From positions 1 to 18,115 of the IMG/VR virus record IMGVR_UViG_3300045988_171219: 18,115 nucleotides of DNA; one strand, written 5' to 3'. Positions 1 through 18,115 of the stretch are shown here, in pieces. The notes below the pieces were generated by a model that worked only from the letters and a program-made list of their open reading frames with translations, was not told the DNA's origin and did not search any database. Numbering within the stretch: the first letter of the stretch is position 1; every line of letters starts with the position of its first letter. The translations under genes were made by a program, and so were the position numbers. The stretch comes from a virus.

Positions 1-39
1 GCTATTTCAACATCTTAATAATTTAGATGTTGAAATAGC
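1..39. repeat. Terminal hairpin palindrome (15-bp arms, 9-nt loop)
   Basis: GCTATTTCAACATCT (1-15) is the perfect complement of AGATGTTGAAATAGC (25-39). The loop is TAATAATTT (16-24). Confidence 0.9.
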
Positions 40-162
40 AAAGTTAGTTATGTATATACATTGTATATACCCCCATTAATGCCAATACACTGACAATATA
101 GGCAACTGAGAGGCAAGGGGCTAGGGGTAAGTTGGCAATATGGTGGAGGAAATAGTCAAATT

Positions 163-205
163 GCGTTAAAAAGTGGCTGTTATTCATTGGCAATGGTGTT
201 ATAAT
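163..205 (+). promoter_or_regulatory. ITR-L inward-facing promoter (extended -10) with upstream 16-nt motif
   Basis: TGTTATAAT has TG at 197-198 and TATAAT at 200-205. The -35 is weak (CTGTTA 177-182). The motif GCGTTAAAAAGTGGCT (163-178) ends 21 nt before the -10. SD GAGGAGG (221-227) and ATG 236 follow. Confidence 0.55.
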
Positions 206-235
206 ATTTATATCAATTGAGAGGAGGAAAAGCAT

Positions 236-355
236 ATGGCAAATACAATTGATAAATATCTTAATAATTTAGATGTTGAAATAGCATACCTAAAATATGT
301 TGCTGAACAACTAAAATTGTTAAATGAAGAACTAGAAGAAAGCGAGGTAAAATAA
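236..355 (+). CDS. ITR-encoded 39-aa acidic coiled-coil-like protein (left copy)
   Basis: ATG 236 lies 8 nt after SD GAGGAGG. Translation is MANTIDKYLNNLDVEIAYLKYVAEQLKLLNEELEESEVK with stop TAA at 353-355. It is too short for the ORF track, and an identical copy lies at 17761-17880(-). Confidence 0.55.
   Translation: MANTIDKYLNNLDVEIAYLKYVAEQLKLLNEELEESEVK
258..286 (+). repeat. Internal direct copy of the terminal 29-mer (identical to 12-40)
   Basis: ATCTTAATAATTTAGATGTTGAAATAGCA occurs at 12-40 and again at 258-286, inside the 39-aa ORF. Mirrored copies lie at 18076-18104 and 17830-17858. Confidence 0.9.
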
Positions 356-359
356 AATG

Positions 360-387
360 TTGACAATGAAAATTAAAGTGTTATAAT
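360..387 (+). promoter_or_regulatory. Left early promoter (sigma-A type)
   Basis: TTGACA (360-365), a 16-nt spacer, then TGTTATAAT (TATAAT 382-387). It starts exactly at the inner ITR boundary and is followed by SD AGGAG and ATG 414. Confidence 0.6.
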
Positions 388-413
388 TAATATAAGAAAG
401 GAGAAAAGCATAT

Positions 414-689
414 ATGAAAGAATTTAAAAATGTAAAAATTGCAAATGAAGGTATTTTAAAAATGATGAGCGATTTTAAAATAATTATTGATAAAGAAGAT
501 GGAAAAATATCTGGTGTTATGATAAAAGATAATGAAATTAGAATATACGAAATTTTAATGTCTTTAATGATTTATATTGAAAATATGATTATAAATAAAG
601 ATAATGAATTTAAGTTTACTGATTTAATACAAATATCTGCACAATGTTTATCAATAGTAAAAGCATGTGAAAAGAAAGGAGATAACTAA
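414..689 (+). CDS. Early protein, 91 aa, unknown function
   Basis: ORF with SD AAGGAG about 8 nt upstream of ATG 414. First gene after the early promoter. No motif recognised. Confidence 0.6.
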   Translation: MKEFKNVKIANEGILKMMSDFKIIIDKEDGKISGVMIKDNEIRIYEILMSLMIYIENMIINKDNEFKFTDLIQISAQCLSIVKACEKKGDN

Positions 690-690
690 T

Positions 691-1137
691 ATGATAAGAT
701 ATAAAACTATTTATGATTTATATTCTGAGTGGAGCAACAATGAAGAATTACCTGTTAAGATAATTATGTATGATAATGGAGAAGTTTATTATAGAGTTAA
801 AAATGGTGATTTAAATTGTATGTATCAAAATAAATGTGGACATTTATTGTCTTTTACTAATGAAGTTGATAAATGGAAAACAATAATATGTTATTATTCA
901 ATAAATATTCTAGATGAAACAGAAAAGAAATATTTAGAGAGTGTAATAAAACCTTTTAGAAATAAAATTATACATATTGCAAAATACTCATATAGTGTTG
1001 GTGAATACATATCAATATGTTATAAAGATACGAATAAAATTCATGGTTTTATAAATTTACCTAGTTTTAAATCTAACACCATGTATAAAGGTATGGAAAT
1101 TGGTAGAGAGTATAGTTTAAAGGAGTTAGGAATATGA
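691..1137 (+). CDS. Early protein, 148 aa, unknown function
   Basis: ATG 691 is preceded by SD AAAGGAG (676-682). It is preferred over the track's GTG at 667, which overlaps the upstream gene. Confidence 0.6.
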   Translation: MIRYKTIYDLYSEWSNNEELPVKIIMYDNGEVYYRVKNGDLNCMYQNKCGHLLSFTNEVDKWKTIICYYSINILDETEKKYLESVIKPFRNKIIHIAKYSYSVGEYISICYKDTNKIHGFINLPSFKSNTMYKGMEIGREYSLKELGI

Positions 1138-1391
1138 TAACAAATATAAAATTAACTAAAGATGATAAAAAGTTGTTAAAATCAATGAAAGAAAAATACA
1201 ATTGTGAAATTAATATTAAACCTAGGTTAGGAGTATATTTTATAGAAGGTGATAATTTTGAGATATTAAGTAGTATATTATTTATTCTACTTAAAATGTT
1301 AGAAAGGGAAATAACACTAACTGAAACTCAACGTAACATACTGGTAACAGGGTTTGGTGTTTTAAAAGAACGATTAAATGATAGAGGATAA
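1134..1391 (+). CDS. Early protein, 85 aa, unknown function
   Basis: ATGA start/stop overlap with the upstream gene. SD AAGGAG at 1121-1126. Confidence 0.6.
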   Translation: MITNIKLTKDDKKLLKSMKEKYNCEINIKPRLGVYFIEGDNFEILSSILFILLKMLEREITLTETQRNILVTGFGVLKERLNDRG

Positions 1392-1393
1392 AA

Positions 1394-1669
1394 ATGAGAG
1401 ATGTAATGATGATTAGTATCCCAACAAAAACAAGTTTTAAAGATTTGGAAGAATATATTAAAGATTTTAATAATAAATGTGAGGTACAAGCAACATATAA
1501 TTTTAAAGATAGAATCCTTGAACTTGAACATAAAAAAGATAGATGTATTATAGCATGTAATACTATATTAGACGCAATGATTATTCTTCAAGGTGTGTTT
1601 GTTGGAATATTTAAGTATAATGATACTCAAATAGATTTGAGGGGGTTAAAACATGAGAGTAAAAGTTGA
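1394..1669 (+). CDS. Early protein, 91 aa, unknown function
   Basis: SD AGAGGA just upstream of ATG 1394. Tightly packed within the operon. Confidence 0.6.
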   Translation: MRDVMMISIPTKTSFKDLEEYIKDFNNKCEVQATYNFKDRILELEHKKDRCIIACNTILDAMIILQGVFVGIFKYNDTQIDLRGLKHESKS

Positions 1670-1913
1670 TAATTATTACCGAATTGCTTTACCTAAAAGT
1701 GTTTTAGATATGTTAGAAATCAATAAAGGTGATGAATTAAAACTTGAATATGATAGTATTAATAAAGTTATAACTTTAAATAAAGGTGTAATGAAAGATA
1801 TAAAACATTTAATTAAAATGAGACTTAAAAAAGACATAAGTAAAAGTGAAGAAAATTTTTTAATTAATTTACTTAGTGTAAGTGAGGTTAATAATGATAA
1901 AGATAAAAAGTGA
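1653..1913 (+). CDS. AbrB/SpoVT (MazE-like) family DNA-binding protein, 86 aa; candidate phage transcription regulator
   Basis: The N-terminus MRVKVDNYYRIALPKSVLDMLEINKGDELKLEYD fits the swapped-hairpin AbrB/SpoVT signature (R-I-x-L/I-P-K ... GD-x-L). SD GAGGGGG lies upstream of ATG 1653. Confidence 0.6.
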   Translation: MRVKVDNYYRIALPKSVLDMLEINKGDELKLEYDSINKVITLNKGVMKDIKHLIKMRLKKDISKSEENFLINLLSVSEVNNDKDKK

Positions 1914-2103
1914 TTTTAACGAAGATACAGAACTTGTAGATGTTAATTTTGAAATGAGTAATAGTTCTAATGGTGAGGTTATTAGTGTGGTATGTGTATT
2001 ATATGAATTTTTACTAGAACATGGTAAAACTACAAAAGATATTGAAAGAGAAGTTATAGAAATGTTAAAAACTAGTAAAGATAGAAAGCGAGATAATAAA
2101 TAA
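1894..2103 (+). CDS. Early protein, 69 aa, unknown function
   Basis: ATG 1894 follows SD GAGG (1884-1887). It is preferred over the track's GTG at 1882. Confidence 0.55.
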   Translation: MIKIKSDFNEDTELVDVNFEMSNSSNGEVISVVCVLYEFLLEHGKTTKDIEREVIEMLKTSKDRKRDNK

Positions 2104-2339
2104 TGAATATAGCAATTATATTATTAGCGTTTACTACAATAATTAATGCACTTCATATAAGTTATATTTATAAAGAATTATCAAAAAGAATTGATAAAGA
2201 ACGTATGTATTTAATTGATTTAATACATAATAGATGTAATCAAACTGAATATGAAATTGGTGTGAATATACAAAAAATAATAAATGATATTAAAAGTGGT
2301 AAATTAAAGAAAGACCCTAATAAAAAGAAACAAGATTAA
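2103..2339 (+). CDS. Small membrane protein, 78 aa (N-terminal TM helix, basic C-terminus)
   Basis: TAATG stop/start overlap with the upstream gene. MNIAIILLAFTTIINALHISYIY is a hydrophobic helix. Last gene before the terminator. Confidence 0.5.
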   Translation: MNIAIILLAFTTIINALHISYIYKELSKRIDKERMYLIDLIHNRCNQTEYEIGVNIQKIINDIKSGKLKKDPNKKKQD

Positions 2340-2357
2340 TTGTTTCTTTTATTTTTT
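2323..2357 (+). terminator. Rho-independent terminator of the left early operon
   Basis: An 11-bp stem pairs AAAAGAAACAA (2323-2333) with TTGTTTCTTTT (2340-2350) around a 6-nt loop, followed by ATTTTTT. Confidence 0.7.
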
Positions 2358-2361
2358 GTAT

Positions 2362-2407
2362 TTTAGTTAACATAATAAATATTATTTAGTTAACATAATA
2401 AATATTA
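2362..2407 (+). repeat. Two perfect tandem 23-bp repeats upstream of the late promoter (candidate operator or activator sites)
   Basis: TTTAGTTAACATAATAAATATTA occurs at 2362-2384 and 2385-2407. A third, partial unit (TTTACATAAAC) begins at 2408. Each unit contains ATAATA-AA-TATTAT dyad symmetry and a GTTAAC palindrome. Confidence 0.85.
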
Positions 2408-2436
2408 TTTACATAAACACGAACGTATGTTATAAT
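2408..2436 (+). promoter_or_regulatory. Late operon promoter (near-consensus sigma-A type)
   Basis: TTTACA (2408-2413), a 17-nt spacer, then TGTTATAAT (TATAAT 2431-2436). SD GAGGTGG (2444-2450) and ATG 2456 follow directly. Confidence 0.6.
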
Positions 2437-2455
2437 TATATTAGAGGTGGATAAT

Positions 2456-2782
2456 ATGAAAGATGAAGAATACAACAATTTATTAGAAGAAGTTGTAAAA
2501 GATGATACTAGTATTGAACGAAAACTAGAAATATGTAAAACATTGCAAGATGATAGAAAAGCAAGTTTAGACGCATATCAAGAGTTAAGTGATAATACTG
2601 GTAAGTTACAGGCAGATTATAAAGCCTTGAAAAATCAAAAGGTTACAGAGTTTTTTAATTCTGGTGTTAAAGTTGAGGAAAATACTCAAATTTTAGGAGA
2701 TGAAGAAGATGATGAACCTAAAGAAAAAACTTATGATGAAATTGTTGATGACATGTTAGGAGTGAGTGAAAATGCCAACTAA
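2456..2782 (+). CDS. Scaffolding protein (phi29 gp7-like), 108 aa
   Basis: Acidic, helical protein directly upstream of and overlapping the capsid gene. As recalled, the N-terminal half runs parallel to phi29 gp7 (EE..LL......ER..E....L......Y..L....KL.A). ATG 2456 with SD is preferred over the track's GTG at 2447. Confidence 0.65.
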   Translation: MKDEEYNNLLEEVVKDDTSIERKLEICKTLQDDRKASLDAYQELSDNTGKLQADYKALKNQKVTEFFNSGVKVEENTQILGDEEDDEPKEKTYDEIVDDMLGVSENAN

Positions 2783-4094
2783 GGCAGAAACAAATGGTGT
2801 TGCAATGCTTAATAGCATAAGACAGGCTATTATTGGACAATCTAACGAACTTAATTTTGCTGACAGAATACCTTTAGCAACTCAAGCAAATATTAAAGAG
2901 TTTGGGGCTAGTCTTATGGAATATGAACCCGCTATTAATGCGTTTGTAAACGAACTTGTTAATCGTATAGGATATACGTATATAACAAGAAAAAATATGA
3001 CTAACACCTTAAAATTTTTGAAAAAAGGTAAGTTAGATTTTGGAGATACTATCCAAGATATTATGGTTGATATTGCTAAAGCACATACATTCGCAAGTGC
3101 ACCAAAAACTGGTGAAGAATGTGATGTATTCGCAGTAAATAAACCTGATGTAAAAGTAGCATATTATAGTGTTAATAGAGAGGACCAATACCCTATTACA
3201 ATTAATGAAGATATGTTAAAAATGGCTTTCATGAGTTATGATAAATTATCAAGATTTGTTTCTAGTATTCTTGATAGTGTATATAATGCTGATGAAGTTG
3301 ATGAATTTATTCTATTTAAAAATTTAATTGGTAAGACATTATCTAATTCTTATTTAGTTAAAGTTGATAAACCTATTGATAGAAACACCGCTGAGGCTTT
3401 TAGTGAAAAAATGAGAACATACTCATATGCTATGAGTTTTCCAAGTAGAAAATATAACAGAGCGGGTGTAGCAACTAGAACTAATTTAGAAGAACAATTA
3501 CTAATTATGCGTTCTGATATCGCACCTGTAATTGATGTTAGACAACTTGCTAATAATTTCCAATTAAATTATGGTAAACCTTTAGCGGGAAGAATTGTTC
3601 TTGTTGATGATTTTGGAGATTTTAGTAATATTCTAGGTGGTTTAATTGATAAAGATTTTGCGATGATATATGATGTAACATATAAAATGACTAGTCAATA
3701 CAATGCTAGACACCTATATTGGAATTATTTCTTAACTCATAGACAAGTAATTGCTTCAAGTTTTTATGCTAATGCAGTTGGGTTTACAACAGAAGATGTT
3801 GTATTTGCAATTAATAGCATAAATATAGAACCTAAAGAACAATCTATAAGAAAAGGATATAATGGAAGTGTTGATGTTGTTGTTGACTTTACTGGACAAG
3901 GGGATACATCTTATACATTAACTATAAGTGGTAATGTTTCAAATGCCACTAAGATTGAACAAGACGGAAAAATCTATATTGGTGCTGATGAAACCGCTAG
4001 TGCTATCACTATCACAGCCACAAGCACAGCAAAATTTGGAACTAGTGAACCGAAACCTGTTACTGGTACGGCTAGTGTAAAGGTTAAAAATTAA
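2772..4094 (+). CDS. Major capsid protein (phi29 gp8-like) with C-terminal Ig-like (Big_2-type) domain, 440 aa
   Basis: Several blocks parallel phi29 gp8 as recalled: IPLATQANIKEFG, VNRIGYTYI, SFVSSILDSVYNADEVDEF, LYWNYF and FYANAVGF. The last ~90 aa (YTLTISG...ITITATSTA...ASVKV) look like a Big_2 domain. SD GGAG at 2759-2762; start ATG 2772. Confidence 0.9.
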   Translation: MPTKAETNGVAMLNSIRQAIIGQSNELNFADRIPLATQANIKEFGASLMEYEPAINAFVNELVNRIGYTYITRKNMTNTLKFLKKGKLDFGDTIQDIMVDIAKAHTFASAPKTGEECDVFAVNKPDVKVAYYSVNREDQYPITINEDMLKMAFMSYDKLSRFVSSILDSVYNADEVDEFILFKNLIGKTLSNSYLVKVDKPIDRNTAEAFSEKMRTYSYAMSFPSRKYNRAGVATRTNLEEQLLIMRSDIAPVIDVRQLANNFQLNYGKPLAGRIVLVDDFGDFSNILGGLIDKDFAMIYDVTYKMTSQYNARHLYWNYFLTHRQVIASSFYANAVGFTTEDVVFAINSINIEPKEQSIRKGYNGSVDVVVDFTGQGDTSYTLTISGNVSNATKIEQDGKIYIGADETASAITITATSTAKFGTSEPKPVTGTASVKVKN

Positions 4095-5941
4095 TGGTAA
4101 TTAGACCAACGAACGAGGTGCGTATCTATAAGAACGTACCTTTTTCAATAGATTATAAAAATATTATGGACTTTAGTTCGGTGGCGGAACAGAGTGCATA
4201 TTTTAATTCTTTACCTCAAAAGACATTTAGTAATTTAACATATACTAGAAATAATGGTACAATTATAGTTAATGGAAATCGTGATACATTACTTGATTAT
4301 AATTATATGTCTTTTGTTAATAAAGATTATGGAAATAAAACATTTTATGCTTTTATTACCAATGTTAGATATTCAAGTGCTAATGCTTCATATATAGATT
4401 TTGTAATTGATGAGTGGCAAACATGGTGTTTTGATGTTAATTTTAAAGAAAGTTTTATTGAAAGAAAACATTGTAAAAGGTGGAATAGCGACGGAACACC
4501 CGTAATAAATACGCAAGATGAGGGACTAGATTTTGGTAGTGAATATATTGTAAAAGACCATAGAGAATATAATAACAATCTTTATTGGGTGTGTTATGTT
4601 ACTAGTGTTGAAAATTATGACGCCATTTATTCAAGACCAAAAGATATACCCAACCAATTAGCGGTATTTTATGCCCCAATATATAAAACAACTAATAACA
4701 CGATTGCACAATGGAAATTAGGTGATGTCTATATGGCTTCACATGACACTATTACCAATAGATTTAGGAATAGTGATAAGTTAGTTAATAGGTTAAAAAG
4801 TGTTTTCATAGTAAGTGAACCCCCGTTTAGTTATACTTATACAATAAGTGGTGGCTATATTAATGTTACATCTAATGATTTAAAAGTTACTAAAATTCAA
4901 TGGGGGAGCGAAGAAACCTATTCAATAAATATGGGATATTGGGTAAGTAATAAAAACCCCGCTAACACTTTAAGAACTTTTCCAAAATATGGTAATTTAA
5001 AAAATAATATTACTGAAAGTAAATTATTAATGTTTCCGTATTCATATGTTCAAATTGTAGACGGACAAGGAAATAGTTTTGATATTAAAAATGAATATCT
5101 AGACGATACACAAATAAATGTTCGTACATTTACAAGTGGTGGGTTAAATAGTAAACAAGCCCATATAGTTGAACATTATAGATATAAAGGTGTCAACTTG
5201 AATTATTGTAGGTGGGAACTAGGTAATGGTGTTATTAATAATTTTCCTAATAATTTAACAATTATTGATGACTATTCGGCAGCATACTTGCAAGGAAATG
5301 CTAATCAAATTAATCAATCTGTTAATGCAACACTTAATCAATCTCAACTTAATAATGTTTTAGCACAAAATACAGCAAGGGCTAGTCAATCGGCTTCACT
5401 TGTTAGAGGTGTTGGTGATACTATTGGTGGTGGAATAGTTCAACCTTTAGTGGGTGCTGGTGGTGGAATTAAAGCCTTAGGAGATTATACAGCAACTGTT
5501 ATTACTAGTGAACAACAAGTTGAAAATACTGAATTACAAGGTAATTTAACAAGTGAAAATGCTGTTAAAAGTGCTTTAGCAAAAAAACAAGACGCCCAAA
5601 ATGTGGCGGATAATGTTTCTCTACAAGGTGGAGATGTATATTTTACATTTCAAAATCAATATAATGGTTATTGTCTTGTTTATAAACAAATATCTGATGA
5701 ATACATAAGAGTGTTAGAAGATTATTTTAAAAAATATGGCTATGCATATAATAGAATAGAAACACCACTTTTACGTACTAGAAAATCGTGGGATTATATA
5801 AGATGTATAGACGCAAATATAACGGGGAATATTAATGAAAATTCCTTAGAAAAAATAAAAACTATATTTAATCAAGGTGTAACAATATGGCACACTACTG
5901 ATGTTGGTAATTATAGTTTAAATAATGATGAAAGGACATAA
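4094..5941 (+). CDS. Tail knob / distal tube protein (phi29 gp9-like), 615 aa
   Basis: Blocks colinear with phi29 gp9 as recalled: NVPFSIDYKN, DYGNKTFYAFIT, FKESFIERKH..WNSDGTPVINTQDEGLDFGSEY, ESKLLMFPYSY, DDYSAAYLQGNANQ, YFKKYGYAYNRIE..LRTRK and IFNQGVTIWHT..VGNYS. Confidence 0.9.
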   Translation: MVIRPTNEVRIYKNVPFSIDYKNIMDFSSVAEQSAYFNSLPQKTFSNLTYTRNNGTIIVNGNRDTLLDYNYMSFVNKDYGNKTFYAFITNVRYSSANASYIDFVIDEWQTWCFDVNFKESFIERKHCKRWNSDGTPVINTQDEGLDFGSEYIVKDHREYNNNLYWVCYVTSVENYDAIYSRPKDIPNQLAVFYAPIYKTTNNTIAQWKLGDVYMASHDTITNRFRNSDKLVNRLKSVFIVSEPPFSYTYTISGGYINVTSNDLKVTKIQWGSEETYSINMGYWVSNKNPANTLRTFPKYGNLKNNITESKLLMFPYSYVQIVDGQGNSFDIKNEYLDDTQINVRTFTSGGLNSKQAHIVEHYRYKGVNLNYCRWELGNGVINNFPNNLTIIDDYSAAYLQGNANQINQSVNATLNQSQLNNVLAQNTARASQSASLVRGVGDTIGGGIVQPLVGAGGGIKALGDYTATVITSEQQVENTELQGNLTSENAVKSALAKKQDAQNVADNVSLQGGDVYFTFQNQYNGYCLVYKQISDEYIRVLEDYFKKYGYAYNRIETPLLRTRKSWDYIRCIDANITGNINENSLEKIKTIFNQGVTIWHTTDVGNYSLNNDERT

Positions 5942-5945
5942 TTTT

Positions 5946-6821
5946 ATGATAGCAAAAAAGTTAAAAACAAATGCCCAAGCAAGAAATAATCGTGTTTATA
6001 TTCATAATGTAAAACGATTATATAAAAAGGCTATATCTATGTTTGAGTGGGTAAATATGCCTAAGGAAATAGATACTAGATACTTAGAAAAAACTCTTGT
6101 TGAACAAGGACATATATGTTTCTTTAAAGATGAAAAATTAGATAAATTTATGTGTTTACAATGTACAATCGGTGGTAGGTTTAATGTTTATGACCTACCT
6201 ACTGATTATCATGTGTATACACCTAGTGGATATAATAGAGACCTTGATATGTCTAATAGTGTAGTAATTTATTCTGATTTAGCACATGATAATTTAATGC
6301 CTGTGATATATTATCACGCAGAAAATATATCTAATGTAGAAAGAACTATTGATATAAATCTTAATCAATTAAAAAGACCTTACGTATTCTTAGTACCTGA
6401 AAATAAAATATCAAGTGTTAAGGCACTTTTCAAACAAATTAAAGATAATGAAGAATTAATTATTGGTAGTAATGATTTAAGTGTAGAGGGTTTATCAATA
6501 GAAAATACGATAACACCTAATAACACAATTGATTTATACACATTAAAGAAAAAATATTATAATGAAGCACTAACTGATTTAGGTATATCAAATTTTTCTG
6601 ACGATAAAAAAGAACGTCTTTTAGCGGGTGAAATAACTAGTAATGAAGAAGATGTTTATCTAAACAGAGCCAATATGTTGGAAGCAAGAAAACAAGCATG
6701 TAAATTAATTAATGAAATGTTTGGACTTAATATTGATGTTAAATTTAGATATGAAGAAAATGTAACAATGGACGAAATAGATGAAACTGAAGATTTAGAC
6801 GAGGTGAAAAATAATGAGTAG
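5946..6821 (+). CDS. Portal / upper collar connector (phi29 gp10-like), 291 aa
   Basis: Blocks parallel phi29 gp10 as recalled: FEWVNMPKEID.RYLEKTL, VVIYSD, KKERLL.GEITSNEE and ARKQACKLINEMFGLNIDVKFRY. ATG 5946 with SD AAAGGA (5931-5936) is preferred over the track's ATG at 5925. Confidence 0.88.
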   Translation: MIAKKLKTNAQARNNRVYIHNVKRLYKKAISMFEWVNMPKEIDTRYLEKTLVEQGHICFFKDEKLDKFMCLQCTIGGRFNVYDLPTDYHVYTPSGYNRDLDMSNSVVIYSDLAHDNLMPVIYYHAENISNVERTIDINLNQLKRPYVFLVPENKISSVKALFKQIKDNEELIIGSNDLSVEGLSIENTITPNNTIDLYTLKKKYYNEALTDLGISNFSDDKKERLLAGEITSNEEDVYLNRANMLEARKQACKLINEMFGLNIDVKFRYEENVTMDEIDETEDLDEVKNNE

Positions 6822-7548
6822 ATACACATTAAGATTATCTGATGTATGCGAGATGTATTATGCTGGACGTGAAAAAGAACTTAATAATAGTAGTTTAACT
6901 GAACTTTTAGATAATGGACTTACACCCTTAGAAAATATATTTGAAGTACCTACACCTGATGAGATAATTGAATATGCAAGACCTAAAATTTTTGATTTTG
7001 ACTACCCACTTCCAAATAATAGTGTGGACAAAAAGAAAGAACTTGAAACAAAAATTTTAAAACATTATTATACAAGGGAACTAGGTGCTGACTCATGGGG
7101 TGTATTTAAATTAAGATTAAATGAAAGATTAAATTTAATAATGCCTTACTTTAATGATTTATATAAGACAATTGATTTAATGAACGATAACCCATTAATT
7201 AATAATGAAATAACAGAAACTAAAAATACTAAAAATAGTAATACCAATAGTGGGCAAGCAAGTGCTAACTCTACATCAAACGCTAAAGAAGTATTTCAAA
7301 ATACTCCGTCAAGTCAAATTGGTGATGTTGACTATGCCACCACTATAACAACAAATGAAAATTCTACCACTGATACAAGCGAAAACTCAGGCACTAGTAG
7401 TGGTAATGAAGATATGATAAGAACAATTAGAGGTTTATCAAATTACTCTAAACAAGACATGATATCAAGATATCGTGAAAATATTATAAATGTGGAAGAA
7501 GCAATAATAAATGAACTTTATGATTTATTTCTTCTAATTTATAGTTAG
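6814..7548 (+). CDS. Lower collar protein (phi29 gp11 position), 244 aa
   Basis: Assigned by synteny, lying immediately after the portal gene. SD GAGGTG upstream. Contains a Ser/Thr/Asn-rich central segment. No motif independently recognised. Confidence 0.55.
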   Translation: MSRYTLRLSDVCEMYYAGREKELNNSSLTELLDNGLTPLENIFEVPTPDEIIEYARPKIFDFDYPLPNNSVDKKKELETKILKHYYTRELGADSWGVFKLRLNERLNLIMPYFNDLYKTIDLMNDNPLINNEITETKNTKNSNTNSGQASANSTSNAKEVFQNTPSSQIGDVDYATTITTNENSTTDTSENSGTSSGNEDMIRTIRGLSNYSKQDMISRYRENIINVEEAIINELYDLFLLIYS

Positions 7549-7560
7549 TTATGATATAAT
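7532..7560 (+). promoter_or_regulatory. Possible internal promoter ahead of the fibre genes
   Basis: Extended -10 TGATATAAT (7552-7560) is identical to the 9-mer at 16504-16512. The -35 is weak (TTCTAA 7532-7537) at 17-nt spacing. It lies in the 29-nt gap after the lower collar gene. Confidence 0.35.
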
Positions 7561-7577
7561 AAAATTGAGGTGATAAT

Positions 7578-8222
7578 ATGAATAATCTTAATATATTTTT
7601 TAATAAAAATCATGAAATGGTATTAAATAATGACGTATCACTAGAAGCAATTACTAGTAAAGTAGTTGATTATCTAAATTGTTTAATAGACCGAGAAAAT
7701 GAATTATTAAAAATGTTTGAAAACTTAAAAACAGAAACAAATACATCTATTACAGATTTAAGTAATGCTTTATCTGAATTTGTAAGAGAGCAAAAATCTA
7801 ATTATTTAATTTTTGAAACTGAATTAATAAATAGTCTAGTGGAATATAAAAACGATACAGATAAAGAAATAACTGATAAATCTAATGAAGTAGATAATGC
7901 TTTAAATAATATAGATTTAACTGAGGCTGTAAGTAGTTATTTTACATCACAACTTAATACTGATTATTTTAAAAATTTATATCAAACAATCGTAAAAAGT
8001 GTATATGTTTTAGCAGATTATAGTAGCAACCCTAATATTACATACAATAGTGCTTACTATTATAATACAACTGAAGATGTATTATATTACAAGCAAGGAA
8101 GTGTAGTAAAAGCACTAGATTTACTTGAGAGTTGTTTTTATTATTTTAATGGACATTTATATGTAGTAATAGAAGAAAATGGTAAAAAAGTTTTAAGAGA
8201 GGGTGTTATAACTAATGGATAA
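7578..8222 (+). CDS. Tail/neck fibre-associated protein, 214 aa (coiled-coil N-terminal half)
   Basis: SD GAGGTG upstream of ATG 7578. Lies between the collar gene and the large fibre gene. The heptad-like N-terminus resembles that of the next protein. Confidence 0.45.
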   Translation: MNNLNIFFNKNHEMVLNNDVSLEAITSKVVDYLNCLIDRENELLKMFENLKTETNTSITDLSNALSEFVREQKSNYLIFETELINSLVEYKNDTDKEITDKSNEVDNALNNIDLTEAVSSYFTSQLNTDYFKNLYQTIVKSVYVLADYSSNPNITYNSAYYYNTTEDVLYYKQGSVVKALDLLESCFYYFNGHLYVVIEENGKKVLREGVITNG

Positions 8223-9768
8223 ATACAAGGCGTGGATATCTTCTTTAACACCCTTAGATTTTGCAAATGAAAAATCTTTGGAACAAATTATTTATGAACT
8301 TATTCCTATATTAATGGAAATTAAAAATAATCAAGATAGTAAAACAACAAGTTATGATATATTTTTAACTGATTTAAAGAAAAAAATTAATGATATTAAA
8401 ACAACTATAACTATAAGTAAAACAGAATTTATAAATAGAGAAGATGAAATAAAAACGAATATTTCAAGTAAAGAGCATGAAATAAGTTTAAATATTTTAA
8501 ATAGATTTACGGAAATATTAGATAAAATTAATAATTTTGGAGATAGTTATTTTACTAATAACCCTGATGTATTTACTAAGGGTATATTAGATGTTGCGTT
8601 CTTACTTAGTAATAATACTACACCTTATTCTAAGTGGAATAAAGAAGATAAAGGAATTTATGATACTAATGTTAATTTAGTGGATATTGTGTCTACTCCA
8701 CCCCTTGAAGCAAGTGGATATAGATATTGTACAAGTGATAAACAAGTTTATTATGGAGACCATATCACTACGGACGGACAAATCAATAAGTTAGTAAAAT
8801 ATAAAAATAATGTTCTTTATAAAAAAGCATATGGTGTTTTACAAGAAAAATTATTTCCAACAGGCGAAAATGGATATTTTATAGGTTTTTGTGATATTAA
8901 TAATGCGTGCTTTTTTGCTTCTTCTGTAAGTGGAAGTGAAACAACATACTCAATTAAAATGATTAATTTAACTACTAAAGAATTAACACGATATGAAAAT
9001 TTAGTAATGCCAACTGGTTTTTCAAATGTTTATTTAAGTAACAATAATCATTATATTATTAAAAAATTTAATGAGTATTATTTTATGTTTTATTTAAAAA
9101 CTGGCGAAACTATTCCATACATTGCTAAGTCAACTGATTTAATTCACTGGGCAAATGTAGGTAGTATTGGTGCAACTGGTTTAATAACTCTCAGAGTATG
9201 TAATAATAACTTATATATAACTACTTCATCTTTCGGGTCATACTTATATGATGAAGTAAATAACAAATTTGATAAAGTAACCTATGATAATAACGAAGTA
9301 ATAATTATTGGTGAAATTGAAGAAAATATAGTGTTTGTACCTACCACGGGTGGAAGTATTTATTCAACATCAGACAAAAACTTAGCAAACGCAACTATTT
9401 TTAAAGGTGGTACATATTATGCAACTGGTAATGTTAATAGACTAGAATTTAGTAAAAATGAAAACCTTTTTACAATTTTAGGAGAGCCATACCAATTACA
9501 ATATGATATCTTAAGTGTAATGTATATAACTAATCACGGATATCCTATACATAATATCGAGTTTAGTAACCTTAATGCATTTTTTAACATAGATGATAAA
9601 ACTCTATATTCTATTTATAGTATAAGAGGCTCTGTTAAATATTATCCTACCAAATTTGATACACCTTTTATAGGAGATATTGTTATCAATGAAAATGGAG
9701 ATATTTACGATGATAAATATTTACAAAAACTAGAAATAAAAACTGAGTGGGAGTATTTAGGCAGATGA
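8215..9768 (+). CDS. Tail fibre / appendage receptor-binding protein (phi29 gp12 position), 517 aa
   Basis: Assigned by synteny. Has a coiled-coil N-terminus and a beta-rich C-terminal ~350 aa with Asp-box-like strings (KSTDLIHW, YSTSDKN) that suggest a beta-propeller fold. Confidence 0.55.
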   Translation: MDKYKAWISSLTPLDFANEKSLEQIIYELIPILMEIKNNQDSKTTSYDIFLTDLKKKINDIKTTITISKTEFINREDEIKTNISSKEHEISLNILNRFTEILDKINNFGDSYFTNNPDVFTKGILDVAFLLSNNTTPYSKWNKEDKGIYDTNVNLVDIVSTPPLEASGYRYCTSDKQVYYGDHITTDGQINKLVKYKNNVLYKKAYGVLQEKLFPTGENGYFIGFCDINNACFFASSVSGSETTYSIKMINLTTKELTRYENLVMPTGFSNVYLSNNNHYIIKKFNEYYFMFYLKTGETIPYIAKSTDLIHWANVGSIGATGLITLRVCNNNLYITTSSFGSYLYDEVNNKFDKVTYDNNEVIIIGEIEENIVFVPTTGGSIYSTSDKNLANATIFKGGTYYATGNVNRLEFSKNENLFTILGEPYQLQYDILSVMYITNHGYPIHNIEFSNLNAFFNIDDKTLYSIYSIRGSVKYYPTKFDTPFIGDIVINENGDIYDDKYLQKLEIKTEWEYLGR

Positions 9769-10073
9769 AAATAGAAAAAATGAAAAATCTATATTGGTTA
9801 ATTGGGGTAGTAGCAAGTATTTTAATAATTATTATAACTAATACGTGGAAGTTATCAAAATATCATGAAAAAATAGATAATGCATATAATGAAATATTAG
9901 TAACTATTAAGACTAATGAACAAATGAGTTTAAAATCTATTATATGGAACGATAGTATTCCTATTAGTGATAGATTATCAGCATGTGATATCTATATTCA
10001 AAAAGGTTATAATAGTGTTACGAAAAAACATTGTGAAATTGCTCTATCGAATTACTCAGATAAAAATGTTTAA
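9765..10073 (+). CDS. Holin-like membrane protein, 102 aa (single N-terminal TM, possible dual start MKIEKMK)
   Basis: ATG 9765 follows SD GGGAG (9750-9754). The TM helix is LYWLIGVVASILIIIITNTW. Its position just upstream of the lysins, and the two Met codons separated by Lys residues, resemble holin/antiholin dual starts. Confidence 0.45.
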   Translation: MKIEKMKNLYWLIGVVASILIIIITNTWKLSKYHEKIDNAYNEILVTIKTNEQMSLKSIIWNDSIPISDRLSACDIYIQKGYNSVTKKHCEIALSNYSDKNV

Positions 10074-10086
10074 TACGGAGGTTTTT

Positions 10087-10263
10087 ATGAAAATATTAGA
10101 AAATTTAATTAAAGTAAAAACAATTATAACTCTAGCAACTACTGGTTTATTTATCTATTTAGCAATAAAAGAGATATTACCCGTAGAAACTTCTAGTATG
10201 GTTATCGGCATGGTTTTTACATATTATTTTAATAAAGATAAAAATAAAAATGAAAGTGAGTGA
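10087..10263 (+). CDS. Small two-TM holin-like protein, 58 aa
   Basis: ATG 10087 follows SD GGAGG. The two hydrophobic helices are TIITLATTGLFIYLAI and SSMVIGMVFTYYF, with a charged C-terminus KDKNKNESE. The track ORF from 9967 overlaps the previous gene and lacks an RBS. Confidence 0.55.
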   Translation: MKILENLIKVKTIITLATTGLFIYLAIKEILPVETSSMVIGMVFTYYFNKDKNKNESE

Positions 10264-10269
10264 AGCGTA

Positions 10270-11073
10270 ATGAAAGCAATATATTTTGCTAAAGAAATGA
10301 GATTAAGTCAAGGGTACAATAATGGAAATCATAAGCGTCATGTACCTTTTGACTATCCAATTGATGAAACTTATAATAAACCTAATGGTGTTTTTTATGC
10401 ACCTTTTGATTGTGTGGTAGTAAAAAAGTATAAATCACGTTCTAATCAAATATGGATAACAAGTGTAGAACCTGTTTATACACCAACATTTACTGATTAT
10501 GTTACTATACTTATTGGGCATATTTCACCAAAAGAATTTGATAAAATTAAAGTTGGTGATTTATATAAACAAAAATCACCAATAGTACATGAATATAAAG
10601 ACGGACTATCCACTGGACCTCATAATCATGTAACAATGGGGCGTGGTAAACTAGGTAAAGCATGGAGTGAACACAATGGTGTATGGTGTATTAATACCAC
10701 GGGTGGTGCTAAAAAGCCCGAAGATTGTCTTTATATTGACCCTGATTTTACTAAAATAATTGATAATAAAGGAATAATGTTTGAATTTTTAGATAGTCCA
10801 CACGAACATAGTAGATATTATACATGTATATATGATATGTATATTAATAAAGATATGAGTTTTAATAATCATCAAAAGGTTAAAAATTGCACCCCTCAAA
10901 TGAAACGTGCCTTAAAATATAAAGAACCTAACGCTGATGCAGTAATTAGAAAAGGAACTACCATAACCGCTTTAGATATTATTGATAAAGGAGATATCAT
11001 GTGGATAAAAAATTATAATGGATATGTTTGTTTAAAAGGTAAAAAAGGATATTACCTAACGGAGTATAAATGA
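10270..11073 (+). CDS. Endolysin candidate: M23 (LytM-type) metallopeptidase with C-terminal SH3b-like wall-binding domain, 267 aa
   Basis: M23 signatures HxxxD (HVPFD) and HxH (GPHNHV) are present. The C-terminal ~70 aa (AVIRKGTTITALDIIDKGDIMWIKNYNGYVCLKGKKGYYL) are SH3b-like. Confidence 0.7.
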   Translation: MKAIYFAKEMRLSQGYNNGNHKRHVPFDYPIDETYNKPNGVFYAPFDCVVVKKYKSRSNQIWITSVEPVYTPTFTDYVTILIGHISPKEFDKIKVGDLYKQKSPIVHEYKDGLSTGPHNHVTMGRGKLGKAWSEHNGVWCINTTGGAKKPEDCLYIDPDFTKIIDNKGIMFEFLDSPHEHSRYYTCIYDMYINKDMSFNNHQKVKNCTPQMKRALKYKEPNADAVIRKGTTITALDIIDKGDIMWIKNYNGYVCLKGKKGYYLTEYK

Positions 11074-11675
11074 AGCAAAATCAAAAAATGAGGGGAAAAA
11101 ATGGTTTACAAAATGCCTTATTTCCTTTACAAACACTTAGTTGTTCGAGAGGTAGCCATAAAGGTGATGACTACGCATACGATTTTGTAGGATATAAGGG
11201 CGGAGTTAAAACCCCCGATTGTCCTATGTATGCTCCTTTTGATTGTAAAGTAGTCTATAAAGGAAGTAGTGATGAAAAAGAACCCACGATTGTATGGCAG
11301 AGTATAGAAAAAGTAAATTTTGTAAATGGTGAAGTTGATTATATGTGTATAAGTGTTTCTCATGATGATAATTGGAAAAGTTATAATATAGGTGATACAC
11401 GTAAACAAGGAGAACACTTCGCCAATACTGGGGAGACGGGATATGCTTTTGGAGACCATACACATATGATATGTGGTAAAGGTGTTTTTGATAATTTTTA
11501 CATAACACCAATGGGTGCTTATACACTTAAAAATCAATATGATATGCCTCTATGTTTAGGTGTTAATGATACTATTATTAGAGATACTGGTGGGTTTACG
11601 TGGAGTGAATTTAAAGTAGATAAAAAAGATATAATGCCACTATCATTATGTGGTGCTTTAAAATGGAGTGTGTAA
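11070..11675 (+). CDS. Second M23 (LytM-type) metallopeptidase, 201 aa, no wall-binding domain (possible tail-associated lysin, phi29 gp13 analogue)
   Basis: ATGA overlap with the upstream gene. Has HxxxD (HKGDD) and HxH (GDHTHM). It shares YAPFDC.VV with the upstream M23 protein. Confidence 0.65.
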   Translation: MKQNQKMRGKNGLQNALFPLQTLSCSRGSHKGDDYAYDFVGYKGGVKTPDCPMYAPFDCKVVYKGSSDEKEPTIVWQSIEKVNFVNGEVDYMCISVSHDDNWKSYNIGDTRKQGEHFANTGETGYAFGDHTHMICGKGVFDNFYITPMGAYTLKNQYDMPLCLGVNDTIIRDTGGFTWSEFKVDKKDIMPLSLCGALKWSV

Positions 11676-11678
11676 TTT

Positions 11679-12671
11679 ATGCCTGAAAGTTTTTATTATA
11701 GTCCTCAAAAATTACTTACATATAACTATCTATGGAATATGGTTATCGGAGAACGTGGTAATGGTAAAACATATGCTATGAAAAAATATTTTATTAAAGA
11801 TTTTATAAAAAATGGACATCAATTCGTTTGGATAAGAAGATACGAAACTGAATTTGATGATTTTAAAGAATTTTTCTCTGATATTATAGCCAATAATGAA
11901 TTTCCAAAATATGAATTAAGTGTTAATGGAAAAAAGTTATATTGTAATGGTAAAGTTATGGGTTTTGGTATACCTTTATCAAAAGGTATTACTAAAAAGA
12001 GTGTTAATTATTCTGGTGTAACACATATATGTTTTGATGAATTTTTAATACCTAGAGGTTCAAGTTATCATTATTTAAAAAATGAGGTGTTTCGTCTTTT
12101 TGATTTATACGAAACAATCGCACGTACAAGACGGGTTAAAATGTTTATGGTTGCTAACTCAATAAGTCAAAATAACCCTTATTTTAGAGAATTTAATATT
12201 CGATTAACGGGAGAATTTACTAAAGTAAATGAACAAGTTATTGTTGAAACTACCAATAGTGTTAATTATAGACAATATAAAAAGCAAACAGATTTTGGAC
12301 GTCTTGCTTCACTTACTGGTTATTCAAAATACGCTATTGATAATGATTTTGTGGAGGATAATTATAATTTTATTGAAAAAAGAACTCCTGAGGCAATAAA
12401 CAGATTTAATATTCAATTTGATAAAATAATGTTAGGTATATGGATAGACACTAAAAATGGTAAATTATTTGTATCAAATAAATATAATCCTGAACTTCCT
12501 GTTTATTGTATAACCGTGGACCATTTAAAACCTAATTATCTAATTTTAAAATCTAATTCACACTTTATGAATATGTTAAAAAATGCTTATGAATATGGAT
12601 ATATTTATTATGAAAATCTAAAAATAAAGGGTTATATGGAAAATGTCCAAAAGTATTTGAATATAAAATAA
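11679..12671 (+). CDS. DNA encapsidation (packaging) ATPase (phi29 gp16-like), 330 aa
   Basis: FYYSPQKLLTYNYLWNMVIGERGNGKTYAMKKY contains Walker A (GxxGxGKT), and ICFDEF is Walker B-like. Nearly colinear with phi29 gp16 as recalled and of similar length. Confidence 0.9.
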   Translation: MPESFYYSPQKLLTYNYLWNMVIGERGNGKTYAMKKYFIKDFIKNGHQFVWIRRYETEFDDFKEFFSDIIANNEFPKYELSVNGKKLYCNGKVMGFGIPLSKGITKKSVNYSGVTHICFDEFLIPRGSSYHYLKNEVFRLFDLYETIARTRRVKMFMVANSISQNNPYFREFNIRLTGEFTKVNEQVIVETTNSVNYRQYKKQTDFGRLASLTGYSKYAIDNDFVEDNYNFIEKRTPEAINRFNIQFDKIMLGIWIDTKNGKLFVSNKYNPELPVYCITVDHLKPNYLILKSNSHFMNMLKNAYEYGYIYYENLKIKGYMENVQKYLNIK

Positions 12672-12685
12672 TAATGTGTTATAAT
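12657..12685 (+). promoter_or_regulatory. Promoter-like element P1 overlapping the end of the ATPase gene
   Basis: TTGAAT (12657-12662), a 17-nt spacer, then TGTTATAAT (TATAAT 12680-12685). Confidence 0.4.
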
Positions 12686-12691
12686 ATATAA

Positions 12692-12773
12692 AGGGAGAAG
12701 TTACGCTATATGCTTTTATCCGTTTAACTTTTTTAATCTCCCTAAGATATAACTATATGTTATATCCTTTTTT
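12692..12773 (+). ncRNA. Small RNA unit 1 (~80 nt), or alternatively the structured 3' UTR of the late operon
   Basis: A long imperfect hairpin pairs AGGGAGA (12692-12698) with TCTCCCT (12737-12743) and AAGTTA (12698-12703) with TAACTT (12725-12730). The terminator at 12746-12773 follows. No credible ORF, only a 5-codon ATG frame. Confidence 0.3.
12746..12773 (+). terminator. Rho-independent terminator (late operon / sRNA unit 1)
   Basis: Stem GATATAAC (12746-12753) pairs with GTTATATC (12759-12766) around loop TATAT, followed by CTTTTTT. Confidence 0.7.
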
Positions 12774-12774
12774 C

Positions 12775-12803
12775 TTGACTTAAAAACTTTTATATGTTAT
12801 ATT
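12775..12803 (+). promoter_or_regulatory. Promoter P2
   Basis: TTGACT (12775-12780), a 17-nt spacer, then TGTTATATT (-10 TATATT 12798-12803). It abuts the preceding terminator's T-tract. Confidence 0.55.
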
Positions 12804-12809
12804 ATAGAT

Positions 12810-12944
12810 ATGAAACGGGTAAATAAGCACGCATAACACAAGTTCTTATTTCTCTATAAAACCTAACCTGAAAAAAGTTGAATTTCTCTATACCCGTTTC
12901 ATCTATTAATCTATATGAAAAAGCAACTGATAAGTTGTTTTTTC
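12810..12944 (+). ncRNA. Small RNA unit 2 (~135 nt); pRNA candidate by adjacency to the packaging ATPase
   Basis: A 12-bp closing helix pairs ATGAAACGGGTA (12810-12821) with TACCCGTTTCAT (12891-12902). Two CU-rich direct repeats ATTTCTCTATA lie at 12848-12858 and 12882-12892. The terminator hairpin pairs 12917-12928 with 12933-12944. No SD-preceded ORF. Confidence 0.45.
12917..12944 (+). terminator. Terminator-like hairpin ending sRNA unit 2
   Basis: GAAAAAGCAACT, loop GATA, AGTTGTTTTTTC form a 12-bp stem with one G-T pair. The 3' arm itself is T-rich. Confidence 0.5.
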
Positions 12945-12954
12945 ATTTGTAATA

Positions 12955-12983
12955 TTTACATTAATACAAACATTTGTTATAAT
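12955..12983 (+). promoter_or_regulatory. Promoter P3
   Basis: TTTACA (12955-12960), a 17-nt spacer, then TGTTATAAT (TATAAT 12978-12983). Confidence 0.6.
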
Positions 12984-12989
12984 ATAAAT

Positions 12990-13076
12990 GGTAACATCTT
13001 ACCTCGAGTAACTTTCATGTGTTACCTAAACCTTAAGAAATCTTAAGAACATTTAAGAAATCTTAAGGTAATTTTA
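12990..13076 (+). ncRNA. Small RNA unit 3 (~87 nt)
   Basis: The 5' hairpin pairs GGTAACA (12990-12996) with TGTTACC (13020-13026), with alternative pairings involving TTACC (12999-13003) and GTAAC (13008-13012). A long terminator hairpin at 13030-13069 follows. Confidence 0.45.
13030..13075 (+). terminator. Rho-independent terminator ending sRNA unit 3
   Basis: ACCTTAAGA (13030-13038) pairs with TCTTAAGGT (13061-13069), and TCTTAAG (13041-13047) pairs with TTTAAGA (13052-13058, with one G-T pair). Loop is AACA and the tail is AATTTT. The stem is built from two 15-nt direct repeats of TTAAGAAATCTTAAG. Confidence 0.55.
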
Positions 13077-13117
13077 GTTAAAGTGTGGCTTTTATTTTAT
13101 CAATAAAGTGGTATATT
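13075..13117 (+). promoter_or_regulatory. Replication-operon promoter (extended -10 plus 16-nt motif)
   Basis: The motif copy TAGTTAAAGTGTGGCT (13075-13090) ends 21 nt before TGGTATATT (-10 TATATT 13112-13117). This is the same geometry as in the ITR promoter. Confidence 0.45.
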
Positions 13118-13121
13118 TAAT

Positions 13122-13272
13122 TTACAAGCAGAAAAAATATAAGTATTTAAGAGTATAACTCTTTTGTACTTAACAAAATCTTTAAGGGAGTTTTGGCAAA
13201 AATTTCTGCTTGTAATATTAATTAATATTTATCCCTTAGAAAAATTTTTAAATGAAAGCGAGGTGAGAACAA
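13122..13272 (+). promoter_or_regulatory. Structured 5' leader of the SSB / terminal protein / polymerase operon
   Basis: A 13-bp stem pairs TTACAAGCAGAAA (13122-13134) with TTTCTGCTTGTAA (13203-13215). Nested hairpins pair 13140-13145 with 13167-13172 and 13149-13153 with 13159-13163. Loop segment TAAGGGA (13183-13189) is complementary to TCCCTTA (13232-13238). An AU-rich stretch leads to SD GAGGTGA (13260-13266). Confidence 0.45.
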
Positions 13273-13686
13273 ATGAATAACATGTTGACAGTTATGGACG
13301 AAATGCAAGAAGCCTCTAAACAAACTTATTGTTCTATGTTAATAAATAATGAAGAAGATAAGAAAAAATTGTTTAATCTTTTAGGTAATAGTGATACAAG
13401 AGTTAGTGATAACTTAGATAAAACTATTTCATTAAAAGATGTAGTGCTTCAAAAATTCCCAAAAGTTGATGAAGAAACAGGGGAACTAACATATAGTGTT
13501 CGTGTAATCTTAGTTGATAAAGACGGAAAAACTTACGCTAGTGGGTCAAGAGGACTTTATAGAAGTGTTTTACAACTTATTCAATTAGTTGGTGAACCTA
13601 ACACATGGACTAACCCTATCGACATTAAAGTTGTTGAAACTAACATTAAAAATGGTGGTAAAACTTTTGTAATCAAGACAATATAG
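13273..13686 (+). CDS. Single-stranded DNA-binding protein (phi29 p5-like), 137 aa
   Basis: First gene of the replication operon. As recalled, the C-terminal ~100 aa are colinear with phi29 p5 (FN....S..NL.D.TI ... I...DG..Y...S ... L..LV ... KVV......G..F). Confirmation by HHpred is needed. Confidence 0.55.
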   Translation: MNNMLTVMDEMQEASKQTYCSMLINNEEDKKKLFNLLGNSDTRVSDNLDKTISLKDVVLQKFPKVDEETGELTYSVRVILVDKDGKTYASGSRGLYRSVLQLIQLVGEPNTWTNPIDIKVVETNIKNGGKTFVIKTI

Positions 13687-13700
13687 TATTTGTTCTTACC

Positions 13701-13734
13701 AAGGGGTATAGTAATATATACCCCTTTTATTTTT
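13701..13734 (+). terminator. Intra-operon terminator or attenuator between SSB and terminal protein genes
   Basis: A 10-bp GC-containing stem pairs AAGGGGTATA (13701-13710) with TATACCCCTT (13717-13726), followed by TTATTTTT. Confidence 0.6.
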
Positions 13735-13748
13735 AGGAGTTTTAGAGC

Positions 13749-14807
13749 ATGGCTTTAAGAATAAGTAAAAAAGAGAAAAAGTGGTTATATCAAAAAAATG
13801 CTAGTGCAAACAGAAAAGTAAAAAGACTAGCAACTGAGTTTAATATTCAAAATACATTTAAAACAATACGCCCCTCATCATTTAGAACAAGAAAAGAATT
13901 AAATGATTATAAGAAAAGTTTATCTACCTTTTTAAAAAGAAGCACTCATAAATATGTTAGTGGAACGGGTACATATGTTAAATATGTTGGTAATAAAGAA
14001 ATAATCGCAAGAACCGCTATCCCTCAAAAAGAATTTACCGAAATAAGAAAAATTGTTAATCGACGTAATGAACGAGTACGTAGACAAGTTGCTTTATTTA
14101 AATATAAATCTTATGAGGTAAAGGGTGTTACAATTAAAGGTTCATCAACCTATGGACAAATATTTTCTCTAAGACCACCTAAACACGAACTTCAATTTAA
14201 GTATTCTCAATATCATAAAATTGATATTGATAAGTCTTATTTTACCTCCGAGCGAGCGTGGAAAAAATTTGCTTATGGTGTTAAGAAATATCAAACCCCA
14301 CTATCAATTTTAGAAAGGCAATTAATAATGAAAAAGAATTATATAGAAGCCCTACATAATACTTTTGGAAAAAATGCTGACCTTTTAACTGAACTTGTTG
14401 ATAAACTATCAATTGATGATTTTATGACATTTTATGAAAGTGAGAGATTTAGTGATTTTGATTATATTTATGATGAGGTTTTACGTGATGAGGTTTTAAA
14501 ATACATGACGGAACATATGGTTAATTATGTAAAAGAATTAAAACCTAGAGGTATTACTGATAGAGACGTATACGAGGCTTTAGAATATGTTAATAGTTTA
14601 ACCGAAGAAGCAATAACCGAAGAATACAACAAAGGTAAACTAGGTGGTAAACGTATTAAGTTTAAAGTTAAAGGTGAAAATGGACAAACTTATTGGAATT
14701 ATATCGACTTATCACCCACAGAGGTTATTGAGGTTGAAAAAGGTAAAGCCCTTGTTGAATTAAATGATTTTGAAAATAGAACCCATTATATAAAAATAGG
14801 AAAATAA
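13749..14807 (+). CDS. Terminal protein (phi29 gp3-like), 352 aa
   Basis: Lies immediately upstream of the DNA polymerase gene and has a basic N-terminus. FRTRKELNDYKKSLSTF parallels phi29 TP FETRAQFNKWKEQASSF, and DDFMTFYESERFSDFDYIYDE parallels the DDFYELF...SFEEFDSE priming region as recalled. Confidence 0.75.
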   Translation: MALRISKKEKKWLYQKNASANRKVKRLATEFNIQNTFKTIRPSSFRTRKELNDYKKSLSTFLKRSTHKYVSGTGTYVKYVGNKEIIARTAIPQKEFTEIRKIVNRRNERVRRQVALFKYKSYEVKGVTIKGSSTYGQIFSLRPPKHELQFKYSQYHKIDIDKSYFTSERAWKKFAYGVKKYQTPLSILERQLIMKKNYIEALHNTFGKNADLLTELVDKLSIDDFMTFYESERFSDFDYIYDEVLRDEVLKYMTEHMVNYVKELKPRGITDRDVYEALEYVNSLTEEAITEEYNKGKLGGKRIKFKVKGENGQTYWNYIDLSPTEVIEVEKGKALVELNDFENRTHYIKIGK

Positions 14808-14808
14808 T

Positions 14809-16506
14809 ATGAATAAACGAAAAAGTTATGTTGCTGATTTTGAAACAACAACAAATTTGGAAGATTGTCGGGTATGGTGTTATTCTATTAGTGAAATTGG
14901 AAACGAAGATAATACGATAGTAGGAAAAACAATTGAAGATTTTTTCAAACACCTAGAAACTCTAGGTAGTGCTATCGTATTTTTTCATAATTTACGTTTC
15001 GACGCTCAATTCATACTTTATTATATTTTAACATTGGGTTACACTCATGTAAAAGATAAAAAATATATGCGACGTAAAACTTTTACATCTCTTATTAGTG
15101 GACTAGGTGTATTTTATAGTATTGAAGTAAAACTTGAAAATGGTAATTTAATAACATTTTACGATAGTCTAAAAAAGATACCTAAACCTGTAAAACAAAT
15201 ACCAAAAGATTTTGGACTTGAAGAAGAAAAGGGAGAAATTGATTATAATAAAGAAAGACCTGTTGGTTATGAACTTGATGAAAACGAAAAATCTTATGTT
15301 ATGCATGATACTATAATTGTATCAAAAGCCTTAGATATCCAATTTAGTCAAGGACTAGATAAAATGACAATAGCGGGAGACGCTATCGCTTCGGTAAAAT
15401 CTATGACCGATTTTAGAGGACTTTTTCCCGTTTTATCAAAAGAAGAAGATGAATTTATTCGTAAAAGTTATCGTGGTGGTTGGACTTATTGTAACCCAAA
15501 ATTTCAAAATGTTGACTTGAAAGAATTGGAAGTATATGATGTAAACTCATTATACCCCTCACGTATGCGATATTGTATGCTTCCAAAAGGACCCGCCATA
15601 TACTATAAAGGTAAATATGTAGAAAATGATAAATACCCTTTATATGTTGCTCATATCTATGCAACTTTTAAATTAAAGAAAGGTTGTTTACCATGTATTC
15701 AAGATAAACACAATCGAATGTTTGCCTCAACTGAATATATATGCGAATATGATAATATACTTGAACCTTTAGAAATATATCTTACTAGTGTTGATTTAAA
15801 ACTATTTTTAGATATGTACGATATTTATTATATAGAATATGTTGACGGATATATGTTTGAGGGTGCTTATGGTATGTTTGATAATTATATTGATTATTGG
15901 AACAATCAAAAAATAGAAGCGGGTAAGGAAAAAAACGCAAGCAAAAGAACAATTGCTAAACTTATGCTTAATTCTTGCTATGGTAAATTTGCAAGTGCTG
16001 TAAAATCTACATCTAAAGTGCCTTATCTAAAAGATGACGGAGTTGTTGGATATGAGACAATAGAAGATGAAGATAGAGAACCTGTATACACACCTGTTGC
16101 CGCTTTTATAACCGCCGAAGCAAGAGATTTAACTATTCGGTCGGCTGCCCAATGTATTGATAGGTTTTGTTATGCTGATACAGATTCCTTACATGTCTTA
16201 AAGGATAAAACACCACCAAATATTCCCATTGACGATTTTAAATTAGGATACTTTAAATTAGAAAGTAGTCCAAGACGTGCAAGATTTTTACGTGCTAAAA
16301 CATATATTGAGGAGATTTATGATGAAAAATCAAACACATGGAAATTTGATGTTAAATGTGCGGGTATGAACGATGATGTTAAAAAATTAGTTACATGGGA
16401 TAATTTCCATTATGGCTTTACAAGTGATTTAAAAAAGAAGCCTAAAAATGTTAAAGGTGGAGTTGTTATAGTTAATACACCCTTTACAATTAGTGAACCT
16501 AAATGA
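14809..16506 (+). CDS. Protein-primed family-B DNA polymerase (phi29 gp2-like), 565 aa
   Basis: Motifs found: ExoI YVADFETTT, ExoII FHNLRFDAQF, ExoIII YVMHDTIIV, motif A YDVNSLYPS, motif B KLMLNSCYGKF, motif C YADTDS, and KxY AKTYIEE. The N-terminus (DFETTT..EDCRVW) and FYDSLKKIPKPVKQIPKDF are nearly colinear with the phi29 polymerase. Confidence 0.95.
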   Translation: MNKRKSYVADFETTTNLEDCRVWCYSISEIGNEDNTIVGKTIEDFFKHLETLGSAIVFFHNLRFDAQFILYYILTLGYTHVKDKKYMRRKTFTSLISGLGVFYSIEVKLENGNLITFYDSLKKIPKPVKQIPKDFGLEEEKGEIDYNKERPVGYELDENEKSYVMHDTIIVSKALDIQFSQGLDKMTIAGDAIASVKSMTDFRGLFPVLSKEEDEFIRKSYRGGWTYCNPKFQNVDLKELEVYDVNSLYPSRMRYCMLPKGPAIYYKGKYVENDKYPLYVAHIYATFKLKKGCLPCIQDKHNRMFASTEYICEYDNILEPLEIYLTSVDLKLFLDMYDIYYIEYVDGYMFEGAYGMFDNYIDYWNNQKIEAGKEKNASKRTIAKLMLNSCYGKFASAVKSTSKVPYLKDDGVVGYETIEDEDREPVYTPVAAFITAEARDLTIRSAAQCIDRFCYADTDSLHVLKDKTPPNIPIDDFKLGYFKLESSPRRARFLRAKTYIEEIYDEKSNTWKFDVKCAGMNDDVKKLVTWDNFHYGFTSDLKKKPKNVKGGVVIVNTPFTISEPK

Positions 16507-16512
16507 TATAAT
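16483..16512 (+). promoter_or_regulatory. Promoter P4, embedded in the last codons of the polymerase gene
   Basis: TTTACA (16483-16488), an 18-nt spacer (or TTACAA with 17 nt), then TGATATAAT (TATAAT 16507-16512). The TG of the extension is part of the TGA stop codon. Confidence 0.55.
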
Positions 16513-16517
16513 AGATT

Positions 16518-16681
16518 TGTTAGAGAACCCATATTATATATAAATATGATAATAGGGATATTCCAAGGGAGACCTTGCCTATTTATCTATATGTGGGAAA
16601 ACACGTTGTTTATATATTTTTGGATATTTTCTAACAACATTTTTCCTTAAGACACAGATTAAAAATAATTTGTGTCTTTTT
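16518..16681 (+). ncRNA. Structured ~160-nt RNA; best packaging-RNA (pRNA) candidate by synteny with phi29
   Basis: The end-closing helix pairs 16517-16527 with 16627-16637 (11 bp, one G-U). A second helix pairs CCCATAT (16528-16534) with ATGTGGG (16591-16597). A GNRA-capped hairpin CAAGG-GAGA-CCTTG lies at 16564-16577, and a small hairpin pairs 16599-16603 with 16607-16611, giving a three-way junction. The terminator is at 16649-16681. It lies just beyond the polymerase gene toward the genome end, as the phi29 pRNA does. Confidence 0.5.
16649..16681 (+). terminator. Rho-independent terminator (pRNA candidate / replication operon)
   Basis: AAGACACA (16649-16656) pairs with TGTGTCTT (16671-16678), followed by TTTAGTTTT. 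Confidence 0.65.
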
Positions 16682-16724
16682 AGTTTTCAAAAATATCGAA
16701 CCCCCCTTTATAGAAAAAATTTTT

Positions 16725-16833
16725 TAGTAACACTTGTTACCAAAAGTAGTAACACTTGTTACCAAAAGTAGTAACACTTGTTACTGTGTGAAAATGTGGC
16801 TAAACAAATGTTCGTATAGTAACACTTGTTACC
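16725..16833. repeat. Repeat family A: four copies of TAGTAACACTTGTTAC(C), three of them in 22-bp tandem phase
   Basis: Copies lie at 16725-16741, 16747-16763, 16769-16784 and 16817-16833. Copies 1-3 are separated by AAAAG. Each contains the dyad GTAACA-CT-TGTTAC. Confidence 0.9.
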
Positions 16834-16883
16834 ACGCGTTAAAATGTGGCTAAACAATTGTTCGTATGTGTGAAAATGTGGCT
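16786..16883. repeat. Repeat family B: three copies of the 16-nt motif G(T/C)GT(G/T)AAAATGTGGCT, two extended by AAACAA(A/T)TGTTCGTAT
   Basis: Copies lie at 16786-16801 (extension to 16817), 16836-16851 (extension to 16867) and 16868-16883. Related copies occur at 163-178, 13075-13090 and 17938-17953(-). Confidence 0.85.
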
Positions 16884-16895
16884 TTTTATGATAAT

Positions 16896-16923
16896 AAAAA
16901 TCACTAGATTTTAACTAGTGATT
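16896..16923 (-). terminator. Rho-independent terminator of the leftward right-arm operon
   Basis: On the minus strand, AATCACTAG, a 7-nt loop and CTAGTGATT form a 9-bp stem (16899-16907 with 16915-16923), followed by TTTATT. It overlaps the last codons and stop of the 91-aa gene. Confidence 0.6.
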
Positions 16924-17186
16924 AAAAGACCTATTATAAAAGGTAATAGAAATATTATAATTAATATTAGTCTAAATATATCGTAATTATCATTAGTTAT
17001 TGATTGATTTTTTATATGATTATTAACCCTATCTTGAAGCAAATCTCGTTTGATTGTTAATCTATCTATTTGATGCACTAACGCTCTATATTCGCTTTCT
17101 GTGTATGGATTATCAATGTTTTGTGATTGAGCAAGAAGCATATTAATATGGTTGTTTAATTCGTCTAATCTTTCACTATCACTCAT
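16911..17186 (-). CDS. Tail-anchored membrane protein with coiled coil, 91 aa (possible analogue of phi29 p1)
   Basis: SD GAGGT upstream and a TAATG overlap with the upstream gene. The N-terminal ~65 aa are heptad-like, and the C-terminal hydrophobic helix is IFRLILIIIFLLPFIIGLLI. Confidence 0.5.
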   Translation of the reverse strand: MSDSERLDELNNHINMLLAQSQNIDNPYTESEYRALVHQIDRLTIKRDLLQDRVNNHIKNQSITNDNYDIFRLILIIIFLLPFIIGLLITS

Positions 17187-17410
17187 TAATATACCTCAAT
17201 ATCATATTTTTCTTTTAATATCTCATCATATGCAAAAATAATATACTTACTTTCTTTTATTGCTTCTTTACTAACAAATAATTTATTAGTAAAACCAATA
17301 TCAACATACTTATTATAATATTTCTTATTTTTAACACTAATAAGATATGATTTACCATATCTTATTAGTTTTATAATGTAATTCTTATTTACTTTACTTC
17401 TATATTTCAT
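17186..17410 (-). CDS. Basic small protein, 74 aa, unknown function
   Basis: SD AAAGGGG lies upstream of the ATG (minus strand). Lys/Tyr-rich. Operon context supports it. Confidence 0.5.
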   Translation of the reverse strand: MKYRSKVNKNYIIKLIRYGKSYLISVKNKKYYNKYVDIGFTNKLFVSKEAIKESKYIIFAYDEILKEKYDIEVY

Positions 17411-17759
17411 TTAATACCCCTTTTAATTCTTTAATACATTTATTAAGATTGGTATTAAGTTTAATATTAATACTTTTATAATCTGACTTTGATAATATTA
17501 AACGTGCTTTATCATTATATTTTTTAATTATTGTATCAATTGTTTGTTGCTTTTTGTTTGTTTTTAAATATTCGTATCCATCTGTGATTATGAAATTATT
17601 ATCTACTTCATAAACATCAAATCGCCACCCATAAATATTATTATAATAAAATCGTGGTGCTTTTCTTCTTAATAAATATTGTGTATCACAATACGAACAT
17701 GAAACTATATAATAATAATTTTCTTTTAATTCTTTTTTATTTACTTTACATTTTAACAT
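17400..17759 (-). CDS. Right-arm early protein, 119 aa, unknown function (CSYC motif, YGWRFDVYEV block)
   Basis: The start ATG lies inside the ITR (TAAAATG stop/start coupling to the 39-aa ORF), using the ITR's GAGGT as SD. Family not recognised with confidence. Confidence 0.55.
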   Translation of the reverse strand: MLKCKVNKKELKENYYYIVSCSYCDTQYLLRRKAPRFYYNNIYGWRFDVYEVDNNFIITDGYEYLKTNKKQQTIDTIIKKYNDKARLILSKSDYKSINIKLNTNLNKCIKELKGVLNEI

Positions 17760-17760
17760 T

Positions 17761-17880
17761 TTATTTTACCTCGCTTTCTTCTAGTTCTTCATTTAACAAT
17801 TTTAGTTGTTCAGCAACATATTTTAGGTATGCTATTTCAACATCTAAATTATTAAGATATTTATCAATTGTATTTGCCAT
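17761..17880 (-). CDS. ITR-encoded 39-aa acidic coiled-coil-like protein (right copy)
   Basis: Mirror image of 236-355 with an identical sequence. First cistron of the leftward operon. Confidence 0.55.
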   Translation of the reverse strand: MANTIDKYLNNLDVEIAYLKYVAEQLKLLNEELEESEVK

Positions 17881-17910
17881 ATGCTTTTCCTCCTCTCAAT
17901 TGATATAAAT

Positions 17911-17953
17911 ATTATAACACCATTGCCAATGAATAACAGCCACTTTTTAACGC
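17911..17953 (-). promoter_or_regulatory. ITR-R inward-facing promoter (mirror of 163-205)
   Basis: Reverse complement of the ITR-L promoter, with -10 at 17911-17916 and the 16-nt motif at 17938-17953. Confidence 0.55.
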
Positions 17954-18076
17954 AATTTGACTATTTCCTCCACCATATTGCCAACTTACCCCTAGCCCCT
18001 TGCCTCTCAGTTGCCTATATTGTCAGTGTATTGGCATTAATGGGGGTATATACAATGTATATACATAACTAACTTT

Positions 18077-18115
18077 GCTATTTCAACATCTAAATTATTA
18101 AGATGTTGAAATAGC
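18077..18115. repeat. Terminal hairpin palindrome, right end (loop in opposite orientation)
   Basis: Same arms as 1-39. The loop reads AAATTATTA on the + strand, which follows from the ITR. Confidence 0.9.

Follow-up and report, generated by a model that had tools for sequence, protein, structure and literature searches.

Where does the heritable genome of this phage end? The question is raised by the window (the whole stretch of DNA analysed here, 18,115 bp), a complete phi29-like podophage contig (27% G+C), which starts with a hairpin and only then reaches a sequence resembling the termini of known protein-primed phages. The first-pass annotation had left two readings unranked: the end linked to the terminal protein (TP) may lie at 40/18076, with bases 1-39 as a fold-back product, or the phage may have genuine snap-back termini. 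The first reading is favoured here and is given a concrete origin, based on an internal donor copy, the sole + strand AAAGT[AT]AG motif, the TP, polymerase and single-stranded DNA binding protein genes, and published work on phi29 (PMC4974454, PMC4150772); the second is unlikely. The heritable genome probably comprises bases 40-18076 (18,037 bp, with inverted repeats of 322 bp), and the outer 39 nt would then be a non-heritable add-on formed by template switching and snap-back.

A terminal hairpin outside a phi29-like motif

The features of the two contig ends are as follows.

1-39, + strand: left terminal palindrome, arms 1-15 and 25-39, loop 16-24 TAATAATTT; read here as a probable non-heritable fold-back add-on
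18077-18115, - strand: right copy of the palindrome, mirror of 1-39; should the assembly graph have collapsed the repeat, the two copies are not independent
40-47, + strand: proposed true TP-linked 5' terminus, AAAGTTAG; sole + strand AAAGT[AT]AG, with a template 3'-TTT that permits sliding-back
40-361, + strand: left inverted terminal repeat proper, 322 bp, holding a complete 39-aa gene
17755-18076, - strand: right inverted terminal repeat proper, from the 361-nt inverted-repeat identity
236-355, + strand: 39-aa ORF (MANTIDKYLNNLDVEIAYLKYVAEQLKLLNEELEESEVK) within the repeat; second copy at 17761-17880, - strand

Direct inspection of the sequence showed that bases 1-15 (GCTATTTCAACATCT) and 25-39 are exactly reverse-complementary, so the perfect pairing described in the first-pass annotation stands. 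Its statement that the end lacks a reiterated base is also correct: the left end opens with GCTA at base 1. Bases 18077-18115 are the reverse complement of 1-39, and the right-end loop on the + strand is AAATTATTA. The flipped loop is therefore present as claimed, but it is no separate observation, since the contig ends form a perfect inverted repeat over 361 nt (1-361 is the reverse complement of 17755-18115), which yields it. The same symmetry accounts for the suggested likeness to parvoviral flip/flop ends.

The 15-bp perfect stem exceeds all other hairpins in the window, and the longest stem found in 100 Markov-1 random genomes was 14 bp. Folded as single-stranded DNA, the terminal hairpin has -13.4 kcal/mol and z = -8.35; none of 200 shuffles folded as well (0/200). 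A chance palindrome is ruled out by these stem lengths and this folding score. The second-longest perfect hairpin of the genome is located at 17336-17369, with a 14-bp stem and a 6-nt loop (ACTAATAAGATATG ATTTAC CATATCTTATTAGT), inside a 74-aa ORF (17186-17410, - strand).

Immediately inside the palindrome, bases 40-47 (AAAGTTAG) are identical at 7/8 positions to AAAGTAAG, with which the records of phi29, Nf, and B103 open, and the resemblance to the phi29-group terminus noted earlier is thereby borne out. The phi29 record annotates its bases 1-6 as terminal repeat. The AAAGT[AT]AG motif has a single + strand match in the window, at base 40, with its mirror at 18076; two other matches lie on the - strand. 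A reiteration at the extreme 5' end is absent at base 1 (GCTA) and present at base 40 (AAAG). The template 3' ends under the two alternatives are 3'-TTTCAATC for a terminus at 40 and 3'-CGATAAAG for the other.

Three genes of the replication machinery were identified.

13273-13686, + strand: phi29-type single-stranded DNA binding protein (SSB), PF17427; phrog_6243, E 3e-26
13749-14807, + strand: putative TP, 352 aa, directly upstream of the polymerase gene; phrog_6358 'DNA terminal protein', E 6.9e-7, profile positions 21-253 of 267
14809-16506, + strand: protein-primed family B DNA polymerase (PolB), 565 aa, PF03175 DNA_pol_B_2

The PolB shares 42-45% sequence identity with the polymerases of Nf, B103, M2, and Hungatella CH17P1, and its alignment to the Nf, B103, and M2 enzymes covers 95% of the length. 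The putative TP has no Pfam match on record. Its residues 15-263 match the PHROG profile; the protein is about one third longer than the 267-position profile, and the C-terminal ~90 residues lie outside the match. Further phi29-type genes encode a gp16-type packaging ATPase, a connector, a tail knob, and a capsid protein. The window thus contains a PolB, a TP gene beside it, and inverted terminal repeats, as in phi29-like protein-primed replicons. Replication would be phi29-like, with TP-primed initiation on the template 3'-TTT, sliding-back, and TP carried on 5'-AAAGTTAG ends.

Sliding-back in the phi29 system requires a terminal repetition of at least 2 nt, and variations of this mechanism are common to GA-1, Nf, Cp-1, PRD1, and adenovirus (review, PMC4974454). 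These data bear on the reading in which the palindromes are genuine and heritable, that is, a duplex genome of 18,115 bp with TP on G1 and a snap-back telomere. Under that reading the template would be 3'-CGAT, which has no reiteration for sliding-back or jumping-back (PMC4974454). Moreover, a phi29 origin with a self-complementary 5' hairpin overhang on the displaced strand was essentially inactive in vitro (PMC4150772). The palindromes are nevertheless identical and complete at both contig ends, their boundary coincides with the contig end, and the stem is far beyond chance, as a heritable telomere would have it.

The internal donor and the two junctions

The source of the hairpin was found inside the terminal repeat.

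12-40, + strand: copied part of the add-on, ATCTTAATAATTTAGATGTTGAAATAGCA, equal to 258-286; A40 is common to the genome end, giving a 1-nt ambiguity of the junction
258-286, + strand: internal donor, within the 39-aa ORF; same 9-nt loop, 4-bp inverted repeat ATCT/AGAT, kept in four relatives

The two segments are identical at 29/29 nt, the longest exact match of bases 1-60 elsewhere in the window. The first-pass annotation had overlooked this copy, which changes the interpretation of the ends. As single-stranded DNA the donor folds no better than its shuffles (z -0.04). The left arm (1-15) corresponds to the bottom strand of the donor, with the switch point exactly at the ATCT/AGAT mini-repeat, and the two source segments of the hairpin overlap by 4 nt only. 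The inverted junction of the hairpin therefore lies at a 4-nt microhomology (ATCT); the direct junction has a microhomology of 1 nt, the single shared A (A40 = A286) that joins the donor segment to the genome end. The donor lies 218-246 nt inside from the proposed end at 40, in the same terminal repeat. The hairpin is a chimera with two junctions, a fold-back at a 4-bp internal repeat fused to the genome end, because 12-40 copies 258-286, where the stem is only 4 bp.

Two other sources were considered and rejected. An adapter or vector origin is ruled out by the 29-nt identity of the add-on to the phage's own gene. Quasi-palindrome correction was discarded, as the left flank of the donor agrees with the arm at just 4/11 positions (by eye).

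A strand-displacing polymerase most likely added the outer 39 nt by two template switches. The nascent strand would run off the genome end (...CTAACTTT-3'), and its last T would re-pair with A286 on a single-stranded copy of the same repeat, 246 nt inward. After 28 nt had been copied, from 285 down to 258, the new 3' end ...AGAT could snap back onto the just-made ATCT, using the natural 4-bp repeat with its 9-nt loop. Self-copying of 11 nt would then convert the 4-bp stem to the perfect 15-bp stem. An assembler may retain such a rare extension, as a linear end gives no competing path, and the add-on would appear at both contig ends, the repeat being one graph node. We infer this order of events, the enzyme, and the non-inheritance of the add-on; the polymerase may have been the phage PolB, acting in the cell, or else phi29 polymerase or repair enzymes used to prepare the library. 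The add-on itself must exist in real molecules.

Chimeras of this kind are known from strand-displacement amplification (MDA), in which more than 85% are inverted, mostly intramolecular, and primed at 2-21 nt of complementarity (Lasken & Stockwell 2007, PMC1855051). The hairpin shares with them the inverted junction, the short priming complement (4 nt, ATCT), and a nearby donor on the same molecule, 218-246 nt off. It differs in its second junction, with an overlap of 1 nt, and in its product, a short, capped end whose boundary is defined, rather than a long inverted duplication. Template switching by phi29 polymerase also occurs in vivo (Murthy et al. 1998, as cited in PMC4974454). The subgenomic phi29 molecules so formed involve the same enzyme family and template switching in TP-DNA replication; as summarized in that review, they measure 1-8 kb and arise at internal transcription-linked sites, whereas here 39 nt were added at the very end.

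Some features speak against the add-on reading. It requires two switches within 39 nt, the second with a 1-nt overlap only, and the contig stops exactly at the base that completes the palindrome, as a real terminus would. A long head-to-head dimer junction was also rejected, since the contig would be expected to run past base 1. If a de Bruijn assembler with k >24 is assumed, the reads would stop at base 1, which speaks against long head-to-head palindromic molecules.

A purely computational artefact, with a wrong assembler path through the small inverted repeat and no such molecule, is very unlikely. Graph assemblers are known to fail by producing hairpin-like contig ends, and the repeat is collapsed in other assemblies of the strain. 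However, 30 of the 21-mers starting in 1-39 have no match on either strand in the remainder of the genome, novel words occur at both junctions even at k = 9, and the source segments share just the 4 nt given above. No de Bruijn path makes novel junction words without reads, so the add-on sequence must have been in the reads. The pure assembly artefact allowed for in the first-pass annotation was abandoned on account of these junction 21-mers. Chimeric reads would carry the diagnostic sequences CAACATCTTAATAATTT and GAAATAGCAAAGTTAG.

Collapsed repeats, related contigs, and the remaining explanations

The same strain (100% identity) is present in ENA and Logan assemblies besides the JGI contig (datasets SRR6474215, ERZ1745074, and ERZ27293935). 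The SPAdes contig NODE_2401 equals window 359-17757, the MEGAHIT contig k119_135222 begins at window 240, and the Logan unitigs span 329-1440 and 16755-17787. These three independent assemblies break at the repeat border. The terminal repeat is real, yet it forms one collapsed node in short-read graphs, and its outer tip is written onto both ends. The right-end hairpin therefore gives no independent evidence, and both hairpins count as one observation. The protein of the 39-aa ORF was also called on four other contigs; a 63-aa ORF within the repeat has no entry on record. A perfect sigma-70 consensus promoter (360-387; TTGACA, 16 nt, TG-TATAAT, 12/12) begins exactly at the inner border of the left repeat and is directed into the left gene block.

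Relatives were searched by several routes. By megablast, the whole window matched none of 50,697 phage records, and blastn of 1-420 for distant relatives returned promoter-like noise only. Exact-pattern scans with terminal 25-/30-mers and the repeat 21-mer identified one relative in IMG/VR; the same scans found nothing in the JGI metagenomes and GTDB genomes. In the closest relative, IMGVR_UViG_3300045988_173088, the TP is 99% identical; the contig of this relative begins at the equivalent of base 45, without a hairpin. Two other relative ends begin at the equivalents of 77 and 92, and those of more distant relatives are divergent and truncated. All these contigs start inside base 40; none passes 40 and none reaches the terminus, so they neither confirm AAAGT nor exclude the hairpin. 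The donor sequence is kept in all compared relatives, and a terminal hairpin is absent from their contigs. A terminal hairpin of at least 10 bp was found at 0/115 true contig ends from 80 IMG/VR phages with a related PolB, in which long terminal repeats (99-559 nt) are common. The hairpin is thus not a trait of the lineage, and assemblers do not produce it systematically.

In the closest relative, what the two ends have in common stops near window position 124, with a partial match to about 155, and the 39-aa gene is located at one end only; here it is present at both. Repeat length therefore differs sharply between near-identical strains (361 nt here, or 322 nt without the add-on; compared were 1-361, 17755-18115, L006, and L007). 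This contrast suggests that the terminal repeat has recently grown by end-to-end copying.

That virion DNA really bears the 39-nt palindrome, as a rebuilt 3' hairpin cap or as a heritable snap-back terminus, is unlikely. For the heritable form the doubt is stronger, and we consider it highly improbable: besides the missing reiteration and the inactive hairpin origin, the 29/29 donor identity and the perfect stem imply an event too recent to diverge, and identical ends are expected from graph collapse of the repeat. The hairpin-free contig of the relative with the 99% identical TP also argues against it, weakly, as that contig begins at the equivalent of 45.

The cap form is improbable as well, to a lesser degree. 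A substantial share of the phage DNA would bear a 3' hairpin cap, the phage polymerase repeating both switches after run-off. TP would be attached to A40 at the 5' end, and the 3' strand would carry a nicked 39-nt hairpin; fold-back synthesis would halt at 39 on meeting the TP-linked 5' end of the other strand, and the cap would be rebuilt in each round, not copied. Such a cap might account for the end of the palindrome at the 39|40 junction and for the contig end at base 1. It would also agree with a donor in cis, 246 nt off in the same repeat, with the switching of phi29 polymerase in vivo (Murthy 1998, as cited in PMC4974454), and with the presence of the add-on in physical molecules. Several points oppose it. 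Caps are without precedent among protein-primed phages, and none of the 115 related ends shows one. The phi29 polymerase exonuclease trims 3' protrusions, as observed for those of 5 nt (PMC4150772). Standard ligation libraries would hardly capture a nicked end of this kind, and a programmed switch would have little to rest on in a microhomology of 1 nt.

The hairpin is probably no genuine biological feature. If the add-on reading holds, the genome is to be trimmed to 40-18076. Short fold-back chimeras could then be present at the ends of TP-phage genomes assembled from metagenomes, and completeness calls based on inverted repeats would accept such chimeras and mirror them onto both ends. The locus would also offer a fully traceable two-step template switch at a linear end, with donor, microhomologies, and product in one sequence. 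If instead the palindrome were carried by virion DNA, hairpin-bearing termini would be known for the first time from a protein-primed phage, one whose ends are not set by sliding-back alone, with a bearing on end protection and regeneration in protein-primed replicons.

Comparison with known linear replicons, and further candidate elements

Compared with phi29, Nf, and B103 (Salasmaviridae), the window has the near-identical motif at base 40 (AAAGTTAG versus AAAGTAAG) with its AAA reiteration, the TP gene directly upstream of PolB, and the phi29-type SSB, gp16 ATPase, connector, and capsid protein. There are also clear differences. The PolB is only ~45% identical, the repeat has 322 bp versus 6-8 bp, the TP has 352 aa, no Rfam pRNA match is found, and 39 extra bases lie outside the motif.

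Covalently closed hairpin telomeres (of the N15, Borrelia, or poxvirus type) or rolling-hairpin ends of the parvovirus type could also be envisaged, as reading round a closed end would yield a terminal palindrome with an asymmetric loop. This explanation is the least credible of those considered. No HUH nickase or Rep, protelomerase, or ResT domain is on record for the called genes between 240 and 17757, and the full set of TP, PolB, and SSB is present. The palindrome stops at 39, without the continuation into 40 onward expected of a strand turn-around, and its arms are copied from an internal gene (258-286). Parvovirus telomeres likewise have a terminal palindrome with an asymmetric loop; the present contig differs in showing one loop orientation per end in a single consensus, in lacking an HUH Rep, and in belonging to a dsDNA tailed phage with TP and PolB.

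The archetypal telomeres of Streptomyces also combine TP-capped linear DNA with terminal palindromic sequence; their palindromes are tightly packed in the first ~150 nt and are accompanied by the Tpg and Tap proteins (PMC4513846). Here a single palindrome was found, the only stem of at least 10 bp in 1-450 (apart from 452-482), in DNA of 27% GC. Replication by PolB would be initiated at the ends, in contrast to the internal origin and end patching of Streptomyces. The analogy drawn in the first-pass annotation is not sustained, given one palindrome without a packed array, no Tpg or Tap gene, and a TP candidate that matches a phage TP family.

The search for Rfam pRNA found no match anywhere in the window. 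The packaging ATPase and SSB genes are separated by the largest non-coding gap (12672-13272), in which a candidate small RNA is located at ~12806-12945 (+ strand). The candidate is closed by a 12-bp helix (AUGAAACGGGUA/UACCCGUUUCAU), includes a hairpin that resembles a terminator and is followed by a U run, and folds with -34.2 kcal/mol (z -5.9). A promoter-like sequence (TTGACT-17-TATATT with TG, 12775-12803) precedes it, and a few pairs are kept through double changes in the 63%-TP relative L012. A divergent packaging RNA is one possible identity for this candidate.

Four copies of a 22-nt unit (TAGTAACACTTGTTACCAAAAG), with the palindromic core GTAACA-CT-TGTTAC, are located at 16725-16838, in the intergenic stretch that separates PolB from the leftward genes. 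Judged by their sequence, these repeats look like operators for a regulator, and a candidate might be the AbrB/MazE-like protein encoded at 1653-1913 (weak Pfam match).

Follow-up and report, generated by a model that had tools for sequence, protein, structure and literature searches.

An uncultured phi29-like phage carries, within both arms of its inverted terminal repeat (ITR), a complete early-gene cassette that its relatives hold once, at one end of the genome. Comparison of the sequences points, with a probability of roughly 0.7, to a recent event in this lineage, in which the cassette of the right end was copied to the left arm in one end-to-end step. The sequence concerned is an 18,115-bp viral record, referred to here in its entirety as the window. 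The main value of the case lies in a junction that can still be read, a three-state series of ITRs and a conserved end-proximal mini-protein; it is neat rather than revolutionary.

Genome organization

By its gene content the window is a complete-looking linear genome of an uncultured phi29-like, terminal-protein-primed podovirus, with about 27% GC (24–30%). The plus strand encodes a phi29-type major capsid protein (2766–4094), a tail knob (4094–5941), a connector (5925–6821) followed by a lower collar, a gp16 packaging ATPase (11679–12671), a phi29-type SSB (13273–13686) and a protein-primed family-B DNA polymerase (14809–16506). The polymerase matched PF03175 at E = 2.7e-62 and phrog_1907 at E = 3.4e-146, and the phi29-type capsid, connector, tail knob and packaging ATPase were all matched as well (PF25622, 1.5e-87; PF05352, 2e-49; PF20934, 1e-57; PF05894, 1.2e-72). 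The plus-strand gene directly upstream of that for the polymerase (13749–14807) encodes a 352-aa terminal-protein candidate, whose similarity is weak (PF05435, E = 1.8e-4 and 21.6 bits, under the Pfam cut-off of 25; phrog_6358 "DNA terminal protein", E = 6.9e-7) and whose position is fitting. A megablast search of cultured phages with the whole window gave no near-identity match, and the polymerase is at most 45% identical to those of cultured members (best Hungatella phage CH17P1 and the Bacillus Nf group).

Minus-strand coding is limited to 16911–17880, the right-end operon. It is opened by a 39-aa gene (17761–17880), followed by a 119-aa gene (17400–17759) whose ATG at 17757–17759 lies 1 nt past the TAA of the small gene, and is closed by a terminator-like hairpin at 16899–16923 on the same strand. 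A structured RNA candidate at 12806–12945 comes right after the ATPase gene, with a promoter before it and a terminator after it (z = −5.6); an Rfam scan of the window, with E up to 1, gave no match to a pRNA family or other relevant family.

The ITR and its signals

Bases 1–361 are the reverse complement of 17755–18115 with 0 mismatches, and the identity stops at 362. Predicted inward promoter elements sit inside both arms. An extended −10 element, TGTTATAAT, lies at 197–205 on the plus strand (mirror 17911–17919); no −35 is recognisable, and a consensus scan missed the promoter. The element is kept in relatives as TGATATAAT, TGGTATAAT or TGTGGTATACT, even where the upstream sequence is otherwise unalignable, and it is this conservation together with the TG extension that makes the predicted ITR promoter credible. 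A ribosome-binding site, GAGGAGG, follows at 221–227 (plus strand; mirror 17889–17895), 8 nt before the ATG of the 39-aa ORF, which occupies 236–355 on the plus strand in the left arm. A complete, selected protein-coding gene is contained in both arms, and the cassette that a preliminary description of this DNA had placed in each of them is borne out in all its elements: extended −10, GAGGAGG and 39-aa ORF. About 20 nt upstream of the −10, at 170–178 on the plus strand, lies a AAAGTGGCT motif with three more occurrences at 16793–16883; it is possibly a candidate regulator site.

Several parts of the repeat can be told apart by comparison with relatives. The ancestral ITR core, which relatives have on both arms, spans 40–155 in the left arm (plus strand) and 17961–18076 in the right (minus strand), starts with AAAGTTAG and includes a conserved GTATATACCCCCATTA. 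Inside it lies the putative extension, 156–358 on the plus strand, with the promoter, ribosome-binding site and small gene that would have been copied from the right end; its counterpart at 17758–17960 on the minus strand would be the original cassette, the sole copy in relatives. The last three bases, GTT at 359–361, are common to both arms of the window and lie at the junction microhomology described below. The left arm alone then runs into a left early promoter, TTGACA-16-TATAAT with TG (360–387, plus strand), which scores 12/12, is kept in relatives, and precedes a 91-aa gene (414–689) and the genes downstream of it. A distant search with the ITR as query gave only generic promoter-like or RBS-like matches.

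A conserved end-proximal mini-protein

The preliminary description had proposed looking in relatives for synonymous-biased variation in the 39-aa frame, and this is what was found. Two relatives encode a protein identical to that of the window, with 6 synonymous and 0 non-synonymous differences in one (L046) and 3 and 0 in the other (L047). Across nine distinct sequences, 9 changes fall on 18 synonymous sites versus 7 on 72 non-synonymous sites (Fisher p = 4e-4), a bias confined to the coding + frame and absent from the other frames. On this pattern of substitution the 39-aa ORF is a real gene under purifying selection. It is also, as judged by pairwise identities, among the best-conserved genes of the group, above the polymerase or the capsid protein: the mini-protein is 86–100% identical among relatives, and in the more distant clade it keeps 86–89% identity versus 42% for the terminal protein, 50% for the capsid protein and 72% for the polymerase. 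The residues that vary, at its C terminus, are encoded where the following gene has its ribosome-binding site and start.

The family extends well beyond the close relatives. The 43-aa version of one relative matched 14 protein clusters, mostly on contigs of 18.1–18.9 kb, and five distant members, of 38–45 aa, were recovered when 1.84 billion representatives were searched with a profile. These proteins of 38–51 aa share the core (I/L)DxE(I/V)AY(L/F)KYVxEQLKxLNEEL, and in distant members, too, a promoter-RBS-gene layout is present near the genome end. Searches of Pfam and of PDB sequences with the mini-protein gave 0 matches, and PHROG 3335, considered as a possible family, was set aside as too weak (E only about 0.06–0.09).

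An AlphaFold model is a single helix over residues 2–38 (pLDDT 90). Read from the sequence, the helix is amphipathic, with a hydrophobic heptad a/d pattern (I5, L9, L12, I16, L19, V22/A23, L26, L29, L33), and the tail is acidic. The protein is probably a coiled-coil dimer, or else a helix that binds a partner; a part in host takeover or in the organisation of early replication is favoured. As had been expected of a first product, the gene opens the end-proximal operon in all relatives, directed inward from the polymerase-proximal end, and a coiled-coil-type mini-protein would be made very early from this first transcription unit.

Single-copy relatives and three states of the ITR

The comparison covered whole or end-containing contigs of about ten related genomes: IMGVR_UViG_3300045988_173088 (L010/L001/L045), L015–L017, L040–L044, L046 and L047. 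These uncultured relatives share the gene order of the window, and their polymerases are 72–98% identical to its own. An exact-motif scan of IMG/VR, in a collection without the window itself, gave only an already known relative and chance matches in large contigs, and a look-up with the window's central 517-aa protein gave only one central Logan contig, which has no genome ends.

Unlike the window, the relatives have the small gene once, wherever the region is present (173088/L045, L016, L017, L040, L041, L042, L044, L046 and L047), and their ITRs end earlier. In clade A (173088, L016 and L017), arm-versus-arm alignments put the boundary at the window-equivalent of 155: past GGAAATAG the right arm goes on with TCAAATTGCG and the left arm with AAATGTGAAA. 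Consistent with this, the Logan contig L047, which has the same gene order as the window and is 95.7% identical to its right arm, starts at window-equivalent 126, that is, k−1 = 30 nt before 156. In clade B (L044 at both ends; also L042, L011, L015 and L040), the ITR takes in the promoter and stops directly behind its −10, TGTGGTATACT; a second Logan contig, L040, starts exactly 30 nt before this boundary. Since the clade B repeat ends there, one ITR-borne promoter is predicted to serve both early operons. Duplication of the gene, which might have been taken for a family feature, is not one: a single lineage appears to have extended an ancestral ITR that ended at 155. The extension is known from that lineage only, in the window and in the assemblies SRR6474215/ERZ27293935.

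How the repeat probably grew

The junction left by the extension can be reconstructed from the left arms of relatives. There, position 155 is followed by some 80 nt with a TGTGAAAT repeat array, with three or four TGTGAAA(T/A)TT repeats, and ...AATAAATGGTTGACA (or ...ATTATATTGACA). In the left arm of the window, right-arm bases 156–358 replace this TGTGAAAT stretch and run straight into the conserved left promoter; the TGTGAAAWTT motif is not enriched within the window. At the join, the parental sequences share an imperfect AAATG(G)TT microhomology, with ..ATAAAATGTT on the right and ..ATAAATGGTT on the left.

A single illegitimate end-to-end copying event would have produced bases 156–358 of the left arm. 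In the favoured form, the strand-displacing polymerase would copy the right end inward and, on reaching the microhomology, continue on the left end of a different molecule. According to PMC4974454 (citing Murthy et al. 1998), phi29 polymerase is on record as switching templates in vivo, with subgenomic molecules as the outcome. The same product could come from recombination through two crossovers, the first within the old ITR and the second at the microhomology. Because the shared stretch is short and imperfect, both the exact crossover point and the mechanism are matters that we infer. Only joins that leave TTGACA intact would be viable. The event would leave two copies of the gene, doubling the number of small-gene templates, and would place an additional promoter ahead of the left early operon, into which the left ITR promoter could read through; no terminator was found within 1–800.

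The same considerations account for the position of the inner edge of the repeat, which had been described as coinciding with functional signals in both arms. In the window the coincidence is seen as described: in the left arm its last two bases are the TT of TTGACA, and in the right arm the repeat includes the ATG of the 119-aa gene. Both follow from the AAATG(G)TT microhomology join and the need for an intact −35, so that the edge falls where a join sparing the left promoter would place it. In sister assemblies of the same strain, moreover, the left arm has A at 359 (AAAATATTGACA) versus G in the window; the repeat there is therefore 358 bp and the ATG belongs to the right arm only.

The extension appears to be young, since the closest right arm without the duplication, that of L047, is 95.7% identical to the window's.

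Independent assemblies of the junctions

Whether the repeat is an assembly duplication had been raised in the preliminary description, and three further contigs of the same strain, from two other assemblers, bear on this worry; they have one mismatch in 3,450 nt. One of them, L012 (MEGAHIT k119), begins at window position 240, exactly k before 359, and shows that, on the left arm, 119 nt or more of the ORF immediately precede the left early promoter. The other two, L013 (left) and L014 (right), come from Logan (k31, SRR6474215) and both begin at 329 of the arm, 30 nt before 359. Contig starts placed exactly k or k−1 before 359 mean that the assembly graph branches there and that both junctions exist in the reads, one joining the ORF end to the left promoter and the other joining the ORF end to the 119-aa gene. 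Independent assemblies thus break one k-mer away from 359, and the duplication is no invention of an assembler. From this behaviour of the assembly graphs we infer twofold coverage of 40–358 and linkage of 156–239 to the left arm.

Arm identity

Where the two arms overlap, they agree base for base within each of three relatives (L016, L017 and L044), although these genomes differ from one another over that stretch, a pattern that suggests concerted evolution of the old ITR core. In 173088, the arms differ in a 14-nt patch. The perfect identity of the window's arms had been taken to imply active homogenisation; for 156–358 this is not needed, as recency and assembler collapse suffice. Identity of the arms is compatible with recency and with ongoing homogenisation alike and cannot separate the two. 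As a more general observation, perfect arm identity within a single contig can partly reflect the collapse of a repeat by the assembler.

Alternative explanations

Three other explanations of the duplicated cassette deserve to be weighed against a recent end-to-end copy. The left-arm copy could be an artefact of assembly, the cassette existing at the right end only and the repeat edge having been wrongly reused, or two co-occurring strains having been joined. The two arms match to the base in length and sequence, which is what one collapsed repeat edge placed at both ends would give; every other relative is single-copy; and the hairpin tip discussed below (1–39) represents at least one suspicious join at the contig ends. 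Yet L012 and the Logan contigs recover both junctions by way of two further assemblers, the sister assemblies differ from the window at 359 and hence are not copies of the same contig, and the left-specific TGTGAAAT array of relatives is missing from the window and from L012, all of which makes an artefact very unlikely. Still less probable, to a degree that we would call extremely unlikely, is that the conserved block within the ORF serves as a DNA element (an origin, a packaging site or a protein-binding site) in place of a gene, with the terminal copy at 15–39 reflecting a function in cis. This idea draws on AATTTAGATGTTGAAATAGCATA, which is almost invariant in DNA (one base change, ATA to GTA, in L042/L044) and occurs 3 times per window arm versus 0.01 expected. 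However, substitutions across the block favour synonymous sites when read in the + frame and in no other, the seven codons without synonymous change are not significant (p about 0.13, a rough estimate), and constraint at the DNA level within the ORF was rejected on these grounds. The conserved promoter and ribosome-binding site upstream, present even where the flanks are unalignable, also speak against it, as do the distant homologues, which conserve the peptide and not the DNA. Relatives, moreover, have the block at one end only, unlike an origin element, and the terminal copy is present only in the window contig.

An adaptive reading, in which the extension is actively maintained, having been selected because it raises dosage or secures expression from either end on entry into the cell, with the arms homogenised by panhandle or strand-switch repair, appears unlikely. 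In its favour, the gene stands out for its conservation and lies near a genome end in every case, the old ITR cores match within genomes and vary between them in a manner compatible with concerted evolution, and the arms have 0 differences over 203 nt. Set against these points, the duplication is found in one of about ten lineages only, and the event is young, with the unduplicated right arm of L047 so similar in sequence. The conserved repeat array of the left arm was removed, which looks like collateral loss; the arms of 173088 are not identical, so that homogenisation is not strict; and assembler collapse also yields identity. A single recent copying event remains the preferred reading.

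The outermost 39 bases

Each arm of the window begins with a hairpin tip (1–39 on the left, mirrored at 18077–18115 on the right) in which bases 1–15 pair with 25–39 (dG −14.5 kcal/mol, z = −7.5). Its sequence has an internal source: bases 15–39 are an exact copy of bases 261–285 in the ORF, and bases 9–14 match 255–260 of the ORF but for one base, and that base perfects the hairpin. Directly inside the tip, at 40–47, lies AAAGTTAG, followed by ...ATACCCCC. Known relatives start with three identical bases and have the core 5′-AAAGTA (PMC6266182). The AAAG at 40 looks like a canonical terminus of the phi29/Cp-1 type; the contig itself starts GCTA, and the identical first three bases of the sliding-back rule require that the genome really begins at position 40. 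The tip was found in no relative, the contigs of the best of which stop at window-equivalents 45 and 47.

Two template switches could have made the tip, one from the genome end to ORF position 285 and the second a fold-back at a quasi-palindrome. It may have arisen in vivo or during amplification, and would then have entered the assembly at the end of the contig and gained its mirror copy together with the collapsed ITR. Closure of a long palindrome in the de Bruijn graph was also considered as its origin and appears doubtful: the fold-back arm is just 14 nt, smaller than any realistic k−1. There are about two chances in three that bases 1–39 lie outside the packaged genome, and the true ITR would then be about 319–322 bp. 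It is improbable that the tip truly belongs to the packaged genome, with a copy of an internal gene segment and a fold-back arm outside the AAAG origin forming new physical ends. Such a tip would imply that the ends are primed or protected in a non-canonical manner, or that the GATGTTGAAATAGC motif (three per arm) acts in cis, and would be a natural capture of terminus remodelling by polymerase template switching in protein-primed genomes.

Implications

Accounts of protein-primed phages usually treat their long ITRs as origin regions that are static and non-coding. In the present case, one family with a common gene order has ITRs in three states, ending before the promoters, after a shared promoter or after the whole first gene. 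The junction of the latest state is still readable and would provide an example from nature, with a date attached, of an ITR growing as one end is copied to the other, a process by which the terminal repeat can come to include promoters and genes. The analysis also flags a tiny, highly conserved family of end-proximal early proteins as candidates for roles in host takeover or replication. For metagenomic phi29-like contigs in general, ITR lengths and claims of perfect identity need to be checked against reads, and contig tips can carry template-switch products.

Comparison with known systems

The phages phi29, Nf and B103 have the same replication and packaging gene set as the window, and their AAAG terminus resembles bases 40–47. 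Their ITRs, in contrast, are 6–8 bp (5′-AAAGTA) and hold neither promoter nor gene, and their polymerase and terminal-protein genes lie at the left end on the opposite strand. In C. perfringens phages the ITR is 25–30 bp (PMC3362512). The Hungatella phage CH17P1 record, partial and of different layout, was set aside as uninformative for the ITR, and the record of Enterococcus phage Athos has no usable ITR at its ends.

Longer repeats are found in Cp-1 (Streptococcus, Salasmaviridae), a protein-primed podovirus with a 236-bp ITR that starts AAAGCATGTACTCCCCC, AAAG and then a C-run. Both arms contain the −35 boxes of inward early promoters, the −10 lying just past the annotated edge, and a transcription start, PE5, has been mapped at the right end; the ITR edge therefore adjoins promoter signals in Cp-1 too. 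No CDS is annotated in this ITR and no ORF of at least 30 aa is present within the similar region of roughly 360 bp; the Cp-1 proteins are distant from those of the window (polymerase below 46% identity). Lactococcus phage asccphi28 has the longest ITR among the cultured phi29-like phages checked, 577 bp, and, like clade B (L044), has putative inward promoters, P2 and P7, inside the arms that drive different first genes. Its gene order differs from that of the window, its ITR has no annotated CDS, and the two ORFs found there lack a ribosome-binding site. In Av-1, a computed terminal similarity of about 210 bp has no gene inside. Inward promoters borne by an ITR are thus not new, being already annotated in Cp-1 and asccphi28, whereas the earlier impression that long ITRs are gene-less agrees with the annotation of the terminal regions of asccphi28, Cp-1 and Av-1, where no CDS is given. 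What appears new in the window, by comparison of its sequence with the cultured genomes checked, is a complete, selected gene in both ITR arms.

Growth of this kind has parallels in other linear replicons. In poxviruses, Streptomyces linear plasmids and adenovirus end-duplication mutants, terminal repeats grow end-to-end and can hold whole genes. These replicons are unrelated to the phage and have no sequence relationship with it; adenovirus and the linear plasmids excepted, they also replicate in other modes.

ITR edges in the window and its relatives

In the sister clade of relatives (contigs L044, L042, L011, L015 and L040), the terminal inverted repeat (ITR) stops exactly past the −10 element of the TGTGGTATACT promoter, as observed at positions 1-55 and the right end of L044 and at the ends of the other four. 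As the edge directly follows the −10, a single promoter carried by the ITR stands at the head of two different early operons. The window carries at its own left ITR edge a 9-codon mini-ORF, MLTMKIKVL (357-386, + strand), which overlaps the left early promoter. This mini-ORF is formed by the duplicated ribosome-binding site and ATG, because the left arm bears a G at 359; sister assemblies of the same strain have ATA at the start position and lack it.

Upstream of the left early promoter in relatives, TGTGAAA(T/A)TT occurs three or four times as an array on the left arm, situated at 55-110 in L016, 110-165 in L045, 95-150 in L017 and 45-100 in L043. Kept in relatives, the array was lost from the window through the ITR extension, the copying of right-arm 156-358 onto the left arm. 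It could conceivably serve as an operator or as a nucleation site for a DNA-binding protein.

Arm differences and the genetic code

In L045 (IMGVR_UViG_3300045988_173088), one ITR arm reads AAGGGTAAGTTGGC and the other AAAACCTTGTTGCC over a stretch of 14 nt, with mismatches at a few further positions; the second allele of this stretch is also present in the left arm of L043. Either the L045 arms are truly non-identical, or strains were mixed in the assembly. The database protein P0038 (201-320 of L054) has a terminal W at a TGA codon, a stop in table 11, so its gene was apparently called with TGA decoded as Trp. Either the gene caller introduced an artefact, or the W hints at genetic code 4 in some hosts of this phage group.

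Shared repeat motifs

The intergenic region past the polymerase gene, 16725-16885, is repeat-dense, containing five copies of the palindromic TAGTAACACTTGTTACC and three of GTGAAAATGTGGCT (TRF scores 120 and 152). Positions 163-178 of the ITR, a short way upstream of its promoter, contain a near-identical motif, GCGTTAAAA(A/T)GTGGCT, and resembling motifs are found at 13082 and within the ITR of L042. Common to the genome ends and this intergenic region, the motif may be a regulator-binding site. Elsewhere, a perfect 23-nt tandem repeat (2.2 copies, 2362-2411) occupies the gap preceding the scaffold-like and capsid genes, and four copies of AAATCTTAAG (13028-13067) lie upstream of the SSB/terminal-protein/polymerase operon.

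A pRNA-like candidate

Directly after the packaging ATPase gene, at 12775-12945, a promoter (TTGACT-17-TATATT, 12775-12803) precedes a structured RNA that has a long closing helix, AUGAAACGGGUA...UACCCGUUUCAU, and a terminator hairpin. Its folding z-score is −5.6, and it did not match the Rfam pRNA family. We consider it a pRNA-like candidate.

Mosaic early operons

Early operons near the genome ends show strong mosaicism, their genes being 42-60% identical or absent; structural genes are 93-100% identical. An 86-aa early protein (1653-1913, + strand) contains a SpoVT/AbrB-type domain (MazE_antitoxin, PF04014; E = 5.6e-7) and is likely an early transcription regulator. In the right-end operons of several relatives (L015, L040, L042 and L044), the gene next after that of the mini-protein encodes an OB-fold SSB (PF00436), additional to the phi29-type SSB. 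In the window, by contrast, the same place is occupied by an unrelated 119-aa gene (17400-17759).

What the first reader, a model, noticed from the sequence alone, without database searches (positions are those of the whole stretch)
12657..13076. Three back-to-back small-RNA transcription units packed between the packaging ATPase and the replication genes
Within 420 bp there are three near-consensus promoters, each followed by a structured ORF-less segment and a hairpin-plus-T-tract terminator:
- Unit 1: promoter 12657-12685, segment ending at terminator 12746-12773
- Unit 2: promoter 12775-12803, segment ending at terminator 12917-12944
- Unit 3: promoter 12955-12983, segment ending at terminator 13030-13075

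The units abut one another; for example the T-tract of terminator 1 runs into the -35 of P2. phi29-type phages are known for one ncRNA, the pRNA. With the separate, better pRNA candidate at 16518-16681, this genome would carry up to four promoter-driven structured RNAs in 18 kb.

The extra RNAs could be regulatory sRNAs, decoys, or parts of a multi-RNA packaging motor. I do not recognise any of them as a known family.
Basis: partly seen in the sequence, partly recalled or inferred. Interest (0 to 1): 0.8.

Follow-up and report, generated by a model that had tools for sequence, protein, structure and literature searches.

The report
Tandem small-RNA genes in phi29-like phage
Between the packaging and replication genes of a small phi29-like phage lie three tiny promoter-to-terminator RNA genes, and at least one seems built to pair with, and so probably silence, the ribosome-binding site of the phage's single-stranded-DNA-binding protein gene, a kind of RNA control not described for this phage group.

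Summary
Three strong sigma-A-type promoters with TG-extended -10 boxes sit exactly where reported (3 seen, 0.014 expected). Each precedes an ORF-less, well-folding segment. Units 1 and 2 end in a hairpin plus U6. "Terminator 3" is really four phased 10-bp AAATCTTAAG repeats, invariant in relatives. It belongs to the upstream region of a fourth promoter (P4), which drives the SSB-TP-DNAP operon.

Fifteen relatives (48-99% ATPase identity) keep the design: a promoter over the ATPase stop codon, one to four hairpin-terminator modules, then P4 and a pseudoknotted leader. The module sequences are swapped wholesale between relatives.

None of the units is the pRNA. A covarying three-way-junction pRNA lies at 16518-16640. 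Nothing matches Rfam.

The unit 3 loop is complementary to the SSB ribosome-binding site, and this co-varies in three clades. SSB is its best target among all phage start sites. The unit 1 loop matches the start site of a 39-aa ORF in both terminal repeats. Unit 2 has no phage target.

Best reading: c4-like anti-RBS riboregulators of early genes. This is inferred from sequence only, and the statistical support is moderate. It is a new variant of a known kind.

The parts
12657..12685 (+). P1 promoter: TTGAAT-17-TATAAT with TG extension. It overlaps the last codons and the stop codon of the gp16 ATPase gene.
   Evidence: An equivalent promoter sits at the ATPase stop codon in every relative read.
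12692..12774 (+). Unit 1 RNA, about 82 nt. Hairpin with arms 12692-12703 and 12737-12743. Loop seed GCUAUAUGCUUUUAUCC at 12705-12721. Terminator T1 at 12746-12766 followed by CUUUUUUC.
   Evidence: Fold -20.2 kcal/mol, z -4.1. T1 -7.7 kcal/mol. The seed pairs with the start site of the 39-aa terminal-repeat ORF at -24.9 kcal/mol.
12775..12803 (+). P2 promoter: TTGACT-17-TATATT with TG extension.
12810..12946 (+). Unit 2 RNA, about 135 nt. 12-bp closing stem 12810-12821/12891-12902. Inner hairpin 12822-12850. Single-stranded AAAACCUAACCU at 12858-12869. Repeated ATTTCTCTATA at 12848 and 12882. Terminator T2 at 12915-12946.
   Evidence: Fold -33.1 kcal/mol, z -5.9. Repeats. T2 -15.5 kcal/mol. 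The closing stem is wholly replaced in the L004 clade while the motifs are kept. No phage target found.
12955..12983 (+). P3 promoter: TTTACA-17-TATAAT with TG extension.
12990..13026 (+). Unit 3 hairpin. Arms 12990-12997 and 13017-13026. The loop carries CUUACCUCG (12998-13006) and CUUUCAU (13012-13018), complementary to the SSB start region.
13028..13069 (.). More likely a DNA-level element upstream of P4 than a terminator.
   Evidence: Invariant in 9 relatives, with 0 of 16 pairs covarying. The tail is only UAAUUUUAG.
13080..13117 (+). P4: box AAAGTGTGGCT, 18 nt, then the extended -10 TGGTATATT. There is no -35. This is the likely promoter of the SSB-TP-DNAP operon.
   Evidence: GTGGCT-N18-TGnTATAWT occurs 3 times in the genome (P4 and both terminal repeats) against 0 expected. 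Box count. Conserved in relatives.
13122..13272 (+). SSB mRNA leader with an H-type pseudoknot. Stem A 13122-13134/13203-13215. Stem B 13183-13189/13232-13238. AU-rich palindrome at 13214-13229. The unit 3 target is at 13252-13267 (AUGAAAG CGAGGUGAG).
218..241 (+). Proposed unit 1 target: start region GGAGGAAAAGCAUAUGGC of the 39-aa ORF in the left terminal repeat. The same sequence lies on the - strand of the right repeat at about 17875-17898.

Best explanation
The block is a tandem array of three independently transcribed, non-coding small-RNA genes of about 82, 135 and 87 nt. They lie on the + strand between the end of the late operon (gp16 ATPase) and the replication operon (SSB, terminal protein, DNA polymerase).

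Strong host sigma-A-type promoters fire each unit. Units 1 and 2 stop at hairpin+U6 terminators. Unit 3 has at best a leaky stop.

At least two units act as base-pairing riboregulators of early-gene translation, in the manner of the c4 RNA of phages P1 and P7. The loop of unit 3 pairs with the Shine-Dalgarno region of the SSB mRNA (9 bp plus 7 bp). The loop of unit 1 pairs across the spacer and AUG of the 39-aa ORF that opens each terminal-repeat operon (13 bp). Either pairing would keep the 30S subunit off the start site.

Unit 3 could act in trans as a free RNA. It could also act in cis, when P3 transcripts read through into the SSB message. SSB messages made from the activator-type promoter P4 lack the anti-SD and would be translated.

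The function of unit 2 is unknown, and it has no phage start-site target.

Shown: the sequence elements, their conservation as a design, and the complementarities with their statistics. Inferred: that the RNAs are made, terminated and repress translation.
For: - Promoters. Three sites of the strong class sit in 360 bp, against 0.014 expected.
- Non-coding and structured. No conserved ORF and no gene called in the spacer of any of the 13 relatives' loci that come with gene calls. Folding z-scores are -4.1 to -5.9.
- Design conserved while sequences are replaced. A promoter at the ATPase stop codon, 1-4 hairpin+terminator modules, then P4 and the leader, in 15 lineages of 48-99% ATPase identity. 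High-scoring promoters and terminators are found by the tool in L004 and L009.
- Unit 3 against its own SSB start site. Window -21.5 kcal/mol (p=0.003 against shuffles), L004 -24.3 (p=0.01), L009 p=0.033, L003 p=0.047. SSB is the best of all start sites for the unit-3-type RNA in the window, L004 and L003, and for the single unit of L007.
- Compensatory change. The window has target GCGAGGU with loop ACCUCG. L004 has GUGAGGU with ACCUCAC. L003 has a different U-rich/purine-rich pair.
- Cognate-versus-swapped test. Over 11 lineages the sum is -201.0 against -169.3 +/- 8.1, with 1 of 20,000 permutations as low.
- Read-through fold. Folding P3 through SSB pairs the unit 3 loop with the SD in both the MFE and the centroid structure.
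- Unit 1. It pairs with the terminal-repeat ORF start site at -24.9 kcal/mol. Only 0.14% of background windows reach this. Family-wise p=0.035. Pairing is retained in the 97% relative.
- Combined significance. My Fisher combination of the five family-wise p-values for unit-1/unit-3-type RNAs gives about 0.001. This was calculated by hand, not by a tool.
- Other lineages carry explicit anti-SD strings, for example GGUCACCUCCUUUCU in L016.
Against: - There is no expression data of any kind, and the host is unknown.
- The family-wise p-values are only moderate (0.02-0.13).
- When four more distant lineages are added and the blocks are trimmed, the cognate signal falls to p=0.02. Ten of 15 lineages do not rank their own SSB site in the top three, and some rank near the bottom. 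Outside 4-5 clades the loops are only generically pyrimidine-rich.
- In this AT-rich genome, long chance duplexes are common. The best genome-wide hit for unit 2 was matched by 33 of 60 shuffles.
- Unit 2 has less complementarity to phage start sites than its own shuffles (p=0.89 and 0.975).
- The T1 stem is weak (-7.7 kcal/mol), and T1 and T2 fail the tool's G-C criterion.
- The reverse strands fold as well as the forward ones.
- The 97% relative gives no clean compensatory change for unit 1.
Confidence: 0.5

Rival explanations
1. Tandem early promoters with attenuators. P1-P4 all serve the replication operon, as the tandem early promoters A2c and A2b do in phi29. The hairpins and terminators only tune read-through, so the short RNAs are by-products with no function of their own.
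For: All four promoters point at the SSB operon with no gene between them. T1 is weak and T3 is doubtful. The read-through fold is coherent. The T1 hairpin may simply be the terminator of the late operon.
Against: This does not explain why loop sequences track the SSB start site across clades. It does not explain the 13-bp match of unit 1 to a start site 12 kb away. It also does not explain why each module keeps a hairpin+U-tract end while its sequence is replaced.
Confidence: 0.2
2. DNA-level control region. The inverted repeats are operators or bent DNA for phage or host proteins that switch early and late transcription, as the p4/p6 sites do in phi29. On this view the RNA folds are incidental.
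For: The 13028-13067 repeat has a 10-bp period and is invariant. The arms of the unit 3 stem (GGTAACA / TGTTACC) equal the half-sites of the GTAACActtGTTAC palindrome, which is repeated four times at 16727-16832. L019 has three such palindromes in the same spacer. P4 has a conserved upstream box.
Against: The stems of units 1, 2 and 3 are replaced by unrelated complementary sequences in sister clades. That pattern is expected for RNA helices, not for protein-recognition sites. The loops, not the stems, carry the conserved or target-matching sequence.
Confidence: 0.12
3. The units, unit 2 above all, are aimed at the host: sRNAs against host mRNAs, sponges for an RNA-binding protein, or decoys against a defence system.
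For: Unit 2 folds best (z -5.9). It keeps single-stranded A/C-rich motifs across clades while its stems change. It avoids phage start sites. The modules are hypervariable in number and content, as is typical of host-interaction loci.
Against: There is no host genome to test against. Nothing matches Rfam. There are no CRISPR-repeat-like or ToxI-like tandem repeats in units 1 and 2.
Confidence: 0.13
4. Extra packaging RNAs: paralogues or partners of the pRNA in a multi-RNA motor.
For: The units lie just downstream of the packaging ATPase gene. In some distant relatives (about 37-39% ATPase identity) a promoter-driven structured RNA, possibly their pRNA, follows the ATPase gene.
Against: A complete covarying pRNA with a three-way junction lies at 16518-16640, in the phi29-syntenic position after the polymerase gene. 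Units 1-3 lack that topology and do not hit the pRNA model. The unit number varies from 1 to 4 among close relatives.
Confidence: 0.03

Closest known systems
c4 antisense RNA of phages P1 and P7 (Rfam C4 family)
   Same: A small structured RNA encoded upstream of its target, on the same strand. Its loops are complementary to the ribosome-binding region of a downstream gene and block translation (summarised in PMC12197685). Specificity changes through co-variation of loop and target between related phages.
   Different: There is no sequence or structure match (cmscan negative). Here each RNA has its own promoter and terminator. From my own knowledge, c4 is instead cut out of the operon transcript. 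The host is apparently a low-GC Gram-positive and the phage a lytic phi29-type. The targets are an SSB gene and a terminal-repeat ORF, not an antirepressor.
phi29 central control region (early promoters A2c and A2b, late promoter A3, proteins p4 and p6)
   Same: Several strong sigma-A promoters are packed into a few hundred bp at the junction of the late and early operons. One promoter lacks a -35 and has a conserved upstream site (my knowledge of phi29; P4 here).
   Different: In phi29 the early promoters are divergent from the late one, none is followed by its own terminator, and control is by proteins. Here all promoters point the same way and three are closed off as short units.
phi29 pRNA (Rfam RF00044)
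   Same: A promoter-driven small structured RNA of a phi29-like phage.
   Different: Units 1-3 have no three-way junction or loop-loop pair and do not hit the model. The true pRNA-type RNA is elsewhere, at 16518-16640.
C-rich or UCCC-loop sRNAs of Gram-positive bacteria (e.g. RsaE/RoxS, 6C; PMC6486639)
   Same: Pyrimidine-rich hairpin loops that pair with Shine-Dalgarno sequences. Several relatives carry CCCCC or CACCUCC loops.
   Different: Those are chromosomal and multi-target, with conserved sequence. These are phage-borne, lineage-specific and not homologous.
T4 gene 32 translational operator (applies to the adjacent SSB leader, not units 1-3)
   Same: A pseudoknot in the 5' leader of a phage SSB gene, followed by an A+U-rich stretch with UUAA repeats that runs to the ribosome-binding site (PMC3014915). 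Here the two stems and AAUAUUAAUUAAUAUU are conserved in 16 lineages.
   Different: The SSB family is unrelated (phi29 p5 type). The AU-rich stretch lies partly inside the pseudoknot as its third loop. Binding by the SSB is untested.

Membership tests
Sigma-70/sigma-A promoter | -35 and -10 hexamers 16-18 bp apart, here with a TG-extended -10 | tested here: met
   Matches of 10-11 out of 12 with TG at all three sites. Enrichment 3 against 0.014. Activity is not tested.
Intrinsic (Rho-independent) terminator | Stable G+C-containing hairpin directly followed by a U-tract | tested here: inconclusive
   T1 is -7.7 kcal/mol plus U6, and T2 is -15.5 kcal/mol plus U6. Analogous module ends in L009 pass it. 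T3 has an interrupted tail, UAAUUUUAG, and an invariant repeat sequence, so the feature is not met for T3.
phi29 pRNA (RF00044) | Match to the covariance model | tested here: not met
   No hit anywhere in the window, even at E up to 10. The model also misses the real pRNA-type RNA, so this test is weak.
phi29 pRNA (RF00044) | Long 5'/3' helix, three-way junction, bulge loop and hairpin loop able to pair between molecules | tested here: not met
   The folds of units 1-3 lack this topology. It is present, with 20 of 31 compensatory pairs, at 16518-16640.
c4-type anti-RBS RNA | Match to the Rfam C4 model | tested here: not met
   No hit. These RNAs are not members of the family by homology.
c4-type anti-RBS RNA | Exposed loop complementary to the ribosome-binding region of a gene downstream on the same strand, co-varying with it | tested here: met
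   Unit 3 against SSB. The signal is limited to 4-5 clades.
c4-type anti-RBS RNA | Represses translation of the target | not testable with these tools
   Needs reporter fusions or toeprinting.
Trans-encoded base-pairing sRNA (general) | Own promoter, own terminator, no coding capacity | tested here: met
   Met for units 1 and 2. For unit 3 the terminator is doubtful.
Trans-encoded base-pairing sRNA (general) | A target with better-than-chance complementarity | tested here: inconclusive
   Unit 1 p=0.035 and unit 3 p=0.055, family-wise. Unit 2 p=0.89.
Repeat-based phage RNAs (ToxI-like antitoxin arrays, solitary CRISPR repeats) | Tandem direct repeats of ~30-36 nt, or a CRISPR-repeat-like hairpin | tested here: not met
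   The only tandem repeat in the block is the 10-bp AAATCTTAAG array. Comparison with real CRISPR repeats of the unknown host is not possible.
tRNA / tmRNA | Cloverleaf detected by ARAGORN | tested here: not met
   0 genes in the window.

The most novel reading that the evidence does not exclude
phi29-like gut phages carry a fast-evolving cassette array of promoter-hairpin-terminator RNA genes between the packaging and replication modules. The loops are re-targeted to the start sites of the phage's own early operons (the SSB gene and the terminal-repeat ORF). Together with a T4-gene-32-like pseudoknot operator on the SSB leader, this would make an RNA-based early/late translational switch in place of the protein (p4/p6) switch of phi29. 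Unit 2 would be a further, non-antisense RNA class of unknown function.
Probability: 0.25. Interest if true: 0.8.

Novelty: new variant of a known kind. Interest (0 to 1): 0.6.

Why it matters
phi29 is the textbook model for protein-primed replication and RNA-dependent packaging. As far as I know, its gene control is described entirely in terms of proteins, and its only known non-coding RNA is the pRNA. A recent review of phage-derived sRNAs does not mention this phage group.

If these units are made and act as predicted, a clade of phi29-like phages regulates its replication proteins with small anti-RBS RNAs. Loop and target would then evolve together. That offers a compact natural set of orthogonal riboregulator/target pairs. 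It is also a directly testable case of sRNA control in a lytic Gram-positive phage.

The work also yields two well-supported side results. One is a new covarying pRNA lineage. The other is a pseudoknotted SSB leader conserved in 16 lineages.

Tried and rejected
- Rfam at gathering and at E up to 10: nothing relevant.
- blastn of the block against 50,697 phage records: no match. tblastn with the ATPase found only relatives below 40% identity there.
- tRNA/tmRNA scan: none.
- Coding potential. The 43-aa ORF at 12915-13046 and tiny ORFs in units 1 and 2 (MLLSV, MKRVNKHA) are not conserved in relatives. Read by eye.
- Unit 2 target search. There is no significant phage start-site target. The best genome-wide duplex lies inside the gp9 gene at 5193. 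The orthologous site also ranked high in L004, which looked like covariation. However, 33 of 60 shuffled unit 2 sequences do as well genome-wide, so I rejected it.
- A 12-bp unit 1/unit 2 complementarity (12723-12734 with 12871-12882). It is low-complexity A/U and not kept in the 97% relative, so I rejected it.
- Automatic search for the longest helix to define the leader pseudoknot. AU-rich helices swamped it. I replaced it with an energy test using hand-defined stem A.
- MAFFT/RNAalifold on units 2 and 3. It cannot align stems that were swapped wholesale, and it recovers only terminator pairs and the invariant repeat.
- Looking for a clean compensatory change for unit 1 in the 97% relative. 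Pairing is kept, but only by slippage of U/A runs, so it is not decisive.
Full report
**What the window is.** The 18,115 bases are a complete linear phi29-like podophage genome with 377-bp inverted terminal repeats.
- Profile searches identify the phi29-type capsid protein (2766-4094), tail knob gp9 (4094-5941) and packaging ATPase gp16 (11679-12671).
- They also identify a phi29-type SSB (13273-13686), terminal protein (13749-14807) and type-B DNA polymerase (14809-16506).
- The finding lies in the 601-bp spacer between gp16 and the SSB gene.
- No record in the phage collection is close. The ATPase is below 40% identical to all of them, and there is no DNA match.

**Check of the observation: promoters and structure.**
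- The promoter scan places + strand sites at exactly the reported coordinates: 12657-12685, 12775-12803 and 12955-12983. All have a 17-bp spacer and a TG-extended -10.
- Loose promoter-like matches are no commoner than in shuffles.
- The strong class (at least 10/12 plus TG) occurs three times in 360 bp against 0.014 per shuffle. There are only eight such sites in the whole genome.
- The other strong sites precede gene 414, the late operon (2408) and the pRNA (16483). The class therefore seems to mark real promoters.
- The segments are ORF-less. The one 43-aa ORF has no Shine-Dalgarno and is not conserved. No gene was called in the equivalent spacer of any of the 13 relatives' loci that come with gene calls.
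- The segments fold far better than shuffles, with z of -4.1, -5.9 and -4.1. The reverse strands do too.

**Check of the observation: terminators.**
- T1 and T2 are hairpins followed by U6 (-7.7 and -15.5 kcal/mol).
- They are too A+T-rich for the tool's terminator rule.
- "Terminator 3" is different. It is four tandem 10-bp units, AAATCTTAAG, with only UAAUUUUAG behind the hairpin.

**Relatives.**
- A protein search with the ATPase gave a graded series of 44 clusters.
- I fetched DNA around members at 99, 98, 88, 78, 76, 74, 71, 70, 69, 61, 59, 57, 56, 54 and 48% identity.
- Gene order gp16-spacer-SSB-TP-polymerase is constant. The spacer varies from 192 to 673 bp.
- Read side by side, all spacers share one design:
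  - a TG-extended promoter over the ATPase stop codon;
  - one to four modules of hairpin plus hairpin/U-tract terminator, each extra module with its own near-consensus promoter;
  - a final promoter and a structured leader in front of the SSB gene.
- The tool confirms promoters scoring 12/12, 11/12 and 10/12 in L004, and promoters plus terminators in L009.
- Module sequences are not conserved, and stems are replaced wholesale:
  - Unit 2 closes with AUGAAACGGGUA/UACCCGUUUCAU here and with GCAACUGAGAU/AUCUCRGUUGC in the L004 clade.
  - Unit 3 closes with GGUAACAU/AUGUGUUACC here and with UAGGGUG/CACCCUA there.
- This is the pattern expected of RNA helices. It is also why alignment-based covariation tools fail here.

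**What the units are not.**
- Nothing in the window reaches any Rfam model, even at E=10. There is no tRNA.
- The pRNA is elsewhere. Behind promoter 16483-16512 lies an RNA (16518-16640, terminator 16649-16678) with a long 5'/3' helix and a three-way junction. It also has a bulge loop (UUCC) and a hairpin loop (GGAA).
- Six relatives support that RNA with compensatory changes in 20 of 31 pairs.
- It sits after the polymerase gene. From my knowledge of the phi29 map, that is the position of the phi29 pRNA relative to the early operon.
- Units 1-3 have no such topology.

**Unit 3 and the SSB start site.**
- The loop of the unit 3 hairpin reads CUUACCUCG...CUUUCAU. The SSB start region reads AUGAAAG-CGAGGUGAG. 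That gives 9 + 7 complementary bases across the Shine-Dalgarno.
- Among all phage start sites, SSB is the best partner (-21.5 kcal/mol). Only 0.7% of coding-sense background windows do as well.
- The same holds in other clades with different sequences:
  - L004: loop AACCUCACUUUCUU with target AAGGAAAGUGAGGU, 14 bp.
  - L003: a U-rich tract with CGAAAGAAAGGAGAAG.
  - L007, which has a single module: UUUCUCUUAG with CUAAGAGAAA.
- Against dinucleotide shuffles of the RNA, the cognate energies have p of 0.003, below 0.003, 0.01, 0.033 and 0.047.
- SSB is the top-ranked start site in the window, L004, L003 and L007.
- In an 11-lineage matrix of module block against SSB start site, cognate pairs sum to -201.0 kcal/mol. 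Permuted pairings average -169.3 +/- 8.1, and 1 of 20,000 permutations was as low.
- The result weakens when four more distant lineages are added and the blocks are trimmed. Then p=0.02, and only the window, L009, L004 and L007 rank their own site first, with L003 third.
- The specific match is therefore real in some clades. Elsewhere the loops are just pyrimidine-rich. One example is GGUCACCUCCUUUCU in L016, almost a copy of the 16S rRNA 3' end.
- Folding the full P3-to-SSB transcript pairs the unit 3 loop with the SD in both the MFE and the centroid structure. The element could therefore work in cis on read-through messages as well as in trans.

**Unit 1.**
- Its loop (GCUAUAUGCUUUUAUCC, 12705-12721) is complementary to GGAGGAAAAGCAUAUGGC. 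That is the start region of a 39-aa ORF present in both terminal repeats. The match is 13 contiguous pairs across the spacer and AUG.
- The energy is -24.9 kcal/mol, reached by 0.14% of background windows.
- It is the best of 24 start sites, with family-wise p=0.035.
- The start site of gene 414 carries the same AAAAGCAUAU and is the third-best partner.
- L009 has a unit 1 with a different stem but the same UGCUUUUAUC loop core.
- In L004, the C-rich loop of unit 1 matches the start site of the second gene of the right-end operon (13 bp, p=0.06).
- The 97% relative keeps pairing only through slippage of U/A runs, which is not decisive.
- My hand calculation combining the five family-wise p-values for unit-1/unit-3-type RNAs by Fisher's method gives about 0.001.
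- All best partners are early-operon start sites.

**Unit 2.**
- This is the best-folding unit, and it keeps an inner hairpin and single-stranded UCUCY...AAAACCUA...AACCU motifs across two clades.
- It has less complementarity to phage start sites than its own shuffles (p=0.89 and 0.975).
- Its best genome-wide duplex is an internal gp9 site that also scored high in L004. Even so, it is at chance level.
- L009 and L201 carry an unrelated RNA in the same slot.
- Its function is unknown.

**The 3' side of the block.**
- The 10-bp AAATCTTAAG repeats are nearly invariant in nine relatives whose flanks have diverged. None of their 16 potential pairs covaries.
- One clade has the second half inverted, which keeps four CTTAAG hexamers one helical turn apart.
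- This points to a DNA-level role, either protein binding or phased A-tract bending.
- Just downstream is AAAGTGTGGCT, then 18 nt, then TGGTATATT. The same GTGGCT-N18-TGnTATAWT arrangement occurs only in the two terminal repeats (3 hits, 0 expected).
- So P4 and the terminal-repeat promoters form one class without a -35. They are plausibly activator-dependent, as phi29 A3 is (my knowledge).
- In L002 the box is replaced by a consensus-like -35 (TAGACA) and the repeat array has decayed.
- P4 transcripts start with an H-type pseudoknot: stem A 13122-13134/13203-13215 and stem B 13183-13189/13232-13238.
- Stem B takes at least nine different sequences in 16 lineages. Examples are AAGGGA/UCCCUU, GAGGGU/ACCCUC, UAGGGUG/CACCCUA, AGUGCG/CGCACU, CCCUCUU/AAGAGGG, GUAAGUGGU/ACCACUUAC, CACCUAC/GUAGGUG and GUGGCUA/UAGCCAC.
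- It is the best inner-to-downstream duplex in all 12 lineages tested. Fisher's method over nine representative lineages gives p=1.8e-4.
- With its AU-rich UUAA-containing linker, the leader closely resembles the T4 gene 32 autoregulatory operator (PMC3014915).

**Model.**
- Strong host-type promoters P1-P3 make small RNAs from the onset of infection. Late transcripts ending at T1 would also carry unit 1 in their 3' end.
- Units 1 and 3 pair with the start sites of the first cistrons of the box-dependent operons and hold down their translation.
- P4 messages escape cis-repression and are further tuned by the pseudoknot operator.
- Every functional step in this model is inferred.

**Rivals.**
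- Tandem promoters with attenuators: 0.2.
- A purely DNA-level control region: 0.12, and probably correct for 13028-13117.
- Host-directed RNAs or decoys, above all unit 2: 0.13.
- Extra packaging RNAs: 0.03.

**Comparison with known systems, and verdict.**
- In mechanism the closest known system is the c4 RNA of P1 and P7. It too is an upstream, same-strand RNA whose loops mask the ribosome-binding site of a downstream gene (PMC12197685).
- The units are not members of that family. The model does not match, and here each RNA has its own promoter and terminator.
- A recent review of phage sRNAs does not mention phi29-type phages. My two literature searches found nothing on such RNAs.
- I rate this a new variant of a known kind, with interest 0.6. 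The architecture and its conservation are solid. The regulatory reading is plausible and testable but rests on moderate statistics and no expression data.

Noticed in passing
window 16483-16678: A pRNA-type RNA. Promoter at 16483-16512, RNA at 16518-16640 with a three-way junction, a UUCC bulge loop and a GGAA hairpin loop, terminator at 16649-16678. In six relatives 20 of 31 pairs show compensatory changes. The Rfam pRNA model misses it.
   Followed up: yes
window 13122-13272: The SSB mRNA leader forms an H-type pseudoknot. Stem B has at least nine different sequences in 16 lineages. A conserved AU-rich palindrome AATATTAATTAATATT lies between the stems. It resembles the T4 gene 32 translational operator.
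   Followed up: yes
window 173-205, 13085-13117, 17911-17943 (-): A promoter class GTGGCT-N18-TGnTATAWT with no -35 is shared by P4 and both terminal repeats (3 hits, 0 expected). Three further AAAATGTGGCT boxes at 16791, 16841 and 16873 have no -10 behind them.
   Followed up: partly
window 16725-16867: Four copies of the palindrome GTAACACTTGTTAC, the first three in a tandem array with a 22-bp period, inside a larger 50-bp repeat. The half-sites equal the arms of the unit 3 stem. Relative L019 has three GGTAACAnnnGTTACC palindromes in its gp16-SSB spacer, in place of the CTTAAG repeats. Probably operators of an unidentified regulator.
   Followed up: partly
window 1-377 and 17739-18115: 377-bp inverted terminal repeats, 99% identical. 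Each encodes an inward-facing 39-aa ORF (start 236 on +, about 17880 on -). The ORF is conserved in L004 (41 aa), L003 (43 aa) and the 97% relative. The extreme ends are themselves palindromic (1-39).
   Followed up: partly
L016 2797-2811: The first module of this 78% relative contains GGTCACCTCCTTTCT, nearly identical to the 3' end of 16S rRNA. It is a generic anti-Shine-Dalgarno, and it also matches that phage's own SSB start site with one bulge.
   Followed up: partly
L007 8247-8444: In the 61% relative, a 65-aa late-region gene has a precomputed hit to PF24729 (Acb2/Tad1 hairpin), a family of anti-CBASS/anti-Thoeris sponges. I did not look for a counterpart in the window.
   Followed up: no
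window 16698-16714: CGAACCCCCCTTTATAG lies just after the pRNA terminator. Similar C-runs occur at the same place in L002 and L011. Meaning unknown.
   Followed up: no
window 12754-12765 and 12791-12802: An exact 12-nt direct repeat, TATATGTTATAT, links the 3' arm of T1 with the -10 region of P2. All three unit promoters share TGTTATAWTATA. This suggests the modules arose by duplication.
   Followed up: no
L102, L108, L137 (about 37-39% ATPase identity): In these distant relatives a consensus promoter directly after the ATPase gene drives a structured RNA with a long closing helix and a terminator. It may be their pRNA, in a different genome position.
   Followed up: no

Follow-up and report, generated by a model that had tools for sequence, protein, structure and literature searches.

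A conserved cluster of operator-like palindromes in the predicted untranscribed gap of an uncultivated phi29-like phage genome

Among protein-primed phages phi29 is the textbook example, and the map of its regulatory elements (p4 and p6 sites, Spo0A boxes, parS sites) is generally regarded as good. Like the phage described here, GIL01 is a small Firmicute phage with protein-primed replication; GIL01 is temperate, whereas phi29-like phages are regarded as virulent. In GIL01, tandem boxes of the late promoter, spaced by about two helical turns, are occupied by host LexA together with gp7, and gp6, a homologue of LexA, recognises a palindrome that covers the -35 (PMC6182141). The phi29 genome has several short protein-binding sites through which the early/late programme is tuned and tied to the physiology of the host (PMC2731898, PMC11476376), and a large review of the phi29 family uses none of the terms iteron, direct repeats, tandem repeat, intergenic or non-coding (PMC11476376).

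Here we analysed a repeat array in a window of 18,115 bp (the whole stretch of DNA under study), which is a complete ~18 kb phi29-like genome. The window encodes a protein-primed PolB, a terminal protein, a gp16 ATPase, a gp10 connector, a gp9 tail knob and a phi29-type SSB, and it carries ITRs. A search for a close isolate found none, and the nearest one, Hungatella phage CH17P1, differed in genome order and was uninformative as a comparator. No DNA similarity to the gap or to the whole window was found in a phage collection and none to the array in a plasmid collection, and alignment scans of IMG/VR and GTDB genomes returned no intermediate relatives or host. The comparison set consisted of 15 relatives with polymerase identities of 56-98%; more distant polB relatives (L002-L009, 44% identity) had another genome order without a comparable array.

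The array occupies a gap whose neighbours are polB, a small RNA and a 91-aa membrane protein. This gap is predicted to be the only untranscribed spacer of the genome, with the terminator of a pRNA-like gene on one side and that of the right-end early operon on the other. A terminator scan, which returned three terminator-like sites against 0.2 expected, found the boundaries at 16649-16678 (rightward) and 16923-16899 (leftward), in agreement with the first-pass annotation, which had placed the array between two such terminators. The promoter-like site at the end of polB is predicted to drive the small RNA, which has 52 predicted pairs, 20 of them with compensatory changes across seven relatives; it had no match in Rfam and is probably the pRNA. 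Downstream of it, the C6 run (16701-16706) and the A6T6 tract (16714-16725) were present as previously claimed, and the C-run with TATAGA was found in relatives at 75-98% polB identity and was degenerate in L166 (70%). No acceptable promoter was detected on either strand, be it in this conserved element or in the gap as a whole (16683-16898). Three promoter readings of the array were considered and dismissed (B-13-TATAGT, B3-21-TAGATT and, on the minus strand, TATAAA with a G-run), because the spacing was wrong or an invariant T was absent and because they are not conserved.

The position of the array could mean that bound proteins back up both terminators against converging transcription or replication forks, given that its sites are dense and phased and that its place in every relative is exactly between the convergent terminators. 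We consider such a roadblock or insulator distinctly unlikely: both terminators look competent alone (stems of 13 and 9 pairs, with T-runs), L189 has no array at the same position, and the match of the sites to promoter and LexA-type elements would be left unexplained.

The array (16725-16883) is real, non-random and confined to the gap, and its features are listed in Table 1. It is built from three motif classes, namely A, GTAACA-NN-TGTTAC (n = 4), B, AAAATGTGGCT (n = 3), and C, TGTTCGTAT (n = 2, at 16809 and 16859; CGAACA(T/A)TTGTTTA on the minus strand), the last of which adds to the two families recognised in the first-pass annotation. The counts given there for A and B were reproduced: family A, TAGTAACACTTGTTACC/T, starts at 16725, 16747, 16769 and 16817, with the first three starts exactly 22 bp apart; exact B copies start at 16791, 16841 and 16873; and six of the 12 copies of the AAC-N4-GTT core in the window lie within 16729-16862. 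The A palindrome is better written in 6-2-6 form, as GTAACA-NN-TGTTAC. Its 14-mer, GTAACACTTGTTAC, occurs exactly four times in 18,115 bp, always in the array, and allowing up to three mismatches gave 10 matches against 3.0 expected, a number reached in 0 of 200 shuffles. Tandem Repeats Finder ranked the two repeats of the array as the strongest tandem repeats of the genome (period 22, 2.7 copies, 100% matches; period 50, 2.0 copies, 88%). The ACGCGT palindrome (16834-16839) that had been remarked upon is present, but it is ATGCGT or ATGTGT in relatives and, because it is not conserved, is incidental.

Table 1. Coordinates of the array and of related features in the window
Feature	Position	Strand	Remarks
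Promoter-like site TTTACA-18-TGaTATAAT	16483..16512	+	Very end of polB; 11/12 consensus positions, TG before -10
Structured small RNA with intrinsic terminator (16649-16678)	16518..16682	+	Left boundary of untranscribed gap
GAACCCCCC-TTTATAGA conserved element, then A6T6 tract	16698..16725	.	C-run and TATAGA recur in relatives
A1 palindrome GTAACA-CT-TGTTAC	16727..16740	.	
A2 palindrome	16749..16762	.	22 bp after A1
A3 palindrome	16771..16784	.	22 bp after A2
B1 GTGTGAAAATGTGGCT	16786..16801	+	Copy of early-promoter upstream element
C1 ATACGAACATTTGTTTA	16801..16817	-	GAAC-N4-GTTT LexA-type box
A4 palindrome	16819..16832	.	
B2 CGCGTTAAAATGTGGCT	16835..16851	+	GCGTTAAAATGTGGCT part matches 15/16 positions of ITR promoter element GCGTTAAAAAGTGGCT
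C2 ATACGAACAATTGTTTA	16851..16867	-	GAAC-N4-GTTT LexA-type box
B3 GTGTGAAAATGTGGCT	16868..16883	+	
Intrinsic terminator of leftward right-end operon (genes 17759 to 16911)	16899..16923	-	Right boundary of gap
B-type element GCGTTAAAAAGTGGCT	163..178	+	21 nt upstream of -10, left ITR promoter
B-type element GCGTTAAAAAGTGGCT	17938..17953	-	Right ITR promoter, drives leftward operon
B-type element AAAGTGTGGCT	13080..13090	+	21 nt upstream of -10 (TGGTATATT), promoter before SSB/TP/polB genes
Related box CGAACGTATGTTAT	2420..2433	+	Between -35 (TTTACA) and -10 (TATAAT) of late-gene promoter

The array held no ORF conserved across relatives, and a search of the window against Rfam gave no match to it and one chance plastid match elsewhere. 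With no usable promoter either, the earlier proposal of a cis-acting DNA element rather than a gene stands. An element acting as RNA would need read-through or a weak promoter to produce a repeat RNA of small hairpins, serving as a protein sponge or as a mimic of a type III antitoxin, in the way that phages expand pseudo-ToxI repeats to escape ToxIN. The changing number of tandem units would fit such an RNA, and the predicted folding of either strand is somewhat more stable than that of shuffled sequence (z-scores of -2.2 and -3.9). We nevertheless regard it as very unlikely, since the array directly follows a strong terminator and neither an acceptable promoter nor a toxin gene was found, the hairpins would be of 5 bp only, the palindrome arms are conserved as sequence without compensatory changes, L161 and L191 keep the motifs after losing the tandem organisation, and B is common to promoter DNA.

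Across the 15 relatives the motif cores persist, whereas the number of units (in steps of 22 bp and 50 bp), the linkers and the order all change, and the tandem form is lost in L161 and L191. Unit orders included AAA|BC|A|BC|B, AA|BC|A|BC|B and AAAA|BC|B, among others. In five close genomes, 18 of 20 A copies were identical; differences between copies fall in the linkers and the central NN, and a few copies carry point changes in the core. TAACA-NN-TGTTA, expected about 0.1 times per 18 kb, was found nowhere but in the gap in four lineages (the window clade, L161/L163, L164 and L191, the last at 56% polB identity), and its sole occurrence elsewhere was one coding site in the L189/L203 genome. 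Motif A consists of invariant 6-bp arms around a free central dinucleotide, the signature of a dimeric DNA binder. Because A is absent from L166, L189 and L190, no single motif is universal; the gap of L190 holds different palindromes and a 21-bp tandem array.

The same plasticity could be taken to indicate neutral debris, that is, pieces of promoters and operators duplicated by slippage or recombination in an unselected spacer. Unit number differs even among relatives of 96-98% identity, some copies are degenerate, B is a promoter piece without a usable -10, and the assemblies of L165 and L195 break inside the array. Against this, the A arms are the same in lineages that share only 56% polB identity and whose surrounding spacer is unalignable, CGAACA persists in the gap in four lineages, copies diverge from one another in the linkers and the central dinucleotide, and small phage genomes seldom retain ~160 bp of junk. 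We hold neutral debris to be quite unlikely, and the narrower claim that the array is a cluster of specific protein-binding sites under selection to be likely correct.

Motif B connects the array to the early promoters. In its extended form, G[T/C]GT[G/T]AAAATGTGGCT, it is the element that stands at a fixed distance of 20-21 nt upstream of the -10 in early promoters without a -35, comprising the ITR promoters and the pre-SSB promoter of the window, L161, L163 and L166. L161 and L166 share the pre-SSB architecture. L164 does not; it is also without B in its array, and its contig ends short of the ITR promoter. Four TGTGAAAWTT units, which share TGTGAAAAT with B, occur in the left early promoter of L167 and L193. 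Sequence searches of the small early proteins against the PDB found only one fold, that of AbrB. As a regulator tracking A or B, the AbrB-like protein was rejected: its gene is in every recovered left end (those of L164 and L166 were not among them), including genomes without A or B, and therefore does not co-vary with these motifs.

The first-pass annotation had also seen in B a near match to the DnaA box and had listed an iteron-type auxiliary origin among the possible functions. The sequence in question, TTAGCCACA, occurs twice and agrees with the DnaA box at 8/9 positions only, with one mismatch to the strict consensus TTATCCACA and no match to the relaxed form TTWTNCACA. Moreover, the conserved part of B extends 5' (AAAATG), and the DnaA-like part is the one that varies at its 3' side (TGTGGCTTT, TGTGGCTTAC, AGTGGCTGT), where differences are seen in the third B copy and in those at promoters. 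Three A units at 22 bp beside an upstream A6T6 tract do resemble plasmid iterons (RK2, pSC101, P1) and ParR/parC centromeres, which share with the array short non-coding repeats of ~22-bp phase, an adjacent AT tract and a variable copy number, although this is a resemblance of form only. The repeats here are two or three kinds of palindrome rather than one direct iteron, they show no similarity to plasmid DNA, and the window has neither a Rep nor a Par gene; no Rep family was matched in Pfam or PHROGs among the neighbours or in the genome, where replication genes are those for terminal protein, phi29-type SSB and protein-primed PolB. An iteron-type origin or a DnaA-recruiting site is accordingly highly improbable, and the array more likely soaks up or positions a repressor.

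The link to LexA proved stronger than the single mismatch to the Cheo box core that had been reported. On the minus strand, C1 (CGAACATTTGTTTA) and C2 (CGAACAATTGTTTA) are exact GAAC-N4-GTTT, the clostridial operator form. Both show the sequence pattern of LexA operators, GAAC-N4-GTT(C/T) with an AT-rich spacer and usually a preceding C; the four A sites, TAAC-N4-GTTA, do not. TAAC in place of GAAC in both half-sites should weaken binding, as judged from B. subtilis LexA. LexA operators also overlap or adjoin the promoter that is repressed, and in the array no promoter was found (16683-16898); of the boxes considered here, only the related one at 2420-2433 overlaps a promoter. The form GAACnnnnGTTT is the operator at C. 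difficile lexA, recA and ruvC (PMC4234289). Of the four CGAAC-N4-GT boxes in the window, two belong to the array, one to the late promoter and one to coding DNA, and the motif recurs in the same gap of L161 (CGAACAAATGTACG), L166 and L190; no such box was found in L164. ACGAACA is kept in the window clade, L161, L163, L166 and L190, and the second half-site is GTTT, GTAC or GTAT according to lineage. The box in the late promoter is a candidate target of the factor predicted to bind C; it is identical in L167 and confined to the window and L161 clades, and at the same position L193 has AACAAATGTAC, the same 11-mer as the C box of its own array. No LexA-domain protein encoded by the phage was found with Pfam, PHROGs or a custom HMM on six-frame translations.

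Motif A has a LexA-type association of its own. At 12 of 24 other IMG/VR loci with paired A palindromes, all 12 in phages unrelated to the window phage, the pair lies upstream of the gene for a 74-aa LexA_DNA_bind protein, 110-140 nt from its start (a scan of IMG/VR for single A 14-mers was swamped by chance singletons and was uninformative). These contigs share with the array the same 14-bp palindrome in two or three copies, at a regular spacing of 34-40 bp and beside a C/G run. They differ in being GC-rich (47-60%), in having their arrays in the promoter region of the winged-helix gene and terminase operon, and in the adjacency of the cognate winged-helix gene, which the window genome lacks. 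To our knowledge, GTAACA-NN-TGTTAC arrays beside LexA_DNA_bind genes have not been described.

The array resembles GIL01 in having several LexA-type palindromes ~two helical turns apart and one box set inside a late promoter, and in GIL01 a promoter that lacks a -35 is acted on by a LexA-like factor that recognises a palindrome (PMC6182141). It departs from GIL01 in that the boxes there are within promoters P1 and P3 and the main cluster here is promoter-less, and in that no gp6- or gp7-like protein was recognised in the window phage. Compared with phi29, the site sequences differ and the arrangement differs as well, as the Spo0A 0A boxes, parS and p4/p6 sites of phi29 are dispersed at promoters and ends rather than gathered in a terminator-bounded tandem array. 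Neither host-protein site suggested earlier on the phi29 precedent was found: there is no exact TGTCGAA in the whole window and no TGNCGAA in the gap, and no match to the parS sequence TGTTNCACGTGAAACA at up to four mismatches in 16683-16898. A p4-type site, CTTTTT-15-AAAATG, was rejected because it has no partner half-site here.

Phased repeats could also seed a nucleoprotein complex by which the phage genome is anchored or partitioned, perhaps at the membrane through the adjacent tail-anchored 91-aa protein, or into spores or daughter cells, in a way reminiscent of plasmid parC/parS. The two-turn phasing of 22-23 bp, the non-transcribed location, the lineage-specific array that fills the same gap in L190, and the conserved ~90-aa protein with a C-terminal membrane helix that flanks the gap in every relative all speak for such a centromere-like site, as does the use of host parS/Spo0J by phi29 (PMC2731898). 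On the other hand, no partition NTPase or ParB/ParR-like protein was detected with Pfam or PHROGs, the array is without a parS-like sequence, the soluble part of the neighbouring protein is acidic and helical with no DNA-binding signature, and the LexA-type boxes, like the occurrence of B in promoters, suggest transcription factors instead. We consider this alternative unlikely.

Among the functions proposed in the first-pass annotation, a regulator sink or operator cluster is the one that the evidence favours. Our tentative reading is that the array is a promoter-less cluster of LexA-type dimer operators and early-promoter factor sites that acts as a platform or sink. A and C would form one operator family (AAC-N4-GTT). 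Its binder would be host LexA, possibly assisted by a small phage protein in the manner of GIL01, or else a different winged-helix dimer of LexA type. The factor that serves the early promoters would bind B, and the one candidate that can be recognised for it is the conserved AbrB-like early protein (1653-1913). The 22-23 bp phasing would place neighbouring dimers on one face of the helix and allow cooperative binding. As no gene is controlled locally, the cluster would work in trans or at a distance, as a high-density platform or sink that increases in dosage with the number of genome copies. It could draw the repressor off the single related box that overlaps the strong late promoter (2420-2433) and the B factor off the early promoters, which would tie the early-to-late switch either to replication or to the SOS state of the host. 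Titration is not an obvious consequence, because a sink in cis scales in copy number with its targets. A comparable arrangement is E. coli datA, a cluster of DnaA boxes that likewise consists of operator-grade sites, controls no adjacent gene and is thought to sequester a regulator; the regulator and the viral setting differ, and titration by the array is inferred only.

In its most specific form, the proposal is that a virulent phi29-like phage uses the host SOS repressor as an early-phase silencer of a late promoter of constitutive strength, and that a decoy array of LexA-type boxes and copies of the early-promoter element, which scales with dosage, lets replication or DNA damage flip the early-to-late switch. 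We regard this version as rather doubtful, and we know of no titration timer described for the phi29 phage family. If host LexA or a LexA-type protein does bind the array, the co-option of an SOS repressor by a protein-primed phage, the idea established for GIL01, would extend to phi29-like phages, and the array would be a natural decoy-site array in a virus. What the comparison puts on record is a plastic yet conserved operator-type cluster in the transcription-free gap of an uncultivated phi29 sister group, including perfect clostridial SOS boxes. On the practical side, the array is a marker that varies in copy number and a point at which metagenome assemblies break, as those of L165 and L195 do inside it.

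Re-reading of the window bore out every coordinate and sequence that the first-pass annotation had given for an iteron-like array at 16725-16883, and the two terminators it had placed around the array do bracket the gap. GTAACACTTGTTAC is present as exactly four copies in the window, all listed in the table, and with up to 3 mismatches the observed count was reached in 0 of 200 shuffles. Further, AAAATGTGGCT is exact at three sites of the array, which also holds six of the 12 AAC-N4-GTT copies in the window, and Tandem Repeats Finder ranked the 22-bp and 50-bp arrays as the highest-scoring repeats in the genome. Motif A was refined to 6-bp arms around a 2-bp centre (GTAACA-NN-TGTTAC), and a third recurrent word, C (TGTTCGTAT), was found beyond A and the early-promoter-like word B. 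Three conserved DNA words make up the array, a cluster with neither promoter nor ORF that lies in non-transcribed spacer DNA and is phased, in part, at two helical turns. A conserved C-run with TTTATAGA (16698-16714) lies past the RNA terminator and before the array; the unrelated phages described below likewise have a C/G run beside their A-type arrays.

Features of the window and of related IMG/VR contigs (L-numbers; a and b, degenerate copies of A and B)
Feature	Positions or contigs	Sequence, architecture or content
Inverted terminal repeats (ITRs)	1-395; 17721-18115	395 nt, 96% complementary
Rightward genes	414 to 16506	small early, then late, then SSB, TP, PolB
Leftward operon, from right ITR	17759 to 16911	three genes
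Small-RNA unit	16483-16682	promoter 16483-16512
Terminators around array	16649-16678; 16923-16899	rightward; leftward
Exact repeat copies	16727; 16749; 16771; 16819	GTAACACTTGTTAC
Short-unit promoters	12657-12685; 12775-12803	
Short-unit terminator-like hairpins + T-run	near 12750-12772 and 12920-12945	
AbrB/SpoVT-like gene, 80-86 aa	window 1653-1913; L193 1465-1719; L203 1288-1530; L192 1472-1717	
Array architecture	window	AAA/BC/A/BC/B
Array architecture	L001	AA/BC/A/BC/B
Array architecture	L155	AAa/BC/A/BC/B
Array architecture	L194	AAAA/BC/B
Array architecture	L196	AaAA/bC/A/BC/B
PolB identity 96-98%	L001, L155, L194, L195, L196	
PolB identity 90-92%	L161, L162, L163	
PolB identity 75%	L164, L165	
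PolB identity 70%	L166	
PolB identity 56-60%	L189, L190, L191	
Gap box	L161	CGAACAAATGTACG
Gap box	L166	CGAACAATAGTATG
Gap box	L190	GCGAACATTTGTACGC
Paired A with LexA_DNA_bind gene	L130, L135, L136, L139, L142, L144-L148, L151, L154	2-3 GTAACA-NN-TGTTAC each

The window is the complete genome of a phi29-like podophage (~18.1 kb, 24-30% GC), with a phi29-type capsid protein (Pfam Phi29_MCP was found on homologues of the window protein), gp9 tail knob, gp10 connector, gp16 packaging ATPase, and phi29-type SSB, terminal protein and protein-primed PolB. The best PolB identity to an isolate is 45% (Hungatella phage CH17P1 and Bacillus phages Nf and B103), no DNA match was found in the phage collection, and the phage has no close isolate. 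The ITRs are of unusual length, and each bears a helical 39-aa ORF as well as a promoter. The initial ~40 nt, a fold-back of 258-283, have the look of an assembly artefact; position 41 (AAAGTTAG...) is probably the true genome end, and TATACCCCCATTAAT, similar to the C-run element, lies ~30 nt from it (66-80). The ends of the 97% relative (L167/L001) have only ~110 nt in common.

The array sits in a 404-nt gap where the rightward and leftward gene blocks meet, a position that would also suit a transcription or replication roadblock, a less likely reading. To its left, a good promoter, located within the final part of polB, and a terminator enclose a ~165-nt small RNA directly 3' of polB, for which the consensus fold from seven relatives comprises a closing helix, a three-way junction and two hairpins, with compensatory changes in 20 of 52 pairs. 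The pRNA of phi29 likewise lies directly after polB, and the small RNA, which gave no Rfam detection, is probably the packaging RNA. Because this RNA has its own conserved terminator, the array begins just beyond a genuine, conserved terminator. After the packaging ATPase gene, two more short promoter-to-hairpin units (12657-12950) may encode additional small RNAs.

We compared the array across a graded series of relatives, retrieved as contigs from a PolB search; all have the gap between small RNA and leftward operon. In the closest clade the architecture varies from genome to genome, indicating that the array grows and shrinks by 22-bp and 50-bp units, and evolution by unit gain and loss might by itself suggest neutral repeat debris. 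However, 18 of 20 A copies in five closest-clade genomes are identical, copies differ mostly at the central NN of the AACA-NN-TGTT core or within linkers, and more distant relatives keep the words in altered order and number. The gap of L161 and L163 holds one A (centre TG), C, and B both direct and inverted; that of L164 three A at 23-bp phase (centres GG and TG), three C and no B; that of L166 C, no A, and an inverted B pair that makes the leftward terminator hairpin; and that of L191 two A-type palindromes (GGTAACACCTGTTACC and GATAACAATTGTTACT). The L190 gap (11988-12363; PolB 57%) carries TTTACAT-N5-ATGTAAA palindromes at ~23-26 bp spacing and a 21-bp tandem repeat (TTTTGTCCCATATTCTCGGTA, at least 4 copies, broken by an assembly N-run), nothing comparable to the array was found in the L189 gap, and the L165 and L195 contigs end within the array. 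TAACA-NN-TGTTA, expected ~0.1 times per 18 kb, is confined to the gap in these lineages, the sole outside site being coding (L189/L203 genome). As to a repeat RNA, the invariant arms, free centre and lack of compensatory arm changes point to a dimer reading double-stranded DNA and not to an RNA hairpin. Overall, the array is probably a specific protein-binding cluster under selection.

The words of the array connect it with the early promoters and with operators of the LexA type. C, on the minus strand, contributes two exact GAAC-N4-GTTT boxes (ATACGAACATTTGTTTA and ATACGAACAATTGTTTA); the window has 3 matches against 0.69 expected. The C. difficile genes lexA, recA and ruvC have operators of this form, which derives from a C. 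perfringens/C. acetobutylicum consensus (PMC4234289). Four CGAAC-N4-GT sites occur in the window: two in the array, one in coding DNA and one (CGAACGTATGTTAT) in the -35/-10 spacer of the strong late promoter (TTTACA-17-TGTTATAAT). Boxes of this class lie in the gap of three further lineages, and the 11-mer AACAAATGTAC is common to the late promoter and array C box of the L161/L193 genome. Relative to the Cheo box CGAACA-NN-TGTTCG, A has a single changed base in each half-site, TAAC replacing GAAC. Judged by sequence, C and A would both fall within the LexA-box family. In the stretch 2362-2438, a 23-bp direct repeat (2.2 copies of TTTAGTTAACATAATAAATATTA) precedes the consensus-grade late promoter with the LexA-like box; the 97% relative has one copy of it and the 92% relative none.

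Scanning IMG/VR for two A palindromes at most 30 nt apart returned 25 loci against ~0.01 expected by our own estimate, several of them coding repeats. Twelve loci, from GC-rich, unrelated phages, have the palindromes 110-140 nt before a gene for a 74-aa Pfam LexA_DNA_bind protein, flanked by terS-like and terL genes (some of these terL genes contain an intein). Through gene neighbourhood, this ties LexA-type winged-helix proteins to the A palindrome in its exact form. No homologue of the 74-aa protein is encoded by the window or its relatives; the sole recognisable DNA binder of the window is an AbrB/SpoVT-like early protein. Wherever a left end was recovered, also in lineages without A or B, its gene immediately precedes the scaffold (late) genes; its products have a C-terminal ...E(R/N)xFLxxL motif in common, and by position it is likely the phi29 p4 counterpart.

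With regard to B, the array 16-mer GCGTTAAAATGTGGCT matches GCGTTAAAAAGTGGCT of both ITRs at 15 of 16 positions. The end of GCGTTAAAAAGTGGCT is separated by 21 nt from the -10 downstream of it, in a promoter whose -10 is extended and which lacks a -35, and AAAGTGTGGCT is likewise 21 nt from the -10 ahead of the SSB gene. The same architecture is seen in the ITR promoter of L161 and L163 (GCGTGAAAATGTGGCT, 20 nt) and the pre-SSB promoter of L161 and L166 (B at 21 nt), and L164 lacks B in array and pre-SSB promoter alike. L167 (113-160) and L193 (66-108) carry four (A/T)TGTGAAAWTT units at 11-bp phase before the left early promoter, which have TGTGAAAAT in common with the extended B motif; the window has its extended ITR in their place. 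The fixed distance from early -10s identifies B as the upstream element of the phage early promoters lacking a -35, and no usable -10 was found near the B copies within the array. Ahead of the SSB/TP/PolB genes, 13028-13117 holds four CTTAAGAAAT units at ~10-bp phase, then AAAGTGTGGCT, 21 nt and TGGTATATT; this has the appearance of an activator-type promoter lacking a -35; L161 and L166 keep it, and L164 has a reduced form.

The array is best classed as an operator or decoy-site cluster, a known kind and not a new category. In form it most resembles plasmid iterons, parC-type centromeres and titration loci such as datA. An iteron or DnaA origin is not supported: the phage has a full protein-primed replication set and no Rep gene, the DnaA box is only an 8/9 match, and the DnaA-like part of B differs from its conserved part. 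A centromere or anchoring site is a less likely rival. As to host-factor sites, with up to 4 mismatches no parS match was found in the array, and the Spo0A box TGTCGAA is absent from the window. Sites described for phi29 are those of p4, p6, Spo0A and parS (PMC2731898), and a 2024 review of phi29-like phages uses none of the terms iteron, direct repeats, tandem repeat, intergenic or non-coding (PMC11476376).

As a functional precedent, the tectivirus GIL01 comes closest: its tandem late-promoter boxes, ~two turns apart, are bound by LexA-gp7, and gp6, a LexA homologue, binds a palindrome overlapping the -35 (PMC6182141). We infer that the array could serve as a binding platform or sink: C and A would be occupied by another LexA-type dimer or by host LexA, which a small phage cofactor might assist as happens in GIL01, and B by an early-promoter factor. 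As genomes multiply, the cluster would pull these proteins off the late-promoter box and the early promoters. We hold this LexA-type sink only tentatively. A has TAAC and not GAAC, other lineages show decay in the second half-site of C, none of A, B and C is universal among lineages, and the copy number of a cis sink rises together with its targets.

Outside the array, the arms of A recur as a split inverted repeat, GGTAACA-N24-TGTTACC (12993-13030), just 3' of a promoter at 12955-12983; it is kept in L161 and missing in L164 and L166. In the related phage L192, the 66-aa product of 9979-10179 matches Pfam Acb2_Tad1_hairpin, an anti-CBASS/Thoeris sponge fold.
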